Positions 1 through 64,000 of a stretch of DNA of 64,000 bases are shown one piece after another. Numbering within the stretch: position 1 is the first letter of the stretch; each line of letters begins with the position of its first letter. The position numbers were made by a program, and so were the translations under genes. Origin of the DNA: Pseudomonas phage Baskent_P6; sequence record PQ415074.1; one strand, given 5' to 3'. A model generated the notes under the pieces. That model was given only the letters and a program-made list of their open reading frames with translations. It searched no databases and was not told the origin of the DNA.

Positions 1-50
1 AATCAGGTAACCAGTAATCAGGTAACCAGTAATCAGGGTACCAATCAGGA
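1..50. repeat. Iteron-like direct repeats AATCAGGTAACCAGT x2 + AATCAGGGTACCAAT + CAGGA (15-bp period)
   Basis: Read directly at the window start; probably continues upstream of the window. Confidence 0.5.
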
Positions 51-531
51 TATTGCCGGGGAGGCTGCGCCGGCCCCGGGCGGGGAATTCGTCGGCGCCG
101 AGCAAGAGCCCGGGCCGCGCTGCCAGATACCGGCCGACATGCCAGGCCCGAAAGACCCGAACTGCAAGGCGTACCGCACATGGGCCAACTACGCCATGGC
201 CTATCGCACTCGATACACCGCTTGGCCGGTTTGGAACGCATCGGTTGCCGGCAAGCTTTCGAAGCTGATCGATCGTGTGGGCCAGGCCGACGCGCCAAAG
301 GTGGCCGCGTTCTACGTCAAGTGCATCCACGATGCTCGACTGATTGCTCAGCACCATCCCCTCGGCCTGTTGCTGGCGAACGCTGAGGGCTACCACACGA
401 TGTGGTTGACCAATCGCCCGACCACCGGAACGCAGGCACGCCAGCAGGAGAACACCGCATCGAACTTGTCCGCCGCTGAGCAGGCCCTGGCCGAGCAGAG
501 AGCGAGGAGGGCTGCCCATGCTGACGCCTGA
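1..531 (+). CDS. 3' part of a gene entering the window (frame 1 open from nt 1 to stop 529-531); inferred C-terminal part of a lambda-O-like replication initiator
   Basis: No stop in frame 1 from nt 1. Translation begins NQVTSNQVTSNQGTNQ, encoded by 15-bp direct repeats (an ori-inside-gene pattern as in lambda O), and continues through ORF 139..531. It sits upstream of nin-region genes. Confidence 0.4.
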   Translation, partial: NQVTSNQVTSNQGTNQDIAGEAAPAPGGEFVGAEQEPGPRCQIPADMPGPKDPNCKAYRTWANYAMAYRTRYTAWPVWNASVAGKLSKLIDRVGQADAPKVAAFYVKCIHDARLIAQHHPLGLLLANAEGYHTMWLTNRPTTGTQARQQENTASNLSAAEQALAEQRARRAAHADA

Positions 532-1375
532 GCAACAAGACGAACTGCTGCTTTCCCTTTTCGGCACCGCCGAGGCAATGGGTCAGCAACTCACGCCGGC
601 CGCTGCCCAACTCATGGTTCAAGACCTGGCTGCCTACGAAGAGCCAGTGCTGACCGCCGCATTGCAGGCCGTTCGCCGGGAGGGCGGACGATTCACGGTT
701 GCCGCTGTACTCCGGCATGTCGAGTCCGCCGACGGTCGGCCCGAGCCGAACGAGGCCTGGGCGATCGCCCTACAGAGCTTCGACGAGGCTGAAACGGTGC
801 TTATGACGCCGGAAATCCAGCAGGCGGCTGTGGTAGCCGCACCGCTCATGAAGGGGCGTGGTGACCGGGTGGGCGCGCGCATGGCGTTCATTGCCGCCTA
901 CGAGCGCCTGCTCACTCGTGCCAGGCAGCAGGCGCTGCCCGCCAGGTGGTCGCTGTCGTTGGGCAGCGATGCGGGCCGCCGAGCTGCTGCGATCGAGGAA
1001 GCGGAACGCCTGGGGCGTCTGCCGGCGCCGGCAGCGCAGTTGCTGCTCGAACAGCACGTACTCGAGCCAGTTACGCCGGCCGGCAGCGCAATCGCCGGGC
1101 TTCTGACTGGACCCTCCGACCGGCTACTGGCACTGACGAATGACCCACTGACCCGCAAAGCCCTTGCGAGGGAGGCTGCTGGTGGGGGGGATGTGCCAGA
1201 CGACTTTCGCCGGCGGCTTGAAGACATCAAGAAGCGCTTGGTCCGCAGGGAAAAGGCGAAGGTCCGACTGCGTGATCGCCACCTGCGCCACGAGCGCGAA
1301 GACATGGACCGTCGGCGCGCCGCGGTTCTTCAAACCATCGATCAGCTACAGAGCCAGGAGGTTCAACATGGCTGA
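518..1375 (+). CDS. Hypothetical replication-module protein (P-like position), 285 aa
   Basis: ATG preceded by GAGGAGG; overlaps the upstream gene's end by 14 nt; no motif recognised. Confidence 0.5.
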   Translation: MLTPEQQDELLLSLFGTAEAMGQQLTPAAAQLMVQDLAAYEEPVLTAALQAVRREGGRFTVAAVLRHVESADGRPEPNEAWAIALQSFDEAETVLMTPEIQQAAVVAAPLMKGRGDRVGARMAFIAAYERLLTRARQQALPARWSLSLGSDAGRRAAAIEEAERLGRLPAPAAQLLLEQHVLEPVTPAGSAIAGLLTGPSDRLLALTNDPLTRKALAREAAGGGDVPDDFRRRLEDIKKRLVRREKAKVRLRDRHLRHEREDMDRRRAAVLQTIDQLQSQEVQHG

Positions 1376-1919
1376 AGCACTATCAACCCAGGCGCCGGCC
1401 AAGAGCGCGGCGGCGAAGAGGAAGCGCGCCGGGCGGCCGATCTACCTGGAGTTCAAGCGCATGGTCGACCCGGACACCGGCGAGGTTCGCCTGGCCCTGG
1501 TCGCCGACAGCGGCATCGACAAGTTCCTGCTGAAGGAGCGCGGGTATAAGGCTGGCGCAAAAGTGCGCGCGGAGCTGAAGCAGCCGCGGGACGTTCGCAA
1601 GCACCGCCTGGTCCACCGCCTGGGCCAACTGGTCGCGCGCAATGCGGATGGGTTCCAGGGGATGGATGCGCACTCGGTGATCAAGAAGCTACAGGGAGAC
1701 GCAGGGGTCTGCTGTAGCTCGGAGTATTTCGACCTGGGCGGGCTGGGGCGCGTGTCGCGCCTGGTGCCGGAGTCGTTGGCGTTCGACGAAATGCCCGAGG
1801 AGCGGTTCCTGGAGTTCTGGAGGGGCATCTGCCAGCACCTGATCGAGCACTACTGGACGGGCATGAGCGAAGAGCAGATCGGCGACATGATCAACATGAT
1901 GCCCGAGGAGGTGGTGTGA
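1368..1919 (+). CDS. nin-region phage protein (DUF1367-like), 183 aa
   Basis: ATG at 1368 with AGGAGG 7 nt upstream (internal start of ORF 1164..1919); N-terminus MAEALSTQAPAKSAAAKRKRAGRPIYLEFKR resembles lambdoid nin-region DUF1367 proteins. Confidence 0.45.
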   Translation: MAEALSTQAPAKSAAAKRKRAGRPIYLEFKRMVDPDTGEVRLALVADSGIDKFLLKERGYKAGAKVRAELKQPRDVRKHRLVHRLGQLVARNADGFQGMDAHSVIKKLQGDAGVCCSSEYFDLGGLGRVSRLVPESLAFDEMPEERFLEFWRGICQHLIEHYWTGMSEEQIGDMINMMPEEVV

Positions 1920-2533
1920 TGCTGGTCGCCGCGAAGAAGCCTCGCAAGAAGACGTGCAAGGCGTGCCGGGAGGTATTCACTCCAGAGCGATCGCTACAGT
2001 CAGTGTGCAGTCCGAAGTGCGGATTGGCGTTGGCGGCTGCCAAGCGAGAGAGAGAGCGGAAGTCTCTGGCGAAGATGGAGCGCCGCGAGATCCGTGCGGC
2101 CAAGGAACGTTTCAAGACCCGTTCGGACCATATGCGTGAGGCTCAGGCCGCTTTCAACGAGTGGGTTCGCCTGCGAGACGCCGACAAGCCATGTATCAGT
2201 TGCGATTCCATGGCCTGTGACACAGGGCTGATCACCGGCAGTCGCTGGGATGCAGGGCATTACCGCTCCGTCGGTGCTTGTCAGGCTCTGCGCTTCGAGC
2301 CGCTGAACGTGCATCGGCAGTGCGTGCGTTGCAACAGGGACATGTCCGGCAACGCGGTGGAGTACCGCATTCGCTTGGTCCAGCGCATCGGCGCCGAGAA
2401 AGTCGAATGGCTAGAGGGGCCGCACGAGCCCCGGCGGTTTCCTATCGATGAACTGAAGGAGATCAAGGCCAAGTATCGAGCGCTGTCTCGGGAGCTGAAG
2501 CGCAAGATGGGGAGGGGAGTAGGGCATGGCTGA
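1916..2533 (+). CDS. ninG: NinG-like recombination protein
   Basis: N-terminal KKTCKACREVFTP Cys pair plus further Cys/His clusters (CISCDS...CDTG...HRQCVRCN), about 200 aa; ATGA overlap with the upstream gene. Confidence 0.65.
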   Translation: MMLVAAKKPRKKTCKACREVFTPERSLQSVCSPKCGLALAAAKRERERKSLAKMERREIRAAKERFKTRSDHMREAQAAFNEWVRLRDADKPCISCDSMACDTGLITGSRWDAGHYRSVGACQALRFEPLNVHRQCVRCNRDMSGNAVEYRIRLVQRIGAEKVEWLEGPHEPRRFPIDELKEIKAKYRALSRELKRKMGRGVGHG

Positions 2534-2611
2534 CCCTCGGTTCAAGGAGTGGCTGCAGGAGCAGTGGCGCATTCTGCGTCAACACGGGCTCATCGCTGAA
2601 GGGGAGAGCAG

Positions 2612-3106
2612 ATGAAGAAATCTTCGACCCAGGTTGTACTCGACGCAGTTCGGGAACTGCACAGCCAGCAGCAGATCGTCACTCGCCAGACCCTGGTCGA
2701 ACTCACGGGGTTGAAGCCCGGCGTTGTCGATGACCGCCTGTCCGTCCTGGTGGACGACTTGCTGGTGCTGCGCGTCGAGCGCGGAGTGTTCGTACCGGCA
2801 CCGCAGTTCGATCCGCCCAGGCCGATCACTATCACGCAGATACCAGGTGGCTGGGCGAAGGTCGAGATCAGCGATGATCACGTCATTACGCTTACGCCAG
2901 CGGAGAAGCGGATGCTCGGTGAACTTCTGGCGGGTGCGGCTCAGCAGTTCGCAGCGATCGATATCGGGCATTCGAACCAGATACTGGCCGCAGAGCTGGC
3001 GATCAAGATACGGAAGCTGGAAAGAGAAGTGGCAGCATTGCGCGCAGACAGGACCGATGGCGGGCAACTCGCCTTAGCCATGAGTGATGTCGCTGCTGTG
3101 CAATAG
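2612..3106 (+). CDS. Hypothetical protein, 164 aa
   Basis: ORF with ATG; possible coupling to a 29-aa upstream micro-ORF (2527..2616). Confidence 0.5.
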   Translation: MKKSSTQVVLDAVRELHSQQQIVTRQTLVELTGLKPGVVDDRLSVLVDDLLVLRVERGVFVPAPQFDPPRPITITQIPGGWAKVEISDDHVITLTPAEKRMLGELLAGAAQQFAAIDIGHSNQILAAELAIKIRKLEREVAALRADRTDGGQLALAMSDVAAVQ

Positions 3107-3108
3107 AC

Positions 3109-3345
3109 TCAGCATAGGGCGACGATATCACCAGCGGCCACTCGCTCAGACAGAGCCGTCAACCTGCCGATTCCTTCCTGCAGGAATCGGCTCAGTTGCT
3201 CAATGCACTCGTGCTGATCCTGAGTGAGGTGAAACTCCGACTCCATGGCTGCCATCAAGTCCAGGCAGCACTGATTGAGGAAACCTACCTCTAGCAGTTC
3301 TGCCCGTAATCGACGCCTCAGTATCTCGTCCATTCCAACGTCCAT
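3109..3345 (-). CDS. Small hypothetical protein (78 aa) on the opposite strand
   Basis: ORF fills the gap between the stop of 2612..3106 and the TerS promoter region; weak RBS. Confidence 0.3.
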   Translation of the reverse strand: MDVGMDEILRRRLRAELLEVGFLNQCCLDLMAAMESEFHLTQDQHECIEQLSRFLQEGIGRLTALSERVAAGDIVALC

Positions 3346-3485
3346 CTACTTCGCATAAGCAGGTGGGGACCGTAGCAAAAACGAGATGCCTGTCACAATT
3401 ATCAGAACGATTAGGGTTTTCGCCAACCTGCATGATCCCCCTGTAAGGTTCGACCCATCCCCTCTGGCCCGGACAATTCCGGGTC

Positions 3486-4052
3486 ATGACTCAGAAGCCC
3501 AGCACCAAACCGAAGAAGGCCCCGGTAGCGAAGAAGCGCGCTACTGGGGCTTCCGCACGTCCCCCAGCCAAGACCGCAGCGAAACGGCCACCGGGTCGCC
3601 CGAGCAGGTATACGCCCACTGTCGGCCTGGCTGTCTGTACCGCGCTTGCCGAGGGCATGAGCCTGCGGAAGGTATGCCAGTTACCGGGTATGCCGGCGAT
3701 GTCCACGTTCCTCCGGTGGCTGGCCGACGAGCAGCATGCAGATTTGCGAGAGCAGTACGCGCGTGCGCGCGAGGCACAGGCCGACACGCTCGCCGAGGAG
3801 ATCCTGCAGATCGCTGACGACGGCTCGAACGACACATACACGGACGATGAAGGCCGCACGCATGTCGACTACGACCATATCTCCAGGTCGAAGCTGCGCG
3901 TAGATGCTCGAAAGTGGTTGGCGTCGAAGATGGCGCCCAAGAAGTATGGCGACCGCATCACCAACGAGCACACTGGCGCGAATGGTGGCGCCATAGAGGT
4001 CAAGAGCACAGTCACCTTCGTGCAGCCCAAGCCACGAGGTGACGACGAGTGA
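3486..4052 (+). CDS. Terminase small subunit
   Basis: Basic N-terminus; HTH-like GRPSRYTPTVGLAVCTALAEGMSLRKVCQLPGMP; C-terminal SKLRVDARKWLASKMAPKKYGDR, typical of phage TerS; GTGA overlap with TerL. Confidence 0.65.
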   Translation: MTQKPSTKPKKAPVAKKRATGASARPPAKTAAKRPPGRPSRYTPTVGLAVCTALAEGMSLRKVCQLPGMPAMSTFLRWLADEQHADLREQYARAREAQADTLAEEILQIADDGSNDTYTDDEGRTHVDYDHISRSKLRVDARKWLASKMAPKKYGDRITNEHTGANGGAIEVKSTVTFVQPKPRGDDE

Positions 4053-5332
4053 CCACCTTCGTCGCTGCGCCTCTCAACCTGAACATCACGCTCCCCTTCA
4101 AACTGGCGCCACTGTACGAGGCGCGCCGGTACAAGGTCATGCGTGGTGGGCGCGGCGGCGGTAAGTCCCATGGCGTGGCCCAGGTGCTGCTCGACATGGG
4201 CGCGCGCAACCCCCTGCGCATCCTCTGCGCGCGGGAAATCCAGAAGTCTATGCGCGACTCGGTTCACCGGCTGCTGCGCGACTACATCGTCAAGCTCGGC
4301 CTGACCGAGTTCTACGAGGTGCTGGACACCGAGATTCGTGGACGCAACGGCACGCTGTTCCTGTTCTCCGGACTGCAAGGGCACACCGTCGATTCCATCA
4401 AGTCCTTTGAGGGCGTGGACATCGTATGGGTGGAAGAAGCCCAGGGCGTGTGCAAGAAGTCCTGGGATGTGCTGATCCCGACCATCCGCAAGGACGGATC
4501 GGAGATATGGCTGACGCTCAACCCGGGGATGGACACCGACGACACCTACGTGCGGTTCTGCGCCGCGCCGGATGACGACGTGTGGCTCTGCGAAATCAAC
4601 TGGCGCGACAACCCGTGGTTCCCTGATGTCCTCAACCAGGAGCGCCTGCGCGCCAAGCGCTCCATGTCGCAGGAGGACTACGAGCACATATGGGAAGGCA
4701 AGCCGCGCACCGTGGCCGAGGGTGCCATCTACCGCCATGAAATCCTGGACCTGATGGAAAGCGGGCGCGTTCGCCCGGTGCCATACGACCCTCTGCTACC
4801 CGTCCACACCGTATGGGATTTGGGCTGGAACGACGCCATGACCATCGGCTTTGTCCAGCGCGGGCCGATGGACGTGCGAATCATCGACTACATCGAGGAC
4901 AGCCATCGCACGCTGGATTGGTACGTGGCGCAGATCGAGAAACGCCCGTATCGCTGGGGCATCGACTACCTGCCGCACGACGGTCGTACCCGCAACTACC
5001 AGACCGGCAAGAGCACCGAGGAACAGCTACAGGCGATGGGCCGCAAGGTCCACGTCCTGGCCGCCACCAGCATAGAGGAAGGCATCAAGGCCGTGCGCAT
5101 GCTGTTCCCGCGCTGCTACTTCGACAAGGACAAGACCGGGCGTCTGGTGGAGTGCCTGAAGCGCTACCGCCGCGCCCTGCACCAGCATACCGGAGAGGCC
5201 ATGGCTCCCCTGCACGACGAATACAGCCACGGCTCCGACATGTTCCGCTACGTCGGCCAGGCCGTGGAAATCATGCCCAACGAAATGGAACGCACCTACG
5301 AGGAAGCGGAAGCGCCTGACTGGCGACTGTGA
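4049..5332 (+). CDS. Terminase large subunit (PBSX/headful type)
   Basis: Walker A GGRGGGKS; 427 aa; N-terminal ATPase and C-terminal nuclease layout; located after TerS. Confidence 0.85.
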   Translation: MTTFVAAPLNLNITLPFKLAPLYEARRYKVMRGGRGGGKSHGVAQVLLDMGARNPLRILCAREIQKSMRDSVHRLLRDYIVKLGLTEFYEVLDTEIRGRNGTLFLFSGLQGHTVDSIKSFEGVDIVWVEEAQGVCKKSWDVLIPTIRKDGSEIWLTLNPGMDTDDTYVRFCAAPDDDVWLCEINWRDNPWFPDVLNQERLRAKRSMSQEDYEHIWEGKPRTVAEGAIYRHEILDLMESGRVRPVPYDPLLPVHTVWDLGWNDAMTIGFVQRGPMDVRIIDYIEDSHRTLDWYVAQIEKRPYRWGIDYLPHDGRTRNYQTGKSTEEQLQAMGRKVHVLAATSIEEGIKAVRMLFPRCYFDKDKTGRLVECLKRYRRALHQHTGEAMAPLHDEYSHGSDMFRYVGQAVEIMPNEMERTYEEAEAPDWRL

Positions 5333-5341
5333 GGACACGAC

Positions 5342-7660
5342 ATGCAGATCACTGAGAATGACCGCCAGTACATGAATGGCCTGCCACCGGCCGGCGACAC
5401 GCCGCTGACCGTGGACGAGTACGCCGACATCAACTACGAAATCGAGGACCAGCCCGCGTGGCGCGCCGTCGCCGACAAGGAAATGGATTACGCGGACGGG
5501 AACCAGCTCGACACCGACCTGCTGCGTCGCCAGCAGGCACTGGGCATCCCGCCCGCGGTAGAAGACCTGATTGGCCCGGCCCTGCTGTCCCTGCAAGGCT
5601 ACGAGGCCGTCACTCGCACAGACTGGCGCGTGACGCCGAACGGTGACGTGGGTGGCCAGGACGTGGCCGACGCCCTGAACTACCGGCTGAACACGGCAGA
5701 GCGCCAGTCTGGTGCCGACCGCGCATGCTCCGAAGCGTTCCGGCCGCAGATCGCGTGCGGTATCGGCTGGGTAGAAGTCAGCCGCGAGTCGGACCCGTTC
5801 AAGTTCCCGTACCGCTGCCGGCCTATCCGCCGCGACGAAATTCACTGGGACATGAAGTGCGGCGACGACTGGGAGGCCTGCCGCTTCCTGCGCCGGCAGC
5901 GCTGGCTGTCACCTGATCGCATTGCCCTGGTGTTCCCGGAGCATGCCGAGCTGATCGGCATGGTAGGTAAGTACGGCAGCACCTGGTGGGGCCAGCCCGA
6001 TCTCGGAATGATGGAAGGCGGCACATCCACCGGTCTGCACAACGCATGGAACGAGGCGCGGGCCTGGACCGTGCAGGAGGACCGCTGGTACAACCCTAGC
6101 AGCAAGGAAATCTGCCTGGTGGAACTCTGGTATCGCCGCTGGGTGCAGGTCCACGTCCTGAAATCGCCCGATGGCCGAGTCGTCGAGTACGACCCGAACA
6201 ACCTGGCGCACAACATCGCGCTGGCGTCCGGCCGCATTTCACCGAAGAAGGTGACGGTATCCCGCGTGCGCCGCTCCTACTGGCTCGGGCCGCACTGCCT
6301 GCACGATGGGCCAAGCCCATACACACATCGCCACTTCCCCTACGTGCCGTTCTTCGGCTTCCGCGAGGATGCCACCGGAATTCCATACGGGTACGTGCGC
6401 GGCATGAAATACGCCCAGGACAGCCTGAATAGCGGTATGTCCAAGCTCCGCTGGGGCATGAGCGTCACTCGAGTGGAGCGTACCAAGGGCGCGGTGGACA
6501 TGACCGACGCACAACTACGCCGGCAGATCGCACGTCCGGATGCCGACATCGTGCTGAACGCTGAGCACTTCGCTAGCAACAGGGGCGCTCGCTTCGAGGT
6601 AAAGCGCGACTACACCCTGACCGACCAGCATTTCCAGATGCTTCAGGACAACCGCGCCACCATCGAGCGCGTAAGCAACATCACGGCCGGTTTCCAGGGG
6701 CGCAAAGGCACGGCCACCAGCGGCATCCAGGAACAGCAGCAGATCGAGCAGAGCAACCAGTCCATTGGCCGGATCATGGACAACTTCCGCGCCGGCCGGA
6801 CTCTGGTGGGCGAACTGCTGCTGGCAATGATCGTCGAGGACATCGGCCAGGAGCGCACTGAGGTGGTTATCGAAGGCGATGCCGTGACCGCCGATCGTGT
6901 CGTGGTGCTCAACGAGCCGCAGCGCGATCCTCAGACCGGCGCCGCCTACCTGTCCAATGATCTGCTGCGCACTCGGATCAAGGTCGCCCTCGAGGACGTT
7001 CCCAGCACCAACAGCTACCGCGGCCAGCAGCTCAATGCGATGTCCGAGGCCGTCAAGAGCATGCCGCCGCAGTACCAGGCTGCTGTCCTGCCGTTCCTGG
7101 TCAGCCTCATGGACGTGCCGTTCAAGCGCGACGTGGTGGAGGCCATCCGAGCCGTTGATCAACAGCAGACCCCGGAGCAGATCCAGCAGCAGATCGACCA
7201 GGCCGTGCAGGACGCCCTGGCCAAGGCCGGAAACGACATCAAGCTGCGCGAACTGGAGATCAAGGAGCGTAAGGCGGATAGCGAAATCAGTGGGATGAAC
7301 GCCAAGGCAGTGCAGATCGGGGTGCAGGCCGCATTCAGTGCCATGCAGGCCGGCGCCCAGATTGCGCAGATGCCGATGATCGCGCCGATCGCCGACGCCG
7401 TGATGCAGAGCGCCGGATACCAGCGCCCGAACCCTGCTGGTGACGACCCGAATTACCCCGTAGCCGACCAGACGGCGGCAATGAACATCAAGTCGCCCTA
7501 CATCCAAGGGCAGGGGCCGGCAGCGGCAGAAGCTGAGGCCGAGGAAGCTCCGGTACGCAGGAACACCAGCCCGACATATCCGCCGGTGCCGGCCGAAGCC
7601 CCGACCGGCCAGCGCGGAATAGAGACGCCGAGTACGGCTGACAACCTGCCGCAGCCCTGA
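5342..7660 (+). CDS. Portal protein, 772 aa
   Basis: Large protein immediately after TerL, RBS GAGGA; size and position fit a P22-like portal. Confidence 0.7.
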   Translation: MQITENDRQYMNGLPPAGDTPLTVDEYADINYEIEDQPAWRAVADKEMDYADGNQLDTDLLRRQQALGIPPAVEDLIGPALLSLQGYEAVTRTDWRVTPNGDVGGQDVADALNYRLNTAERQSGADRACSEAFRPQIACGIGWVEVSRESDPFKFPYRCRPIRRDEIHWDMKCGDDWEACRFLRRQRWLSPDRIALVFPEHAELIGMVGKYGSTWWGQPDLGMMEGGTSTGLHNAWNEARAWTVQEDRWYNPSSKEICLVELWYRRWVQVHVLKSPDGRVVEYDPNNLAHNIALASGRISPKKVTVSRVRRSYWLGPHCLHDGPSPYTHRHFPYVPFFGFREDATGIPYGYVRGMKYAQDSLNSGMSKLRWGMSVTRVERTKGAVDMTDAQLRRQIARPDADIVLNAEHFASNRGARFEVKRDYTLTDQHFQMLQDNRATIERVSNITAGFQGRKGTATSGIQEQQQIEQSNQSIGRIMDNFRAGRTLVGELLLAMIVEDIGQERTEVVIEGDAVTADRVVVLNEPQRDPQTGAAYLSNDLLRTRIKVALEDVPSTNSYRGQQLNAMSEAVKSMPPQYQAAVLPFLVSLMDVPFKRDVVEAIRAVDQQQTPEQIQQQIDQAVQDALAKAGNDIKLRELEIKERKADSEISGMNAKAVQIGVQAAFSAMQAGAQIAQMPMIAPIADAVMQSAGYQRPNPAGDDPNYPVADQTAAMNIKSPYIQGQGPAAAEAEAEEAPVRRNTSPTYPPVPAEAPTGQRGIETPSTADNLPQP

Positions 7661-7845
7661 CACACCTCCGCTACAACTCGCCAACCTGAAACCCTACCGG
7701 GCCACCCCCTGTAGGGTTTCGTTCTTCCTGCACCTGTCTCCGACACTGCCGCCCAAGCCAAGGCGTCTCCGAACGCCGGCGAGACGCGGAGTAATCCGCA
7801 TTGCTGATGACCCTTGCGGCCACGGCGATATGTGGCGGGATAGGC

Positions 7846-8937
7846 ATGAAAAAAGACGAGCTTTTCCAAGAGATAGACGGTGGACGGCCGACACCTGAAC
7901 AGGCTGCCAGGATGATTGAACTGGCAATGGGCGATACCAGCAATTTCATGCTGGACAGCGACGAGCCCAACGTCGCAGCCGACGCGGGTGCCGGCGATGC
8001 TGGCGAGGCCAGCGCCGATGCCGCCGATCAGGCAGACAACACCGAACAGAACACCGACGCGCAGCAGGGTGCGGGTGACGCCGGCGCTTCGGCTGGTGGC
8101 GACCAACAGGGCAAGACGCCCGACGCCAAAGAGCTAAACGCCGAGAACGCCGTGATCCTGGCCAAGGACGGCAAGCACACCATCGGCTACGAGAAGCTGG
8201 TGGAAGCGAGACAGGGAGAACAGCACTGGAAAGCCCAGGCCCAGGCCGCGCAGGCAGAGCTACAACGCCTGCGGGATGAGGCAGCAGCGCGCGCCACGGC
8301 AGGCGAGGCCCCGACGTCGCAGGACAACCAACTGGCGGCGGCTCAGGCTGCCATGGATCAGGGGGTTGACCCGGCGATCTTCGGAGACTTCAGCGAGGAA
8401 GCGCTGGCCGCAGGCATCCAGAAGCTGATCGACGCGAAAGTGGAAGCGCGCGTGAGCGCACTCGTGGACCAGAAGCTGGCACCGATCCAGAAGAAGGAAG
8501 CCGAGAGCGCCGCGAGCGCCCACCTGAATGCGATCTACGAGGCCCACCCGGACGCCGACTCCATTGCGGAGAGCAAGGAGTTCGGGGACTGGGTGGCGTC
8601 CCGTCCGTCCTATGAGCGCGCGAGCATCGCCAAGGTGCTGGAAGACGGCACCGCGGCCGATGTCATCGAACTGTTCGGTTCGTTCAAGTCCGCCACCGGA
8701 AACGCTCAGCAGTCGCAGCAGCAGCCGAACGCGCAAGACGCGAAGGCTGCGGCCCAGGCTGCCATCAACAAAGCCAAGACCGAACCGCCGGCCAGTCTCT
8801 CGGATATCCCGGGCGGCAAGCCTCCGGCTGGCAACCGATTCGAGGCCATCGCCGCAATGGATCCGGCATCCATGTCAGACGCCCTGCGCGGCATGAGCCC
8901 CGATCAGGTCGAGGCATTCCTGAACCGGAACATGTAA
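7846..8937 (+). CDS. Scaffolding protein (acidic, Ala/Gln-rich, coiled-coil)
   Basis: Lies between portal and capsid; low-complexity acidic N-terminus and helical AQAQAAQAELQRLRDEAAARA segments; start chosen at MKKDELF (alternative 7801). Confidence 0.5.
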   Translation: MKKDELFQEIDGGRPTPEQAARMIELAMGDTSNFMLDSDEPNVAADAGAGDAGEASADAADQADNTEQNTDAQQGAGDAGASAGGDQQGKTPDAKELNAENAVILAKDGKHTIGYEKLVEARQGEQHWKAQAQAAQAELQRLRDEAAARATAGEAPTSQDNQLAAAQAAMDQGVDPAIFGDFSEEALAAGIQKLIDAKVEARVSALVDQKLAPIQKKEAESAASAHLNAIYEAHPDADSIAESKEFGDWVASRPSYERASIAKVLEDGTAADVIELFGSFKSATGNAQQSQQQPNAQDAKAAAQAAINKAKTEPPASLSDIPGGKPPAGNRFEAIAAMDPASMSDALRGMSPDQVEAFLNRNM

Positions 8938-8949
8938 GGGAGCTACCCC

Positions 8950-10242
8950 ATGACCGCAAGCAAAACCACCATGCGTTACGGTGATCCGAACGCGATGATC
9001 CAACAGGCCGCCGGCTTGTTCGCGCTCTGCCAGGGCCGCAACTCGACCCTGAACCGTCTGACCGGCAAGATGCCGAGCGGCACCAGCGACGCCGAGAAGA
9101 AGACCAAGGGCCAGTCGAGCCTGGAGCTTCCCATCGTCCAGGCCCAGGACCTGGGCCGCAACAAGGGCGACGAGGTGCGTTTCCACTTCGTGCAGCCGGC
9201 GAACGCCTTCCCGATCATGGGTAGCGAGTACGCCGAGGGCAAGGGCACTGGCCTGAAGATCGGCAGCGACCAACTGCGCGTCAACCAAGCCCGCTTCCCG
9301 GTGGACCTGGGCGATGTGATGTCGCAGATTCGCAACCCCTACGACCTGCGCCGCCTCGGCCGTCCGAAGGCGAAGTGGTTCATGGACGCCTATCTGGACC
9401 AGTCCATGCTGGTTCACCTGGCCGGCGCCCGTGGTAACCACTACAACAAGGAGTGGTGCCTCCCGCTGGAGACGCACCCGAAGCTGGCTGACATGCTGGT
9501 CAACCGCGTCAAGGCGCCGACCAAGAACCGTCACTTCGTGGCCAGCGCCGATGCCATCACTGGCGTTGCGCCGAATGCGGGGGAGTACAACATCACCACC
9601 GCCGACGTGCTGGACGTGGATGTGGTCGACTCCATCGCCACCTACATGGACCAGATCGAGCTGCCGCCGCCGCCCGTGAAGTTCGAGGGCGACGAGGCCG
9701 CTGAGGATTCGCCGATCCGCGTCCTGCTGTGCTCGCCGGCCCAGTACAACAGCTTCGCCAAGCAGGAGAAGTTCCGTAGTTGGCAGGCTGCCGCACTGGC
9801 ACGCGCGTCGAACGCCAAGCAGCACCCGATCTTCCGCGTCGATGCGGGCCTGTGGTCCAACACCCTCATCATCAAGATGCCGAAGCCGATCCGCTTCTAC
9901 GCGGGCGACACCATCAAGTATTGCGCCGACTACAACTCGGAAGCCGAGTCGAGCGCCGTGGTGCCGGATAGCTTCGGCAATCAGTACGCGGTGGACCGCG
10001 CCCTGCTGCTGGGCGGTCAGGCCCTGGCGCAAGCCTGGGCGGCTTCCGAGCACTCCGGCATGCCGTTCTTCTGGTCCGAGAAGGACATGGACCACGGCGA
10101 CAAGCTGGAACTGCTGATCGGCGCGATCCTCGGCTGCTCCAAGATTCGTTTCGCCGTCGAGGCGACCAACGGCCTGGAGTACACCGACCACGGCGTGATG
10201 GCGATCGACACCGCGGTCAAGATCATCGGCCCCCGCAAGTAA
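8950..10242 (+). CDS. Major capsid protein, 430 aa
   Basis: Position after the scaffold; strong RBS AAGGGAG; followed by a hairpin terminator; size equals a P22-type coat. Confidence 0.65.
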   Translation: MTASKTTMRYGDPNAMIQQAAGLFALCQGRNSTLNRLTGKMPSGTSDAEKKTKGQSSLELPIVQAQDLGRNKGDEVRFHFVQPANAFPIMGSEYAEGKGTGLKIGSDQLRVNQARFPVDLGDVMSQIRNPYDLRRLGRPKAKWFMDAYLDQSMLVHLAGARGNHYNKEWCLPLETHPKLADMLVNRVKAPTKNRHFVASADAITGVAPNAGEYNITTADVLDVDVVDSIATYMDQIELPPPPVKFEGDEAAEDSPIRVLLCSPAQYNSFAKQEKFRSWQAAALARASNAKQHPIFRVDAGLWSNTLIIKMPKPIRFYAGDTIKYCADYNSEAESSAVVPDSFGNQYAVDRALLLGGQALAQAWAASEHSGMPFFWSEKDMDHGDKLELLIGAILGCSKIRFAVEATNGLEYTDHGVMAIDTAVKIIGPRK

Positions 10243-10247
10243 GCGAC

Positions 10248-10275
10248 AAGGGTCGGTGATCCCGGCCCTTTCCTT
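10248..10275 (+). terminator. Putative intrinsic terminator after the capsid gene
   Basis: CAAGGGTCGG-TGAT-CCCGGCCCTT stem-loop followed by TTTCCTT. Confidence 0.4.
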
Positions 10276-10300
10276 CGTCCAGATTGAAAGGAGGCCCGTT

Positions 10301-10780
10301 ATGGCCCAGTACAAGACCATCCCGCTCGGCGGCCAGTTCGGCGGTGTCACGCCGTATGGCAACCTGACCACCCTGCGTTACCAGCTCGCGACCAACGCGG
10401 CCGGCGTTCTGCTCAACAGCAATGCCGCCGCCGCGCTGGCGGTTGGCGATGTCGTGGCGTTCGAGTTCCCGTTGCCCGCCGGCTTCGTCGCCGAAGACCT
10501 GCAACTGGTGATTTCCGACCACTTCGGTGCTGGCGTGACCGCTGACGTGGGCTTTGCCTACGCCGACGGCGTGGACGACGCGACCTATCCGCAGGACGCC
10601 GCATATTTCGGCGCTGGCCTGCTGCTGTCGGCCGCTGCGCGCCTGCGCACCAGTTCCAGCAAGGCGCTGTTCGCGCTGCCCAAGGACGCCAATCTGGTTA
10701 TCACCATCAAAGGCGCTGCCGTCGCGGAGGCGGGCAAGCTCCAGGTGATCGTCCTCGGCGAGCGCCTCGGCGCAGTCTAA
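10301..10780 (+). CDS. Head-associated hypothetical protein, 159 aa (decoration/head-completion candidate)
   Basis: RBS AGGAGG, ATG at 10301 (internal to ORF 10256..10780). Confidence 0.5.
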   Translation: MAQYKTIPLGGQFGGVTPYGNLTTLRYQLATNAAGVLLNSNAAAALAVGDVVAFEFPLPAGFVAEDLQLVISDHFGAGVTADVGFAYADGVDDATYPQDAAYFGAGLLLSAAARLRTSSSKALFALPKDANLVITIKGAAVAEAGKLQVIVLGERLGAV

Positions 10781-10844
10781 GCGCCGCCGCCCCACGAAGG
10801 GCTGGCCCGTGCTGGCCCTTCTGTCACGCAGGAGTAGGACATTC

Positions 10845-11717
10845 ATGAAACCCATCCTCATCGCCACCATCGCCCACGCGATCAATTCCGCCTACTGCCT
10901 CGCCATCGGCGACAAGGTGGCACCACCGTTCGCCGAGTGCCCGGAAGACATGCAGCGCGGCATCCTGGCCGGCGTGCAACTCCACCTGGACAACCCAGAC
11001 ACCACCCCCGAGCAGTCCCATGAGTCCTGGCTGGCGGACAAGCTGGCCAACGGCTGGGTCCATGGCGAGGTCAAGGACTTCGAGGCGAAGACGCACCCGT
11101 GCTGCGTTCCCTACGCCGAGTTGCCCGAGTCGCAGAAGGTCAAGGACTATCTGTTCCGCGCCGTGGTTCATGCACTCAAGGACATCCCGGACGCTGGGAG
11201 CCTGGACGCCGACGCGCGCGTGGCTGAGTTGCAAGACCAACTCAACGAGGTGCTAGGCAAGAATGCGGCCCTGGTGGCGCAGATGGCGAGCGACGGCGTT
11301 CCCATGCTGGATAACGGCGTGCCCATCAAGTACATCGGCCCGCGGGAAAGCTTCACCGACCGCCTGTATGGCTCCGGGCTGATGTTCACCCAAGGGCAGG
11401 TGCGTAGCGTGCCCGGCGACCTGGCGCGTCGATTCCTCAACCATCGCGACCTGTTCAAGCGCTCCACCGGCCCCGCGCCGGCCGGCGACGACACCAAGCA
11501 GGTGATCGCGCAGGCTCAGCAGGCCCAGCAGGAGCGCGCTCGCAAGGAGGAAGACCTATCGGCCCTGCACCGGGAGGTGGACAACTTCGCCGACTTCACC
11601 AGCCTGGCGGCATTCGCCAAGGACCGCTACGGCCTGAACCTGGTCAAGCAGCACGGCTTGGCGCGTTCCCGTGATGCCGTCCACGCGCGCATCGACCAGT
11701 TCGGTGGCGCGGTATGA
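10845..11717 (+). CDS. RyR-domain-containing protein, 290 aa
   Basis: HESWLADKLANGWVHGEVKDFEAKTHPCCVPYAELPESQKVKDYLF matches the ryanodine-receptor RyR repeat pattern (HxxWxxxxxxxGWxxG...HPxLvPYxeLxxxxKxxD); RBS GGAGTAGG; ATG internal to ORF 10809..11717. Confidence 0.5.
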   Translation: MKPILIATIAHAINSAYCLAIGDKVAPPFAECPEDMQRGILAGVQLHLDNPDTTPEQSHESWLADKLANGWVHGEVKDFEAKTHPCCVPYAELPESQKVKDYLFRAVVHALKDIPDAGSLDADARVAELQDQLNEVLGKNAALVAQMASDGVPMLDNGVPIKYIGPRESFTDRLYGSGLMFTQGQVRSVPGDLARRFLNHRDLFKRSTGPAPAGDDTKQVIAQAQQAQQERARKEEDLSALHREVDNFADFTSLAAFAKDRYGLNLVKQHGLARSRDAVHARIDQFGGAV

Positions 11718-12391
11718 CGCTGTCCGACCTGATCCGCCGAGTTCGCACGGACGCGAACGACATGGTGGAGCCGTATTTCTGGTCGGACCAGGACGTGGCC
11801 GACTGGCTCAACGATGCAGTGCGCGAAGCCGCCGTGCGCGGCAGGCTGATCCACGAGAGCCAGGCCGACGCCGTGTGCCGCACCGAGGTGGTCGCCGGAA
11901 CTGCCGTCTACCAGTTGCATGCGTCGCTATACGAACTGTCGCACCTGGGCTTCTACCCGGCCGATATGTCGCGCCCGACCATGCCGGTGCTGAAGTCGGC
12001 CGAGGTGCTGGACGTGGAGCTGCCGGAATGGCGCGCATGCACCGGCAAGCCGCTGTACGCAATCCAGGGCGACACTTCGCTGCGCCTGGTGCCAACCCCC
12101 GACCGGGCTGGCATTCTGCGCGTGGAGGGCTACCGCACGCCCCTGGCTGACATGGCGCTGGCCGACAAGGACACCGCGCAGCCGGAGATTCACGCCGAGC
12201 ACCACCGGCATCTGGTCCAGTGGGCGCTGCATCGCGGCTTCAGCATCCCCGACATGGAGTCGTTCGATCCGAACCGCGCCGCGCTGGCCGAAGCCGCTTT
12301 CACGGCCTACTTCGGCGAGCGCCCCGACTCCGACCTGCGGCGCATCACCCGTGAGGATGTTCCTCACCATGTAGAGGCATTCTGGCCATGA
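11714..12391 (+). CDS. Virion (head-tail connector candidate) protein, 225 aa
   Basis: ATGA coupling with the upstream gene; part of the structural operon. Confidence 0.5.
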   Translation: MTLSDLIRRVRTDANDMVEPYFWSDQDVADWLNDAVREAAVRGRLIHESQADAVCRTEVVAGTAVYQLHASLYELSHLGFYPADMSRPTMPVLKSAEVLDVELPEWRACTGKPLYAIQGDTSLRLVPTPDRAGILRVEGYRTPLADMALADKDTAQPEIHAEHHRHLVQWALHRGFSIPDMESFDPNRAALAEAAFTAYFGERPDSDLRRITREDVPHHVEAFWP

Positions 12392-12594
12392 GCAAGAAGA
12401 TGAGCGTGGACCTGAAGGTCGGAGAGGTACTGCTGATCGATGGTACTGCCATCCGCCTGGAAAAGAAGTCCGGGCAGGTGGCGCGCCTGCAGATTTCGGC
12501 CGACGAAGGCACCGTTATTCAAAACCCCGCAGCAGCGCGCAGGAGTGCGCTCCAAGACCTGGAGCACACCCCTGATGGCAAATACCCTCTATGA
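12388..12594 (+). CDS. Small structural-module protein, 68 aa
   Basis: ATGA coupling; ORF. Confidence 0.4.
   Translation: MSKKMSVDLKVGEVLLIDGTAIRLEKKSGQVARLQISADEGTVIQNPAAARRSALQDLEHTPDGKYPL
12537..12549 (+). promoter_or_regulatory. Conserved 13-mer GCGCAGGAGTGCG (copy 1 of 3; the others at 12991-13003 and 18475-18487)
   Basis: Exact 13-nt repeat found upstream of three virion genes. Confidence 0.3.
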
Positions 12595-12982
12595 CTATGC
12601 CCGCCAGCGCTTCCTGGAGGGCCAGTTCAACTGGATGACCGACACGATCAAGGTGATCCTGGTCGATACCGGCGCCTACACGCCGCAGACTGCGATCCAC
12701 CAGTACCTGTCGGATATCCCGTCGTCGTCCCGGATCGCTGGCCCGGTCACTCTTACCGCGAAGACCACCACTGGCGGCGCCGCCGACGGTGCGGATGTGA
12801 CGTTCACCAGTGTGTCCGGCGCGAGCATCGAGGCAATCATCATCTACAAGGACACCGGTACCGAGTCCACCAGCCCGCTGATTGCATTCATCGACACGGC
12901 TACCGGCCTGCCGATCACCCCCAACGGCGGCGACATCATCGTCACCTGGGATAACGGCACCAACAAAATCTTCAAGGTCTGA
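12575..12982 (+). CDS. Virion protein, 135 aa
   Basis: Internal ATG (MANTLYDY) of ORF 12440..12982; overlaps the previous gene by 20 nt. Confidence 0.5.
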   Translation: MANTLYDYARQRFLEGQFNWMTDTIKVILVDTGAYTPQTAIHQYLSDIPSSSRIAGPVTLTAKTTTGGAADGADVTFTSVSGASIEAIIIYKDTGTESTSPLIAFIDTATGLPITPNGGDIIVTWDNGTNKIFKV

Positions 12983-13005
12983 GCGCCTGCGCGCAGGAGT
13001 GCGAA

Positions 13006-13431
13006 ATGCAAGGGCATCAACACCCGCACGAGAAGAATGCCGGCTGTCACTGCGTGGCATGCCGGCCGCTTGAACGCCCCTGTGATTGTGAGGGCTGCAT
13101 GAGGCTGATGAGTGGCTCGGGCAAGCCGCCAGCGCAGGGTATCGGTGTCAAGGGTATCGAGCCCAGGCCCATTGAACTGACGCCGAGCCAGGAAATGTAC
13201 GTCAACTGGAAGGCTGTAGGCGCCTTGCCTCCGTTCCAGATGTTCGTTCACGAGCAGGCTCCATGTCCGCCCGACCGCTGCCAGCAGCAGTGGGCTATCG
13301 ACTACGGTGTGCGCTACGGCGCCCAGGTCGGAGACAGGGTGCTGCTGGAGCGCTATGCCCAGTGGCACCAGGCGAAAGGCTACTGGCCAGACGAAACGAT
13401 CCTCGGTCAACCGGTTGAAGGAGCGAATTAA
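13006..13431 (+). CDS. Cys-rich hypothetical virion-module protein, 141 aa
   Basis: RBS AGGAG lies within the conserved 13-mer GCGCAGGAGTGCG; N-terminal CHCVAC...CDCEGC cluster. Confidence 0.5.
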   Translation: MQGHQHPHEKNAGCHCVACRPLERPCDCEGCMRLMSGSGKPPAQGIGVKGIEPRPIELTPSQEMYVNWKAVGALPPFQMFVHEQAPCPPDRCQQQWAIDYGVRYGAQVGDRVLLERYAQWHQAKGYWPDETILGQPVEGAN

Positions 13432-14288
13432 TGGCCGACACCATCGACCTGGACGGCGAAAAATTCGTCTCTCCATCATTCGTCACCAGTGCGACATCGC
13501 TCGACGACATCTATACCGCCTGGGTGGCCGACTTCCAAGGCTCAACGACTGCCTATAACCCTAGCTGGCCGAGCACCGATGATAGTGCGACGCTGCTACC
13601 AATCCCGCCGTTGTGGACCGGCGGGGCCGATAGGTTGGTTGTTTCAACCGAGTGCGGTGTGGAGATTGTCCCCTACCAGTTCACCTCGGCCAGTACGCAC
13701 TACTCACAGGCGATCGCAGGAGTTAGCCGGTACTACTCGATCAACTGCGGGCTGCGCCTGGCGATTATCTTCCACCCGACTGGTGTCGACTCAGGTATTA
13801 CCAGCTTTTCGGGCAACTACAACGCCGACCTGGCGCTATTTCGCGGCACGCATAACCGATCCAGTGAAAACGTCCAATTCGTGGCGCGTGTCGTTCCGGG
13901 CAGGCAAATTGATGTGGCCATCAAGAACACCGCCCAAACTGCTGGACTCCCCATCAAGCTGGTGGTCCTCAACGGCACCACTGTGGTGTCTTCCACCGAC
14001 CTGACTACGATCGTTCAGGGTGGTGTCACACTGGTGACATGCTCCATCTACGGTGGAACCGTCTCGGGCACCGTCGTGGACCAGGCTGGCCAGCCTGCTA
14101 CCCGCATCGTCCATGTTCACGAGCGCGAAACAGGGTCGGTGATCGGTAGAGGACGCAGCGACTCATCAGGTCTGTTCGAAATTCCGGTCATCGCGAAGGT
14201 GGGTACCACCATGTACGTAGTCGGCCTGGACGATGAGAACTCGCCGCTGATCAACGCTGTGATCGCCGATCGCATCGTGCTGGAGTAG
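13431..14288 (+). CDS. Tail-associated protein, 285 aa
   Basis: TAATG coupling; Ser/Thr/Val-rich C-terminus suggests beta-rich structure. Confidence 0.5.
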   Translation: MADTIDLDGEKFVSPSFVTSATSLDDIYTAWVADFQGSTTAYNPSWPSTDDSATLLPIPPLWTGGADRLVVSTECGVEIVPYQFTSASTHYSQAIAGVSRYYSINCGLRLAIIFHPTGVDSGITSFSGNYNADLALFRGTHNRSSENVQFVARVVPGRQIDVAIKNTAQTAGLPIKLVVLNGTTVVSSTDLTTIVQGGVTLVTCSIYGGTVSGTVVDQAGQPATRIVHVHERETGSVIGRGRSDSSGLFEIPVIAKVGTTMYVVGLDDENSPLINAVIADRIVLE

Positions 14289-14290
14289 CT

Positions 14291-17254
14291 ATGACCACGG
14301 GCGTAGAGCTGCGTTTTGACGCAGTACCCAGCGGCTACGTCCCCTCCAGCAGTCGCAACGTCACGCTGGGTGGCGGCCCGCCGGCGAACCTTCCCGAAGG
14401 AACCATCGGAGCTTGGGGCATTCAGCCACCGCTGCTCTCGCGCGATGCCCGGGTAGTGCGGACAATCCTTCCGGACCCGCACGCATCGGCGGATCTCGAC
14501 TTCTCTACCGTTGACCCCGGCTACGTGCCGCCAGCGTCCAATGCTGTGCTGCTTCAGTGGGGTGAGTTGCCGCCGGTAGAGGGCCAAACGGTTTTCCCGG
14601 GCGGATTCAGCGATTCCATGGTACCGCCACCGGCGATCCGTACTCAGTATCGCTTTGTGTTGCCTGTAGGATCGTCGCACCAAGTGTTCGGCGCCGCCAA
14701 GGCTTGGAAGTACAGCACGTTCGTTTCGGCCTACGGCTTCAATTCGAACGTCATCGGATCCCACAACGCACAGAACAAGCACCGAACGGTTCAGCCGACC
14801 GGATTTGTCGCCTACCAAAGCGGGCAGGCGAACATCATCAACCGAAACCGCTATGTGGCGGCCGGCAACATTGCGCCGCCGCCGTGGGGCGCGAATCCCA
14901 CGGTTTGGCTGTACACCCGCTACCTGAAGCCTGGCGGCCTACTGGCGACCGCGATCCCGGATGTCCACCGCATCAGCCACGAACGCCAGTTCGTGCAGCT
15001 CAATGCTGGTGTTCCAGCGCCAGGCATGGGGACGGCATGGGTCAGTCAGGGAACGCGCGTTCTGGAGCCCATTGGCACGTTTCTGGATGCCGTGGCCAGA
15101 CCTATGGTCGGCGGCACGCGCTTCTTGGAGCCGCCAGGCTGGGATTCCTCGGCATTCGGCACGCGGATCATTCCCGAGTCGCAGACGGTCGCGCCTCAAG
15201 GCTTCGCCGAGTTGTGGGGGCAGCAGGCGATCAACAACTGGCTCACCTTTGCCGAGCCGGCCGGATTCCAGAGCACCGTCCAGGAAGAATACCGCTGGGG
15301 CCGCGCAGACGTGTGGAACCTGCGCCAGTACGTGGTCCAGGAGTACGACCCGGACAGCGAGTTGAACCCGCCACCCTGGTCGCAGTGGACGCTGGTGGAG
15401 AACCGAAACCGTCAAGTGGGCACCATCGGCATGCCTTCGCCGCCAGCCGGCTTCCCGCAGATCGACAACAATGCCAGGCCGATCCTGCCAGGCGGCGTGG
15501 CGCCGCCGCAGATCACCACCGCAGCCATGATTGCCTACGGCCGCCGTTACCTGCCGCTGGAAGGCATCGAACCGCCGCCGATCCTGAATTGGCATGCCGT
15601 CTACAACGGCGCGAGGGTGTTGGTGCCGACCGGGAATGCGCAAAGCGCTTTCGGTGTTGCGAGACTGGAGAACACGCGGCGTTACTTCGACCGCATCGGC
15701 GGCTTCGACTCGGCGGATATCGGCATCGCGTTCATCGATTTCGCCATTCGCGGTATCAGCATCGAGCCGCGCTACAGCATCGAGCCGCCGGATATCAAGT
15801 TGCCCGAGGTCAAGCTGTACACGCGCTATGTCGATCCGGCAAGCAACGACATGCTGAACATGGGCCTGGCGGCTCTGTCGATCCACTTCAACGCGATCGG
15901 GCCGAGGTGGGCGCACAAAGACCTGTTCGGCGATCCGCGCATCCACAACGTGACGCCGGAGGTCGCGACCTTCGGGGCGAACGCCGAGGAATTCGGTTCG
16001 GCCTTCGTGCGCCTGCAATGGCGTCCGGTGGCGCCGGACGGCAGCAACATGCAGTTGTTCGGCCAGGCAAAGATCGCCGACCGCAAGCAGACCATCACGG
16101 TTCCAGGCACCAACCTGCTCAGGATGGGCGACAAGCTGGTGGTGACCAAGACCGGCGCGCCGCCGTACTCGCCGCAGAACATCATGGTTGATCAGGCGGT
16201 TAACACCGGAGCGGTGCTCGGAAAGCCCGGTCTGAATCAGTACGTCCTGTACGCGACAGGCATCCGGGCGCCGGACATCGAGGAGCCAACGGTGCGCATC
16301 ATGGGCGTGAACATCGACGCTGGCATCAAGGTGGACGGCTACGGCATGCCAGCCGTGAGCTTGAAGCTGCGCAAGCTGACGGTGGACGAGTGGCCCGATG
16401 CTGAAGTGTTCCAGCCATCCAAGCCGCGCATCACGCCGCACACCATCTGGGCGGTGAAGGAGGCACCCGAGCAGGCTAAGCAGAACCATCCAGCCGGTAA
16501 CCTGCACTATGTAGGGGAAACGCTGGTTTATCCTCCGGGCGAGCGGTTCGGCTCGGCGCGCATCAGCACCTACTTGGGCATCCTCAAGCCATTCCCGCTG
16601 GGCGACGTGTCGAAGGTGGGTGAGCACGCGATCTACCTGAAACGTCGCTACCTAGAGCCGCGGGGTCTGCAGGCGTATCGCATGGGGTGGGCGATCGTGG
16701 GTGATGGCACCCAGTTCGTGGCGCAGTTCGCCGGTGCTGATTCGATGTCACTGGGGGCGCCTGCTGTAGCCCGTGGCCCCTACTACGGCCCGCAAACGGT
16801 TCGGCCTGCTGGTCTGCTGGCCCCTGGCCCAGGTGGGGCGACATGGGTATCGCTGCTGGATCGTCGACTCCAGATGACCGGACTCTCGTCGCTGGCTATG
16901 GGGTATTCGCGTGGAGAGGGTCCGTACCAGTGGCAGTCGCTGCATGTTGGGCCGCCGATGCCGACCATTCCAAGCGGTACCGACACATCAGCATTCGGCA
17001 CAGCCTGGGTTTCGCTGCGGGTACGAGGGGTTGAGCCGGACGGCTGGGAGTCGTTCATCTGCGAATACGACCCGTCGCACTTCGCGGATCGCATGCGAGT
17101 CCGCAACGTCTTCATCCCACCGGGTCCAAATGCCCAGTCCGTGGCACCTGTAGGGTTGGATTCAGTGGGTGTGGGCGTGCCCAATGTGCGGCCAGGTGTC
17201 CACTACATCCGCCCTGACGGCAACGCCGATCAGTACCGCAAAGGAGCCTTCTGA
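14291..17254 (+). CDS. Large tail protein, 987 aa
   Basis: RBS GGAG; long ORF with the coding-strand composition of its neighbours; internal repeated P/G/W-rich segments. Confidence 0.6.
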   Translation: MTTGVELRFDAVPSGYVPSSSRNVTLGGGPPANLPEGTIGAWGIQPPLLSRDARVVRTILPDPHASADLDFSTVDPGYVPPASNAVLLQWGELPPVEGQTVFPGGFSDSMVPPPAIRTQYRFVLPVGSSHQVFGAAKAWKYSTFVSAYGFNSNVIGSHNAQNKHRTVQPTGFVAYQSGQANIINRNRYVAAGNIAPPPWGANPTVWLYTRYLKPGGLLATAIPDVHRISHERQFVQLNAGVPAPGMGTAWVSQGTRVLEPIGTFLDAVARPMVGGTRFLEPPGWDSSAFGTRIIPESQTVAPQGFAELWGQQAINNWLTFAEPAGFQSTVQEEYRWGRADVWNLRQYVVQEYDPDSELNPPPWSQWTLVENRNRQVGTIGMPSPPAGFPQIDNNARPILPGGVAPPQITTAAMIAYGRRYLPLEGIEPPPILNWHAVYNGARVLVPTGNAQSAFGVARLENTRRYFDRIGGFDSADIGIAFIDFAIRGISIEPRYSIEPPDIKLPEVKLYTRYVDPASNDMLNMGLAALSIHFNAIGPRWAHKDLFGDPRIHNVTPEVATFGANAEEFGSAFVRLQWRPVAPDGSNMQLFGQAKIADRKQTITVPGTNLLRMGDKLVVTKTGAPPYSPQNIMVDQAVNTGAVLGKPGLNQYVLYATGIRAPDIEEPTVRIMGVNIDAGIKVDGYGMPAVSLKLRKLTVDEWPDAEVFQPSKPRITPHTIWAVKEAPEQAKQNHPAGNLHYVGETLVYPPGERFGSARISTYLGILKPFPLGDVSKVGEHAIYLKRRYLEPRGLQAYRMGWAIVGDGTQFVAQFAGADSMSLGAPAVARGPYYGPQTVRPAGLLAPGPGGATWVSLLDRRLQMTGLSSLAMGYSRGEGPYQWQSLHVGPPMPTIPSGTDTSAFGTAWVSLRVRGVEPDGWESFICEYDPSHFADRMRVRNVFIPPGPNAQSVAPVGLDSVGVGVPNVRPGVHYIRPDGNADQYRKGAF

Positions 17255-18444
17255 TGGCCACGACTTCCCTGGTGCCGCTGGCCGGCATCAACAACGTCGC
17301 CGAAGATGCCGCGCTGCAACGCGGCGGCGAGAGCCCGAGGCTCTATGTGCGTGACGCGGTGAACATAGACCTGTCGCCGGCCGGCAAGGCGCAACTGCGG
17401 GCCTCTTCGCGCCAGGTCACGGACCAGCCGTTCCGCCAACTCTGGCAAAGCCCACTGCACGGCGACGCCTTCGGCGCCCTGGGCGACCAGTGGGGAAAGG
17501 TCGATCCGCATTCATGGACGTTCGAGCCGCTCGCACAGATCGGCGAAGGGGACCTGTCCCACGAGGTGCTGAACAATCGGGTGTGCGTCGCCGGAACGGC
17601 GGGCATCTTCACCTACGATGGCGCGAAGGCCGAGCGCTTGACGCTGGACACCCCGGCGCCGCCGCTGCTGGTGGCAGGCGCCGGATCGTTGAGTCAAGGC
17701 ACCTACGGCGCGGCTGTGGCGTGGCTGCGCGGCCCCCAAGAGTCGGCGCCGTCGCTGATCGCCTTCGCGGACGTGACCGATGCCGGCGCGCTGGAAGTCA
17801 CCTTTCCGCTGTGCCTGGATGCCAGCGTTACCGGCGCGCGCCTCTACCTGACGCGAGCGAATGGCGGCGAGTTGCTGTTGGCCGGCGACTACCCGCTGGG
17901 CGCGGCCACGCTCATCCTGCCGACGCTACCGGAGCTGGGTCGACCGGCGCAGTTCCGCCACCTGTCGCCCATGCCCACCGGCAAGTACCTGGCGTACTGG
18001 CGCGGGCGCCTGCTGACCGCGCGCGCTAACGTGCTGCGATTCTCCGAAGCGCTGACGTACCACCTGCATGATGAGCGTTACGGGTTCGTGCAGATGCCCC
18101 AGCGCATTACCTTCCTGCAGCCGGTGGACGGCGGGATCTGGGTGGGGCAGGTTGATCACGTCGCCTTTCTCGATGGTATCGACCCGGCAAGCCTGAGCGT
18201 GTCGCGCCGTGCATCGCGGGCTCCGGTGCCTGGTAGTGCGATCCTGGTCCCCGCCGAGGCGGTAGGCACCAACGCATCACCGGATGGCTCGCCGGTCGCC
18301 GTGTGGCTGGCGGAGAACGGCTACGTCATGGGCACCAGCAGTGGCGCCATCGCCGAAGTTCATGCGGGCGTGCTCACCGGTATCACCGGCCGTGCCGGTA
18401 CCTCTGTAGTGTTCGACCGCCGTCTGCTGACGGCTGTAAGCTGA
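17254..18444 (+). CDS. Tail/virion protein, 396 aa
   Basis: Coupled (TGATG) to the upstream gene. Confidence 0.55.
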   Translation: MATTSLVPLAGINNVAEDAALQRGGESPRLYVRDAVNIDLSPAGKAQLRASSRQVTDQPFRQLWQSPLHGDAFGALGDQWGKVDPHSWTFEPLAQIGEGDLSHEVLNNRVCVAGTAGIFTYDGAKAERLTLDTPAPPLLVAGAGSLSQGTYGAAVAWLRGPQESAPSLIAFADVTDAGALEVTFPLCLDASVTGARLYLTRANGGELLLAGDYPLGAATLILPTLPELGRPAQFRHLSPMPTGKYLAYWRGRLLTARANVLRFSEALTYHLHDERYGFVQMPQRITFLQPVDGGIWVGQVDHVAFLDGIDPASLSVSRRASRAPVPGSAILVPAEAVGTNASPDGSPVAVWLAENGYVMGTSSGAIAEVHAGVLTGITGRAGTSVVFDRRLLTAVS

Positions 18445-18511
18445 ATCACCCCGAATATCGGGCCTTCAATCGCTGCGCAGGAGTGCGGCATGGGACTTCG
18501 GAGAGAACCCT

Positions 18512-19102
18512 ATGCAACGCATTAGCAGCGCTCTGCGCAAAGAACTGGCCGCCGACCTGGCCACTGGTAGCTTCGACATCACCGAAAACGGCATTGCCTT
18601 CCCGCGGCTCAGCGTACTGGCCGGTGGCGAATACTTCGGCCGCATCAACAGCGGCGAGTGGGAGAAGGAAGGTGACAACCTGATCCCCACCGAGGGCCTG
18701 GCGCACATCCTCAACATTGCGCTGGGCAGCAAGCCCAAGGTGTCGTATTTCCTGGCCCTGTTCGCCGGGACGGCAGCACCTGCTGCCAACTGGACCGCCG
18801 CCAACTTCGCCGCGGTGGCCTCGGAGATCACCAGCATGACCGAGGGTTACACCAGCGCTACCCGCCCAGCCTGGACGCCGACCGATACCGCTACCGGTTC
18901 CATCGACAACATGAACGCGGTCGCGACCGTAACCATCGCCACGGCGTCGCAACTCAACGTCAACGGCGCCGCGTTGCTGACCAACAGCACCAAGGGTGGC
19001 ACCACGGGTGCGCTGGTATCGGCGTCGAAGTACGCGGCGACTCGTGTGTTCCAGAACGGCGACACCTACGATATCGGCTACCGGCTGAACCTGACTGTCT
19101 AA
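18512..19102 (+). CDS. Virion protein, 196 aa
   Basis: RBS GGAGAG; preceded by a 13-mer motif copy. Confidence 0.55.
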   Translation: MQRISSALRKELAADLATGSFDITENGIAFPRLSVLAGGEYFGRINSGEWEKEGDNLIPTEGLAHILNIALGSKPKVSYFLALFAGTAAPAANWTAANFAAVASEITSMTEGYTSATRPAWTPTDTATGSIDNMNAVATVTIATASQLNVNGAALLTNSTKGGTTGALVSASKYAATRVFQNGDTYDIGYRLNLTV

Positions 19103-19106
19103 GCCG

Positions 19107-21704
19107 ATGTATTCGCCGCGCCCCTACGGACGTTTCGCGGAAGACGCGGAGCTTTCCGCCGACGATGCCGCCGCTGTCGAGCGGCTGGCCAGGAACCTGA
19201 CGAACTTCAAGCAGGCGTCTGACCTCGCCAACCTGAAGCGCGTTGCGGGCCTGCCCAGCGGCCGGCAGGCGGTGGCCATCGACATGGGCGGAGTGTTTCG
19301 CATCCTGGTGCTCGAGCAGCATGAGCTTCCGCAATTCCGTTTCGACGGGGTGGCACAGACCAACATCCCCATGCTGTTCTCCGGCGTCATCACCCGCGCC
19401 CAGGTGCTGACCGATGGGCAGGGCGTTGGCATAAGGTTGACCGAGCAGGCCCGGCGCCGGCTGGTGGCCTACGACCCGAAAGCGGCGCTTCCGCCGAAGG
19501 ACGTGGCGTTGCAACGCTTCGTCATCAAGTACGAACCTCGTTTCCAATACTTCGAGCCGCGCGAGCAGGGCATCTACACATTCACTCAGTACGTCAAGCA
19601 GCGCCCGACCTGGTACAGCGGCGCCATGGCCGAGGTCATGCAGGTGGCTGGCGGATATGGGCGGCAGGTCATGGCCGAACTGCCAGAGGACGACCTTGAG
19701 CGCGCAAGGATGCTGATTCCTGAGCGCTACATGCACCGCATCCGCCAGGAAGTCGGCAACGTTCGGCTGCCGGCCTACACAGGCTTTCCGGACGAGCAAG
19801 GCCAGTTCAAATGTGACTACCTCGCCAGCCGCTGCAACGCCGTCGCTTTCGATGCCGGCAACAGTCCGTGGTTGCTGCAGATCAATGCGCGGGGCGTCTA
19901 CGCGATGCCGCTTCCTGTGGTGCCGGCCACCACCACCGAGGCTTTCCGTGACTACGTGCTGGATGTTGGTGACGACGAGCTGCTGAAGCTTCTGGACCGC
20001 TTCGGCGGCATGCCTACTGGTGAGGGGTTCCCACAGCCGGAACAGGAGTTCGAGGCGTGGCGCCGGGCCGGCGTCATCGTCAAGGTCTGCGACACCGCCG
20101 ACTTCTACAATTTCGAGGCCATGTACGCGGCGTGTGGCTGGGCGGTGAACAGCCGAGGCACCGAGGGCTTCAACACCTGCTGGACCTATGACGACGCCGG
20201 CCTGATGCAGGTCCATGCGTACAAGATGAGTCTGTCGCTGGCCCCGGCGGAGAACCAGGGGCGACTGAAGAACACCTGGAATTTCGATGATCCAGACGAT
20301 GCAGCGAAACTCAACGCCTACCTGGCCCAGGTCTATGGCGCGCTGACCGATGGCACCGCCAGAGAACTGGCCATCAAGTATAAGATTCGGCGGGTGCCGG
20401 CTGGTGAGATTCTCTCGCGCGCCTCTTCGGCCAGCGGCCCGGATCTGGACTACTGGGACAGCCTGGAACTACCTCCCATCGCCACCCACCAGGGCCGAGT
20501 GTCGCGCGTCGCCAGTGGCCCTTTCTACTGGCCGTCCAAGGTCTTGAAGTCCTGCACCCGCCTGAAGTTCCCCGAACTGACGGGGCAGGGGTGCGAGTCC
20601 TTCCCGCACATCTCGCCCGACTATTCCGGCGGCGCAGTGAAGTGCGACACCATAGTCTTCGGCTGCTATGTCGAGGACCAATTGCGTGTCATCAAGTATT
20701 TCTACGACGAACGCAAGTTCCAGCAGGAAACGACAAGTACGTTCGAGCAGTACATGATCGTCGGCCAGTGGGAGAAGACCGAGACCTTCGGCCTCAGCGG
20801 GCTGATGGGGTTCTTCTACACGACCGACTTCGACGATCGGCAGGAGCAGCCGGCGGTAACGGTCCATACCAACATCGTCGGCACCGATATGGGCTACGGC
20901 AACCCGGCTTACTCCACTCCGCCGACGCTTTGGTGCGTCGGCGGCGTGAGCCGGTCCAGGTATTACATGCACCGCACCACGGTAGACACTACCGAGACGT
21001 TTACCCTGGACGTGGCGGCGCTGGTGCCGGTGTTCGAGCGCGATTGCATGCTCTACGCCTACCAGGACCATACCGGGGGACGCAGTTCCCACGAGGAAAC
21101 GACGCAGGGCTCTGTGCCTGATCCCACGTCCTACGAACTCTGGTGCTACGACGACATCTGGCACTGGATGGGGCAGACGCGGAACGGGAACCGGGGCGAC
21201 CCGCCATCCAAGGATGGGGTGCCTGTCTATGTCGACACGCTGGTCTACAGCCCCACCGAAATCAGCGACTTCGCCGAGAGTGGCAACTGGCTGAACCTGC
21301 CACCTGGCGGGTTTCTGGATGTCACGGGCATCTGTGGGCCGTACACCTACCGCAACTCCGTCCACAACGCCAACGGCGTCATCATCGGCGGCGAGGCGCC
21401 AGGCTTCGATCCGTACCGGAAGGACACCCAGTACCCCAACGAGAGTAGCGGGCGCCTGAGTGTGTGCCTGTCCGTGGCCGGCGCTGTTCAGGTCAACAAG
21501 GACATGCCGCACTCGTGGTACTGGGGCTTCTCGCCCGAGAACGACTTTTACTTCTACCGCGACGCCGTGCATGTCGCCATCGGCGACGCCCGGTACGCCA
21601 GCATCTACGAGACGGGCCAGGATGGACTGCGCCGCCGCTGGGGGCATACCGCACTTGCCGATCACAAGGCGGCCCACCACTTCATAGGGGTTATCAATGA
21701 GTGA
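19107..21704 (+). CDS. Large tail protein (tailspike/fibre candidate), 865 aa
   Basis: Long ORF in the structural operon. Confidence 0.55.
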   Translation: MYSPRPYGRFAEDAELSADDAAAVERLARNLTNFKQASDLANLKRVAGLPSGRQAVAIDMGGVFRILVLEQHELPQFRFDGVAQTNIPMLFSGVITRAQVLTDGQGVGIRLTEQARRRLVAYDPKAALPPKDVALQRFVIKYEPRFQYFEPREQGIYTFTQYVKQRPTWYSGAMAEVMQVAGGYGRQVMAELPEDDLERARMLIPERYMHRIRQEVGNVRLPAYTGFPDEQGQFKCDYLASRCNAVAFDAGNSPWLLQINARGVYAMPLPVVPATTTEAFRDYVLDVGDDELLKLLDRFGGMPTGEGFPQPEQEFEAWRRAGVIVKVCDTADFYNFEAMYAACGWAVNSRGTEGFNTCWTYDDAGLMQVHAYKMSLSLAPAENQGRLKNTWNFDDPDDAAKLNAYLAQVYGALTDGTARELAIKYKIRRVPAGEILSRASSASGPDLDYWDSLELPPIATHQGRVSRVASGPFYWPSKVLKSCTRLKFPELTGQGCESFPHISPDYSGGAVKCDTIVFGCYVEDQLRVIKYFYDERKFQQETTSTFEQYMIVGQWEKTETFGLSGLMGFFYTTDFDDRQEQPAVTVHTNIVGTDMGYGNPAYSTPPTLWCVGGVSRSRYYMHRTTVDTTETFTLDVAALVPVFERDCMLYAYQDHTGGRSSHEETTQGSVPDPTSYELWCYDDIWHWMGQTRNGNRGDPPSKDGVPVYVDTLVYSPTEISDFAESGNWLNLPPGGFLDVTGICGPYTYRNSVHNANGVIIGGEAPGFDPYRKDTQYPNESSGRLSVCLSVAGAVQVNKDMPHSWYWGFSPENDFYFYRDAVHVAIGDARYASIYETGQDGLRRRWGHTALADHKAAHHFIGVINE

Positions 21705-22860
21705 CTACCGCGACGATTCCAACGACACGGCGGTAATCAGCGACTCGGCCTGGATCGGCCTGACCGCGATCAGCGAGGGAACCGCCAGGATCAGCGAGAC
21801 GGTGCTGTTCGGCCTGCTGGTGCTGCATACCGACACCGCGGTGGCTTCCGACGAGGCAATTGACCGTCCGGGGCACCTCCTGGCGGACCAAGCACACGCC
21901 AGCGACGAGGTGACCGACCAGTTGCGCGCCAGGGTGCTGGTGGTTGAAACGGCTACGGCGGGTGATCGCGTCACCGGCACGCTGCGCGTGCTGTATACCG
22001 ATGGTGCAGTGGTCTCCGATGCCGTGATAGAGCGCGTTCGCAGCCTGGCCGTGGACAACGCCCACCTGAGCGACGAGGCGCTGGGCACCCGCCACACCTT
22101 CACGCTGGTGGTCGATTCCGCGCGCATCAGCGACAGCACGGGCCAGGTCGCTGCCGCGCTGTTCGAAGACAGCGCCCTGGCGAGCGACGAGGCTTTCGGC
22201 AGGCTGCATGCTCGCGTGTTGCTGACGGACACCGCCGCGCTATCCGACGAGGTGCTGGACGCCCATCAGGCCGTCCAGGAACTGCTGGTTGATGGCGCCC
22301 GCGTCGCCGCCATGGTACTGGACCACCTGGCCGCACGTGACCTAGTGACGGACTTCGCTCTGGTCGATGGCGAACCCGTGGGCGGCGAGCAGGACGGCGG
22401 CCTGGCTTGGACGGCCAACGTCGATAGCTGGGCCATGAGCCGCTATGCCCCGTACACCTTCAGCTCGCTGGCAGTGATCGACGGCAAGGTCTACGGTATC
22501 GCTGCGGATGGCGTCTATGCCCTGGAAGGCGGCAGCGACGCCGTGGCGGGCAGCATCACCACCGGAAAGTTGGACCTGGGGCAGGGCGCACTAGTGCATC
22601 CGCATACCGCCTACTTGGAATACGACCTGGCCGCCGGCGGCCAGGTCACCATGGACGTGACCACCACGCAAAGCGGCGCCGCCGCGACCTACAGCTACCC
22701 GCTAGAGAGCGAGCCCGCCGACGAACTGACTAACGGCCGGTTCAAGTTCGGCCGCGGCCTGCGCGGCAGGCACTTCGCCTTCACGCTGCGCTTGACGGGC
22801 CAGCGCGCCTACATCAACGACTTGAGCGTCGAATCGGCGCCGACCAACAGGAGAGTGTGA
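21697..22860 (+). CDS. Repeat-containing tail protein, 387 aa
   Basis: Eight or more periodic (about 20-aa) repeats of the type (T/A)A(V/L)(A/I)SDEx(x)(D/G)(R/T/Q). Confidence 0.55.
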   Translation: MSDYRDDSNDTAVISDSAWIGLTAISEGTARISETVLFGLLVLHTDTAVASDEAIDRPGHLLADQAHASDEVTDQLRARVLVVETATAGDRVTGTLRVLYTDGAVVSDAVIERVRSLAVDNAHLSDEALGTRHTFTLVVDSARISDSTGQVAAALFEDSALASDEAFGRLHARVLLTDTAALSDEVLDAHQAVQELLVDGARVAAMVLDHLAARDLVTDFALVDGEPVGGEQDGGLAWTANVDSWAMSRYAPYTFSSLAVIDGKVYGIAADGVYALEGGSDAVAGSITTGKLDLGQGALVHPHTAYLEYDLAAGGQVTMDVTTTQSGAAATYSYPLESEPADELTNGRFKFGRGLRGRHFAFTLRLTGQRAYINDLSVESAPTNRRV

Positions 22861-24753
22861 ATGGGTATCGCACCGGATAGTATCCTTGGCGTAGCGGTGG
22901 ACACCGTTACGGACAAGATGAACGATCTTGAGGCGCTGGGCAGCAAGTACAGCGCAGAACTGTCCGCCGCGCTGGCGAAGATCGGCGACATCACGGTGGC
23001 TGACGTGCCGGCACCGACGCGGCCGGATGCGCCTATCGCTTCGCCGCCGCCCGTCAACCTGGGCGAGCAGCCGACCTACAACCCGTCTTCGCTGGTCAAG
23101 CCGGAAGCCCCTGGCGGCCTGAACATCGACGACCTGCTGGCCGACCTGGACGTGGGCGACATGGACGACCTGCCCGACGCGCCGACCATGATCCCGATCA
23201 ACATCCCGGACGCGCCGAGCATGACGGCCATCCCGGTGCCGGAACGCCCGGACATCGACACCACGGTGGAGATTCCCGACGCGCCGCAGATCGCCATGCC
23301 GGACATGGAAGTGCTGGAACAGATCCGCCTGCCGGAATTCGTGTTCCCCGAGTTGCCCACGTTCGATGCCACGCCGCCGGACGCGAGCGGGATCACGGTG
23401 CCCAACGTCTTCATCAACTGGCTGGAACCGGAGTACCAGTCCGAGGTGCTGGACGAGTTGCAAGCGAAGATCAAGGAACTGATGGCGGGCGGCACCGGCC
23501 TGCCTGTACCCATCGAGCAGGCGCTGTTCGCCCGCTCCCGCGAGCGCGACAGCGGTGAAACCACCCGCGCCGTGCAGGAGGCGGTTGATACCTGGGCCGC
23601 CCGTAACTTCTCCATGCCGCCGGGGATGCTCGCCAGGCAGGTGGACGTGGTGCGCGAGCAGGGCCGGCTGAAAGCGGCCGAGCTGAACCGCGACATCCTA
23701 GTTCAGGCGGCCACCTGGGAAATCGAGAACCTGCGCTTCGCCGTGCAGCAGGGCCTGGCCCTCGAGCAGTTGACCGAGAACATGCACCAGAACATGGCGC
23801 AGCGCCTGTTCGAGGTCGCCCGCTTCCACGCGGAAAGCCAGATCAACGTGTTCAACGCGCAGATCAGCCTGTTCAACGCGCAGAACGCGGCCTTCGAGAC
23901 GCTGGCGCAGGTCTACCGCACCAAGCTGGATGCGGCTATCTCCAAGCTGACTGCCTACAAGACCGCCGTGGAGGGCCAGGTGGCGCTGGGGCAGATCAAC
24001 CAGCAGCGCGTCGAGGTGTTCAAGGCCAAGCTGGACGCCGTACAGTCGAGCGTCGAGGTCTACAAGGCGCTGATGCAGGGCGCTTCAGTGCGCGCCGAGA
24101 CGATCAAGAACCAGTTCGATGCCTACCGCGCAGACGTGCAGGCGTATGCCGAGCAGATCGGCGCCGAGAAGGTCAAGTTCGACGCCTACGAGGCCCGCGT
24201 CAAGGGCGAGTCGGCCAAGGCGGATGTGCTCGATGCGCAGGCCCGTGCCTACGCTTCAACCATCCAGGGGCTGGCGAACAAGGCCGATGTCAAGGTCAAG
24301 GGAGCGCAGATCAGGATGGAAGCGGCGCGCACCAAGGTGTCGAAGTTCTTGGCCGACGTGGACGCCTACAAGGCCACCCTGCAGGCCAACCTGAGCGAGG
24401 TGCAGTACAACACGTCGGTGTTCCAGGCCCAAGTAGAAGCCTGGCGCGCAGCGGCCAGTGCCAACGTGGCCGACGCCGAAATGCAATCTCGCTTTGCCGA
24501 CATGAACAGTCGGACCAACATCGCTTACGCGGAAATGCAGATCAGCGAGTACACGGCGAAGATGCAGAACGCTGTACAGCAGGCTCAGATCGCTCTGGAG
24601 GCGGCGAAGGCCCTGGGGCAATACACCGCTCAGCTCGCAGCCGGTGCCATGTCGGCGGCACATGTATCGGCCAGCATCAGCGGAACCGGAAGTGCCAGTA
24701 CTCAGGAAAGCAAGAGCGAAAGCACGCAGACCAGTTACAACTACAGCTATTGA
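22861..24753 (+). CDS. Internal virion / ejection protein candidate, 630 aa
   Basis: Pro-rich N-terminus, then a long alpha-helical Ala/Gln-rich region; RBS AGGAG; precedes the other large internal proteins. Confidence 0.5.
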   Translation: MGIAPDSILGVAVDTVTDKMNDLEALGSKYSAELSAALAKIGDITVADVPAPTRPDAPIASPPPVNLGEQPTYNPSSLVKPEAPGGLNIDDLLADLDVGDMDDLPDAPTMIPINIPDAPSMTAIPVPERPDIDTTVEIPDAPQIAMPDMEVLEQIRLPEFVFPELPTFDATPPDASGITVPNVFINWLEPEYQSEVLDELQAKIKELMAGGTGLPVPIEQALFARSRERDSGETTRAVQEAVDTWAARNFSMPPGMLARQVDVVREQGRLKAAELNRDILVQAATWEIENLRFAVQQGLALEQLTENMHQNMAQRLFEVARFHAESQINVFNAQISLFNAQNAAFETLAQVYRTKLDAAISKLTAYKTAVEGQVALGQINQQRVEVFKAKLDAVQSSVEVYKALMQGASVRAETIKNQFDAYRADVQAYAEQIGAEKVKFDAYEARVKGESAKADVLDAQARAYASTIQGLANKADVKVKGAQIRMEAARTKVSKFLADVDAYKATLQANLSEVQYNTSVFQAQVEAWRAAASANVADAEMQSRFADMNSRTNIAYAEMQISEYTAKMQNAVQQAQIALEAAKALGQYTAQLAAGAMSAAHVSASISGTGSASTQESKSESTQTSYNYSY

Positions 24754-24818
24754 TGGCCAGGATCTGACTTGGGATATATTCAGCGCTTTCATTGTGTCCA
24801 CGGCTATAAGGAAGAGTC

Positions 24819-25010
24819 ATGCACAGAGTCGTCGCTAGGCTTTTGGGGGCAGTAATTGCGCTGTTTACCCCAATATTGGTTTTTGCAGACAAATACGGGG
24901 TTGATGAGTCAATTCGCGAAAGCTCGGGGAACCTAGAGTTAAGAGACGTAGTTGTCGGGGCTATTATAATTTTTGGTCTTATCTGGATTTGGAAGAAGAT
25001 TACCGGGTAA
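24819..25010 (+). CDS. Small 2-TM membrane protein (63 aa), low-GC moron
   Basis: RBS AAGGAAGAG 5 nt before ATG; two hydrophobic segments (LLGAVIALFTPILVF and VVVGAIIIFGLIWIW); local GC about 45% versus about 63% for the flanks. Confidence 0.45.
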   Translation: MHRVVARLLGAVIALFTPILVFADKYGVDESIRESSGNLELRDVVVGAIIIFGLIWIWKKITG

Positions 25011-25109
25011 ACACATAGCCAAACGCTCCGCCCCCCGTAGGGTTAGCTCCGAAGCGGCCTGGACCGGAATATTGAACCGGTATCCAGGCCGTTTCTTTAG
25101 GGGCTTCAC

Positions 25110-27284
25110 ATGTACGGGTTCAAGAAGGGCGCCAAGCCCAAGCAACGATTTGCAGATGGTGGGCGGGTGCGTGGTCCAGGCACTGGCACCTCCGACGACA
25201 TCGACACCGAGGTACCTGCGGGCAGCTACATCATGCCGGCCGACTCGACCGAGCAGATTGGGGAAGCGGCGTTGCAGGGTATGGGGGCGCCGGTCCCGGT
25301 CAGCCTGAGTAACGGCGAGTACCAGATGCCTCCCGAGCAGGTTCACGCCGTTGGCGTGCAGGCGCTGGACGCTGTGAAGAATGCCACTCATGTGCCGGTA
25401 GCCCAGCAGGCAAAAGGGTTCTCTCCGCGTAAAAGGGGAGGGAATGGCGCCGAGAAGCCAGAATTGTTCTTCGCCGACGGCGGGGTTGTTGATGGAGAGC
25501 GCAAAAAGCAGACCCGTTTCGACATCACCAACACGCCCGCCGCCCAGCGTGCTGCTGGCGTTGTGCCGGAGGCATCGGCTCCCGTAGCCACCAGCGGCTA
25601 CAGTGCAGACCCCACCATGGCAAGGGCGCAGGCCAATATCGATGCTGAACGGCAAGCAATGGCTGTGCATCGGCAGCGCACTGCTGATGCCGCGAATCTT
25701 CAGCCAGGAGTGGCGCCTGGCTACAGCGACAACCTCTATACCGCCAACGCCCAGGCACGTTCGGATGCAGCCCGACAGCAACAGGCTGTGGCGCAGTCCG
25801 GTGCGCTGCCAGATGCGCCGTCGGCGCAAGGCTTCGCGCCCTCGCGACAAGGTAATGACCCGGCCAGAGCTGCAAGGATGCAGGCTCAGTTTGATCAACC
25901 GGTAACGGGCCCTGATCGATCTAAAGCTGCTGGTTTCACTCCGCAATACCGCACCGAGGGACCAGGCTGGCGAACCGATTCGGTTCTTCGCGGGACGGGT
26001 GACGACGTAGCGCAGCAGTGGGCATCGGGTGAGTATGCCCGTGGCTTTGGAACTGGCGTGCGTGGGGCTCTTGCGGCGGTTCCCGCAGCGTTCGCTGATG
26101 CTGGTGAGGATGTCGGTCGACTGGCGGAACCGGTGGTCAACTTCGGTAAAGGGCTATTCGGATGGAATGACACTCCGCCGGCGCTTCGTGGTCAGCAGGC
26201 AGCCCAGGGTGCAGCGGCGCCAAGTTCCAGTGCTGCGCTGGGGCGAGGCCAGGTGTTGCCGGCTGCTGGTGCGCCAACCGGGGCGCTGGAGTCGGCGGCG
26301 AATACTGGAGCCGCTATGCCAAGCGCCGGAGGCTCGGACCTGCCCAACAACGTGACGCGAGTGGGTAACAGCTTCTCCGGTACAACAATCCGCCCAGGCT
26401 ACACCGTTAACGGGGAGGCTCAAGCTGCCGGGTTCACCCCAGGTGGTCAGCGGAGTGCTCAAAACCAACGCGCAGTGGAGAACCTGCTGGCCCGAACGCC
26501 TGATGTTGGTATGGGGTTCAGGCCGAGTTCTGTCTCCCAGGTACCGCCGATGGCCCCGGACGCGTTGGCTCAGTACAACGCCGGTAACTCCGGCGCGCCT
26601 CGGGTAACCGTGGTTCCCGATAGCTCTCGGGCCGATAGCGTTCGCCAAGCCGCCTTGAATGCAGCCTCAACACCTTATCGCGGTTCGCCGAACGGGCAGT
26701 TAACTGCCCGCCAGATCGACAACCTGTTCCGGCTGCAGCAGAGCGATGACCGCAATGCTACGTCCCTGGCGAGCATTCGAGCGAATAACGACACGGCCTT
26801 GGCGCGGGAGCAGGTGCAGCAGCAGGGCGCCAATCAGCGCGCGGCCCTACAGGAAATGGGGCAGGGCGCGCGCTTCCTCGCCTCCAACGAACTCGATCGC
26901 CAGCGCCTGGCTGGTGAGCAAGAGGCCAGGGGCTTCCAAACCCGCGCCGCCCAGCGCATCGAGAAGCTGTACGAGCAGTACGACAAGGCTGCTCCCGAAG
27001 ACCGAGCCGCGATCGCCGAACAGATTCGTGTGCTAGCCGGTAAGGACGCTCCGAATCGCTTCACCGTGGTACCCGGCGGCCAGGAGTACGACCCACAGGC
27101 CATGCAACTTCTGACGCGCCCTGCACGAGTACTCAACAATCAGACCGGCCAATTTATCGACCAGCAGGGCCAGCCGGCAGCGGCCGCCGGCGGAATCCCG
27201 CAGCCGAAGACTGCGGCCGAATACGAGGCCCTTCCCAAGGGCACCCAGTACATGAAAGACGGCCAACTGCGCGTCAAGGGCTAA
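25110..27284 (+). CDS. Low-complexity internal virion/ejection protein candidate, 724 aa
   Basis: Gly/Ala/Gln-rich and mostly disordered-like; repeated FADGG motif near the N-terminus; immediately upstream of the giant gene. Confidence 0.55.
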   Translation: MYGFKKGAKPKQRFADGGRVRGPGTGTSDDIDTEVPAGSYIMPADSTEQIGEAALQGMGAPVPVSLSNGEYQMPPEQVHAVGVQALDAVKNATHVPVAQQAKGFSPRKRGGNGAEKPELFFADGGVVDGERKKQTRFDITNTPAAQRAAGVVPEASAPVATSGYSADPTMARAQANIDAERQAMAVHRQRTADAANLQPGVAPGYSDNLYTANAQARSDAARQQQAVAQSGALPDAPSAQGFAPSRQGNDPARAARMQAQFDQPVTGPDRSKAAGFTPQYRTEGPGWRTDSVLRGTGDDVAQQWASGEYARGFGTGVRGALAAVPAAFADAGEDVGRLAEPVVNFGKGLFGWNDTPPALRGQQAAQGAAAPSSSAALGRGQVLPAAGAPTGALESAANTGAAMPSAGGSDLPNNVTRVGNSFSGTTIRPGYTVNGEAQAAGFTPGGQRSAQNQRAVENLLARTPDVGMGFRPSSVSQVPPMAPDALAQYNAGNSGAPRVTVVPDSSRADSVRQAALNAASTPYRGSPNGQLTARQIDNLFRLQQSDDRNATSLASIRANNDTALAREQVQQQGANQRAALQEMGQGARFLASNELDRQRLAGEQEARGFQTRAAQRIEKLYEQYDKAAPEDRAAIAEQIRVLAGKDAPNRFTVVPGGQEYDPQAMQLLTRPARVLNNQTGQFIDQQGQPAAAAGGIPQPKTAAEYEALPKGTQYMKDGQLRVKG

Positions 27285-27299
27285 GAGAGTACAGAGGAC

Positions 27300-30200
27300 A
27301 TGGCAGATACCTGGGGCGAGAACGACAAGATCGTGGATACCGCGGACTTCGGTGCGAACGACGAGGTGGTTGGCAAGGGGGAAGAGGGTCGCGGTGTTAT
27401 AGGGCATGCGCGCGACCTCGGCCTGTCTGTGGCCAAGGGGGTGATTGGGGTTCCGGAAGCGGCTGTTGGCCTCGCTGATATCCCAACAGAGGGCCGCGTA
27501 GGTAAGTTCCTCGAGAACCAGGACGGCATGCTCGGCTTCCGGCCCCGGGAGGCGAAGGATTTCCTGAGTGATCTGCACACCGATCAGTACAAACAGCAAC
27601 AGCAGGACTTTCAGGATGCTGATGGCGTCGTAGACAAGACGCTGCATGCTGTACAGAACCCGTCGATGGTCGTGAACACCGTAGCGGAGTCTTTGCCTTC
27701 CATGTTGGCGGGGGGCGCGGTCGGTCGTGGCGTTCGGGCGCTGGCTCCAGCGTTGGCACCTGTGGCAGCCGGCGCGGCTGGCGAAGGGGCGGTTATGGCT
27801 GGTCAGCAAGCAGAGCAGATCCGCCAAGAAACTGATGACGGCTTGCTCACTCCGGCGCAGTCGGGAGCTGCGGTGGCCACTGGTGTGTTGGGAAGTCTGT
27901 TTTCCCTTGCCGGCGGTAGCTTGGCCAAGAAACTGGGTATCGGTGATGCGGATACCCTCCTCGCTGGTGGTGCCAACCCAGGACAACTGGTCAGCGAGCT
28001 GGCGTCCATGCCGGCGAAGAGCATTCCGCGGAAGGTGATAGAGGGCGCAATCTCCGAGGGCTTCCTTGAGGAACTGCCACAGTCCGCATCTGAGCAGGTT
28101 CTGCAAAACCTGGCGCTGGGACGGGACTGGGCCAGCGGCCTGGATGAAGCGATGGTAATGGGAACGCTGGCCGGGATGGCCATGGGTGGGCCGGCGGCGG
28201 TTCTACATGGCGGTCAGCCGGCAGCGTCCCGTGGCCTGGCGGATGCGGACGCTACCTTCGAGAGTACCCCGGGCCTTGAGGGGCAGACCGAGACGACTGC
28301 GCCACTGGCACTCCCAGCTCCAGTGTATGAGGCTGGTTCTGACGGCCAGGTCCGGACCACGGTCGACCAGAACTCCGCTACCCAGGCACAGCGTCAGCAA
28401 GAGGCTGAACGTCTGGACCGAATCCGTCGAGGTGAAGTCACCGATGTGACTCCGGTCCCGGCGGCCCCAAAGCGCTCCGAGCAGATGGGTCTGGACCCGG
28501 CTGTTGGGCCACTGTCTGGTGCTGCTGCGCAGGCCGTGGACAGTGGCGCAACTGACCAGATGGTGCAACAAGCCGCGCTCCAGCAGGCAGCCGAGGAGGC
28601 GCAGAAGAGCGGCAGGAAAGGTGATCAGGTCAACCCGGAAACCGGTGAGATTACAGCGGAGCAGGGTGATCTGCTGGCATCCGATCCTGTCACCGATCTG
28701 CAGGGCCGCTTGGAATTTGTACGCCGGCAAGCCCGTGCCACCGGATGGGACGCGAAGAAAATCGCCGAGCGCGATCGCTTGCAGGAGGAACTGGACAAGC
28801 TCGCGCCAGCGCCGGATGCCGGCTACATGCAGCGCGTCGGTGAGCGCGTGAAGCGTATCGAGGCCGCGCAGAGCCCCGATGAAATTGCCGCGATCCTCGC
28901 CGAGGATCAGCAGGATGAGCAGCGCCACCAGAACGCCGCTGGCCGGGTGGAGCTAGCCGCCCGCGCTCGCGGCTTCGCCCTGGACCAGGCGGCGCAGCAG
29001 CAAGCCCCGACGCCAATCGGCGTGCAGGACGACATCCAGCAGGCCCAAGGCAAGGCTGACGCGCAGCAGGCGCAAGCCGCACAACCGGCTGTATCGCTGG
29101 CGCCGGCAGCGGAATCCGTACCGGCAGCACCTGCGACCGAGGCGAAAGCGACCAACCTGAAGGACGCCATTTCGAAGGTACGCCAGGCCAAACAGAAGCC
29201 CGAGCAGCCTGCGGCGCTGCAGGCCGTGCGTCGCGGAGAGGTGGGCGGAAAGCTGGGCAGTGGCGAAGTAGTGACCACCAGCAGCGGGCGGCAGACGACG
29301 CCTTTCCCGAAGGTCAGCGTGGACTCCAGCCGCAAGGCGACCAGCACCATCAAGGCCGTGGACCAGTGGCTGATGCAGAATGCCCTGGATGAAGCGCGCT
29401 CGCGCGGCGACGAGTTCAACGCGCGCCAGTTCGAGGCGAACCTGGCGAAGCCGCAGCGGGCCGATAAGGACGCTGCCGAGGAATACCTGTTCGGCCAACA
29501 GCCTGCTGTGCAGCCCCGCGTGCTGAAGCCACTGGCGCCGAAGTCTACCGCCACCGACAACAGCGCAAGCTGGGTCATCCGAAACAAGGAAACCGGTGAG
29601 GTGATCGCGGAAACGTTCGACCGTAAGAAGGTTGACGCGCTCAACACCGAGAAATACGAAGCGGTGCCGATCCAGCAGCACCTGGCGAGCCTGAACAAGC
29701 CCAAGGTGCCCAGCATCGAAGGCAAGGACATCGGCGAAGGGTGGGCGGAGTTCAGCAAGGAATCGGGCACCGTGGGTATCCCTCGCGCCGACATGCCGCA
29801 GATCAAGGCCGAGCACCGCGGCGCGATGGTGAACTTCCTGAGCGCTCGTGGCGTGCAGCATCAGGAAGAGACAGTTCCCGCAGATACCCTCAAACCGACG
29901 CAGGCTGAATTCAGCCGCGACAAGGTGGCGAAGGCCAAGGACTTCGAGGGTGGCAACCGCTCCATCTTGGTTTCGCGCGAAGGCAACGTGTTGGATGGGC
30001 ATCACCAGTGGATGGCCGCCCGCGACAACGGCGAAGAGGTGAGGGTGATTCGCCTGGATGCCCCCATCCGCGACCTGGTGAAACTGGCCCACGAGTTTCC
30101 CAGTTCCACCACCGATGCCAGCAGCGGGCAGGGTGCCACGGTTGACGCGAGACAGGTGAGGCCCGTGCCTGAGCCAGCCGCTCCTGATGTGCCGAAGAAG

Positions 30201-33200
30201 AGGCCGCGCGGCGTGCTGGCAAAGAGGTTCCAGGCTGAGGCCCAGGCCCGCGCCGAATACTTCACCCCCGGCAACGTGGTGCGAGGTTACGGCGCCAACT
30301 ACGACAGGGTTATCAGCTACAACCCGACCGAATCGGGAAGCTGGACCGTCACGGTGCGCAGTGTACGCAAGGAAGGCGACACCTGGGTGGATGTCCCGGG
30401 CGAGAGCGAGCGCACTCACATGACGGCGCCGGATGCGCGCGACATGAAGCGCGGCCCGGCCGGCCGTATCGCAACACAGGGGGCGCCAACCACCGATGAG
30501 TTCCCCTTGAAGGAAGCCGCCGCCAGCTACTCCGGTATCTCGAACAGCAGCAGCCAGCGAGCGAAGTCCGATGCGGATGAGTTCCAGACCTACATCGACG
30601 TGGCCCGCGACGCGGGCGCTGTCGTGGCGCGCACCGATGCTCAGCAGGCGGCCGTGGAGCAAGCCACACGAGAGTTGCGCGCCGATTACCTGGCCCAGTA
30701 CCGACGCCTGATGAACGTGCGCGCCGGCACCTACAGCGGTTATGTTGTCGGGCGTTCTGGACTGAACAGCAAGCAGGCGGACAGGCGCAACAGCGCCTAC
30801 GACCGCGCCATCGACACATTCGTGGCCTGGCAGAAGGCCAATCAGGATCGCGTGCGCCAGGCGGCCCTGGACGCCCGTACCGACGAGGAAAAGGCGGCAG
30901 ATCGCCAGGCCGCCGAGCAGGCCCGCGCCGACAAGGCGCAGCGCAAGGAAGACGGGGACCGCAGCCTGATGCGCAGGATTCTGTCCTGGAAGAAGGGCAG
31001 CGAGCCGGTGGCGATCACCAAGGCCGCGCACCTTGCCGGGGTGAACTTCGGCAAGGATGGCTACCCGACCAGCATTAAGTTGACGCCGACCGATGGCAGC
31101 GTGCTGACCAGCGACAAGTTCGACCTGGCGGCGCTGTTCCGTGAGCGCGGCATGAGCGTGCCGGAGTCGAAACGCCGCGTGCGTGAACTGGTCGATTTCG
31201 TGCGCGCCGAGGATGCAGCCCGGCCCCAGTCCGAACCGGCAGAGGCACCCAAGCCCGAGCCCGCGCAGCCCAGCGATTCTAAAACCCCGACGCTCGATGC
31301 GCATGTAGCCCTGATGCAGCGCGCGCGCAGTGGGGAGGCGACCGCCGACGAGTTCCGCCAGGCATTCGAGCGTACGCAGAACGCCCGCGACGCCCTGGTG
31401 GCCGAGCTGGGCACTATGAAGAAGGATGACCTGCTGAAGTCAGGCGGCTACAGCTTCTTCCACCGCTACCGCAACGAGAAGAAGGCAGCGATTGTCGATG
31501 CCCTGGTCGGTCGCGTGCTGGAGGAATTTGCGCTGGGCCGCAGCTACGGCCCGAGCAGCTACGTGATGTCGGCTGCCGGCCTAGAAGCGCACCGCCAGGC
31601 CAAGGCCAGCGCGCTGGCCGAGCTGGTGGCGAACACCACCGACGACGACATCAAGGCGCACGCCGCCGAGGTCGCCGAGGCGCAGCAGGAAGTCCAGGCT
31701 CGCCGGGAAGCGCAGCAGAAGGCTGTCGCCAACCCGCAGACCCTCGCCGAGTTCCGCCAGGCAGTGAGCTACAACATGGAGACGCACGGGGAGTCCCTGC
31801 GGGAGGCGTTCATGCGCCTGACGCCGGAACAGCGTATTCGCTACGACGAACTGGAGGCCGAGAGCACTAAGGCCCTGCGTGAGCAGGCCAAGGCACAGGC
31901 CAAGACCCGCGTAGCCAGCGCCGGGCAGACTACGGCCGGCGACATCATCGAGACGAAGCACACCAAGCACGGGCATGACCTTTTCGTGGTGCAACTGGCC
32001 GAGCGCGTCAGCCGCGAGGACTACGACACCCTGAACAATTCGGCGAAGCGGCTGGGCGGCAGCTACAGCAGTTACCGTGGGAATGGTGCTGTCCCCGGCT
32101 TCCAGTTCCGCACCCGCGAGGCGGCCGAAGCATTCCGCAAGCTGGTGACCGGCGACACCGCCGACGCGCAGGCCGTTGCAGAAGCGCGCCGCGACGCCTT
32201 CGAGGATGACCGCAACCAGAGCGCCGCCCAGCGGCTGCGCACCATGGCCCAGGCTCTCAACGAGCGGGCCGATGATTCCCTGAGCCGCGTACGCAAGCAG
32301 AACACCGATCGCCGTGCGCGGATGGCCGCCAGTGCCGAAGCCTCGGCGCGCGCCGACAAGGCACTGGCCGCCACCATGAACAACCTGGCTGCCGCCATCG
32401 AAGGCGGCAAGGCGAAGTTCCTGGACACCGTGCGGCAGAAAGTGCAAGTGGAGTTCCTGGCGCGGGAACTGCGCAATGCAAAGGACGCGCAAATTCGAGC
32501 GAAGTACCCGACTTATGGCGAGCAGGAGAAACACCGTGGCGAGCCGGTGGACGCCGAGACGGTGGACTACTCCACATTCCCCAGTTACACCGCCATGCGC
32601 TCCGACTTGGCGAGCCTGGCGCGCCAGATGGCGGAAGTGGACGGCCTGAAGAAACTGGCCGCGCGCCTGGAGAAGGTCGCCGACGATGTGACCGAGGCCT
32701 ACACCGGCTGGGCCAAGCAGAACCTTCTGTCCGTCAGCCGCTTCACCCGCGGTGACCAGTTCGCCGACTTTAAGAGTCGCGAGGATGCTGAGCGTGCCAT
32801 TCGCCGCTCCGGCCTCACCGGCAAGGCCATCGTGCTTCCGGTGAAACGCGGGCAGAACCGCATCGTCATGGCCCCCAGCGAAGCCATGAAGCTGGGCCTC
32901 TGGCAGGGCGACGGCGACAAGCGCATCACGCTGTCCGGCGAGTTCGGGGGCGAACTGGTGCAGGCCCTGGGCCGGCGCAGTGGCAGCAAGATCACCGTTC
33001 CGTGGGCGCTGGAGAGTGCGCACGAAAAGCGCAAGCGCCTGGAGAGCATGGGCATCCTCACCGGCAGCGAGTACCGCTCTGCACTGCGCGAGTTCGTAGC
33101 GCTGCGCGAGGCGCCCGCCGAGCCGGATAAGATCAAGCAGATGGAACGGGCGATGATCGGTCGTCGCAATGACGGCCTGGACTTCTTCCCAACCTCGGCC

Positions 33201-36200
33201 GCCGTCACCGAGGAAGCCATCGACGCCGCCGACATCCAGGGAGGCATGGACGTGCTGGAGCCTTCCGCCGGCATGGGCCATATGGCCGACGCGATCCGCG
33301 AGCAGACCGGCGTGGAGCCCGAAGTGGTGGAGCTTTCCGGAGAACGCCGCGAGTTGCTGGAGGCCAAGGGCTACAACCTGGTCGGATCCGACTTCATGGA
33401 GGTGTCCGGCAAGCAGTACGACCGTATCGTGATGAACCCGCCGTTCTCCAAGGGGCGCGACATCCAGCACGTACAGCACGCCTACAGCCTGCTGAAGCCC
33501 GGCGGCCGCCTGGTTGCCATCATGAGCGAAGGCGCCTTCTTCCAGAGCAACAAGGCCGCCGAGAACTTCCGTGCCTGGCTGGACGGCCTGGGTGCCACCA
33601 GTGAACGGCTGCCGGAAGGTTCGTTTATGGACCCAGCGCTATCCGTCAATACCGGCGTGAACGCGCGCATGGTGGTGATCGACAAGCCGGCAGCCGAAGA
33701 GTCGGCAGCGCCGCAGCCCGGCGAACAACCGCCTGTGCAGTACTCGTTCACCGGACGCAATGCCGTCGGCGCCAACCTGCATGCCCTGAGCACCGCGCAG
33801 CAGCGCATCGCCATGGGCGAAAACGCCGAGGCCGTTCGTCGAGATACCGGCTGGCACCGCGGCACTGATGGCAAGTGGCGCTTCGAAATCAGCGATCATC
33901 AGGCCAGCATCGCCGTGGCCGGTGAGACTGCTGGCGCCATCATCGATATGGCCCACCTCAATGCCATCAACGACGAGCGTAGTCGACCGACTGTAGGCGA
34001 TGTGCTCAGCCATCCTCAACTGTTCGCTGCATATCCTGACCTGCAGCGTATCCCGGTGGCAGTGATGCCAGAGGGCGTCACTGCGCTGGCTCGCCTACGC
34101 CGGTTCGCCACTGGTAACCAAGTTGAGGTTCAGGCGAACATGCCGCGCACCGAGGTTGCCTCGGCGATCCTGCACGAACTCCAGCATGCGATACAGATCC
34201 GGGAAGGTTTCGCCATGGGTGGCTCGGCCAGGGCTTTCGTCAGCAACTTCGACAAGACTGGTGCGGCGACCTATCGTCGTTTGGCTGGAGAGGTGGAGGC
34301 GCGCAACACGCAGGCTCGTCTGAAAATGACGCCGCGCCTGCGCCGGGACATTGCACCCGATGAGTCGGCGGACATCCCTGCAAGTCAGGTGCTGGTGTCG
34401 TTCAATGGCCGCGACATCGAGAATGGCCCGTTGCCGCAGAACCTGACGGGGCGTCCGCCGATGACCTCGCACAGCCTGGTGCGTGCTTTCGACCTGCAGT
34501 TCCCAGCCCTGGGCCAGGCTGTGCGCAAGATGCTGAAGCGCGGCAAGGAAGGACAACGGGGCGGCTTGGTGGTGATCGACAGCGCCGACCCGTTGCGCAT
34601 CGCGCACACCTACGCGCGGAAATCCGGTACCGCACTGAGCGATGCCGTTCAACTGTTTGAGGATGGCGAGCGCATCAATGGCTTCTACGATGCCAGATCA
34701 GGTCTAACTTTTCTGGTCGGCCCGAACCTGAATCCGGTAACCGCCCCGGCCGTGGTGCTTCACGAAATGGTTCACGGCCAGCAGCGACAGAATCTCGACC
34801 AGGCTGCCCACGCCATGCTGATGAATCGCGGCAACGTGCGGAGCGCCGAACTGCGCACCTTCCTGGACCGTGTGGCCAGCCGCATGATCGAGTCCGGCGA
34901 GAGCCGCAACATGAAGGAGGCCGCTCCGTATATCGTGGAGCAGGCTGTTATTGAAGGGCGAGAGCAGGGATTCGCCGAGGCTGATAGCCGGTTCCTGTCC
35001 TGGGTAGACAGTGCGCTGGGCAAGCAGGTGGGTGACTTCCTGCGTAGGTTCCTGGCCAACATCCGTCAGTGGATGCTGCGCCACGGTCTGCCGGTTGGCC
35101 GCATCAGCGTGGACGATCTGGTGCGATATGCGATGGCTGGTGTGGAAAGCGCCGCCGAAGGCCGGGTACGGGGCGACGGCCTAGCCATGAGCCAGGACGA
35201 CATGCGAAAGGCGCGCGTGCTGCAAGGCCCGCCGGTGGCCATCCTGGAGGGGAATGAAGCACCACAGGGCTTCGCTGCGGTTCGCGAGTGGGCGGCGAAG
35301 CTATTCGAGTCTCAAGGTGGCAAGGCAGTGAACCCGGACCTGGGCGACGTGGTGCTGGATATGCGCGCTGTGCGCGACTCGATGGCGCATGGCAAGGCCA
35401 ACCCATACAAGTTCTCGGCGTTCGCGGCCGTCAAGGACGTGCTGGAGCGAGGTGTGGTGGTTCACCGCGCGGACTATGAGAAGGGGGAGAGTTTCTACGT
35501 GTCGGCGCCGGTGGTGATCGACGATAAGGATGACATCGTGACTGTGTTGGTGCGCCGCGATCCGAACATGCAGCGCATGTATCTGCATTCGGTGGCCACA
35601 AAAGAATATCTCCTGAACCGTCGAGTATCCGGTGCTGATGCCATGATGGCAGCGCAGCCTTCCGGCTCGTCCAGTTCAGGAGACGTAGCCAGTGTACTCC
35701 AGCGGCTGCTGACCGCAAGCCTGAATGAACCCGAAGGTCCGCAGTTCAGTCGCTCCGGTCTGCGCGAACTCACCAGCAAGGCTACCGCCGAACTGAACAA
35801 GACCTTCAGCGCTCCGGGAGGCCTGTCCTGGTGGCACAAGACCATCGGCACCATGTACAACCTCGCAGAGCGTTCCCCGGCATTCAAGCCGGTCTTCGAG
35901 TCGGCGCAAGGATTTATCGATGACGTGAGCTATTACGCCAGCGATGCGGCTGATCTGGCGCCGAAACTGCTGCCGAAGCTGGAAACCTGGCGCGACATTG
36001 CAAAGTCCCCGGTGGGCGCTGAGGACAACAAGGCGGTGGCCAAGCCGGTATTCGAGGGCACGCTGATGTGGGCGCGCGACGTGGACGGCAAGCCGGTGCG
36101 CGTCGATTCGCTGGCTGAGCGCGCCATGCGTCTGACGGCCGACGAGAAGGCGGACATCCTGCTGAAGCAGGGCAAGATTCCCGAGGGACTGCTGCGCGCC

Positions 36201-38648
36201 TGGCGCGGCCTGAGCCCCGAGCAGTTCGCGAAGATGATCGACAGCCGCTACGAGTCGCAGATGCTCAAGGCAGGCATCGTCTGGACCGACGCTGAGCTGC
36301 GCGACATGTGGAAGCTCAACGATGCGCAGGTCGCGCTGTACCGCGAGTTCCGCGCCGCCACCGACCGTAGCCTGGACACCATGGCCCGCGCCGACATGCT
36401 GCGCTTCGGCGGCGAGGATGTGAAGGAACTGCGCGACCAGGTGATGGACGCGGCCGATGCGCAGGAGGGGGCCGCGATACTGCGCGACCACCTGGCGCAG
36501 ATGGCTGATGCATGGCCGGAACGCGCCACGAACCTGCTGAACCTGGCACACGGCATGACGGATCGCGCCGAGAAGGTCGCCCAGTTGCAGGGCGAGGGCT
36601 ATGCACCGCTGTCGCGCTTCGGCAAGTACACCGTGGATGTGGTGGACGCGAACGGCGAGCGCCAGTATTTCAGCCTGTTCGAGACCAAGCGCGAGGCGAA
36701 CCTGATGGCCGAGCAGATGCGCGGCGCCTTCCCTGGCGCCACCGTCAGTCAGGGCACGCTGTCCGAGGAAAGCTACAAGCTATTCGCCGGCATCACCCCG
36801 GAAACCCTGGAACTGTTCGGCAACGCCCTGGGCTTCGACTCGGAGGGCGACAGCGCCCGCGACCAGGCGTTCCAGGAATACCTGCGCCTGACCAAGACCA
36901 ACCGTTCCGCGATGCGCCGGTTGATCCACCGCAAGGGCATCGCCGGCTACAGCGAGGACGTGGGCCGCGTGTTGGCATCGTTCATCTACTCCAACTCCCG
37001 GCAGACCGCCGCCGGCCTGCACATGGGCAACCTTTCCGAGGCTGTGAACGGCATCCCACAGGCGCAGGGCGAACTGAAGGACGCCGCGGTACGGCTGGCC
37101 GACTACATCAAGAACCCGCAAGAGGAGGGGCAGGCGGTGCGCGGACTGCTGTTTGCGCAGTACCTCGGCGGGTCCGTCGCGTCAGCCTTCGTCAACATGA
37201 CCCAGCCGGTCCAAGTGACTTTTCCCTGGTTGAGTCAGTATTGCGGGGTGAAGCGCGCTGCGGCGGAACTGGGGCGGGCAGCACGACAGATGGCGCAGCG
37301 CTCCTATCAGTTCGAACCGGACCTGGCCCGGGCATTAAAGCGCGCAGAGGATGATGGGGTGGTGTCCCCGCAGGAGGTCCACCAGTTGATGGCGCAGGCC
37401 CGCGGCAGCGGCTCGCTGCGCGCCGGGGACGGGACGCGCTTGGGTGATGCTCGAGCACTTGCGTCCAACAGCGTGGCGCGCCTGTCGATGGCCTGGGGCA
37501 AGTTGTTCGGCGCCGCAGAGCAGATCAACCGCCGCATGACTTACATCGCGTCGTATCGCATCGCCAAAGCGCAGAACATGGCCAATCCTGACGAGTTCGC
37601 ACGCCGGGCCGTGCGCGAGACGCAGTTCGTATACTCCAAGGCCAGCAAGATGCGCTGGGGGCGTGGTGCCGTCGGCGGCACCTTGATGACCTTCAAGACG
37701 TACAGCGTGGCCTATCTTGAGCTGATGCATCGCTTGTGGAATCAGGGTGAGCCTGGTTCGCAGGAGCGCAAGGACGGTCGGAAGGCTGCTGCCCTGATGA
37801 TCGGCATGCTGCTGCTCGTCGGCGGCGCCGGTGGCTTGCCGTTCGCCGAAGACGCCGAAGACCTGATCGACGGTGCGGCGCAACTCATGGGCTACAACTT
37901 CTCTACCGCGAAGGCCAAACAGGAGTTTCTGGAAGGTCTGTTTGGTCGGGTGCTTGCCGACTTCATTGATCGCGGGGTGTCCGGACTGCCTGGTGCTCCG
38001 CTCGATGCCTCAGGCCGGCTGGGCATGGGGAACCTGATTCCTGGAACCCGGCTACTCCAGCCCGCCCCCGCGAATATTCGCGATGTGCTTGAAATAGCTG
38101 GCCCCATGGGGGACTTCGCGAATCGCATCCTTGAGGGCGGGAAAAAGATCGCCAGTGGCGACATCGGTAGCGGGTTGCTGGAAATATCCCCGGGGGCGGT
38201 ACGAAACGCTGCCAAGGGTGTGGATATGCTCGCCACTGGGATGTACCGAGACACGAAGGGCTACAAGGTCTTGGATACCAACACGCTTGAGGCCGCGATG
38301 AAGATGATCGGTTTCCAGCCTGCCAGTGTGGCGACCATTCAGGAAGCCAACATGCTCAGTCAGAAGGCGAAGGCCTTCTACAACCTGAAGGCGCAAGAAA
38401 TCCGCAGTATGTGGGCGGCCGGCATCTTCGAGAAAGACCAGGGCAAGGTTGAGCGCGCGCGGCAAGCAATAGCCGACTGGAATCGGCGCAACCCTGACCA
38501 GCCAATGGCCATCCGAGTGCCAGACATCATGCGACGAGTCCGCGAAATGTCGCTATCGAAGGACGAACGGATAGCGAAGACCGCACCGAAAGCGATGCGG
38601 CAGCAGATGCGAGAGGATCTGGAGCGCACCCGCGCAGCGCTGGACTGA
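27300..38648 (+). CDS. Giant polyvalent protein (3782 aa): ParB-like domain + N6-adenine-type MTase domain + two HExxH zincin motifs + long helical C-terminal region
   Basis: Single uninterrupted ORF with RBS AGAGGA. ParB/Srx-like segment ILVSREGNVLDGHHQWMAARDNGEEVRVIRLD (about nt 29,900-30,060). MTase motif I VLEPSAGMGHMADAI (about nt 33,245) and motif IV NPPF (about nt 33,440). HExxH motifs HELQH (about nt 34,175) and HEMVH (about nt 34,760). The six-frame ORFs on the opposite strand are R-rich junk. Confidence 0.8.
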   Translation: MADTWGENDKIVDTADFGANDEVVGKGEEGRGVIGHARDLGLSVAKGVIGVPEAAVGLADIPTEGRVGKFLENQDGMLGFRPREAKDFLSDLHTDQYKQQQQDFQDADGVVDKTLHAVQNPSMVVNTVAESLPSMLAGGAVGRGVRALAPALAPVAAGAAGEGAVMAGQQAEQIRQETDDGLLTPAQSGAAVATGVLGSLFSLAGGSLAKKLGIGDADTLLAGGANPGQLVSELASMPAKSIPRKVIEGAISEGFLEELPQSASEQVLQNLALGRDWASGLDEAMVMGTLAGMAMGGPAAVLHGGQPAASRGLADADATFESTPGLEGQTETTAPLALPAPVYEAGSDGQVRTTVDQNSATQAQRQQEAERLDRIRRGEVTDVTPVPAAPKRSEQMGLDPAVGPLSGAAAQAVDSGATDQMVQQAALQQAAEEAQKSGRKGDQVNPETGEITAEQGDLLASDPVTDLQGRLEFVRRQARATGWDAKKIAERDRLQEELDKLAPAPDAGYMQRVGERVKRIEAAQSPDEIAAILAEDQQDEQRHQNAAGRVELAARARGFALDQAAQQQAPTPIGVQDDIQQAQGKADAQQAQAAQPAVSLAPAAESVPAAPATEAKATNLKDAISKVRQAKQKPEQPAALQAVRRGEVGGKLGSGEVVTTSSGRQTTPFPKVSVDSSRKATSTIKAVDQWLMQNALDEARSRGDEFNARQFEANLAKPQRADKDAAEEYLFGQQPAVQPRVLKPLAPKSTATDNSASWVIRNKETGEVIAETFDRKKVDALNTEKYEAVPIQQHLASLNKPKVPSIEGKDIGEGWAEFSKESGTVGIPRADMPQIKAEHRGAMVNFLSARGVQHQEETVPADTLKPTQAEFSRDKVAKAKDFEGGNRSILVSREGNVLDGHHQWMAARDNGEEVRVIRLDAPIRDLVKLAHEFPSSTTDASSGQGATVDARQVRPVPEPAAPDVPKKRPRGVLAKRFQAEAQARAEYFTPGNVVRGYGANYDRVISYNPTESGSWTVTVRSVRKEGDTWVDVPGESERTHMTAPDARDMKRGPAGRIATQGAPTTDEFPLKEAAASYSGISNSSSQRAKSDADEFQTYIDVARDAGAVVARTDAQQAAVEQATRELRADYLAQYRRLMNVRAGTYSGYVVGRSGLNSKQADRRNSAYDRAIDTFVAWQKANQDRVRQAALDARTDEEKAADRQAAEQARADKAQRKEDGDRSLMRRILSWKKGSEPVAITKAAHLAGVNFGKDGYPTSIKLTPTDGSVLTSDKFDLAALFRERGMSVPESKRRVRELVDFVRAEDAARPQSEPAEAPKPEPAQPSDSKTPTLDAHVALMQRARSGEATADEFRQAFERTQNARDALVAELGTMKKDDLLKSGGYSFFHRYRNEKKAAIVDALVGRVLEEFALGRSYGPSSYVMSAAGLEAHRQAKASALAELVANTTDDDIKAHAAEVAEAQQEVQARREAQQKAVANPQTLAEFRQAVSYNMETHGESLREAFMRLTPEQRIRYDELEAESTKALREQAKAQAKTRVASAGQTTAGDIIETKHTKHGHDLFVVQLAERVSREDYDTLNNSAKRLGGSYSSYRGNGAVPGFQFRTREAAEAFRKLVTGDTADAQAVAEARRDAFEDDRNQSAAQRLRTMAQALNERADDSLSRVRKQNTDRRARMAASAEASARADKALAATMNNLAAAIEGGKAKFLDTVRQKVQVEFLARELRNAKDAQIRAKYPTYGEQEKHRGEPVDAETVDYSTFPSYTAMRSDLASLARQMAEVDGLKKLAARLEKVADDVTEAYTGWAKQNLLSVSRFTRGDQFADFKSREDAERAIRRSGLTGKAIVLPVKRGQNRIVMAPSEAMKLGLWQGDGDKRITLSGEFGGELVQALGRRSGSKITVPWALESAHEKRKRLESMGILTGSEYRSALREFVALREAPAEPDKIKQMERAMIGRRNDGLDFFPTSAAVTEEAIDAADIQGGMDVLEPSAGMGHMADAIREQTGVEPEVVELSGERRELLEAKGYNLVGSDFMEVSGKQYDRIVMNPPFSKGRDIQHVQHAYSLLKPGGRLVAIMSEGAFFQSNKAAENFRAWLDGLGATSERLPEGSFMDPALSVNTGVNARMVVIDKPAAEESAAPQPGEQPPVQYSFTGRNAVGANLHALSTAQQRIAMGENAEAVRRDTGWHRGTDGKWRFEISDHQASIAVAGETAGAIIDMAHLNAINDERSRPTVGDVLSHPQLFAAYPDLQRIPVAVMPEGVTALARLRRFATGNQVEVQANMPRTEVASAILHELQHAIQIREGFAMGGSARAFVSNFDKTGAATYRRLAGEVEARNTQARLKMTPRLRRDIAPDESADIPASQVLVSFNGRDIENGPLPQNLTGRPPMTSHSLVRAFDLQFPALGQAVRKMLKRGKEGQRGGLVVIDSADPLRIAHTYARKSGTALSDAVQLFEDGERINGFYDARSGLTFLVGPNLNPVTAPAVVLHEMVHGQQRQNLDQAAHAMLMNRGNVRSAELRTFLDRVASRMIESGESRNMKEAAPYIVEQAVIEGREQGFAEADSRFLSWVDSALGKQVGDFLRRFLANIRQWMLRHGLPVGRISVDDLVRYAMAGVESAAEGRVRGDGLAMSQDDMRKARVLQGPPVAILEGNEAPQGFAAVREWAAKLFESQGGKAVNPDLGDVVLDMRAVRDSMAHGKANPYKFSAFAAVKDVLERGVVVHRADYEKGESFYVSAPVVIDDKDDIVTVLVRRDPNMQRMYLHSVATKEYLLNRRVSGADAMMAAQPSGSSSSGDVASVLQRLLTASLNEPEGPQFSRSGLRELTSKATAELNKTFSAPGGLSWWHKTIGTMYNLAERSPAFKPVFESAQGFIDDVSYYASDAADLAPKLLPKLETWRDIAKSPVGAEDNKAVAKPVFEGTLMWARDVDGKPVRVDSLAERAMRLTADEKADILLKQGKIPEGLLRAWRGLSPEQFAKMIDSRYESQMLKAGIVWTDAELRDMWKLNDAQVALYREFRAATDRSLDTMARADMLRFGGEDVKELRDQVMDAADAQEGAAILRDHLAQMADAWPERATNLLNLAHGMTDRAEKVAQLQGEGYAPLSRFGKYTVDVVDANGERQYFSLFETKREANLMAEQMRGAFPGATVSQGTLSEESYKLFAGITPETLELFGNALGFDSEGDSARDQAFQEYLRLTKTNRSAMRRLIHRKGIAGYSEDVGRVLASFIYSNSRQTAAGLHMGNLSEAVNGIPQAQGELKDAAVRLADYIKNPQEEGQAVRGLLFAQYLGGSVASAFVNMTQPVQVTFPWLSQYCGVKRAAAELGRAARQMAQRSYQFEPDLARALKRAEDDGVVSPQEVHQLMAQARGSGSLRAGDGTRLGDARALASNSVARLSMAWGKLFGAAEQINRRMTYIASYRIAKAQNMANPDEFARRAVRETQFVYSKASKMRWGRGAVGGTLMTFKTYSVAYLELMHRLWNQGEPGSQERKDGRKAAALMIGMLLLVGGAGGLPFAEDAEDLIDGAAQLMGYNFSTAKAKQEFLEGLFGRVLADFIDRGVSGLPGAPLDASGRLGMGNLIPGTRLLQPAPANIRDVLEIAGPMGDFANRILEGGKKIASGDIGSGLLEISPGAVRNAAKGVDMLATGMYRDTKGYKVLDTNTLEAAMKMIGFQPASVATIQEANMLSQKAKAFYNLKAQEIRSMWAAGIFEKDQGKVERARQAIADWNRRNPDQPMAIRVPDIMRRVREMSLSKDERIAKTAPKAMRQQMREDLERTRAALD

Positions 38649-38705
38649 ACCCCCTGTAAGGATTTGCCGTTCTCTGGCTGTACCGAAAACTACCTGCCCA
38701 AGAAG

Positions 38706-38726
38706 CCGGGGCGTGATGCCCCGGCC
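38706..38726 (+). terminator. Hairpin (GCCGGGGC-GTGAT-GCCCCGGC) + CTTT between the giant gene and the holin; weak terminator/attenuator candidate
   Basis: Read from sequence; the U-tract is poor. Confidence 0.3.
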
Positions 38727-38742
38727 TTTGGAGGATGGAGTT

Positions 38743-39000
38743 ATGTCGGAGAGGGCCGGAATGGCGGTAGAGGTGGTGGGCGTTTCGGTGGCCAACAAGA
38801 CCACGCTGGCTGGCGCCCTTGCGGGCGCGTTGGGCTGGCTGGCGCAGATCAACTGGGTGGGGCTGATCGGCGTGCTGGTCGCCGTCATCGGCCTGCTGGC
38901 CAATATCTATTTCCAGGTTCGCCGCGACCGCCGCGAATCAGCCGAGAGCGCTGCCCGCATCGAGGCCATCCGGGGGCGTGGCGATGTCGAACAGCCGTAA
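38743..39000 (+). CDS. Holin (class II-like, 85 aa)
   Basis: RBS GGAGG; two TM segments (TTLAGALAGALGWLAQI and WVGLIGVLVAVIGLLANIYF) then a charged C-terminus RRDRRESAESAAR; directly upstream of and overlapping the endolysin. Confidence 0.7.
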   Translation: MSERAGMAVEVVGVSVANKTTLAGALAGALGWLAQINWVGLIGVLVAVIGLLANIYFQVRRDRRESAESAARIEAIRGRGDVEQP

Positions 39001-39517
39001 CCGCGTGCTGGTTGCTGCGCTGACCGTCAGCCTGGCCGGCTTCGGCGCCTGGATGAAGTCGGAGGATTTCAGCGCGAAACCATACGTGCCAACCAAGGGC
39101 GACGTTCCGACCATCGGTTACGGCTCCACCCGCTACGAGAATGGCCAATCGGTGAAGCTGACCGATCCGCCGATCACCCGCCAGCGCGGCGAACAACTCG
39201 CGCGCAACCTGATGGCGAAGGACGAACAGCAGTTCCGCGACTCGTTGCCCGGCGTGAAGCTGTTCCAGGAGGAGTATGACCTGTACCTGGATTTCACGGG
39301 CCAGTTCGGCATCACCAACTGGCGCGGTAGCTCGATGCGCCGCGACTTGCTCGCCGGCAACTACCAGCAGGCGTGCGACGACCTGCTGAAGTGGCGCAAC
39401 CAGGCAGGCCGCGACTGCTCGCTGCCGAAGAACTGGGGGCCGAGGGGCTGCAAAGGCGTGTGGACCAGACAGCAGGAGCGGCATGCGCAATGCATCGCCG
39501 TGCAGGTGCCGCAATGA
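38978..39517 (+). CDS. Endolysin, GH24 lysozyme with N-terminal SAR-like signal-anchor
   Basis: E..D..T catalytic arrangement in EDFSAKPYVPTKGDVPTIGYGST, plus KWRNQAGRD and GVWTRQ motifs as in phage 21/lambda-family lysozymes; N-terminal VLVAALTVSLAGFGAW hydrophobic Gly/Ala-rich segment. Confidence 0.85.
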   Translation: MAMSNSRNRVLVAALTVSLAGFGAWMKSEDFSAKPYVPTKGDVPTIGYGSTRYENGQSVKLTDPPITRQRGEQLARNLMAKDEQQFRDSLPGVKLFQEEYDLYLDFTGQFGITNWRGSSMRRDLLAGNYQQACDDLLKWRNQAGRDCSLPKNWGPRGCKGVWTRQQERHAQCIAVQVPQ

Positions 39518-40032
39518 CCGCCCGCGAACTGGGCGTAGTCCTGGCTGCGATAGCGCTGGCTGGCCTGGTGGCCAGCACGCTGACCTATCGGCACCTGTAC
39601 CAGGACGCCACCGCCAACCTGAAGTCGCTGAGCGACCAGGTGGAGCGGCAGAACGCCGAGGCTGACGCCAAGCTGGCCGAGCTGACCGCGCAGCGCGACA
39701 TGAAACAGGCAGCGCTCAATAAGGCCGCTGCCGACCAAGAGAGGAAGGACAACGATGCTCAGGCTGAAATCGCTCGCCTTGCTGGTGAGCTGCGCGACCG
39801 CCCTGTGCGCGTGCGCATCGTCCCCGCCGCAGGTGGGGGCTGTAGTGGTGGCGCCGCAGGTGACGCAGCCGGCACCGCCGAAGCTGGTGCAGGAGACTCC
39901 GCCTCGGCCTACGGGCTACTACCGGAAGAAAATTCTCGACGCTTTAACGACTCCCTGAGCGAAGTCGAAACCCTGAGCGCGGCCTACAACTCGTGTCGCG
40001 CCCGGTTGATTCCCCAAGAGCCGACCCCGTAG
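39514..40032 (+). CDS. Rz: Rz-like i-spanin
   Basis: ATGA overlap with the endolysin; N-terminal TM LGVVLAAIALAGLVASTL; coiled-coil periplasmic domain; contains embedded Rz1. Confidence 0.7.
   Translation: MTARELGVVLAAIALAGLVASTLTYRHLYQDATANLKSLSDQVERQNAEADAKLAELTAQRDMKQAALNKAAADQERKDNDAQAEIARLAGELRDRPVRVRIVPAAGGGCSGGAAGDAAGTAEAGAGDSASAYGLLPEENSRRFNDSLSEVETLSAAYNSCRARLIPQEPTP
39755..39958 (+). CDS. Rz1: Rz1-like o-spanin (lipoprotein), embedded in the +1 frame of Rz
   Basis: Signal peptide + lipobox LLVSC; Pro-rich mature part; entirely within Rz in another frame. Confidence 0.65.
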   Translation: MLRLKSLALLVSCATALCACASSPPQVGAVVVAPQVTQPAPPKLVQETPPRPTGYYRKKILDALTTP

Positions 40033-40042
40033 GGAGGAAACC

Positions 40043-40636
40043 ATGGCCTACACCGCATATCGGGTGCTCAAGGCACCTATCGACCAGATCGAGCGCTTCA
40101 TGACCGAGGCCATCGCCGATGGCTGGCAGCCGCTCGGTGCACCTATCCTGCTTTACCCCGACGACAAGGCCGTCTACCAGGCTTTGGTCAAGGGCACGCC
40201 GGATGGTAGTGGCACCGGACCTGTCACCATCGTGGTGGAGGACATCACCGATGCTTCTGTCATCGGCAAATCTCTGCTGACGGCCGTCAACGAGGAAGAC
40301 GGGCGTGCAGCAATCGGGGCCGGCACTTCTAATCTGCAGTTGGGCATTACCGCAACCACCGCCAAAGCGGGAAACTATGCGCCTGCCTGGGGGGATGTGA
40401 CAGGGAAACCGGCTGTTATTGCGGCTGGTGCTGATGCCGCAACAGCAAGGGAGGCTATTGGCGCGGGAACATCCAGCCTTGCGATCGGTACAACCGCTAC
40501 TACCGCAGCGGCTGGCAACCACAACCATGCAATCGCCGAAGACGCTGGTAGCGGTCTGGCGGCAGCACCGGATCTGCAAACTGCATTTATAGCGCTTTCC
40601 ACCCGAATCAAGGCGCTGGAATCCGCAGCGCCATAA
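40043..40636 (+). CDS. DUF1737-like N-terminal domain + Gly/Ala/Thr repeat C-terminus protein (cargo)
   Basis: MAYTAYRVLKAP...DGWQPLG N-terminus; two copies of the motif (A)IGAGTSxLxxGxTATTAxAGN (the second ending in NHNH). Confidence 0.5.
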   Translation: MAYTAYRVLKAPIDQIERFMTEAIADGWQPLGAPILLYPDDKAVYQALVKGTPDGSGTGPVTIVVEDITDASVIGKSLLTAVNEEDGRAAIGAGTSNLQLGITATTAKAGNYAPAWGDVTGKPAVIAAGADAATAREAIGAGTSSLAIGTTATTAAAGNHNHAIAEDAGSGLAAAPDLQTAFIALSTRIKALESAAP

Positions 40637-40712
40637 GGCTGTCGTCACAGCGCTGCATGGCTGATGCTGGTACGCTTGATACGTACGGAGCTTCAACCAA
40701 AGGAAGTTGGTC

Positions 40713-41342
40713 ATGCAGCACCTCAAGGGTTTCTATCGAGCAACGGCCTCACTTGCCGTGCTCGCTTTGCTGTCTTTCCCTTCAGCCTCGGCAGCTCAGG
40801 TATACCGATGCGTCGATGCCGCTGGAAAGGTCACATTTTCGGATCAAGGTTGCGCGGGCGGTCACTCGTCCTCGGCCATTGATGTCGCCCCCGCGAACAC
40901 CCTCGACAGCTCGCAGTACCGAAGTCCGTTGCCTCAACCTGAGGTGCCATATCGCGTTGCGCCTTCGGTGCGGTCTGGCGTTCAAGTCAACGTCGTCGGG
41001 GGCGACAACGATGCAGAACGTGAGCGGAAAAGGCTTTGCAAAGAGGCCTCGACGCCCTATCCCGGATCTCGTGGAGGGCTGACCTCTGCTCAGCTTGCCG
41101 CCGCCGCGCAGTTGTGCGCGGGTGTTTCAGTTCCTATGCCTGCTACACCCGCGCCGGCCGGTGGCAGTGCAAGGCGAGCACCGACGGCACCTGGAGCACC
41201 AGGAGTCCTTACCAGTTGTGATGACAGTGGGTGCTGGGACAGCAACGGGGCTAGGTACAACCGAGGCGCTGGAAATACTCACTTCCCGGCGAATGGTGGG
41301 CCAGCGTGTGAGCTTGTTGGCGGGAACATGGTGTGCCCCTGA
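40713..41342 (+). CDS. Secreted DUF4124-like protein (cargo)
   Basis: RBS AAGGAAG; signal peptide ASLAVLALLSFPSASA; VYRCVDAAGKVTFSDQGC matches the DUF4124 core. Confidence 0.55.
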   Translation: MQHLKGFYRATASLAVLALLSFPSASAAQVYRCVDAAGKVTFSDQGCAGGHSSSAIDVAPANTLDSSQYRSPLPQPEVPYRVAPSVRSGVQVNVVGGDNDAERERKRLCKEASTPYPGSRGGLTSAQLAAAAQLCAGVSVPMPATPAPAGGSARRAPTAPGAPGVLTSCDDSGCWDSNGARYNRGAGNTHFPANGGPACELVGGNMVCP

Positions 41343-41379
41343 AGTTGTAGACTACGGCCTTTTCCTACGGAGCAGGGCG

Positions 41380-41646
41380 ATGCTGGTGATTCGATTGGCG
41401 GGGAAGTGGACGTTAAAGCTGGACCGCCAGATAGGCAGTTCCGGCAAGCACGGGATATGGGCATTCCACTGCTCTGAAAGCACTTTCGCGCCGTCTTCGA
41501 ACGACCTCCGGCGCACTGCGGCGATACTTCCAGCCGAGCCCAAAGAGGGCCAGGCAGTGGAAGTGTCGATCTGCGAAAGCCCGCACTCGCCGGATGGATG
41601 GATCGCCGTCGGCTCAGGCGTAGCAGCCTACGAAGCGGAGCGCTGA
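41380..41646 (+). CDS. Hypothetical small protein, 88 aa
   Basis: Internal ATG of ORF 41095..41646; convergent with the next gene. Confidence 0.35.
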   Translation: MLVIRLAGKWTLKLDRQIGSSGKHGIWAFHCSESTFAPSSNDLRRTAAILPAEPKEGQAVEVSICESPHSPDGWIAVGSGVAAYEAER

Positions 41647-41649
41647 AAG

Positions 41650-42162
41650 TCAGGCCCACCGCCATGGCCGGAAGTCGCTGGGGATCTGCTCGTCAAGCAG
41701 CAGCGTGCCGCCGGCGTCGAGTTCGATCACCAGGCCACGCACGACGCCGGCGCGCTCAAGCGCCTGGCCCAGGCGCAGATAGGTCATTCCATCCAGCGGA
41801 TCCCGGCTGATGCAGCCCAGGCGCTGTCGCCCAGGAGCAGGCGCATGGTAGATCCCCTCGCTATCCACCGCCCCAACGACATTGCCGGCGTCGATCACGT
41901 CGTAGCAGCAGTCGGCGCAGTAGTGCGTCTCGCGCGTTATGCCGTGCTCGATCGCCCATGAGTACATGCCAAGTGCATCCGTGACCATATCGTGGCGGTC
42001 CTGCAGGCTCACTATTCCGCACTGGTAGAGCTCGTTTGCCTCGCCCACCAGGTACAGGTACTGCTCATTCGCGGCGTACAGCCATGCTGCGTGCTGACGT
42101 ATCGCAGCGAGCCATCGTGTGACACGCTCGTGCTGGCGGCGGCGGGGGTCGGAGTAGGACAT
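41650..42162 (-). CDS. Hypothetical cargo protein (170 aa) with an upstream LexA box
   Basis: ORF with RBS GGAGAT; CTGTATGAATATACAG lies 37 nt upstream of the start codon. Confidence 0.55.
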   Translation of the reverse strand: MSYSDPRRRQHERVTRWLAAIRQHAAWLYAANEQYLYLVGEANELYQCGIVSLQDRHDMVTDALGMYSWAIEHGITRETHYCADCCYDVIDAGNVVGAVDSEGIYHAPAPGRQRLGCISRDPLDGMTYLRLGQALERAGVVRGLVIELDAGGTLLLDEQIPSDFRPWRWA

Positions 42163-42198
42163 GGGAATCTCCGGCAGTCGGGTGGGCCGGAAATTATG

Positions 42199-42214
42199 CT
42201 GTATGAATATACAG
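42199..42214. promoter_or_regulatory. LexA (SOS) box CTGTATGAATATACAG
   Basis: Matches the CTGT-N8-ACAG gamma-proteobacterial LexA consensus (CTGTATAAATATACAG); it overlaps the probable promoter of 41650..42162. Confidence 0.55.
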
Positions 42215-42322
42215 TGTATGTGACTGACCGACGAATGGATCGGTTCGGGGTCACCATGAAAACAGTCCCATGCAATAGCAGTTTCTGCGTGTTAAAGGTA
42301 GAATTTCGCAGCCAAAATGAAA

Positions 42323-42583
42323 TAGTACATTGACTAGTACATTTTCCTTTTGATAAATTCATTTTAGCTTTACAAATCAAGGTGTTAGGCGCTCGGTTGG
42401 GTTCTCTCCGTCCGCACCATACTTCTCTTTCGCTATCCTTCGCGATCCTTCGCAAGCGCAGTAACTCCGGGGCTTTCAGCCGATTAGTCTCTTCCGTTGG
42501 CTTCCGCCACAATTCGCCACCAGCCGCGTTTTTTTAGTACATTCCTTAGTACATCTGAATTTGGTTTTTCCGGGAATGTACTA
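42323..42583. promoter_or_regulatory. attP-like AT-rich region with TAGTACAT direct repeats (x4) and one inverted copy overlapping the int start
   Basis: TAGTACAT at about 42323, 42335, 42535 and 42547; ATGTACTA at 42576-42583; also ATCCTTCGC x2 at about 42432-42450. Candidate integrase arm-type sites; the core is not identified. Confidence 0.35.
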
Positions 42584-43818
42584 TGCCGCTCACGGATACT
42601 GCTGTCCGCCAGGCAAAAGCAGAAGCTAAAGACTACACCCTCGCCGACATTGACGGCCTCTCTCTCTTCGTTTCTCACAAGGGCACCAAAAGCTGGCACT
42701 TCCGCTTTTCGTTGAATGGCCAGCAGAAGCGAGTGTCGCTTGGGACGTATCCCGAGTTGAGCCTGCGTGATGCCCGGCAGCGCCGTGACGAGGCACGTTC
42801 GTTGGTGGCCCAAGGTATCGATCCGCGGGGGCAGCATCGAGCGGACCGGAAGACGGTCAGCGTCGAGGAGACGTTTCGACACGTGGCTGAACAGTGGCTG
42901 GAGTTGAAACAGGGGCGCTGGGCGGACGATAGCCGGAAAGGCAGCGCAAACCAGGCGCGCAGAGTACTGGACAATGACCTATACCCGGCCCTGGCGAACA
43001 TGAAGTTTCGCGAAATTCACCGTCGTGACCTGGCTGCGGTTGTCGGAGCCATCGAGCGCCGGGGAGCGCTGCACGTCGCGGAGAAGGCGCGGAGTTGGTT
43101 ACGCCAGATCTTCCGCGTTGGGATCGCGGCCGGATTACGAGAGGACAACCCTGCCTCGGACCTGGACATTCTGGCGAAAGAACAGCCGCCGACTGAGCAC
43201 AATCCGATTCTTGCGCATGATGGCGAAGAGCTTCCAGCCCTTCTTGTGAGACTGCGGTCTTACCAAGGGTCCGAGATCACAAGGATCGCCGTTCGTCTGA
43301 TGCTTCTGACCGCGGTACGTACGATTGAGCTTCGAAAGGCTGCGCCGGCAGACTTCGATCTAGAAAAGGGGATATGGACTGTCCCGCCCGGAAGGGTGAA
43401 GCAATTGCGCGGCAAGGTGCGCAAGGACGGGGAAGAGGTGCCTCCGTACATCGTGCCGCTGTCGCGGCAAGCGATTGAGGAGGTCAGGCGGTTGCTGCAG
43501 AAGACGGGAAAATACCCGTTCGCGTTCGCAGGTCGAAATGATCCGACGAAGATGATGAGCGAGAACACCATCAACCAGGCGATCAAGCGCCTTGGGTTCG
43601 ATGGGCTGCTGACTGGTCATGGGTTGCGAGGGACTTTCTCCACTGCGCTGCATGAAATGGGCTACGACACGACGTTGATCGAGGGCCAGCTTTCCCATGC
43701 CGATCCCAACAAGACGCGGGCGGCATACAACCATGCCGCGCACGTTGAGCGTCGAAGGGCGATGATGCAAGACTGGGCTGATTATCTTGATCGGTTGGAG
43801 CAGGCTGCCCCGGAGTGA
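42583..43818 (+). CDS. int: Tyrosine integrase (P4-like, DUF4102 N-terminal arm-binding domain)
   Basis: N-terminal MPLTDTAVRQAKAEAKDYTLADIDGLSLFVSHKGTKSWHFRF; C-terminal HGLRGTFSTALHEMGYDTTLIEGQLSHAD...AAYNHAA catalytic R-H-R-Y region. Confidence 0.9.
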   Translation: MPLTDTAVRQAKAEAKDYTLADIDGLSLFVSHKGTKSWHFRFSLNGQQKRVSLGTYPELSLRDARQRRDEARSLVAQGIDPRGQHRADRKTVSVEETFRHVAEQWLELKQGRWADDSRKGSANQARRVLDNDLYPALANMKFREIHRRDLAAVVGAIERRGALHVAEKARSWLRQIFRVGIAAGLREDNPASDLDILAKEQPPTEHNPILAHDGEELPALLVRLRSYQGSEITRIAVRLMLLTAVRTIELRKAAPADFDLEKGIWTVPPGRVKQLRGKVRKDGEEVPPYIVPLSRQAIEEVRRLLQKTGKYPFAFAGRNDPTKMMSENTINQAIKRLGFDGLLTGHGLRGTFSTALHEMGYDTTLIEGQLSHADPNKTRAAYNHAAHVERRRAMMQDWADYLDRLEQAAPE

Positions 43819-44073
43819 TCACTCCGGGGCTCCCGCTTCGTTTGCCGGCGCCGGCGGCGTCCAGGTTCCGTTGCAGTACTGGTCGATTTCAACCTCTGCC
43901 CAGCGAGTGGCGCGGCCAAACTTGCGCCCTTTGGGGAAGTCCCCTTTCTTCATATGGTCGTAGATGAACGTGGTACCCATCCCCGTTCTCAACTTGACCA
44001 TATTCAAGTCGATGAAGCGGGGGACGTCTTGGTGCTGCTGGGTGTTGCGCATAGAGATACCTCCCGGGTCCAT
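43819..44073 (-). CDS. AlpA-family DNA-binding protein (excisionase/Xis candidate)
   Basis: PRFIDLNMVKLRTGMGTTFIYDHMKKGDFPKGRKFGRATRWAEVEIDQY fits the AlpA/Vis/Torf winged-HTH pattern; alternative start at 44052. Confidence 0.65.
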   Translation of the reverse strand: MDPGGISMRNTQQHQDVPRFIDLNMVKLRTGMGTTFIYDHMKKGDFPKGRKFGRATRWAEVEIDQYCNGTWTPPAPANEAGAPE

Positions 44074-44435
44074 TGATACGGACCGGGTGAAAGTTGGGTT
44101 TCGAGGTAACGGTTAGTCAGTACCGGCCCGGCCGGAAACGGCGTTCCCGGCAGGATGCCCAGGGCGTCGGTGGCGCGTTGGACGATGTTGAGCGCCACTT
44201 GCAGCGCCGCCGCGTCGTCTTGCATTCGCATGAGCGCGGTCATCTTGGGCCGGTGCTCGGCACACACTCTGTCGCGAAGCTGACCGGCGGCGCGGCGAAC
44301 AGCGTCGGCCGTGCCGTGGTGCTGGAGCACCAGGGCCATGACCAGTACCACGTCGACGCTGTGCATTTGCATCGTTGTGGTCCGCAGGAGCCAGCGGGGA
44401 AGGGCGATGCCTGGTTTCTGCTTCATCCGAAGCAC
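44004..44435 (-). CDS. Hypothetical protein (possible real N-terminal 100 aa; 3' end overlaps alpA)
   Basis: The ORF's N-terminal two thirds have balanced composition and the tail is S/T/P-rich; low confidence. Confidence 0.3.
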   Translation of the reverse strand: MLRMKQKPGIALPRWLLRTTTMQMHSVDVVLVMALVLQHHGTADAVRRAAGQLRDRVCAEHRPKMTALMRMQDDAAALQVALNIVQRATDALGILPGTPFPAGPVLTNRYLETQLSPGPYQWTREVSLCATPSSTKTSPASST

Positions 44436-44545
44436 CCCGTCTGCCAGGCCGCCAGCGTGCGGAGGATCGGGAATATCTCCACCAGCCCTACCACGGCCAG
44501 GGCGAGGGCAGCGATGATGCCGAGGGCGGTCAGCGCTCTACGCAT
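44423..44545 (-). CDS. 40-aa membrane peptide (MRRALTALGIIAALALAVVGLVEIFPILRTLAAWQTGCFG)
   Basis: RBS AGGGAGGG 9 nt upstream of ATG; single TM; overlaps the stop of the upstream gene. Confidence 0.3.
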   Translation of the reverse strand: MRRALTALGIIAALALAVVGLVEIFPILRTLAAWQTGCFG

Positions 44546-46532
44546 CGCTTGGCCCTCCCTGACTCGCCGCTGCCCGGTCAAGGCGCTCGATCTCAGCCAG
44601 CGCCAGGGCACAGGCCTTGACCATATCGCGTCGAGCAGTGCTCGGCTTCCACCACTGTTCATCCCACGGCCATGCCAGCGACACCAGCAGGGCGGCGGTT
44701 CCATCGTTCGGAGCGCTGGAGCCGGCCAGGGCGTAGCAGGCGGCGGCGCGGGCCATCTGGCCGTGGCTGTGCGCATCGTCATGCTCCGGCGTCCAGCCCT
44801 CGACCTCGACCTGCCGCTTCCGCTCTGCCTGCACGTCGAGCCATGCTTGCGGCACTTCCTTGCCGGGCGCGGCGGCGAGAGATCGCAGGCCATCATGGAT
44901 GGCTCGCAGGTCGTCGTCGGTCGGCTCTGTGCGCAGGTACAGAACTACGGAGCGCGGATAGGCGAAGTCTCGTCCGATCCCTGACACCTCCGGCACGCAG
45001 TGCTGAGCCTGGGCGGGCGGGGCGGTGATGTTCGCCTCCGCGACCAACTCGTAACGGCCCCCACACTCCGGGCACGCCGCGACCATGCAGTTCTCGCGTC
45101 CGCATCTTGGGCACTTGTCCTCGTCCGGTTCCGGTCCAGTCCAGCGGCAATCGTGGCAAGCGGCGTATTCGGCGGAATCGTTGATGCCGATGTGCCGGCA
45201 GTTCACGCACTGGCGAGCCTCGGCATAGCCCGCGCTGTGCTGAGCCTGGGCTACAGGGGTTGTGTAGAGCGGAGCGAAGCAATCATCGTCTGGCATGGCA
45301 TACGCATAGCTGCTTGCGGCGGCATCAGCGTTCCCGGCACGATGCTCGGCGAACCGGTCAAGTGCTTTGCGCGTCATCCATGCCGCAGGCTCCTGCTTCT
45401 CCAGTTCGGCCAGCTTCGCCTCCAGCTCCGCGACCCTGGCCTGGGCGGCGGCGCGCTCTTGCTCTGCCGTTGCGCAGGCCGTTGCTACTTCGTGCAGGCG
45501 GGAGTTGGCGGCGTCGCGTTCGGAGCGCAGCCGCTCGTAGGAGTAGCCGCCCTCGAAAGCTCGGATGATTGCGCGTAGACGCCCGACCTCGGCCATAGCT
45601 GCGTCGTAGCGGTCTCGCACTTCTTCGTAGTCGCGGGCCTCCGCAGAGGAGGGTTGCGCCAGGGCGGCGCGGGCTTGCCACGCGGCCCAGCAGCGTTGCG
45701 TCAAGGGGTCATCGTAGACGAACTGACCGAAGCAGGCGGCTTCGAGATAGCGCTCGTCGGCGAAGGTTTCGCCATCCAACTGAGGCGGGAGGTCAAAGGT
45801 GTGCATCCACGCCTCGAACTCCTCGCGCTCATCCCCGCCTGCCTGCTCTACCAATGCAGGCGAGTCACGAAGCGGTGTGCCGGCCAGGCCCTTGGCGGCC
45901 AGGTAGTTGGTGGCGCGCGCCACCAGGTTGCTTTCCGGGGCATGCCGCTTCAGGGAACTGGCCAGCATGCGAACCAGCATTGCTAGTTCCTGGGTGCGTT
46001 GTCCCTCGGCGCGGCCGATGTCGTAGAACGGACGAAGCCAGTGATCCGCCGCCGGCGGCTGGCTGGCCTGGGCGCCGAAGGCCAGCGCGCCGGTGATGGC
46101 GTCTGCGATGACCTGGCGCTGGTCGATTGCCGACTGGGCAGGCATGTCATTGCCGTGCGCATTGCAAATCGCCGCCATGTTGCGTAGAGACTCCAGCAAC
46201 TCTTCCTTGTCAGGGTTTATTCCGGTGTCATGGCCGATGGCTTCCCATGCTTCCAGTACCGTGATCACCTCCGACCGGAAACCGGAGTACCAGAGTTTCA
46301 CGGCATCTTCCTTGGCGAGCGGGTAGCTGAGGCCTGCGGCGATCAACTGGTCTTCGGACGGCGGCGCCTGGTCATTGATGAGGGCCAGCAGGCTCTCGGC
46401 TGAGGAGTGAACGTCGTCGAGGTCCGTTGACCAGCGCTGCGGGCTGGTCTCGTGGATGTTGTCCAGGGCTTCGACGATGCCGCGCAGGCGGATGGTGCAC
46501 TGCTCGATCAGTTGGTGTTGGGTAGAGGACAT
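44538..46532 (-). CDS. Large hypothetical protein (664 aa) with coiled coil and tandem Zn-ribbon-like CxxC pairs
   Basis: Start at MSSTQHQ with RBS GGAGA; ARVAELEAKLAELEKQ coiled coil; CVNCRH...CHDCRW...CPRCGRENCMVAACPECGG. Confidence 0.55.
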   Translation of the reverse strand: MSSTQHQLIEQCTIRLRGIVEALDNIHETSPQRWSTDLDDVHSSAESLLALINDQAPPSEDQLIAAGLSYPLAKEDAVKLWYSGFRSEVITVLEAWEAIGHDTGINPDKEELLESLRNMAAICNAHGNDMPAQSAIDQRQVIADAITGALAFGAQASQPPAADHWLRPFYDIGRAEGQRTQELAMLVRMLASSLKRHAPESNLVARATNYLAAKGLAGTPLRDSPALVEQAGGDEREEFEAWMHTFDLPPQLDGETFADERYLEAACFGQFVYDDPLTQRCWAAWQARAALAQPSSAEARDYEEVRDRYDAAMAEVGRLRAIIRAFEGGYSYERLRSERDAANSRLHEVATACATAEQERAAAQARVAELEAKLAELEKQEPAAWMTRKALDRFAEHRAGNADAAASSYAYAMPDDDCFAPLYTTPVAQAQHSAGYAEARQCVNCRHIGINDSAEYAACHDCRWTGPEPDEDKCPRCGRENCMVAACPECGGRYELVAEANITAPPAQAQHCVPEVSGIGRDFAYPRSVVLYLRTEPTDDDLRAIHDGLRSLAAAPGKEVPQAWLDVQAERKRQVEVEGWTPEHDDAHSHGQMARAAACYALAGSSAPNDGTAALLVSLAWPWDEQWWKPSTARRDMVKACALALAEIERLDRAAASQGGPSDA

Positions 46533-46629
46533 GGTGGTGTCTCCGGTTGCTCCGGCGCCGGCGGCCGGCAGCGGAAGCATTTGCACAGGCCTATCCGTTG
46601 GCCCGTGGTGCGGCAGATGGTGGGGCGGT

Positions 46630-47136
46630 TCATTTCGTGGCGTCTTGCTTCATGGCTTTGGCGTGGCCGACGCAGGTGCGGACCGGGCTGCCCTGGTCGT
46701 CTAGGTCGGCGTGGCAGTAGAACCGGCTGAGTTCCTGCCGGCAGTAGATGGCATCGGAGGTGGTGACCGGCGAGGTGTTCGCCGGGGTGCCGAGACGATA
46801 GGCACAGCCGGCGCACGTGCCGCGTGGGTCCACAGTGGCGGCCAGGACAACACCTTGCAGCGCTCCGAACATCGTCGGCAGGTTCGCCTGCTCCGCGGTG
46901 TGCGGGTGTTCGCCACGCTCGATGAGGATCAACTCGACCATCGCTCGGCAGTTCTCGGCGATGGCGTTGGCCATGCCCAGCACCTGGGCGAACAGGTCGA
47001 GCATGGCGGCCAGGTTGCGCTGGGCGGCCATTTTCTCCAGCACCTGGCGGCGCAGGTCCGCCGGCAGAAGAACGGCACCGGCCAGTTCGTGCGCGTCGGC
47101 GGCACTGATCTGGTAGTCGACAGGGGGCTCAGCCAT
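46630..47136 (-). CDS. Hypothetical protein, 168 aa
   Basis: ORF; early-left operon. Confidence 0.5.
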   Translation of the reverse strand: MAEPPVDYQISAADAHELAGAVLLPADLRRQVLEKMAAQRNLAAMLDLFAQVLGMANAIAENCRAMVELILIERGEHPHTAEQANLPTMFGALQGVVLAATVDPRGTCAGCAYRLGTPANTSPVTTSDAIYCRQELSRFYCHADLDDQGSPVRTCVGHAKAMKQDATK

Positions 47137-47323
47137 AGTTCCTCCTGGGGGTTATTCGTAGGGACCGGCCATGGTTGAGCTGTCGGAACTCGGTGCAGAT
47201 GACGATCACGTCGGGACCGTCACGGCGGTGGACCGGCATCGTGCTGAAGTCGAAGCTCGAACAGTCGTCCAGGCGTCGCTCGCAGGCGCGGCAGCGCCCG
47301 CCCTTGGGGTAGAAGTTGGGCAT
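47129..47323 (-). CDS. Small Cys-containing hypothetical protein (about 64 aa)
   Basis: Internal ATG (MPNFYPKGGRCRACERRLDDC); overlaps its neighbours by 8 nt. Confidence 0.3.
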   Translation of the reverse strand: MPNFYPKGGRCRACERRLDDCSSFDFSTMPVHRRDGPDVIVICTEFRQLNHGRSLRITPRRNYG

Positions 47324-47330
47324 GGTTGGC

Positions 47331-48089
47331 TCAGGTGAAGAGGGTGGGCTGGGCGCTCTTGTCCAGCGACTGCTGGATCTTGGTGAAGGCCTCGGGGTGC
47401 TGCTGGTCGAACGCTGGCATGCGGGGCGACTCAACCCAGGTGCCGCGCTCGGCGCCCTTGTCGAGCCAGGATCGTGTCCAGTTCGTCGCGCTGACGCCGC
47501 ATTCGGCGATCTGCTTCGTGGTGATGAAGCCCTGGCGGCGTAGCGTGGCGATCACCTTCAGCGCGCCTTCCTTCCATTGGGTGAGCCGCAGCGGAGCCGG
47601 AACGCCGGCGGGCACGTCGGGGACCACGATCGGGACATGGCAGCGTTCCGCGGGGTTCCAGTCGAAGATGTTGGGCTCGTTGAAGTGCTTGACCCAATGG
47701 GATAGGCCGAAGTCGGGCCCTTCGACGTAACCCCCGTTGCGTCGCACGTAGCCACGGTGCGGCGCAAGAACCGCTACGCCGCACATTTCAAGCAGGCGCG
47801 CGATTCTGTGGCTGGCCTCGGTGATCCGCCCGACAATGACCAGGCGGTGATCTGGCCCGGGCGCCCCGTACCGGTCCTGCCAGTACTGCGGCAGGATCTG
47901 GTCGGCCACCTTGGCGTTCAACTGCAGCTTGGCCTCGACGCCGATCTGCCGGCCATCCTCATGGACCACCAGGATGTCGAACCCTGCAGTCTCCGGGTAG
48001 CAGGTCCAGCCAGGGACTCGGTTGAACTCGTCGATGAACGCCGCGCAGAGTTCGGCCTCGCTCTGCACCAGCGGGGCCTGGCTCTTCAT
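47331..48089 (-). CDS. Putative PD-(D/E)XK-fold nuclease, 252 aa
   Basis: Start MKSQAPL with RBS GGAGA; E...FDILVV...GVEAKLQ resembles a D-(x)n-E-x-K nuclease core. Confidence 0.4.
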   Translation of the reverse strand: MKSQAPLVQSEAELCAAFIDEFNRVPGWTCYPETAGFDILVVHEDGRQIGVEAKLQLNAKVADQILPQYWQDRYGAPGPDHRLVIVGRITEASHRIARLLEMCGVAVLAPHRGYVRRNGGYVEGPDFGLSHWVKHFNEPNIFDWNPAERCHVPIVVPDVPAGVPAPLRLTQWKEGALKVIATLRRQGFITTKQIAECGVSATNWTRSWLDKGAERGTWVESPRMPAFDQQHPEAFTKIQQSLDKSAQPTLFT

Positions 48090-48385
48090 GTCGGTATCTC
48101 CGCAGGACCGGTGATGTGCTCCGCGTGCAGAGCGCGCATTCCCAGCCTGGCGCCCTTCGAATCCATCCAGCCGGGCAGCAGGGCGATTGCCTGGCAGGTG
48201 AGCAGCTTCTGCAGGTCGAGCCGCAGGTAGTCGGCCCACTCGAAGCCCGGAATCTCGCCGTGCTCGGCGGGGTTCTCGACCTGGTACCCGAGGCTGCGCA
48301 GGCGCGCGGCTTCGGCGTGGAACGCGGGGAAGTTGTGTTCCGGCAGGCCGGTCATGGGGCCGGCGAGGTAGATGCGCTGGGTCAT
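48086..48385 (-). CDS. DUF4406 / nucleoside 2-deoxyribosyltransferase-like small protein, 99 aa
   Basis: MTQRIYLAGPMTG N-terminus (the YLAGPM signature); about 100 aa; RBS CAGGAGG; ATGA coupling on both sides. Confidence 0.5.
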   Translation of the reverse strand: MTQRIYLAGPMTGLPEHNFPAFHAEAARLRSLGYQVENPAEHGEIPGFEWADYLRLDLQKLLTCQAIALLPGWMDSKGARLGMRALHAEHITGPAEIPT

Positions 48386-49248
48386 TCTCCGCGCGCCTCC
48401 TGAATATCGGCCTCGGTCAGGGTGTAACTGGTAACCCCGTCGACGAGATAGAAGTCCGGCGGGCAGTTCGCCCTGGCCCAGCCGCGCAGGAAGCTTCCCA
48501 GGTCGGCCATTGCTTCCTTGCTGGCCTGCGGCCAGTCGTCCACCCATTCCCCGGCATCGCTGCAACTGGCGTTGTCGTTCATGCTGCTGATCAGGCTGTC
48601 CGGATCGACGAAGCCAGCGGGATCGAGGTAGCGCTTCGTTCCGAAGTACACGGTGGAGCCTGCCTGCAACTCGTCGTAGCTGGTGATGAGTTCTGAGAGA
48701 TCCTCGTTGTGCCAGTCCTCTCCGTTGGCGCTCCAGGTGATTTCCCCTGACCGTGGATCGCTGTAAGCGACGGCCGGAGCATCCCCAGTGCGGTCGTGCT
48801 CGATCGCCTTGTCGACTGGCACCGTGCGCCAGTCCGGCCAGGTGCGCGCCTCGTTCTTCGTCTGCTTGGCGACCAGGGCTTCGATGATCTGCGCGGGAGT
48901 GGCGCCGGTGCGCCAAGCCCCGTCCAGGGCCAGGATCACAACGTCGATCCACTCGGCCAGGTCGCCAGGGTTCTCCTCGATCTCGCGCAACTCCTTCCGG
49001 ATGTGGTCGACGACGCCAGCGGCGCGCGACCCAGGCCCGAACGTGCGTTCGCTGAAACGGCGCTGGCGCTCCAGGTGCAGGTCGAGACGGAACACGTCCA
49101 GCCGCCCGCGGGCGCGGCCAAGCGCGTAAGCCTCGTCCTGGAACATCAGGAGGTGATCGCTGGTGCGTCCGGTCAGGACATTGAGATAGCGGCTGTGGAG
49201 CGCCTCAATTGCAAGATGATCGTCGGGGTGGTTCTGGTTCGTCGTCAT
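48382..49248 (-). CDS. MazG-like nucleotide pyrophosphohydrolase (DUF550-type) N-terminal domain protein, 288 aa
   Basis: HIRKELREIEENPGDLAEWIDVVILALDGAWRTG resembles the MazG/DUF550 EExxE metal-binding helix pair. Confidence 0.45.
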   Translation of the reverse strand: MTTNQNHPDDHLAIEALHSRYLNVLTGRTSDHLLMFQDEAYALGRARGRLDVFRLDLHLERQRRFSERTFGPGSRAAGVVDHIRKELREIEENPGDLAEWIDVVILALDGAWRTGATPAQIIEALVAKQTKNEARTWPDWRTVPVDKAIEHDRTGDAPAVAYSDPRSGEITWSANGEDWHNEDLSELITSYDELQAGSTVYFGTKRYLDPAGFVDPDSLISSMNDNASCSDAGEWVDDWPQASKEAMADLGSFLRGWARANCPPDFYLVDGVTSYTLTEADIQEARGE

Positions 49249-49688
49249 GGCTGCACCTGCTGCTGTGAGCGGTTCCAGGGATGCCGGCGCCCGGGCTTGG
49301 GCTGCTGGCGCGGGGTGATGAGGGCGTCGCGCAGGCTCATGCCGGCGGCGACGCGGCGGCGGACGGTCGTTGCGTGGACCGGGCTCTGGAAGTGCTCCAC
49401 CAGCTCGGCGATGGTCCCGGTCACGCCGTCGACGGTGAAGCGTCGGCTCTCGCTCCAGCGTTCGTGCGCGCGCTCCAGCGCTGCGGCCTGCGCCGGCGTG
49501 CAGCGTCCGCGCTTCTGCTCGTTCGCACGCTGGTGGTCGGTTGAGCATCCGCGTGCTGGCCAGGTGATCTCCGGCATCAGGGTCAGCAGCTCTCGGAACT
49601 TCCAGGGGCCCATGCCGAGCGCGTGCATGGTGGCGCGCCGGGAAAGCCCGCGCGCGGCCGCGTTGCGAATGAACTGTTCGGTGTTCAC
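49245..49688 (-). CDS. Hypothetical HTH-like protein (about 147 aa; GTG start with strong RBS GGAGG)
   Basis: GTGA overlap with the stop of the C5-MTase gene; alternative ATG at 49628. Confidence 0.4.
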   Translation of the reverse strand: MNTEQFIRNAAARGLSRRATMHALGMGPWKFRELLTLMPEITWPARGCSTDHQRANEQKRGRCTPAQAAALERAHERWSESRRFTVDGVTGTIAELVEHFQSPVHATTVRRRVAAGMSLRDALITPRQQPKPGRRHPWNRSQQQVQP

Positions 49689-51493
49689 GGGTTCACCTCC
49701 TGTTGCGCGACGCTCAACCCCACCGCTACCTGCCGCACCCAGATCGGCGTATTGCTGAGCATGAAGGTTTCGCCGGCCTCGGCCAGCAGCAGCGTTGTAC
49801 CCATCACGCCGGCGATGGCCTCGGCCGCGGCCGGCGGTACGGCGTTGCCGATGCGCTCGCGCCAGTCGCTGTCGCTCAGGCCGTCGAGGATCAACTGTTC
49901 TTCCGGGTCCACCAGGCTCTGCAGCGCGGCCAACTCCAGGGTGGTGAAGGGCCGGTGCCAAGTGCCGTCCAGCGACTGGATGATGCAGGTGAGCCGGTCG
50001 TTCGCCGTCGGCATGCGCGGGTCGGCGACGCTCCACCGGCCATTGTCGTGCCGCGCGCTGGCGGATACTGCGCCGGCGGACTGGTCGAACCCGACGACAC
50101 CGTAGTGCCCGCCGGTCAGGTAGGCGTCGCCCTTGGTGCGATCGAGCACGCGCGGATCAGCGATCGACAGCGCGCCGCTGGCCACCTGCTGGGAGCCGGT
50201 GACCGTGCCGGTAGCGCTTCCCCACTCGCCGACGTGCAATTTGCGGCTGCTCGCCCCTGGGTGCCAGTTGTGGTACCTGGGATCGGCAACAGCCTGGCCT
50301 CCGGAACTGGGTGAGTGCCCGCCGGTGACGGTTCCGGCGTGGCTCCCCATGCTGACGACGCGAAACACGTTGTTGTGCCGGACGCCGCCTGGGCGCGGGT
50401 CGGCGACGCTGAATGTGCCTTGGCCTGGCATCGTTTGCCCTGGGATAGTCGGCGCTGATTCGGCCCAGCGGATCACCCCGAACTGCTGGCCGTGGTTCCA
50501 GTTTGCGGCTTGGCGGTAGCGAGGATCGGCTACCGAAAATGCGCCGTTGGTAGGGCCGGAGCGGCCGGCGATAGTGCTGGCAGTGTCGTCCCACCCATGC
50601 ACCCCCATGTAGCCGGAGCGGTACTCCGGCACGATTACCAGGTCGCGCAGGTGGCCGTCCTCGATCGCCAGCTTGTTCAGGCTCCGCCAGTCGCTGCCGG
50701 CCTCTACCAAGGCCAGGCGCACCCAGGTCTTCCAGTGCAGCGATGGGATGCGGTGCATTGGCCCCGCGGCATCGATGTCGCCCGGCAGCGGCATGCGGCC
50801 GAGGATGTCGCCGACGGCGCGCAGGCTCTTCTTCTCTGGCTCGTACAGGAAGGGGGGCACTTTTTCGACGTGCCGCGCGACAAGCAGGAAGCGCTTCCGG
50901 GACTGCGCCAGGCCGCCGAGTTCGCCGCAGTCGTGAGTGGTTTCCGCCACTGCGTAGCCGAAGCCGCCGAGCAGGCTATTGATCTGGTCCAGCAGGTGCC
51001 GGCCGCGGCTGGCAAGGCGTGGGACGTTCTCGAAGACGATCAGCGGTACCGGGTCATCAGCCCATGCCTCGCCCATCAGCCAGATGCAGCGCAGCGTCAA
51101 CTCGTTCAGCGCCTGGTACTTTGGAGTCAGGCTCATCTTCTCCGACAGCAGGCCGCTGGCGCCTTTGCAGGGCGAGCTGATGAACACGGCATCCGGCCGG
51201 CGCCCGCCGGCGGCGCGACGAATATCCTCCGGAGTCGCCTCCCGCCAACCGGCGGGCGGCTCCTTTCCATGGAAGCGGATGTATTGGTCGCGGGTGAACA
51301 GGTCCAGCAGGGTACCCGGGACACCGGCCAGGCGCTCGAAGTCGCGCAGGCCGGCCGGGTCCACGTCGATCCCGCCGAGGCAGACCCATTCAGCCTCGAC
51401 GTTGCCGACCCGCGGGCGCGCCCGGTTGAAACCGGCGGCGCCGCCGCCCAGGCCGCAGCAGAAGTGGAAGTGGTACAGAGTGCGCTTGATCAT
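49685..51493 (-). CDS. DNA (cytosine-5)-methyltransferase, 602 aa
   Basis: Motif I FCCGLGGG; motif IV SSPCKGASG (catalytic Cys); motif VI FENVPRL; motif VIII QSRKRFLLV; RBS AAGGAA. Confidence 0.85.
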   Translation of the reverse strand: MIKRTLYHFHFCCGLGGGAAGFNRARPRVGNVEAEWVCLGGIDVDPAGLRDFERLAGVPGTLLDLFTRDQYIRFHGKEPPAGWREATPEDIRRAAGGRRPDAVFISSPCKGASGLLSEKMSLTPKYQALNELTLRCIWLMGEAWADDPVPLIVFENVPRLASRGRHLLDQINSLLGGFGYAVAETTHDCGELGGLAQSRKRFLLVARHVEKVPPFLYEPEKKSLRAVGDILGRMPLPGDIDAAGPMHRIPSLHWKTWVRLALVEAGSDWRSLNKLAIEDGHLRDLVIVPEYRSGYMGVHGWDDTASTIAGRSGPTNGAFSVADPRYRQAANWNHGQQFGVIRWAESAPTIPGQTMPGQGTFSVADPRPGGVRHNNVFRVVSMGSHAGTVTGGHSPSSGGQAVADPRYHNWHPGASSRKLHVGEWGSATGTVTGSQQVASGALSIADPRVLDRTKGDAYLTGGHYGVVGFDQSAGAVSASARHDNGRWSVADPRMPTANDRLTCIIQSLDGTWHRPFTTLELAALQSLVDPEEQLILDGLSDSDWRERIGNAVPPAAAEAIAGVMGTTLLLAEAGETFMLSNTPIWVRQVAVGLSVAQQEVNP

Positions 51494-54120
51494 GCGGCGG
51501 GTTCCTTATGGATAATGTCGGCCTCGGCCTCGAGCAGGGCGAACAGGTCGGGCATGGCCATCTCTTCCTCGGCAGACTTGCAATAGCCGGCACCGTCCAG
51601 GAAGTAGCGGGAGTTCAGTTCGTGGGCGCGGGCTCTGCGCTTGAGCTTCAGCGCGCAGTACGGGACGGTCATGATCCCGCCGAAGGGATCGAAGACCAGG
51701 TCTCCTTCCATGGAGTACTGCACGATGGCCCGGTCGACGATGTCGAACTGCAGCGGGCACAGGTGCATTTCCTGGCCCTTGCTGTACTGCTGGGCGTTGA
51801 GCGTCCGCATGCGGGCGACGTCGGTCCATACGTCCGGGTGCCAGGACTGCGGTGGCAGCAGCATGAAGCCGGTGGGCAGCTTCCCGGTGACCTCCAGCGA
51901 TTCGCCGATGCGGACGTGGTGCTCGAAGTCGTAGACGGTGGACAGGCTGTAGTCGCGGTACAGCTTGAACATCACGTCGTGCGGAATGCCTTCGAAGTCC
52001 GCTTCAGTCAGCGGACGGTTGCCGTTGCTGCGGGTGAAGCCGTGGGCGTCCAACTGCCAGCGTGCCCGGCTGTAGCCGTTGCCGCGGGTGACGGTGAGCT
52101 TCTTGTCCATGGCGAAGGGGACGATCTGGCCGTCTTCGTCGATGCACAGGGGCTTGGCCTTGACCACCGGAATGTCGCCGTAGGCGTTGGAGTTGTCGGT
52201 GGGGGGCTTGCGGAAGATCAGCAGGTACTCGGGCATGCCGACACCCATCTTGGTGCCGTCCTTGCACTGTTCCGTCCACGAGAGGCGGTAGGTCTGGGCG
52301 TTCTCGCGAACCACGTCGGTGACGATGGTCTTCATGCCCATATAGGCCCAGCCATGCTTGACGAAGGCTCGAGTCACTTCCATGTGGAAGGGGTAGACGG
52401 TCTGGAAGCCAAGGCCGGTCATTCCGCCGGGAATGATGCGATCCTTCACGTGGATGCAGGCCAGACGCCCGGGGATGGTCACGCGCAGCAGTTCCGGGAT
52501 CAGATAGTCCATCTGCTCGAAGAAGTGCGCGTTGTCGTCGGTGTGGCCGAAGTCGGCGTAGTTCGGCGAGTACTCGTACTGGGTGCTGAAGGGGATGCTG
52601 GTGATGGTCAAGCCGACGCTGTTGCTTTCCATGCGGCAGGTTTCGAGCACGGTGTCGTTGTTGACGATGGTGTAGTCCTTGCCCTTGATCTCGACGCGCT
52701 CCACGCCCATGGAGCGGGTGAGGGTCTGTGCCATGGCGGCCACGGACAGGCCGTACTGCTTGATGATCTCGGTCATGCGCTGAACCATGGTGTTGTGCTG
52801 CTGCCACTTCCGTTCGAGTTGGCGGCGGATGTCGCGCTCGGCCTCGGTATAGATCAGGTCGATGCGCACACGGCCTGTCTGCAGGAATCGGTGCAGGCGG
52901 TGAATGGACTGGATGAAGTCGTTGAACTTGAAGCCGATGCCCAGGTAGATGGCCCACGAGCAGTGGCGCTGGAAGTTGCAGCCGCTGCCTGCGATCACTG
53001 GTTTGGCAGCCAGTTCCTGGAACTCGCCGTCGCTGAACTGGACAATCGCGCGCTCGCGCTCCTCCAGATCCTGGGCGCCGTAGACGCTGATGGCGGTGGG
53101 GATAGCGGCCTCGATCGCGTGGCGTTCCGCCTCGAGGTCATGCCAGATGATCCGGTGAGCATCTGGAGCCTCGGCCCGGATCTCCATCAGTTTGGCGATC
53201 CGGGCAGGAAGGCTCTCGCGCTTCTCTGCGGCGGCGTCCTGCACGCCAATGGCGGTGTTGCGAAGCAGGCGGCCCTGGCCGTTACGCTCATGGCCAGCGT
53301 GCGAGTGGTCGGACGGTACTTCGTGCCAGCGGATGTCCAGTTCCGGTAGCGCGTAGCCTTCGTCGCTGAACCCGAGGTCGCTGGGGCGCTGAACGAAGAT
53401 CGCCCAGGATGCCACCCACATCCAGAACTCGCCCTCTTTGTGGGCATGGATGGTGAGTTGGTCGGCCTTCTCAGAGTTGCGTTTGAAGAACCTGGTCTTG
53501 GCCTGGCCGACATCCATCACGCCGAGGAAGGCCGAGTAAGCCAGTAGCTCGATGTATTCGTTCGGGCTTGGCGTGGCAGTGGCCACGTACCGGTACCGGA
53601 CGCCATCGCCGCGGACGCCGGCGGCGCGATCGTCACCAGCGAACAGAGCCATGAACTCGCGGAACGTCTTGCTGCCGCCGAAGCCGCGAAGGCAACTGGC
53701 TTCGTCCAGGCTTGCCACGCTGAACCGGCGAGGGTCGAGCTTGCCGTCGCGGACGGTCTCGTAATTGGTCAGGTAGATGGTGGCGGGGTCGTCTACCTCG
53801 TCGAAACTGCGGATGAACCGGACGGTGATGCCGAGCATCGCGGCGTCGCGGTAGAACTCCTGGCGCACACCCAGCGGAATGGTGATGAGAGCGTAGCCGC
53901 CGGCTAGGTCGCGGGTGACGCGCACCACCTCAAGCTGCATTACCGACTTGCCCAGGCCGAAGGCCGCGAAACAGGCCGCGCGGCCTTGGCGCACCAGCCA
54001 GGTGGCGATGGCGCGCTGGTGCGGCTTGAGCAGGGGGTTGAAGGCCGAGGGCTCCACTTCGAAGCCTTTCGGCTCGGCGAGGCGGACCTTCGCTCGCAAG
54101 AAGTCTTCATAGGCGGTCAT
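51490..54120 (-). CDS. SNF2/DEAD-like helicase fused to a C-terminal DNA MTase-like domain, 876 aa
   Basis: Walker A AAFGLGKS; DEAS box SLDEASCLRG; motif VI IQSIHRLHRF; C-terminal DPFGGIMT (MTase motif I-like) preceded by RKPPT; start at MTAYEDF, ATGA-coupled to the C5-MTase. Confidence 0.7.
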   Translation of the reverse strand: MTAYEDFLRAKVRLAEPKGFEVEPSAFNPLLKPHQRAIATWLVRQGRAACFAAFGLGKSVMQLEVVRVTRDLAGGYALITIPLGVRQEFYRDAAMLGITVRFIRSFDEVDDPATIYLTNYETVRDGKLDPRRFSVASLDEASCLRGFGGSKTFREFMALFAGDDRAAGVRGDGVRYRYVATATPSPNEYIELLAYSAFLGVMDVGQAKTRFFKRNSEKADQLTIHAHKEGEFWMWVASWAIFVQRPSDLGFSDEGYALPELDIRWHEVPSDHSHAGHERNGQGRLLRNTAIGVQDAAAEKRESLPARIAKLMEIRAEAPDAHRIIWHDLEAERHAIEAAIPTAISVYGAQDLEERERAIVQFSDGEFQELAAKPVIAGSGCNFQRHCSWAIYLGIGFKFNDFIQSIHRLHRFLQTGRVRIDLIYTEAERDIRRQLERKWQQHNTMVQRMTEIIKQYGLSVAAMAQTLTRSMGVERVEIKGKDYTIVNNDTVLETCRMESNSVGLTITSIPFSTQYEYSPNYADFGHTDDNAHFFEQMDYLIPELLRVTIPGRLACIHVKDRIIPGGMTGLGFQTVYPFHMEVTRAFVKHGWAYMGMKTIVTDVVRENAQTYRLSWTEQCKDGTKMGVGMPEYLLIFRKPPTDNSNAYGDIPVVKAKPLCIDEDGQIVPFAMDKKLTVTRGNGYSRARWQLDAHGFTRSNGNRPLTEADFEGIPHDVMFKLYRDYSLSTVYDFEHHVRIGESLEVTGKLPTGFMLLPPQSWHPDVWTDVARMRTLNAQQYSKGQEMHLCPLQFDIVDRAIVQYSMEGDLVFDPFGGIMTVPYCALKLKRRARAHELNSRYFLDGAGYCKSAEEEMAMPDLFALLEAEADIIHKEPAA

Positions 54121-54139
54121 GCTGTTTCCTTGAGGAACG

Positions 54140-54222
54140 GCACGCACCGGACGCCGCCCTGCCTGACAGGGCGGCCCACGAGGCATGGTTGAATCGCCCA
54201 CAGGGCGGCGTCCGGTGCGTGC
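54140..54222. repeat. 22-bp perfect inverted repeat (GCACGCACCGGACGCCGCCCTG ... CAGGGCGGCGTCCGGTGCGTGC) with a nested hairpin, plus an adjacent 8-bp GC hairpin (54232-54251)
   Basis: Read from sequence; sits in the 5' leader/promoter region of the helicase-MTase gene. Confidence 0.5.
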
Positions 54223-54313
54223 TGGAAGAGAAAGCGCCCCGGGTGGGGCGCTGTATCGAGGGTCAGGTCGCAGCCTGGAGCTGGTGACCACGACCTAGAG
54301 GAATAAACTGAGC

Positions 54314-54341
54314 TTGAAATGCAGATCGATTGCCCTAAAAC
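54314..54341 (+). promoter_or_regulatory. Candidate sigma70 promoter for the moron (TTGAAA-16-TAAAAC)
   Basis: -35/-10-like hexamers about 50 nt upstream of the RBS of 54389..54703. Confidence 0.3.
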
Positions 54342-54388
54342 TCGATGGTGAAGTCACGGTGCTATTACTTGACCAACTAGGGGGATCT

Positions 54389-54703
54389 ATGCCTATCAAG
54401 ATGAATCTGTCTGGCCTGAAGCGTCTGCAGCAAAACCTCAAACAACTCGATGGCACGCATCAAGTGCCGTTTAGCGAGATCATGAGTCCCAGCTTTATTT
54501 CGTCTAACAGCAAGTTTGCGAATTTCGACGAGTTTGCTCGTGGTGCCGGTTATAAGGTTGAAACTGCGGAAGATCTACGGGCGATTCCAGACGAGCCATG
54601 GGACGCTTATGTCCGTAGTGAGACTCCTTTCGAGAGTTGGGCAGAAATGCTCAAGGCCGGCATAGTCGCGCATGCCAAGCGCTCACTTCAAAAGGGGTTG
54701 TAA
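54389..54703 (+). CDS. Low-GC moron protein (104 aa), opposite orientation to the surrounding operon
   Basis: RBS GGGGGA; GC about 50% versus about 63% for the flanks; own promoter-like and terminator-like elements. Confidence 0.5.
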   Translation: MPIKMNLSGLKRLQQNLKQLDGTHQVPFSEIMSPSFISSNSKFANFDEFARGAGYKVETAEDLRAIPDEPWDAYVRSETPFESWAEMLKAGIVAHAKRSLQKGL

Positions 54704-54758
54704 CTCGCCGTCTCTACTGAAACCGAATGCTGCACGTGTGGCCTTTCTCCGCCCAGAA

Positions 54759-54781
54759 CGCTCGGATGTGCCCGAGCGTTT
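54759..54781. terminator. Hairpin AACGCTCGG-ATGTG-CCCGAGCGTT followed by TCGTTCTG (bidirectional terminator candidate)
   Basis: 9-bp perfect stem between the moron and the rdgC-like gene. Confidence 0.35.
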
Positions 54782-54808
54782 CGTTCTGCATCGTCGAGGG
54801 GGCTGACT

Positions 54809-56029
54809 TCACGACAGAACCTCGCGAGATCCGTCTCCCTTCATCGGCCCGACGATATCCAGCAATTCCATTTCCTCGACCAGGCGGGCCGCGCGGTTGT
54901 AGCCGATCTTGAGTTTGCGTTGGATGGCGGAGATCGAAGCGCGGCGCGTCTCGTGGACGAAGCGGATAGCCTCCTTCAGCAGCGGGTCGTCACCGGGCCC
55001 GTTGGCCTGGGGGATATGGAGGGTCGCGGTGATACCGTCGCGCATCCCTAGCGCCTTGGTTACGTCGATGCCGGCGCCAGGCGCTGGCTCGGGCTCATCG
55101 TACGCACCGTCGATTCCCTGCGGGAACTCTTCGCCGCCCAAGGCCTCCAGCAGTTGCGGTATGAACTCGCGGAAGGTGAGCATCATCAGGACGAAGCTGG
55201 CGTCGAGCTGGCCGGCGGCATCGTCGCCGCCGTCCTTCTCAGCCTGCTCCTGCAGCAGGTCGTCGAAGCGCAGGCGCTTGATCGCCAGCTTGGTGTCGAG
55301 CACGAAGCTGAGCTTGTCCGACCAGGCCAGGGCCACCTGGGTGACCAGCTTCCCGGAGGACAGGTGTAACTGCATTTCCTCGCTGGTCATGTCCTGGCGG
55401 GTGGCCACGACCTTGCCGCCGTCCTCGTGGGTGTCGGCGAGTACCGCGCTGTCCAGCACGTGGAAGTCGCCGCCGGCGGCCTGGTCCTTCATCCAGTCGG
55501 TGAGGGTTGCACTGGGCGCGACCTTCACGCTGAGCGGGCGTACCGGCAGCGAGCCCAGGGCTTCGCGCAGGGTGGACAGTAGGTCCTCGGCCTTCTTTGC
55601 GCTGTTGGTGTCGATCAGCACCAGGCCTTGCTCAAGGTCCAGCGCGGCGAACGTGCTGGACTTGCGAATGAAAGCCCGTGGCAGCAGCGTCTGGACGATC
55701 TCGTCCTTGAGCTGGTCGCGCTCCTTCTTGAACACCTTGCGCATCTGGTCGGTTTCGATTTGCTCGACCTTCTCGGCCAGTTCGTCGCGCACTACGCTGC
55801 CGGGCAGCAGGCGCTCCTGCTTTCGGGTGGAGATGAGCAGGAAGCCGCGGCTGGCGTGCACCAGCGGTGCGTTCGGGCCCTTGCCGAACGGAGCGGCGAA
55901 GCCGTAGGTGGTCAGTTCCTGGCTTTCGCAGGGGCGTGCCGGCTTGCTGGCCAGGGCCTGCTCCAGCGCCGCGGCGTCGATTTGCAGGTCTTGGGTGAGG
56001 CGGTAGATTTGCAGGTTGCGGAACCACAT
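54809..56029 (-). CDS. RdgC-like recombination-associated protein fused to a C-terminal FtsK-gamma winged-helix domain
   Basis: N-terminal [11 protein letters not shown] (RdgC hallmark); C-terminal [44 protein letters not shown] (FtsK gamma/KOPS-binding pattern). Confidence 0.75.
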
Positions 56030-56055
56030 GGGGTGTCTCCTGGGTGGCCTGGCGC

Positions 56056-56553
56056 TTACACGAGACGCCAGAGCAGGCGATAGGGGTCATCGAACGGAAT
56101 GTCGTCGTCGTAGCTGTCGTAGTCGGTTGCCGGTTGCGGCTGGTGGTGAGTGGTCGGCCGCGGTGGCGGCTCGCGGCCAGGGCCACGCGACTGGCCTGCC
56201 TGCTCAGGCTTGCCGCCGAGCAGTTGCATGTTGCCGTTGATGTCCACCACTACCTCGGTGCTGTAGTGGTCCTGGCCGTCCTGGCCCTGCCACTTGCGGG
56301 TGCGTAGGCTGCCTTCGATGTAGACCTGGGAGCCCTTTCGCAGGTATTGCGCTGCGATTTCGGCCAGCCGGCCAAAGAGCACGACCCGGTGCCACTCGGT
56401 GCGCTCCTGCTGCTGGCCGGTCTGCTTGTCTTTCCAGCTTTCGCTAGTGGCCAGGCTGAGGGACGTAACTGCCTTCCCGCTGGGGGTAGATCTTGCGTCT
56501 GGATCCTGGCCCAGATGGCCGACCAGGATTACCTTGTTCACTCCGCGTGCCAT
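56056..56553 (-). CDS. ssb: Single-stranded DNA-binding protein
   Basis: [19 protein letters not shown]...[14 protein letters not shown]-fold; Gly/Pro-rich linker; acidic C-terminal tail DDDIPF. Confidence 0.9.
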
Positions 56554-56556
56554 GGC

Positions 56557-57162
56557 TCAGGCCTCCGCCTCAGCCGGCGGCACCGAACTGGCCGGCGCCA
56601 CATCGGCTCCCTGCAAAGCGAAGTAGATGCGGGCGCAAGCTTGGGCGTCCGGCATCGCGCGGTGAGCCTCCACCAGGTCCTCCCCGGTGAAGTGCTTGTA
56701 TGCCTCGGCCAAGGTCGGCAGCTTGTTGCGGGGAAGCGCGACCTGTGCGCGGGAGCGATAGCAGGTGCAGAACTTCTCACCCGATTCCTTGAAGGCGTTG
56801 GCCGCATCCTCGTCCTGGTAGCGCATCAGCGCGATGCGAGTGATACGGTCGTCGAAGCTGATGTTGTGCGCCGCGCGGCGGGCTGCGCGGCCGTTGATCG
56901 CAAGAAAGCCCTCCAGAGCCTCGGCCTCGCTGATGCCAACATCCATCGCCTGTTCGTGGCTGATGCCGTGGATCGCGGTCATTTCGGGGGTGATTTCCCA
57001 GCCGTTGGGTCGCACGATCGCCTCAAAGCGATCGATGGTGTTGCCGGCGGCATCGCAGAGCAGAGCGGCAACTTCCACGATGTGGGGCTGGCACGGGTCT
57101 TCACTGGGCAACTTCCACTCGGGAATACCCGTCGTTTCGAAGTCGAAAATGTTGGTGAGCAT
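56557..57162 (-). CDS. DnaQ-like 3'-5' exonuclease (DEDDh)
   Basis: Exo I FDFETTG; later H-x4-D (HRAMPDAQACARIY). Confidence 0.8.
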   Translation of the reverse strand: MLTNIFDFETTGIPEWKLPSEDPCQPHIVEVAALLCDAAGNTIDRFEAIVRPNGWEITPEMTAIHGISHEQAMDVGISEAEALEGFLAINGRAARRAAHNISFDDRITRIALMRYQDEDAANAFKESGEKFCTCYRSRAQVALPRNKLPTLAEAYKHFTGEDLVEAHRAMPDAQACARIYFALQGADVAPASSVPPAEAEA

Positions 57163-57291
57163 GGTCTGTCCTCAGTGGTTGGGCATCCGGGTGCGCGCTC
57201 GATGAACGCGCACCCGGATGCCGCACCGGCGGCGGGCGCCGGCGCAGGCGGTTCGGAGGGATAGGGAGTCGGGGTCAGGCGGAGGGAATGG

Positions 57292-58311
57292 TCAGGCTGC
57301 TTTCGCGGGTGACTTCTCGACGATCACGCCCGGCAGATTCAGCGTTTGGCCCTTGCTGTTGGCCAGGCTGTCCAGTGCCGGCTGGTCGACAACGAGCAAG
57401 TCCTCGGTGGCCAGGCCTTCGGCGATGGCGGCGATGAACGCGGTTTTATCGACGACGCGGGCGCGCCACTGGGTAGCGCTGGGCTCTGCTGCCTTGCCGG
57501 CGGGCTTGATCTGGGCGGGCGCTGGTGCAACCTCGGCCTTCGGCGCCTCCGGCTCGACAGCGACGGGCGTGTCCTGCTCGGCGAGCTGCTGGCGCGCGGC
57601 GGCAAGCTCCTGCTGCTGGCGCGCCAGTTCTTCGCGTTGGCGTTGCATTTCCTCTTGCTGCCGGCGCATTTCCGCCTGTTGCTCCTCCATGCGGCGGCGC
57701 ATTTCGGCTTGCTGGGCTTCCAACTCCTGCCGCTGGCGCTCCGCTTGCTCGAAGGCCAGGCGGTCGGTCAGCATTTGGGTCAGTTCGTCCATGGCCGTCT
57801 GCTGTGCGGCTTGGGCTTCCTTCGTCAAGTCGTAGAAGTCGTGTGCTGTGTCGATTTCGCCACAGCGGTCGATCATCGCGGCAATCTCGTCGCTGGTCTT
57901 GCCGCGTACCTGGGCCGGCATCCCTTTGATGGCGTCGACCTTCGACAGCAGGCGTGCGATCCGTTCCTGGCGCTCGCGTTCGACGCGATCGTCGACCTCC
58001 TTCTTGGCGGCCTTCATCGGATCTTCCAACGTCACCAGTGCGGCGGTGATCCGCTTCGCCTCGGCGTCGATGATCTGGCCTGCCTCGATGTAAGGCGCCT
58101 TTTCACGCTTGCGAGCGGCTTCCAGGCTGGTGCGCAGTGTGGTCAATTCCTTGATACCGGCCTTGATGAACTCGTAGCCATCGGCGGTATTGGCGTCCGG
58201 CAGCGTCGCGTACTTCTCGCGAAGTTTTGCCAGGGCGGCGTTGGTTGCGTTGTACTCGGCGACCTCGACGGTACCGTTTTCCAGGTCAACATTTTTCAGG
58301 ATGGTCATGGT
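57292..58311 (-). CDS. Coiled-coil recombination-module protein (about 339 aa), DUF1351-like candidate
   Basis: Start MTILKN with RBS GAGGA; long QQAEMRRRMEEQQAEMRRQQEEMQRQREE helical repeat region. Confidence 0.45.
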   Translation of the reverse strand, partial: TMTILKNVDLENGTVEVAEYNATNAALAKLREKYATLPDANTADGYEFIKAGIKELTTLRTSLEAARKREKAPYIEAGQIIDAEAKRITAALVTLEDPMKAAKKEVDDRVERERQERIARLLSKVDAIKGMPAQVRGKTSDEIAAMIDRCGEIDTAHDFYDLTKEAQAAQQTAMDELTQMLTDRLAFEQAERQRQELEAQQAEMRRRMEEQQAEMRRQQEEMQRQREELARQQQELAAARQQLAEQDTPVAVEPEAPKAEVAPAPAQIKPAGKAAEPSATQWRARVVDKTAFIAAIAEGLATEDLLVVDQPALDSLANSKGQTLNLPGVIVEKSPAKAA

Positions 58312-58312
58312 G

Positions 58313-59068
58313 TCATTCCTCGGGGCTGGTAGGAGCGGGGGAAAGCTGGCGCAGGCGCTCATCGGCGGCTTCATTCACGCGCAGCTCAATCTCTGAGGGG
58401 TTGAAGTTGACGACTGGCGCTTTGGCGCGGGCCTTCTCGGCGACTTGCTTACGCATTAACTCCAGGGCGCGGGAGTTCGGTGCCGCGGCGATCGCGTCGA
58501 GTTGTGCGCGAAGCCAGGTCTTGAATTCGTCCTTGGCTTCGTCCAGGGCTGTCTCGGGATCGCCGGCATCGGCCAGGCGCTCTTTCAGCTTCAGGCCTTC
58601 GACATAGGTCGTGTCGTCGAACATGCCCATGTGAATGTCGGCGCTGAACCCGAGGAGTGACAGACACTTCTTGATGGCGTCGGTGAGTGACTTCTTGCCG
58701 TAGTCGTGGTCGGTCTTGAAGCCCCACTCGGTCTTGTAGACGTAGGGGGTGTGCCCGTATTGACGGGCGTGATTGATCGTCCCGTCGTGGCGGTACCAGA
58801 GTTCGATGTACAGGGTGTGGGTCTTGTCGTGGCAGATGACCGCACCGTTCTTATCGAGGTGCGGTGCGCCTTCATCGAAGCGCTCTACCAAGACCTTCCA
58901 GCCCCAGCCCTTGCCGACGGGGCCGAATAGCTCAGTCGCACGACGGACGATGTACAAGCCGTTGATGGACGTCATGTCCTGACCGTTGAGCTTCGCCTGC
59001 CTTGTGTACCTGGTGTCCGTTTCTTTCACTTGGTCCCAGATAGCCATGTTGCTATTCAAGTTCGTCAT
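58313..59068 (-). CDS. Rad52/Sak-family single-strand annealing protein
   Basis: GKKSLTDAIKKCLSLLGFSADI resembles the conserved Rad52 motif (KEAVTDALKRALRSFG); position next to the exonuclease and SSB. Confidence 0.55.
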   Translation of the reverse strand: MTNLNSNMAIWDQVKETDTRYTRQAKLNGQDMTSINGLYIVRRATELFGPVGKGWGWKVLVERFDEGAPHLDKNGAVICHDKTHTLYIELWYRHDGTINHARQYGHTPYVYKTEWGFKTDHDYGKKSLTDAIKKCLSLLGFSADIHMGMFDDTTYVEGLKLKERLADAGDPETALDEAKDEFKTWLRAQLDAIAAAPNSRALELMRKQVAEKARAKAPVVNFNPSEIELRVNEAADERLRQLSPAPTSPEE

Positions 59069-59217
59069 GGTGTTGCTCGCTTGACGGCTGCCGGCGCCGT
59101 GGCTGGTTGTTCCGCGGTAATCAGTCCGCCCCAGATCGGGCCTAGGGCGAGAATGAGCAGGAAGAGGAGGCCGCCGATCAGGCCGCCCACCCAGATGGCT
59201 TTGCGCTTCGCGTTCAT
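59065..59217 (-). CDS. 50-aa membrane peptide (MNAKRKAIWVGGLIGGLLFLLILALGPIWGG...)
   Basis: Internal ATG of ORF 59065..59646; single TM; ATGA-coupled to the next peptide. Confidence 0.35.
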   Translation of the reverse strand: MNAKRKAIWVGGLIGGLLFLLILALGPIWGGLITAEQPATAPAAVKRATP

Positions 59218-59333
59218 GTCGGGAGCATCCTGTAGATCAGCCAGCCGTAGAACGGAGCCACCAGGGCCAGCACGCCGATGGCCGACGCAACTTCGGTGAG
59301 CGCCCGCCGGGCGCCAGTCGCATTTGGCTTCAT
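59214..59333 (-). CDS. 39-aa membrane peptide (MKPNATGARRALTEVASAIGVLALVAPFYGWLIYRMLPT)
   Basis: Found by reading the reverse complement; ATGA overlaps on both ends; below the 60-aa ORF-track cutoff. Confidence 0.3.
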   Translation of the reverse strand: MKPNATGARRALTEVASAIGVLALVAPFYGWLIYRMLPT

Positions 59334-59701
59334 GCGGAGGCCCCTCCCTTGGCTTTGTCGATTGCGCTTCGGGCCGCCTCGATCGCCGCAGTTGTGATCG
59401 CGTTGCGATGCTGCGGCAGATAGCCGACCAGCGCGCAGTACGCCTGCTCCAGGGCGATGAGTAATTCGGGGCCGTAGCTTTCAACGCGCCGCCGTGCTGC
59501 GCATTCCGCCCGCTTGCGGTTGTCGCGCTCGATTGCAGACTGCGCTTCCTGTTCGGTGGCGTAGAACCTGTACCAGTCAGCGCGCTTCGCGATGCGCGTG
59601 CCGTCGGCTCGAACGTAGTAGGCCTTCGTTTCCCGAACGAACTCACAGCGGCTAGCTGCGTCTCGGCCGGCCCGGACTTGAAAGCGGGTGATTGGATTCA
59701 T
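59330..59701 (-). CDS. Hypothetical protein, 123 aa
   Basis: ORF in the early-left operon. Confidence 0.5.
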   Translation of the reverse strand: MNPITRFQVRAGRDAASRCEFVRETKAYYVRADGTRIAKRADWYRFYATEQEAQSAIERDNRKRAECAARRRVESYGPELLIALEQAYCALVGYLPQHRNAITTAAIEAARSAIDKAKGGASA

Positions 59702-59919
59702 ACCCGAGTGCTCCTGAGTTCTGCCCAGCGGGCGTCCGACGCGGCGTCGAGCCGGTGGCGCATGTCGTCGTAAATACGGGTGTCGATGAAGCCGACCGCA
59801 TAGGCCAGTTCAATTTGGCCGTGGATGAACTTCTGGTCCGGGCGCGGGAACGGTGATCGGCGCATCGCCGTAATGCCTTCCTCGATCATCAGCACCGCGC
59901 GTTCATTCGCCCAGGCCAT
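59698..59919 (-). CDS. Hypothetical protein (about 73 aa)
   Basis: Start at MAWANER; possibly coupled to a 47-aa acidic micro-ORF upstream (about 59903-60046). Confidence 0.4.
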   Translation of the reverse strand: MAWANERAVLMIEEGITAMRRSPFPRPDQKFIHGQIELAYAVGFIDTRIYDDMRHRLDAASDARWAELRSTRV

Positions 59920-60173
59920 CGTCGTCCTCCTGCTCGTCCTCGGGCTCCGGTTCCGGCTGGTCCCAGAGCGGGTCGACGGCACGGTCGTAAGCCAGTTGCG
60001 CGTTGCTGAAAGCCGCGCGGTTGCGGCACTCGCGGTATGTCCACATCGGGATGCTCTCCGTGGTTCACCTGCATTCGGCAGCACCCGGGCACGACTGCCG
60101 TGTGCCTGGGTGCTCTCGAATGGAGGTTGAAAAAAGCCCGGCCGGAGCCGGGCAAGGGGGGGATGAAACGGGC

Positions 60174-60545
60174 TCAGGAAACAGCAGTGCAGTTGCGCAG
60201 CAGCACCGGCGTGGCCTGACCTTCTAGCCAGATCACCGCCATGCCGGAGGCGGAAACTTTGGCTTGAGTGAGCGTTCTGGTGCGGATGGGGATGGAGTCG
60301 CGGAGCGGACGGTACTCAACGGCCACCTGGGCCGGGTGCGTGCGATTCCACTCTTCAACCAGGTCTTTGGGTGAGGCGGACCGGACGGCGCCAACCCGGG
60401 CGTAGATCTCGGCGCGATGAATGGCCATCGCTTCCGGAGCAACGATTCCGAGGCGGATCTGGCCGCCTCTGTTCTCGACGACGGTCACGGTGATGTCGTC
60501 GCCAATGTGCAGGGTTTCGCCGACTCGGCGAGTGAGGATCAGCAT
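60174..60545 (-). CDS. CsrA/RsmA-family RNA-binding regulator homologue with about 60-aa C-terminal extension
   Basis: [51 protein letters not shown] matches the CsrA consensus nearly residue-for-residue (including the GxxxP and HREEIY region); total length 123 aa. Confidence 0.75.
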
Positions 60546-60579
60546 GTGTGCCTCCGTTCAGGATGCTGGGCGCGCGGGC

Positions 60580-60792
60580 TCAAGCCGGCTCGCAGTGGGA
60601 AAGGGCAACGCAACCAGACACGCCCGCGAGCCAGACGACAGCGGTGTGGCCGCCGAGGACCTGGGCTTCGGTTGTCGTCCGGGTGCGCTTCGGCGTGGCG
60701 TGGCGATGAAACCGATAGTTGACCTCGGTGCCGGCGGGGTATGCGGAATTCCAGGCAGCAACGGTCGCCGCCGGGTTGGCGTTTCGCTTCAT
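60580..60792 (-). CDS. Hypothetical small protein (about 70 aa)
   Basis: Internal ATG with RBS GGAGA. Confidence 0.45.
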   Translation of the reverse strand: MKRNANPAATVAAWNSAYPAGTEVNYRFHRHATPKRTRTTTEAQVLGGHTAVVWLAGVSGCVALSHCEPA

Positions 60793-60854
60793 CGTGTGTC
60801 TCCGGATAGAGTTCGGTGGGGCTGGTGATGCCCTGCTACGGGCAGGGCTGCGGG

Positions 60855-61013
60855 TTAAAGCGGGAAGGCCGCACGCACGCTGCCAGCTCGAATAAAGAGA
60901 ATCGCCAGCTTGCGAACCTTCAGATACTTGGCTCTTGTCTGGCGGCCGCTGCGGCTCAGCTTGTCCATTTCGCCAACCCAAGCGTTGTAGATGTTCAGCG
61001 CGTAGTTGCTCAT
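60855..61013 (-). CDS. Basic 52-aa hypothetical protein
   Basis: ATGA-coupled to the upstream Zn-ribbon gene; found on the reverse complement. Confidence 0.3.
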   Translation of the reverse strand: MSNYALNIYNAWVGEMDKLSRSGRQTRAKYLKVRKLAILFIRAGSVRAAFPL

Positions 61014-61234
61014 GTCCTTTCCTCGGTGATGCCCCGGCGAACCGGGGCAGTGTTCTCACAGGCGTAACAAATTCCGGTAGCCGTCACCCCCAGGCGCCCA
61101 CACTCGGGGCAGCTCGCATCGCTGCGCACCTGCTCCTGCGCCTCCTCGTAGCAACCATCGCAGCGGAATCCGTCGGACGTCTCGATCACGCGACCGGGCG
61201 CGTTGCACCGGTCGCATTCGTGAATGATTGTCAT
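61010..61234 (-). CDS. Zn-ribbon protein (4x CxxC), 74 aa
   Basis: CDRC...CDGC...CPEC...CYAC. Confidence 0.5.
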   Translation of the reverse strand: MTIIHECDRCNAPGRVIETSDGFRCDGCYEEAQEQVRSDASCPECGRLGVTATGICYACENTAPVRRGITEERT

Positions 61235-61251
61235 CGGGTCGACTCCTTACA

Positions 61252-61458
61252 TCACGCATGCATCCGCACGGTGATGTAGCCGTTGCTGGCAACTACGTGC
61301 TCCCAACAATTGAAGAAGACGGACTGTCCGAACTTCTTCATGGCCGCCTGGCGAACCTTCACCTCAACGTCCAGAGGCTGTTCACCAGCGTCCGGCAGAG
61401 CAAGCCATTGCAGGCTCTTTCCGTCACTCAGGTGGGAATCGATGTTGAATTGAGCCAT
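61252..61458 (-). CDS. Hypothetical protein, 68 aa
   Basis: ORF. Confidence 0.45.
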   Translation of the reverse strand: MAQFNIDSHLSDGKSLQWLALPDAGEQPLDVEVKVRQAAMKKFGQSVFFNCWEHVVASNGYITVRMHA

Positions 61459-61468
61459 TTCAGTCTCC

Positions 61469-61675
61469 TTACCAGGGTTTACCGGCGTTGATGTATGCGC
61501 TTCCTGCTAGCTCGGTTAGAGCTAATAGCTGCCAGGAATCGATCGCTCCGCCGTAGTGCAATCCGCGCAACATCCCGACCGTTTCGTAGTACTCGATGCG
61601 CGCTCGGTGTACATCGCTCTCCCTGCGAATGATTCGAAGAGACTGACGTAAAGCCAGTAAGGCCTTTTCATTCAT
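61469..61675 (-). CDS. Hypothetical protein (about 68 aa), first gene of the leftward early operon
   Basis: Internal ATG (MNEKALL) with RBS GGAGGG. Confidence 0.45.
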   Translation of the reverse strand: MNEKALLALRQSLRIIRRESDVHRARIEYYETVGMLRGLHYGGAIDSWQLLALTELAGSAYINAGKPW

Positions 61676-62062
61676 CGTCTTGCCCTCCAGGGCGTGTTGA
61701 CTTCTTCGATGCCCCTCTTGCGAAGGGCATCTGAGAAATCGGTGTTGCTGGCCGGCGTTACGCGCCACCTCCGGCTGGGCGAATGCTTTCTCGGGGGACC
61801 TGAGATCCCGACAGCCGGCCACGCTTTGCTGCCGACTCTCGCTTGCGGTGCTCGAAGCTGCACACCCGGGGCGAGGCGTCCCCTGAATCCCGTTCTGCCT
61901 GTCGGCAAGGCCTTGGCTCGCTGTGGCCTGTTCTGTCGTCACGATGTTCTGTGTCGATGAGATAAAAATTACCAGTGGCATTTAAGTAATGTCAATGCTG
62001 ATGGTAATAAAATTTTCCAACGCTCATCAGGCACAGGTTGAATGGGTGAGGTGGTGGGTATA

Positions 62063-62078
62063 CTGTATTTATATACAG
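62063..62078. promoter_or_regulatory. LexA (SOS) box CTGTATTTATATACAG
   Basis: Perfect CTGT-N8-ACAG with an AT-rich spacer, 17 nt upstream of the RBS of 62095..62364. Confidence 0.6.
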
Positions 62079-62094
62079 CTAACGGGAGGTGCTT

Positions 62095-62364
62095 ATGGCT
62101 AAGCAACAGAAGAAGCAGCAGGTGGTGAAACCGCTGACGGCAGCCGAACGGCTGGGCCTGCGCGTTTCAGAGATGATCAATTCACCGAAGGCTCAGGATC
62201 TGAGGATGGTGACAATTCACCGGCTGGACACGGATTCCGATGAAGCCTGGGAGGGAGTGATGGGAGTACTTGCCGAGACGGACGGTCTTGAGCTGATCTT
62301 TAACGATGACGGTACCGTCACTCTTAAGTGGGAGAAGCAGGAGAGGGAGGAGGAGGCCTGGTAG
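62095..62364 (+). CDS. Small acidic-tailed protein (89 aa) under a LexA box, between cI and the early-left promoter
   Basis: RBS GGGAGG 5 nt before ATG; convergent with cI; C-terminus WEKQEREEEAW. Confidence 0.55.
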   Translation: MAKQQKKQQVVKPLTAAERLGLRVSEMINSPKAQDLRMVTIHRLDTDSDEAWEGVMGVLAETDGLELIFNDDGTVTLKWEKQEREEEAW

Positions 62365-62375
62365 GCTGGATACGA

Positions 62376-62403
62376 AAAGCCCCGCGTGGGGCGGGGCTTG
62401 TTA
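62376..62403. terminator. Bidirectional intrinsic terminator (GCCCCGC-GTGG-GGCGGGGC + TTGTT) between the SOS gene and cI
   Basis: Perfect GC-rich stem flanked by A-run and T-run. Confidence 0.5.
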
Positions 62404-62416
62404 AGCAAGGCGCGTA

Positions 62417-63202
62417 TCAGTGCTTCCTACGTCTGAGTACCGACCACCAGAATACCCAGCCCATGATGCTGAGGTTGTTCTCGCGCATCTGGTCCTTGGT
62501 GTACTCCTCGTCTGGGTATTCGTCACGGTTAAAACTGCGTAGGCGGATGCCACCACCAGGCAATCGGTAGACGAACTTCACCCGTAGCATGTCATCGTGT
62601 TTCAACGCATAAATCTCGCCATCGATTATCGTATGGGCGGATAGGTCAACCCCGATGATGGCGCCATCGGCAATCAGAGGCTCCATGCTGTTGCCACTGA
62701 CATTCACGCAGACCGAATGTTTTGGATCCACCCCCGACTCGCGCAGACCAGCCTTCGCGAACCTGATTTTTTGCTTGGCCTGCTCACGGTCGGGATAGCG
62801 ACCGTCCCCCGCGGCGATTTGGATCTCGTCGAAGTACGGTATTTCAACCTCATCCGGGTCGAGCGGGTCCCCCACCTCGAAACTGGACATGGGCGTAAGT
62901 TCGCCCTCTGTCTCCGCTTTAGGCGCCGGCCGGAGAGTCTTCGCCATATCCGTTATTTCGTCCGCTAGGCGCGGACTGAACTCCCGAACATGAACCTGGA
63001 GAATTTCTGCGAATGCCGCCGCTGCCTGGGCGTTCAAAGGGTTCACGCCATTCAGGTAGTGGCTAACGGAGCTTTGGTTGATCCCAAGGAGGTGGGCGAG
63101 CTTCTCCTGCGTTAGACCGAGGTCACGCTTTCTGCTGTTGAAGATGGCCTTCAGTTGAAGGCACTCGTCTTTTCTGTCTGGTGGAAGAGGTTTTTTGCTC
63201 AT
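62417..63202 (-). CDS. cI: CI-like repressor (HTH_XRE + S24 LexA-like autopeptidase)
   Basis: HTH LGLTQEKLAHLLGINQSSVSHYLNG; S24 motif GNSMEP (Ser) and LRVKF (Lys); divergent from cro. Confidence 0.85.
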   Translation of the reverse strand: MSKKPLPPDRKDECLQLKAIFNSRKRDLGLTQEKLAHLLGINQSSVSHYLNGVNPLNAQAAAAFAEILQVHVREFSPRLADEITDMAKTLRPAPKAETEGELTPMSSFEVGDPLDPDEVEIPYFDEIQIAAGDGRYPDREQAKQKIRFAKAGLRESGVDPKHSVCVNVSGNSMEPLIADGAIIGVDLSAHTIIDGEIYALKHDDMLRVKFVYRLPGGGIRLRSFNRDEYPDEEYTKDQMRENNLSIMGWVFWWSVLRRRKH

Positions 63203-63217
63203 CTTCGAATCGTATTC

Positions 63218-63280
63218 CCACAGGTAATATTTCAGCAAATGCCTATAGCATTGAAATGTTTAAATGCCACAGGTAATATT
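63218..63280. promoter_or_regulatory. Operator region: CCACAGGTAATATT direct repeat x2 (63218-63231, 63267-63280) between cI and cro
   Basis: Identical 14-mers 49 bp apart in the divergent promoter region. Confidence 0.5.
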
Positions 63281-63310
63281 CTGGTGTGAGGAACACTTTG
63301 GAGAGCGGTC

Positions 63311-63511
63311 ATGAACCGAGTACACATCAAGACATTTGCCTCCGAGCACGGGCAGTCCAGGGCTGCGGCGCTACTCGGCATCACTCAAGGGGCACTCAGC
63401 AAGGCTTTGCGTGTTGGTCGTGACATCTACGTCACCGCGCATGCTGATGGGACTTTCACTGCCGAGGAGGTGCGCACCTTTCCGGCCCAGAAGGTGCGCT
63501 TCGTTTCTTGA
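63311..63511 (+). CDS. cro: Cro-like HTH protein
   Basis: 66 aa; HTH QSRAAALLGITQGALSKAL; divergent from cI. Confidence 0.6.
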   Translation: MNRVHIKTFASEHGQSRAAALLGITQGALSKALRVGRDIYVTAHADGTFTAEEVRTFPAQKVRFVS

Positions 63512-63615
63512 CATGGACTGGTTCGTAGCAGGCGTGACTGCTGCAAGTAGATGCGTCAGCCAGCGCTTGGCGCAGGAGAACCAGGGCCTATGGGAACCGA
63601 GAACAGGGCTGACAT

Positions 63616-64000
63616 GCAGTTCACCGTGACGATCAATCAAGCGAAAGCGCTCGAGTGGGGGCTGAACTCGCAGCAGGCGCTGCTGTTCGCCTTCGTCTAC
63701 GAGTGCCCGAGTTGGGCGCGCCTGGTTCAGACGCCCGCAGGTGATTTCTACGCCCTGAGCAAAGCGAAGATCCTCGAGGAGTTGCCGCTGCTGACGGACA
63801 AGCCGGACACGGCGTACCGCTTGCTGAAGCAGATCGCTGCGGCCGGTGTGATCGATCTGTCGAGCACAGCAACCATCACACTCGTGCGGCTCACTGCGAA
63901 GGGGCAGGAGTGGAATCGGAAACTGGACGGGTCGGAAAAATATCCGACCCAGGTCGGAGAAAAATCCGAGGTCGGAAATTCTTCCGAGGTCGGAGAAAAA
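63616..64000 (+). CDS. 5' part of a lambda-O-like replication initiator (runs off the window end)
   Basis: Located after cro; the ORF is open to the window end; its 3' portion is encoded by iterons (PTQVGEKSEVGNSSEVGEK). Confidence 0.5.
63931..64000. repeat. Iterons: GTCGGA(A/G)AAA-containing 18-bp units x4, internally dyad-symmetric (TCCGAC..GTCGGA)
   Basis: gtcggaaaaatatccgac / ccaggtcggagaaaaa / tccgaggtcggaaattct / tccgaggtcggagaaaaa. Confidence 0.5.

What the first reader, a model, noticed from the sequence alone, without database searches (positions are those of the whole stretch)
27300..38648. 3782-aa polyvalent protein with ParB-like, N6-MTase and two zincin motifs, encoded after the internal virion proteins
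One ORF of 11.3 kb (about 18% of the window) carries several domains. A ParB/Srx-like segment (ILVSREGNVLDGHHQWMAARD) sits at about nt 29,900-30,060. A gamma-type amino-MTase core has motif I VLEPSAGMGHMADAI (about nt 33,245) and motif IV NPPF (about nt 33,440). Two separate HExxH metallopeptidase-like motifs are HELQH (about nt 34,175) and HEMVH (about nt 34,760). The N-terminus is glycine-rich and hydrophobic. A C-terminal helical region of about 1000 aa ends the protein. The gene follows the 630-aa and 724-aa low-complexity proteins and precedes the lysis cassette, the position of ejected internal proteins in podovirus-like genomes. This architecture matches the 'polyvalent protein' concept (multi-effector anti-defence proteins delivered with the DNA; DarB of P1 is a smaller cousin). 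The particular domain order and the double zincin look unusual and are functionally unassigned.
Basis: partly seen in the sequence, partly recalled or inferred. Interest (0 to 1): 0.75.

Follow-up and report, generated by a model that had tools for sequence, protein, structure and literature searches.

The report
Giant injected multi-enzyme phage virion protein
This 3782-residue gene of an F116-like Pseudomonas phage is a real, already catalogued virion protein that joins a DNA-ejection anchor to a string of enzyme-like domains, so it is an interesting but known kind of "polyvalent" phage protein.

Summary
The window is an F116-like (Hollowayvirus) Pseudomonas aeruginosa phage or prophage. The identical protein is already in NCBI as "PLxRFG domain-containing protein". 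Its H66 ortholog gp60 is annotated as found in virions by mass spectrometry.

Domain tests support most of the reading:
- Amino-methyltransferase with gamma-type motif order, closest to N6-adenine enzymes.
- Two separate zincin-like HExxH domains, with catalytic residues invariant across homologues.
- Pfam LPD23 and LPD3.
- A C-terminal PLxRFG module of about 990 aa, linked in the literature to T7 gp16.

The claim of unusualness fails. The tandem zincin pair recurs in at least 20 of 100 related giant proteins. The architecture fits the polyvalent proteins of Iyer et al. 2017 and the "DarB-like" giants of Bcep22-like phages. P1 DarB shares only a distant methyltransferase core.

New here: phage F116 carries an ART-PolyVal ADP-ribosyltransferase exactly where this phage has LPD3, flanked by nearly identical sequence. 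That indicates swappable effector cassettes.

Verdict: new member of a known kind, moderate-to-low interest.

The parts
27300..38648 (+). Whole gene: 3782-aa (410.7 kDa, pI 6.3) polyvalent virion protein
   Evidence: 100% identical to sequenced Hollowayvirus phages; the exact protein is named 'PLxRFG domain-containing protein' in NCBI
27300..28289 (+). N-terminal Gly/Ala-rich, moderately hydrophobic module (aa 1-330)
   Evidence: Composition. Hydropathy peaks at aa 40-58, 190-208 and 284-302. aa 98-490 match the N-terminal part of PHROG 2206 'virion RNA polymerase' (E 1.7e-12). Recurs at the N-terminus of 18 of 100 giant homologues.
28290..29549 (+). Gln/Ala-rich low-complexity linker (aa 331-750)
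   Evidence: Composition table; no family hits
29562..29699 (+). Small mobile module SWVIRNKETGEVIAETFDRKKVDALNTEKYEAVPI (aa 755-800)
   Evidence: PHROG 25603 (E 2e-20). The same ~46-aa module is fused to unrelated small proteins, including CbtA_toxin-like and DUF6874 domains.
29706..30104 (+). ParB/Srx-fold domain (aa 803-935); invariant MPQ, LKPTQ and DGHH-W
30120..32216 (+). Unassigned region (aa 941-1639)
   Evidence: No Pfam, NCBIfam or PDB hit. Parts recur in a few giant homologues.
32217..33704 (+). Methyltransferase module (aa ~1640-2135): helical N-terminal extension plus Rossmann core with FFPTS (motif X), VLEPSAGMG (I) and NPPF (IV)
   Evidence: Pfam MTS 27.3 bits (cut-off 23) and Methyltransf_23 27.2 (cut-off 27). 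4721 homologues. Profile versus PDB: MJ0882 2e-7, HsdM-like adenine MTase 2e-7, M.TaqI 5e-6, KsgA/Erm. The N-terminal extension is shared with stand-alone MTases.
33738..34409 (+). Zincin-like domain 1 (aa 2147-2370): LPD23 followed by LHELQHAIQ..EGFA.GG and YRRLAGEVEARN
   Evidence: Pfam LPD23 E 3e-21. HE.QH, the downstream GEVEAR and other residues are invariant in 16 homologues. 10 of 16 members hit DUF6782 'putative metallopeptidase' (best 4e-7), plus M78, eCIS_core and MPTase-PolyVal weakly.
34440..35174 (+). Zincin-like domain 2 (aa 2381-2625): LHEMVH ... E2540 ... Y2544
35277..35582 (+). LPD3 domain (aa 2660-2761), sitting in a swappable cassette slot (aa ~2640-2815)
   Evidence: Pfam LPD3 E 8e-14. 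F116 has ART-PolyVal (E 6e-39) at this position, with 95-99% identical flanks.
35670..38600 (+). C-terminal anchor/ejection module: unassigned pre-domain (aa 2791-3095) plus PLxRFG domain (aa 3100-3767; PLSRFG at aa 3103; hydrophobic segment at aa 3497-3515)
   Evidence: NCBIfam NF032893 E 1e-235, 784 bits against cut-off 100. Motif. Hydropathy. The two parts co-occur in homologues. Literature assigns it to the IVP-D/T7 gp16 family (PMC4819975). My own check against T7 gp16 was only weakly positive.
38713..40032 (+). Context: lysis cassette (holin, endolysin, Rz-like spanin) immediately downstream
   Evidence: PHROG hits; H66 annotation
22861..27284 (+). Context: upstream 630-aa and 724-aa proteins of unknown function in the structural module
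   Evidence: Only family-specific PHROGs of unknown function hit. Their status as internal virion proteins is not shown.

Best explanation
This is the F116-group version of the large internal virion (ejection) protein of podophages, built as a polyvalent effector carrier.

- The conserved C-terminal ~990 aa (pre-domain plus PLxRFG domain, IVP-D/gp16-like) and the hydrophobic Gly/Ala-rich N-terminus most likely do two jobs. They get the protein packaged in the capsid core, and they help form or pass through the trans-envelope channel at infection.
- The middle ~2000 aa is cargo delivered into the cell with the DNA. It holds a ParB/Srx-fold domain (NTP-binding and/or DNA-nicking type), an amino-methyltransferase most like N6-adenine enzymes, and an LPD3 domain of unknown activity. 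The methyltransferase probably methylates the incoming phage DNA before host restriction enzymes act.
- The two zincin-like HExxH domains most likely cut the giant polypeptide into separate working pieces, as Iyer et al. proposed for such MPTases. They might also cleave host targets.
- The cargo is modular and exchanged between close relatives.

Shown: the domain identities and folds, conserved catalytic residues, gene position, recurrence of the architecture, and the cassette swap. Taken from annotation or literature: virion location and IVP-D homology. Inferred: ejection into the cell, the DNA substrate of the MTase, and self-processing by the zincins.
For: - Virion location: the H66 gp60 ortholog (97.5% identical) is annotated 'verified by mass spectrometry as part of the virion'. 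The Bcep22-like JC1 gp69, in the same gene position, was detected in CsCl-purified virions (PMC9144972).
- Ejection-protein homology: Hardies 2016. PLxRFG E 1e-235. Position at the end of the structural module, before lysis.
- Cargo domains: ParB/Srx fold. MTase with gamma motif order, best PDB matches to adenine MTases. LPD23 and LPD3.
- Modularity: architectures of 100 giant homologues. LPD3 versus ART-PolyVal swap in F116.
- Selection for an intact full-length ORF: 440-member cluster, mostly 3782-3788 aa.
Against: - No direct evidence here that the protein leaves the capsid, is cleaved, or methylates DNA.
- The MTase has no recognisable target-recognition domain. Its best matches include rRNA and unknown-substrate enzymes (MJ0882, KsgA, MTS).
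- The ParB-like domain has Gln where related motifs (DGHHR in homologue P0019) have Arg. It fails all Pfam ParB models at their thresholds.
- My own profile test against T7 gp16 was not significant by hhalign (E 0.023, probability 2%) and only locally suggestive by hmmsearch. PDB profile searches with the C-terminal domain found nothing.
- The F116 reference sequence has a frameshift inside the MTase. If that is real, the MTase is dispensable.
Confidence: 0.65

Rival explanations
1. The methyltransferase and ParB-like domains act on host molecules (rRNA, tRNA, a protein, or host DNA) as take-over or anti-defence effectors. On this view they do not protect phage DNA from restriction.
For: The best Pfam model is MTS (rRNA m2G-type), and the best PDB hit is MJ0882. 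KsgA, Erm and METTL5 are in the list. No target-recognition domain was found. In F116 the neighbouring cassette slot holds an ADP-ribosyltransferase, a typical host-modifying enzyme. Iyer et al. suggest ParB domains may nick or degrade host DNA.
Against: Motif X (FFPT-P/S) directly before motif I is typical of gamma-class DNA adenine MTases. M.TaqI and an HsdM-like enzyme align from motif X to motif IV. P1 DarB's MTase core also matches (E 3e-6). The precedent for virion-borne MTases is anti-restriction.
Confidence: 0.25
2. The protein is essentially a structural core or ejection scaffold, and its enzyme-like domains are inactive relics or spacers.
For: The F116 reference has a frameshift that removes most of the MTase core. 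The ParB-like motif lacks the Arg. About 1400 aa have no recognisable domain.
Against: Catalytic signatures are strictly conserved across distant homologues: HExxH in 73 of 73; E2540 and Y2544 invariant; LEPSAG.G and NPPF invariant. The ORF is kept intact in hundreds of prophage copies. The F116 split may be a sequencing error in a 2005 record.
Confidence: 0.07
3. The long ORF is an artefact: a pseudogene, a fusion of separate genes, or a chance ORF in GC-rich DNA.
For: Some records annotate it as two (F116) or three (CF63a) genes. High-GC DNA here does give long spurious ORFs on the opposite strand, such as 783 aa at 28953-31304.
Against: The single ORF is preserved in at least 30 phage genomes and a 440-member cluster. 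Every segment has homologues in frame. The H66 product was seen by mass spectrometry.
Confidence: 0.02

Closest known systems
Pseudomonas phage H66 gp60 and its F116 (p59+p60), phiC725A_54 and LKA5 orthologs
   Same: Orthologous: 97.5% identity over 3755 aa to H66 gp60. Same gene position. Annotated as a structural protein verified by MS. Described as an IVP-D homologue carrying a SAM-methylase site (PMC4819975, PMC5217972).
   Different: The first ~30 residues differ (3782 versus 3787 aa). F116 has ART-PolyVal instead of LPD3, a more diverged zincin 2, and a frameshift in the MTase. The papers I read did not describe the ParB/Srx, zincin and LPD content for this group.
Polyvalent proteins of phages and conjugative elements (Iyer, Burroughs, Anand, de Souza, Aravind 2017, PMC5512222)
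   Same: A giant polypeptide combining a zincin-like MPTase, an adenine methylase, a ParB-type domain and LPD domains. It is encoded beside virion genes. The proposed logic is delivery with the DNA followed by proteolytic processing.
   Different: The methylase here is not paired with a SWI2/SNF2 helicase or LPD36. The ParB-like domain does not match the DdrB-type ParB by HMM. Neither zincin passes the Pfam MPTase-PolyVal model.
'DarB-like antirestriction' giants of Bcep22-like Burkholderia, Ralstonia, Erwinia and Serratia podophages (e.g. JC1 gp69, 4515 aa)
   Same: Same position (last gene of the morphogenesis module, before lysis). Virion-associated by MS. They share the PLxRFG C-terminus (PHROG 10089) and the ParB-like domain at 46-52% identity.
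   Different: Different length and cargo set. The name 'DarB-like' is by analogy, and anti-restriction activity has not been shown for them in the papers I read.
Phage P1 DarB (and DdrB)
   Same: A virion-borne protein carrying an amino-MTase. The MTase profile matches DarB aa 93-197 (E 3e-6). DdrB has an HExxH region that both zincin profiles touch weakly.
   Different: No helicase here. DarB has no PLxRFG, ParB or zincin match. The ParB profile does not hit DdrB. P1 is a myovirus with a different packaging route for Dar proteins.
T7 gp16 (IVP-D) and coliphage N4 gp50 virion RNA polymerase
   Same: Large internal proteins ejected with the DNA. The literature places the C-terminus of H66 gp60 in the same extended family as T7 gp16 and the C-terminal domain of N4 gp50. 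The N-terminal region resembles that of the N4-like vRNAP PHROG.
   Different: No lytic transglycosylase domain (unlike T7 gp16) and no RNA polymerase domain (unlike N4 gp50) was found. The 'internal virion polymerase' label on phiC725A is therefore not supported. My direct profile comparison with T7 gp16 was not significant.

Membership tests
Polyvalent proteins (Iyer et al. 2017) | Several unrelated enzymatic or effector domains in one very large polypeptide | tested here: met
   ParB/Srx fold, MTase, two zincin-like domains, LPD3
Polyvalent proteins (Iyer et al. 2017) | Signature LPD or MPTase domains defined on this class | tested here: met
   Pfam LPD23 75 bits and LPD3 52 bits, both against cut-off 27
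Polyvalent proteins (Iyer et al. 2017) | Encoded among late or virion genes of a phage, or in a conjugation locus | tested here: met
   Between the structural genes and the lysis cassette
Polyvalent proteins (Iyer et al. 2017) | Domain shuffling between related elements | tested here: met
   Variable cargo among 100 giant homologues. LPD3 replaced by ART-PolyVal in F116.
Polyvalent proteins (Iyer et al. 2017) | Delivered into the recipient cell with the DNA and processed there | not testable with these tools
   Only virion presence of the H66 ortholog is on record
PLxRFG domain proteins (NCBIfam NF032893, 'tail-700') | Match to the family model above its cut-off, and the PLxRFG motif | tested here: met
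   784 bits against cut-off 100, aa 3100-3767. PLSRFG at aa 3103.
IVP-D / T7 gp16 ejection proteins | Sequence homology of the C-terminal region to gp16 | tested here: inconclusive
   hhalign of A6 against T7 gp16: E 0.023, probability 2%. hmmsearch gave a local match, 361-417 versus gp16 1098-1149, E 4.5e-4 with one target. No PDB hit. Hardies 2016 reports HMM-HMM E 8e-19 through intermediate families.
IVP-D / T7 gp16 ejection proteins | Syntenic position after the tail and other internal protein genes | tested here: met
IVP-D / T7 gp16 ejection proteins | N-terminal lytic transglycosylase domain (T7 type) | tested here: not met
   No SLT or lysozyme family hit anywhere in the protein
ParB/Srx superfamily | Characteristic alpha+beta fold | tested here: met
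ParB/Srx superfamily | Match to a Pfam ParB-type model (ParBc, ParBc_2, DdrB-ParB) at threshold | tested here: not met
   No hit for this sequence at E up to 10. ParBc_2 in 4 of 14 homologues, best E 0.043. The profile does not hit P1 DdrB.
ParB/Srx superfamily | Conserved active-site Arg after the Gly-containing motif | tested here: inconclusive
   The motif here is DGHHQW. Gln is the family norm, and one homologue (P0019) has DGHHRW. That this position is equivalent to the canonical Arg is my inference from motif shape, not from a structural superposition.
Gamma-class N6-adenine (amino) methyltransferases | Motif order X (F-x-T-P) then I (E/D-x-x-x-G-x-G) then IV ((N/D)PP(F/Y)) | tested here: met
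   FFPTS, VLEPSAGMG, NPPF. The T36, LEP-AG-G and NPPF columns are invariant in 21 homologues. M.TaqI and an HsdM-like MTase align across X to IV.
Gamma-class N6-adenine (amino) methyltransferases | Family model above the curated threshold | tested here: inconclusive
   MTS 27.3 against 23 and Methyltransf_23 27.2 against 27 pass. N6_Mtase 16.9 against 20.4 and Eco57I 20 against 25.3 do not.
Gamma-class N6-adenine (amino) methyltransferases | DNA substrate and a target-recognition domain | not testable with these tools
   No TRD was recognised. The substrate needs biochemistry or methylome data.
Zincin-like metallopeptidases (MPTase of polyvalent proteins) | Invariant HExxH plus a downstream third ligand | tested here: met
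Zincin-like metallopeptidases (MPTase of polyvalent proteins) | Match to a curated peptidase family model at threshold | tested here: not met
Zincin-like metallopeptidases (MPTase of polyvalent proteins) | Zincin fold | tested here: inconclusive
P1 DarB family | Adenine methylase paired with a SWI2/SNF2 or DExH helicase | tested here: not met
   No helicase or ATPase domain found. Only the MTase core matches DarB.
N4-like virion RNA polymerase | Single-subunit RNA polymerase domain | tested here: not met
   No polymerase family hit. Only the N-terminal non-catalytic part of PHROG 2206 matches.

The most novel reading that the evidence does not exclude
The segment at aa ~2640-2815 may be a defined 'socket' in which close relatives swap effector cassettes: LPD3 here and in about 30 sequenced relatives, ART-PolyVal in F116. 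If so, LPD3 would be an uncharacterised injected enzyme or inhibitor, functionally interchangeable with an ADP-ribosyltransferase. In addition, the Arg-less ParB/Srx-like domain and the adjacent 46-aa module (also found fused to CbtA-type toxins) may represent a new injected effector family with a target other than DNA partition or nicking.
Probability: 0.25. Interest if true: 0.55.

Novelty: new member of a known kind. Interest (0 to 1): 0.3.

Why it matters
Proteins that phages inject with their DNA act before any phage gene is expressed, so they help decide whether an infection survives host defences. F116-like phages are common prophages and generalized transducers of P. aeruginosa, including isolates from cystic fibrosis lungs. 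A residue-level domain map with conserved catalytic residues and an identified swappable cassette gives concrete targets for mutagenesis: NPPF, the two HExxH motifs, DGHHQ and LPD3. It also allows a natural comparison (F116 versus H66-type) for testing what each cargo domain counters. The class itself and this protein's virion location are already known, so the gain is incremental.

Tried and rejected
- Pfam, NCBIfam and PHROG scans of the whole protein and of ten sub-segments gave no ParB hit. Nothing was found for aa 1-330, 701-1020, 941-1640, 2351-2650 or 2801-3150.
- phmmer of the whole protein against PDB sequences found only MJ0882, at E 0.03.
- Profile-versus-PDB searches for the ParB-like domain, zincin 1, zincin 2 and the PLxRFG domain found nothing meaningful.
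- Zincin 1 versus zincin 2 by hhalign shows only a 37-column match around the strand plus HExxH helix (E 2e-4, probability 44%). They are not a recent duplication.
- Self-BLAST found no internal repeats.
- Profiles against P1 DarB and DdrB found only the MTase core.
- Profile against T7 gp16 was not significant.
- Foldseek of zincin 2 against BFVD returned mostly weak hits to pieces of other large polyvalent proteins, with one hit below 1e-3.
- The afdb50 library was unavailable.
- tblastn of the N-terminal 500 aa finds only F116-like phages and a few marine phages, not N4.
- From memory, aa ~1540-1600 resembled DUF3560. Pfam did not confirm this, so I dropped it.
- Literature searches for 'PLxRFG' and 'LPD23' found no functional study.
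Full report
**What the window is**

The 11.3-kb region is 100% identical at the DNA level to 12 temperate Pseudomonas aeruginosa phages from CF and bronchiectasis lungs (vB_Pae_CF24a, BR313a and others). It is 96-98% identical to H66, PA8, phiC725A and other members of the genus Hollowayvirus, the F116-like podophages. The exact 3782-aa protein is already in NCBI as "PLxRFG domain-containing protein [Pseudomonas aeruginosa]". It is seen on 51 contigs and belongs to a 440-member cluster at 90% identity, whose full-length members are 3782-3788 aa.

**Checking the observation**

- ORF 27300-38648 (+) has an ATG start, 3782 codons and no internal stop.
- All five quoted motifs are present within a few bases of the stated positions.
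- HELQH and HEMVH are the only HExxH motifs. The protein's composition predicts 0.044 by chance.
- The N-terminal 300 residues are 13-15% Gly, with three moderately hydrophobic Gly/Ala-rich stretches.
- The upstream 630-aa and 724-aa ORFs and the downstream holin, endolysin and spanin are confirmed.
- The protein is 410.7 kDa.

**Domain by domain**

(a) ParB/Srx.
- No Pfam ParB model hits this sequence, even at E up to 10. A profile of 14 homologues finds no ParB in PDB sequences.
- Four of 14 homologues touch Pfam ParBc_2 faintly.
- The fold claim stands, but this is a divergent family. It is not detectably the DdrB-type ParB of P1. Most members have DGHHQ, while one has DGHHR.
- The domain occurs in 204 phage records. 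These include the "DarB-like" giants of Burkholderia, Ralstonia and Erwinia podophages, and apparently separate genes in large myophages.

(b) A separate small module. Just upstream, aa 755-800 is a separate 46-aa module (PHROG 25603). It is also found fused to small unrelated proteins, some with a CbtA_toxin-like domain or DUF6874.

(c) Methyltransferase.
- On the isolated segment, Pfam MTS and Methyltransf_23 pass their cut-offs. N6_Mtase and Eco57I do not.
- The family is very large, with 4721 hits, many of them stand-alone proteins of 200-370 aa.
- In 21 homologues the columns F-F-P-T-P (motif X), L-E-P-S-A-G-x-G (motif I) and N-P-P-F (motif IV) are invariant or nearly so. This protein has FFPTS in motif X.
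- The profile's best solved relatives are MJ0882 (2e-7), an HsdM-like adenine DNA MTase (2e-7), M.TaqI (5e-6), then KsgA/Erm/METTL5-type RNA adenine MTases and HemK.
- "Gamma-type amino-MTase, most like N6-adenine enzymes" is supported. The substrate is not established, and no target-recognition domain was seen.
- A helical stretch at aa ~1640-1722 is shared with stand-alone homologues, so the MTase module is larger than its core.

(d) Zincin 1.
- Pfam LPD23 (58 positions) is only the N-terminal tip of a ~225-aa unit, aa 2147-2370. More than 100 homologues cover the whole unit.
- Within it, LHE-QH-IQ-EGFA-GG and YRRLAGEVEARN are conserved, with H, E, H and the G-E-x-E-A-R residues invariant.
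- Ten of 16 homologues hit DUF6782 ("putative metallopeptidase", best 4e-7). Others touch Peptidase_M78, eCIS_core, MPTase-PolyVal and M90.

(e) Zincin 2.
- The unit spans aa 2381-2625 and has 174 representative clusters, almost all inside proteins of 2000-5500 aa.
- HExxH is present in 73 of 73. H2488, E2489, H2492, E2540 and Y2544 are invariant in 22 diverse sequences.
- Nine of 22 homologues hit DUF6782 weakly.
- The two units resemble each other only around the strand plus HExxH helix. They are two distinct zincin-like domains, not a recent duplication.

(f) LPD3. It lies at aa 2660-2761 (E 8e-14).

(g) C-terminus. NCBIfam PLxRFG covers aa 3100-3767 (E 1e-235). PLSRFG is at aa 3103, and the strongest hydrophobic segment of the protein is at aa 3497-3515. 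The preceding ~300 aa travel with it in homologues.

(h) Unassigned. About 700 aa (941-1640) and the Q/A-rich linker (331-750) remain unassigned.

**Is the architecture unusual?**

No. I mapped my segment queries onto 100 representative giant homologues.
- Zincin 1 immediately followed by zincin 2 appears in at least 20 of them.
- The Gly-rich N-terminus appears in 18.
- The PLxRFG end appears in 19.
- The MTase appears in 12, often with the same upstream region.
- The ParB-like domain appears in 10.

These parts occur in many combinations, and single-sequence searches undercount. The plan [quoted passage not shown] is a family trait.

**What is already known**

- The RefSeq record of H66 notes that gp60 was "verified by mass spectrometry as part of the virion".
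- Hardies et al. 2016 placed H66 gp60 in an extended T7 IVP-D (gp16) family. They noted the embedded SAM-methylase site, compared it with N4 gp50, and noted that F116 has the gene split in two.
- The phiC725A paper repeats this.
- Iyer et al. 2017 defined polyvalent proteins with exactly these ingredients: zincin MPTase, adenine methylase, a distinct ParB and LPDs. They proposed delivery with the DNA and processing by the MPTase.
- Bcep22-like phages carry a 4500-aa "DarB-like" protein in the same gene position, detected in virions. It shares the PLxRFG end and the ParB-like domain.

P1 DarB itself is only a distant relative through its MTase core (E 3e-6). It has no counterpart of the other domains, and this protein has no helicase. 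My own attempt to reproduce the gp16 link was inconclusive.

**New detail**

Comparison with F116 shows 89-100% identity along most of the protein. Exceptions are the terminal ~100-200 residues at each end (78-84% identity) and the gap at the F116 frameshift. Identity falls to 42% and 18% in the aa 2601-2800 windows. There, F116 encodes an ART-PolyVal ADP-ribosyltransferase (Pfam E 6e-39) in place of LPD3. The LPD3 version is in 31 phage records. The ART version is in F116 only, with distant copies in USP_18 and USP_25. This is direct evidence that the cargo is exchanged as cassettes between near-identical phages, as expected for effectors under conflict.

The F116 reference also has a frameshift right after MTase motif I (aa ~1995), which creates p59 and p60. 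CF63a is annotated in three pieces. Both could be sequencing errors.

**Most likely mechanism**

The protein is packaged in the capsid core through its IVP-D-like C-terminal module. It is ejected at infection, with the hydrophobic N- and C-terminal segments taking part in envelope passage. It brings its cargo domains into the cytoplasm with the leading DNA. The zincin pair then releases the cargo by cleavage. The MTase modifies incoming DNA against restriction. The ParB/Srx-like domain and LPD3 act on DNA or on host factors.

- Shown: the domains, their conserved catalytic residues, gene position, recurrence and modularity.
- From annotation or literature: virion presence and gp16 homology.
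- Inferred: ejection, processing and substrates.

**Verdict**

The finding is a well-populated, already named protein family whose class and virion role are published. I rate it a new member of a known kind with modest interest. The LPD3/ART cassette swap and the divergent ParB-like domain are the most useful leads.

Noticed in passing
window 35220-35744 (aa ~2640-2815); L002 (F116) about 11778-12296: F116 carries an ART-PolyVal ADP-ribosyltransferase (Pfam E 6e-39) exactly where this phage and about 30 relatives carry LPD3. The flanks are 95-99% identical, so this is an effector cassette swap inside one gene.
   Followed up: yes
L002 (F116, NC_006552) locus 3839-15200; equivalent to window ~33280-33630: In the F116 reference the giant gene is split into p59 and p60 by a frameshift just after MTase motif I (match to this protein ends at aa 1995). 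p60 restarts at an internal Met near aa 2110, so NPPF is in neither annotated product. This could be a real loss or an error in the 2005 sequence.
   Followed up: partly
L003 (vB_Pae_CF63a, MK511040) locus 501-11849: A 99.7% identical phage has the gene annotated as three CDS (1010, 773 and 1986 aa), probably from indels in the assembly. In one search the BR313a record matched in two pieces spanning 127 bp more than the query.
   Followed up: no
window 29562-29699 (aa 755-800): A 46-aa module (SWVIRNKETGEVI...DALNTEKYEAVPI) is 70-80% identical to the N- or C-terminal parts of many small unrelated proteins. Some are fused to a CbtA_toxin-like domain (PF06755), and one to DUF6874. Its function is unknown.
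   Followed up: partly
window 27300-27400 and 38100-38648: The first ~30 residues differ between this 3782-aa form and the 3787-aa H66-type form (matches start at residue 28-36). The last ~200 residues are the least conserved part against H66 and F116 (81-85% identity).
   Followed up: no
window 28953-31304 (-) and 31581-33479 (-): Long antisense ORFs of 783 and 632 aa overlap the giant gene. They are the usual stop-poor opposite-strand ORFs of 65% GC DNA, and I saw no evidence that they are genes.
   Followed up: no
LT603684 / NC_073674 (phiC725A) annotation of the ortholog: The ortholog is labelled 'putative internal virion polymerase'. No polymerase domain was detectable in the protein, so the label seems to come from the analogy with N4 gp50.
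   Followed up: partly
window 27260-27305: The ATG at 27300 lies 15 nt after the stop of the 724-aa ORF. A GAGGA sequence ends only 1 nt before the ATG, which is unusually close for a ribosome-binding site. An AAGAGAG lies further upstream.
   Followed up: no

Follow-up and report, generated by a model that had tools for sequence, protein, structure and literature searches.

Of two adjacent genes in Pseudomonas phage Baskent_P6, gene A encodes a fusion of a Snf2-fold ATPase with a beta-class amino-methyltransferase, and gene B a predicted C5-cytosine DNA methyltransferase whose variable region is modular. The evidence best supports reading the pair as agents of anti-restriction self-methylation: two accessory methyltransferases, the gene B enzyme being multispecific, would together protect phage DNA from several restriction systems, a reading to which we give a somewhat better than even chance. 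The analysis establishes which domains the two proteins have, that their catalytic residues are conserved, that stop and start codons overlap, that gene B modules are shuffled, and that both genes are accessory and paired facultatively; that the proteins are active enzymes, which bases and sites they modify and that they counter restriction are inferences.

The window, the whole 64,000-nucleotide stretch that was analyzed, is classed as an F116-like (Hollowayvirus) temperate phage with Pseudomonas aeruginosa as host, and its DNA identity to vB_Pae_CF24a-type Hollowayvirus phages is 99.4%. Both ORFs were found on the minus strand exactly where the first-pass annotation had put them. The gene order is DnaQ-like exonuclease, SSB, RdgC, gene A, gene B and integrase, and genes A and B are co-transcribed in this leftward early operon; this early recombination operon agrees with the early-operon position proposed for them. 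The ATGA coupling of gene A to gene B was likewise confirmed, and its -3 spacing recurs at three other viral loci (L007, L008 and L025). Direct reading also locates an AAGGAA 6 nt upstream of the gene B ATG.

51490..54120, minus strand: gene A, 876 aa (ORF, Pfam and PHROG matches, AlphaFold model with Foldseek)
49685..51493, minus strand: gene B, 602 aa (PF00145 above cutoff; PHROG 116 and 32684)
51490..51493, minus strand: ATGA overlap of the gene A TGA stop and the gene B ATG start (direct reading)
54126..54131, minus strand: AAGGAA, Shine-Dalgarno-like, 5 nt upstream of the gene A ATG at 54118-54120 (direct reading)

Profile and structure searches upheld the first-pass call of a Snf2-type ATPase joined to an amino-methyltransferase, and the motif matches in genes A and B are not accidental. 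Pfam N6_N4_Mtase (PF01555) matches aa 504-840 of gene A with 35.1 bits (cutoff 26.7), Helicase_C gives a weak match below its cutoff (15.2 bits), and PHROG 16 matches over the full length (E 1e-131). Foldseek with the AlphaFold model returns the Snf2 ATPases Mot1, ISWI, INO80 and RapA (E about 1e-13) and also the beta-class methylase TTHA0409, which bears out the predicted methylase fold. The domains and motifs lie as follows.

53311..54120, minus strand: Snf2 ATPase lobe 1, aa 1-270 (invariant motif residues; Foldseek)
53944-53958, minus strand: lobe 1 Walker A, GLGKS
53695-53706, minus strand: lobe 1 DEAS
53560-53580, minus strand: lobe 1 motif III, TATPSPN
52741..53238, minus strand: Snf2 ATPase lobe 2, aa 295-460 (invariant residues; weak Helicase_C; Foldseek)
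52885-52911, minus strand: lobe 2 motif VI, QSIHRLHRF(LQ)
51535..52635, minus strand: beta-class amino-methyltransferase domain, aa 496-862 (PF01555 above cutoff)
52588-52602, minus strand: methyltransferase motif IV, T-S-I-P-F
51784..52200, minus strand: insert of ~130 aa, putatively target-recognizing, aa 641-779, between methyltransferase motifs VIII and X
51748-51765, minus strand: methyltransferase motif X, HLCPLQ
51676-51690, minus strand: methyltransferase motif I, DPFGG
51616-51627, minus strand: AHEL, with the motif II acidic residue

All four motifs named earlier sit at their expected places (GLGKS at aa 55-59, DEAS at 139-142, QSIHRLHRF at 404-412 and DPFGG at 811-815). In 46 homologs G55-K58, D139-E140-A141 and T181-A182-T183-P184 of lobe 1 are invariant, as are Q404, H407, R408 and R411 of lobe 2 and S508, P510, F511, D811-G815 and the motif II Glu of the methylase domain; the lobe 1 residues are also kept in actinophage, cyanophage and Flavobacterium phage versions. 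The ATPase and methylase active sites both look intact. The closest solved relative of the methylase domain is TTHA0409 of Thermus thermophilus (PDB 2zie/2zif), a putative modification methylase that matches the gene A family profile with E 2.6e-15. Motif IV and motifs X-I-II align, and in the alignment to 2zie the gene A TSIPF pairs with TSPPY and DPFGG with DPFAG. Unlike gene A, TTHA0409 is a stand-alone protein of 297 aa with the canonical TSPPY, no ATPase and no 130-aa insert. Catalytic competence of gene A is not certain, since two motifs of its subfamily are non-canonical: motif IV reads S-I-P-F, with its initial Pro replaced, and motif I reads DPFGG(I/L)x, with its final Gly replaced. 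The short or split relatives in Emma, VK42 and S-CBS3 retain canonical SPPF and F-x-G-x-G, which demonstrates methylase ancestry. The Ser of motif IV mildly favors N4-cytosine over N6-adenine as the possible target.

The first-pass annotation could not place the fusion in a described family; it does belong to a known one, and comparative genomics has already documented the coupling of Snf2 ATPase and methylase. On profile evidence gene A is assigned to PHROG 16, a very large and highly conserved phage family that is matched by >8000 clusters, each built at 90% identity. An identical protein is already public in a 481-sequence cluster named 'DNA methyltransferase', and gene A is 100% identical to vB_Pae_CF24a CDS QBI82356. 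The family occurs in 323 phage records, many labeled 'DNA helicase/methylase', a name used in Mycobacterium and Arthrobacter phages; the literature search returned this annotation label and no experimental work on the family. Identity is 50% to actinophage proteins and 66% to a cyanophage protein. Full-length relatives include Mycobacterium phage Charlie gp56, Arthrobacter phage Richie gp78 and Pseudanabaena phage Pan5 gp57, and the 'DNA methylase N-4/N-6 domain protein' of Pseudomonas phage phi297 is another named relative. These members are collinear with gene A, 50-66% identical, carry the Snf2 lobes, TSIPF, DPFGG and the ~130-aa insert, and share the early-gene setting beside recombination and replication genes; with no substantive difference, gene A is a member.

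The insert occupies the site where beta-class enzymes carry their target-recognition domain and is found only in the long subfamily. The AlphaFold model has low confidence here. Among Pseudomonas, Mycobacterium, Arthrobacter and cyanophage proteins the insert is 46-48% identical; its cross-phylum conservation equals that of the rest of gene A with no diversification, which is unlike an arms-race anti-restriction enzyme. Some homologs contain inteins, one site being Cys788 in methyltransferase motif X and the other helicase motif III; both positions are the kind of site that inteins usually target.

In all lineages the neighbors of gene A are recombination and replication genes: across unrelated phages it always lies among RecE/RecT/RusA, exonuclease, SSB, RdgC, DnaB, primase, VRR-NUC or replication-initiator genes. 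Gene A could act mainly in replication or recombination, as a Snf2-type fork or branch remodeler or a protein-displacing motor, its methylase-like domain being a DNA-binding or regulatory module, possibly a pseudo-enzyme, instead of a protective methylase. The unusual conservation across phyla (insert included), the inteins and the non-canonical motifs IV and I agree with such a role. We nevertheless consider it unlikely. Gene A is dispensable within its genus, its slot in phage LKA5 being filled by two small unrelated genes, and C5-methylases are its frequent neighbors. A dead methylase domain is hard to reconcile with the invariance of S508, P510, F511, D811-P812-F813-G814-G815 and the motif II Glu; in addition, one intein targets the cofactor-binding motif X, and the methylase motifs of the short or split relatives are fully canonical.

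The C5-methyltransferase call for gene B was borne out by Pfam, canonical motifs and Foldseek. DNA_methylase (PF00145) scores 41.5 bits (cutoff 22), the core of the model retrieves DNMT1, MET1, DNMT2 and M.HhaI, and identical proteins in P. aeruginosa genomes are named 'DNA cytosine methyltransferase'.

50759..51493, minus strand: C5-methyltransferase core, N-terminal part, aa 1-245 (motifs; pLDDT mostly 80-96)
51440-51463, minus strand: motif I, FCCGLGGG
51161-51178, minus strand: motif IV, SSPCKG, with catalytic Cys109
51023-51031, minus strand: ENV
50891-50905, minus strand: QSRKR
50015..50650, minus strand: five tandem modules of 39-45 aa, aa 282-493 (repeats; proposed target-recognition modules)
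49769..49969, minus strand: C5-methyltransferase core, C-terminal part, aa 509-575 (motifs located)
49919-49957, minus strand: motif IX, HRPFTTLELAALQ
49832-49849, minus strand: motif X, GNAVPP

The motifs stand at their expected places (FCCGLGGG 11-18, SSPCKG 106-111, ENV 155-157, QSRKR 197-201, GNAVPP 549-554). Across 42 diverse homologs P108, C109, E155-N156-V157, R199 and R201 are invariant, and H513, R514, P515, T517, G549, N550 and P553 are invariant or nearly so.

The five modules would be alternative target-recognition modules that make the enzyme multispecific. Their array sits exactly between motifs VIII and IX, the usual C5-methylase target-recognition place. Each module combines a (G/R)V..W core with a T/A-(I/V) dipeptide and finishes in (S/A)(V/I)ADPR, and the T-(I/V/L) dipeptide typical of C5 target-recognition domains is kept in every unit. 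Relatives of gene B carry 0-12 modules. When 1084 modules from 175 relatives were compared, the best match lay in another protein rather than in the same one for 91.5%, and the terminal type was last in 104 of its 108 occurrences. Close P. aeruginosa alleles read ABCDE, AFCDE, AFGCDE, JFGCDE and AHGCDE and differ by swaps or insertions of whole modules. Module types recur across proteins and are shuffled between alleles.

A competing view, possible though doubtful, is that gene B is an ordinary single-specificity C5-methylase whose repeats form a spacer, either flexible or structural (such as a repeat for DNA clamping or oligomerization), with copy number drifting by slippage or recombination and no independent target readers. 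It draws on the pLDDT below 50 over aa 287-508, which gives no structural support for the module reading either way, on the strong single framework of all modules (consensus GRHNGKYGVVPWDEPAGTVTGASGPGNGAFSVADPR), and on a module profile in which no similarity to the proven SPR, rho11s and H2 target-recognition domains was detected. The target-recognition reading therefore rests on position, pattern and shuffling, the profile and the model providing no homology or structure. The spacer view is weakened by the conserved module types, which resemble each other more across distant proteins than inside a single protein, a sign of selection on every type rather than of recent slippage. The fixed terminal type, the exchange of whole modules for another type beyond changes in copy number, and an array with the dipeptide in each unit exactly at the C5 target-recognition position also speak against it.

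Target-recognition modules in gene B would parallel the temperate Bacillus phage enzymes M.SPRI, M.Phi3TI, M.Rho11sI, M.H2I and M.BssHII. As in gene B, one C5 core carries several contiguous ~40-aa units between motifs VIII and IX; each unit is built on a conserved xPT(L/I/V)T-like core, related phages have different assortments of units, and the carriers are temperate phages. The experimentally multispecific SPR, rho11s and H2 enzymes share the gene B layout, their tandem units of ~40 aa each being centered on xPT(L/I)T. Characterized multispecific C5 enzymes have 3-5 units, whereas gene B-type arrays reach 10-12, above the characterized Bacillus phage enzymes. The gene B modules also differ in lacking detectable sequence similarity to the Bacillus units and in a much stronger common framework with the (S/A)(V/I)ADPR end; the hosts are Proteobacteria rather than Bacillus, and the module specificity is putative. 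Such tandem arrays let Bacillus temperate phages evade many restriction systems (reviewed in PMC12707154; PMC8936443).

The stacked module that had been proposed does not hold as a unit, since each gene is found without the other. Gene B is present but gene A is not in phiCTX, Dobby, H66, LKA5, PBC5 and Marinobacter PS3, LKA5 lacking gene A from the same slot. Among 80 related viral loci, about two thirds have gene A without an adjacent C5-methylase and roughly a third have one nearby, drawn from two unrelated C5 families. Genes A and B are accessory cassettes whose pairing is facultative.

In DISARM class 1 a Snf2 helicase is accompanied by an amino-methylase. A similar pairing in gene A suggests that the two genes could act in the lysogen, by epigenetic marking of the host chromosome or by superinfection exclusion or defense, in outline a DISARM- or BREX-like self-marking methylase with a Snf2 sensor. 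Weak PADLOC similarities (DrmD for the gene A ATPase, with E 0.0017; DrmMII and DruM for gene B) and the wide occurrence of identical A and B proteins as prophage genes in P. aeruginosa chromosomes are compatible with this. However, the strong PADLOC matches are to generic methylase models only, no nuclease, PLD, DUF1998 or other effector gene lies near the pair, the genes belong to a lytic early operon downstream of recombination functions, and gene B travels alone in many unrelated phages. A lysogenic role is accordingly rated improbable.

Under self-methylation against restriction, both enzymes would methylate newly made phage DNA upon induction or during lytic replication. Gene A would be an ATP-driven double-strand-DNA translocase joined to an exocyclic-amino-group methyltransferase, its motor moving along DNA or clearing bound proteins while one host-independent target is methylated. 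Gene B would act on several GC-rich restriction sites simultaneously, and progeny genomes would reach the next host pre-protected from several restriction systems. The literature searched contained no methylation data for phage Baskent_P6 or any family member.

Type ISP enzymes also place an SF2 translocase N-terminal to an amino-methyltransferase and recognition domain in one polypeptide and couple ATP-driven DNA movement to site recognition. Gene A shares this order of translocase and methyltransferase in a single chain. In Type ISP enzymes an Mrr-like nuclease stands at the N-terminus, the ATPase is Type I HsdR-like and the methylase is gamma-class, whereas gene A has no nuclease domain by Pfam or PHROG, a Snf2-like ATPase and a beta-class methylase.

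Phages and plasmids widely couple SWI2/SNF2 ATPases to adenine methylases, in one polypeptide or in a neighborhood (Iyer et al. 2017, PMC5512222). DarB of phage P1, like gene A, is a mobile-element polypeptide that combines a DNA methylase with a SWI2/SNF2-clade ATPase. In DarB-type dyads, which travel in the virion, LPD36 and an EcoKI/TaqI-like methylase precede the ATPase; their proposed role is to shield the DNA of their own element against restriction (Iyer et al. 2017, PMC5512222). The DarB-like logic suggested for gene A fails on domain order, methylase class and genomic location: DarB exceeds 2000 aa, begins with LPD36 and an adenine methylase, and acts in cis from the virion on injected DNA, whereas gene A has 876 aa, puts the ATPase first, carries a beta-class PF01555 methylase and no LPD domains, and lies in the early operon. 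The third methyltransferase domain noted earlier in a giant virion protein is present, and this protein, not gene A, is the DarB-type candidate of phage Baskent_P6.

27300-38648: polyvalent protein, 3782 aa, with the methyltransferase domain at aa 1979-2093

Two details concern the upstream boundary of gene A. A longer, GTG-initiated ORF of 933 aa is unlikely to be its product; in the near-identical vB_Pae_CF24a record the annotated protein has 876 aa. A consensus scan placed one terminator-like element upstream of the gene.

54233..54252, minus strand: terminator-like GC-rich hairpin with a T-rich tail

The hairpin is weak on its own because the scan found 2 sites against 3.7 expected in shuffles. 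Homology to vB_Pae_CF24a stops at it, the megablast match ending at query 4568, which is position 54252.

Genes A and B both lie on the minus strand. ORF reading confirmed their coordinates together with the ATGA stop/start overlap by which the first-pass annotation had coupled them, and all of the motifs that it quoted were located in the two proteins.

54120-51490, minus strand: gene A, 876 aa, from the ATG at 54120, which is preceded by AAGGAA, to the TGA at 51490.
51493-49685, minus strand: gene B, 602 aa, with its ATG inside the ATGA overlap (51493-51490) and its end at 49685.

Over 4.6 kb, the region shares 99.4% identity with temperate F116-like (Hollowayvirus) phages of P. aeruginosa cystic-fibrosis isolates such as vB_Pae_CF24a, where both genes are on the leftward early strand. 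In vB_Pae_CF24a the genes upstream of the pair encode a DnaQ-like exonuclease, SSB, RdgC and a small LexA-like protein; downstream are hypothetical genes and the integrase. This gene order puts the pair among the recombination and accessory genes of the early operon, in line with the early placement first assigned.

Homology to vB_Pae_CF24a runs out at 54252, a point that coincides with a terminator-like hairpin (54233-54252, minus strand). The small LexA-like gene of CF24a was not seen in the 54233-54703 stretch of the window, which carries a 129-aa ORF (54314-54703) on the strand opposite gene A whose sole match is PHROG 2211, of unknown function. The 54233-54703 stretch resembles a moron cassette that has been swapped immediately upstream of gene A. 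A single 542-aa CDS is annotated in CF24a at the equivalent of 47642-49270, whereas the mechanical ORF list for window 47331-49548 (minus strand) gives separate ORFs of 388 aa (48382-49548), 288 aa and 302 aa (47331-48239), all matching PHROGs without known function; this discrepancy may be a frameshift or an annotation difference.

The ATPase half of gene A was assigned by fold and motif. The AlphaFold model of gene A has a mean pLDDT of 71.5. Snf2 remodellers and RapA make up its top ~30 Foldseek matches in the PDB (E 4e-14 to 3e-12, probability 1.0), with Mot1, ISWI, INO80 and RapA as the closest solved structures (E ~1e-13). These matches fit the two RecA-like lobes with Snf2-specific helical inserts that mark SWI2/SNF2 ATPases, a group whose motif VI is Q-x-x-x-R-x-x-R-x-G-Q. 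Motif VI of gene A reads QSIHRLHRFLQ (RFGQ at the end in relatives) and follows the pattern Q-x-x-x-R-x-x-R-x-x-Q. The Pfam SNF2-related profile gave no match at E<=0.1, and Helicase_C scored 15.2 bits, below its 23.5 cutoff. An NCBIfam search returned only generic matches below threshold. The original SNF2-type helicase call thus stands on fold and motif VI, because the Pfam models miss threshold. Residues G55-K58, D139-E140, T181-P184 and Q404/R408/R411 of the ATPase are invariant in 46 homologs and conserved in distant phage versions. The amino-methyltransferase domain proposed for the C-terminal part was upheld by Pfam N6_N4_Mtase (PF01555), which matches above its cutoff (35.1 bits versus 26.7; aa 504-840, profile positions 3-216 of 221), and by the Foldseek match of this part of the model to the β-class methylase TTHA0409. 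The motif order is that of the β class, with IV N-terminal to I (IV ... X-I-II).

The first-pass annotation could not place this fusion in a described family. That claim was wrong, because the protein is already deposited and labelled and the coupling of Snf2 and methylase domains has been noted by comparative genomics (Iyer et al., PMC5512222). Gene A is a full-length, collinear member of PHROG 16, 'DNA helicase' (E 1.1e-131, aa 4-875), and an identical protein heads a database cluster of 481 sequences named 'DNA methyltransferase'. It matches more than 8000 clusters at 90% identity, with ~70% identity in Burkholderiales, and is carried by 323 phage records, 294 of which cover at least 80% of the protein. 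More distant homologs occur in a Pseudanabaena cyanophage (66% identity), in Mycobacterium cluster F/N and Arthrobacter phages (~50%; annotated 'DNA helicase/methylase') and in Flavobacterium phages (41%). The fusion as posed is therefore a largely ordinary, correctly read member of a known and widespread kind. What the locus adds is a family for which literature searches found no experimental work, its altered active-site motifs and the module array of gene B. The family is very common and 50-66% identical from phages of Actinobacteria to cyanophages.

Three known systems were compared with gene A. The DarB dyad consists of LPD36 and an EcoKI/TaqI-like (γ-class) adenine methylase N-terminal to the ATPase, and is housed in giant polyvalent proteins packaged in the virion (PMC5512222). 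In gene A the ATPase comes first and the methylase, of the β-class PF01555 type, follows; no LPD domain was found with Pfam or PHROG profiles. DarB-type proteins are structural and encoded among morphogenesis genes, whereas gene A is located between RdgC/SSB/exonuclease and the integrase. Homology to DarB was rejected on these four grounds of domain order, methylase class, LPD domains and genomic position, and the 'DarB-like logic' seen at first does not hold in the family sense. From its domain matches, the DarB-type candidate of this phage is a different protein:

27300-38648, plus strand: polyvalent protein, 3782 aa.

It has Pfam matches to LPD23 (aa 2148-2204) and LPD3 (aa 2660-2761), and PHROG matches at both ends, a weak one to virion RNA polymerase at the N-terminus and one to 'DarB-like antirestriction' at the C-terminus. 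The third methyltransferase domain ascribed to this giant protein is present as a small domain at aa 1979-2093. Class 1 DISARM (DrmD and DrmMI with DrmA/B/C) has co-located drmA, drmB (DUF1998) and drmC (PLD), an arrangement absent at gene A, whose neighbours are phage recombination genes. PADLOC gave generic methylase models and a marginal DrmD match (E 0.0017, aa 347-482) with no DrmMI match, and membership in a defence system was rejected. Type ISP enzymes carry an N-terminal Mrr/PD-(D/E)xK nuclease and a γ-class methylase. The ATPase motifs of gene A begin within the first 60 residues, and no nuclease family was matched in Pfam, PHROG or PADLOC.

The methylase domain divides the gene A family into a long and a short subfamily. 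The long subfamily (the gene A protein, Charlie gp56, Richie gp78, Pan5 gp57 and FCOV-F46) reads T-S-I-P-F where TTHA0409 reads T-S-P-P-Y, has D-P-F-G-G-(I/L)-x-T as motif I and contains an insert of ~130 aa where such enzymes have their target-recognition domain. The canonical S-P-P-F and F-(A/G)-G-I-G-S are retained in the short subfamily, made up of VK42, S-CBS3 and Emma-like cluster F phages, in which helicase and methylase are split into two genes. In gene A the first Pro of motif IV, canonically (D/N/S)-P-P-(Y/F/W), is replaced to give S-I-P-F, and the last Gly of motif I, canonically F-x-G-x-G, is replaced to give F-G-G-I-M. The main alternative to a methylation function is a role in replication or recombination in which the methylase-like domain is non-catalytic, and these substitutions speak for it. 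S508, P510, F511, D811-G815 and the Glu of motif II do not vary within the subfamily (46 homologs), so the domain is probably active. By analogy with known enzymes, the motif IV Ser leans towards N4-cytosine as the target. The ~130-aa insert is 46-48% identical between the Pseudomonas and actinophage proteins, equal to the rest of the protein, so the target seems not to follow the host, an unusual trait in an anti-restriction methylase. Altered motifs combined with a recognition region that does not diversify point to a methylation step in the DNA metabolism of temperate phages that is conserved and possibly processive or structure-directed.

Some gene A homologs, P0047 and P0074 among them, contain ~320-aa inteins with Hint/LAGLIDADG Pfam matches. 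The intein of P0047 is at Cys788 in methylase motif X (HLC/PLQ, split after the Cys; equivalent to ~51757-51759 in the window) and that of P0074 is at helicase motif III (equivalent to ~53560-53590). Inteins usually target conserved, functionally important sites, and both positions fit. A ~330-aa insertion is present in mycobacteriophages Squirty, Dante and Tootsieroll, labelled ribonucleotide reductase in two of the three.

Gene B is a C5-cytosine methyltransferase, as first called. Pfam DNA_methylase (PF00145) matches at 41.5 bits (cutoff 22), motifs I (FxGxG), IV (PC), VI (ENV), VIII (QxRxR), IX and X (GN) are all located and invariant in 42 diverse homologs, and the confidently modelled core matches DNMT1, MET1, DNMT2 and M.HhaI in Foldseek. 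Between QSRKR (aa 197-201) and motif IX (aa 513-525; HRPFTTLE at 513-520) are five tandem units of 39-45 aa (aa 282-493), each of which contains a (G/R)V..W core followed by a T/A-(I/V) dipeptide and ends in (S/A)(V/I)ADPR. The family comprises 505 clusters at 50% identity (E below 1e-30), and its members carry 0-12 units with a ~40-aa period. The units are not simple recent duplications, because 91.5% of 1084 units from 175 proteins best match a unit of another protein, at least 15 identity points above the units of their own protein. Best-match statistics with community detection resolved at least 12 recurrent unit types, one of which is almost always last; single-linkage clustering at 55% identity merged all units into one cluster. 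Among P. aeruginosa alleles with 86-94% overall identity, whole units have been replaced or inserted, giving the architectures ABCDE (the window), AFCDE, AFGCDE, JFGCDE and AHGCDE.

In the enzymes of Bacillus phages SPR, rho11s and H2, which experiments have shown to be multispecific, tandem ~40-aa units around xPT(L/I)T occupy the same position. The likeness to gene B is one of pattern only, consisting of a hydrophobic core, xPT(L/I)T, G-x-G and a hydrophobic A-V segment. A gene B module HMM had no match at E<=10 in M.SPRI, M.Rho11sI or M.H2I, and homology to the proven units was rejected on that search. Gene B has contiguous units between motifs VIII and IX, of discrete types recombined among relatives, and shows no sequence relationship to the SPR/rho11s/H2/phi3T units. 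The AlphaFold model, built on a 46-sequence alignment, has pLDDT below 50 at aa 287-508 and gives the array no confident structure. Gene B is probably multispecific, a well-motivated reading that carries two cautions: the profile misses the Bacillus units, and the array is not confidently modelled. The main rival is an enzyme of single specificity in which the repeat is structural. Recent reviews cite only Bacillus phages for the multi-unit strategy (PMC8936443, PMC12707154), and literature searches found no multi-module methylases outside Bacillus phages.

The best-supported reading of the locus is self-methylation of phage DNA in the lytic phase. In this reading gene B would act on phage DNA as an m5C enzyme, probably a multispecific one, and gene A as an amino-methylase coupled to a translocase, with a target independent of the host; together they would shield progeny genomes from restriction. 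We put forward only tentatively, as a possibility we would not bet on, the fuller version in which gene B represents an undescribed, widespread, hyper-multispecific C5 family of Proteobacteria phages, with 1-12 cassette-like modules of ~40 aa that belong to a dozen or more types, each direct methylation of a different site and are reshuffled by recombination between prophages, and in which gene A is a processive, motor-driven amino-methylase whose target is independent of the host and whose S-I-P-F active site is non-canonical, the two together forming a broad-spectrum methylation shield. The gene B array would carry the multi-module methylase principle beyond a few Bacillus phages to hundreds of protein clusters in Proteobacteria. 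Its modules would constitute a natural library of ~40-residue DNA-reading cassettes that could help to decode C5-methylase specificity, to build programmable methylases and to predict the restriction barriers crossable by therapeutic or temperate phages of P. aeruginosa.

The 'stacked module' of the first-pass annotation did not survive as a unit. Phage LKA5 belongs to the same genus and shares gene B and the flanks, but two small genes on the opposite strand take the place of gene A; gene B is also found without gene A in phiCTX, Dobby, H66, Sinorhizobium PBC5 and Marinobacter PS3. A gene-B-type methylase is near gene A in ~8 of 80 related IMG/VR loci, with the -3 overlap repeated in three. 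A different C5-methylase family of ~637 aa, recognised by clustering and Pfam, is typically immediately downstream of the gene A homolog in 18 of the 80, for example:

6742-8655 in locus L064: C5-methylase of the second family.
9803-12154 in locus L056: the same family.
9842-12067 in locus L069: the same family.
8628-10718 in locus L009: the same family, which is found in 14 other loci.

This family is unrelated to gene B and has S-P-D-C as motif IV and several xTITx-centred repeats; some members match the gene B module profile weakly (E 5e-5). C5-methylases recur beside gene A, in roughly a third of the 80 loci, but the two genes do not form an obligate unit. An obligatory A+B module was rejected, since gene B travels alone and most gene A loci have no C5-methylase nearby. 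The LKA5 slot, the phages with gene B alone and the IMG/VR loci show that gene A is accessory and the pairing facultative. An essential replicative helicase role for gene A is weakened by its absence from LKA5. Other recurrent neighbours of gene A are a second, canonical Snf2 helicase, DnaB, VRR-NUC, primase, DUF5131 and a PAPS-reductase-like protein.

In LKA5 the gene A slot (6911-8321) is bounded by the LexA-like gene and the C5-methylase. It is a hotspot of cassette exchange, and the two small genes in it have their own predicted promoters. In Pseudanabaena phage Pan5 (3764-7538) the gene A homolog is annotated 'restriction endonuclease EcoP15I, modification subunit' and follows the genes for a short C5-methylase of 290 aa and an 'AbaSI-like' endonuclease, another order of a methylase pair with a possible modification-dependent nuclease.
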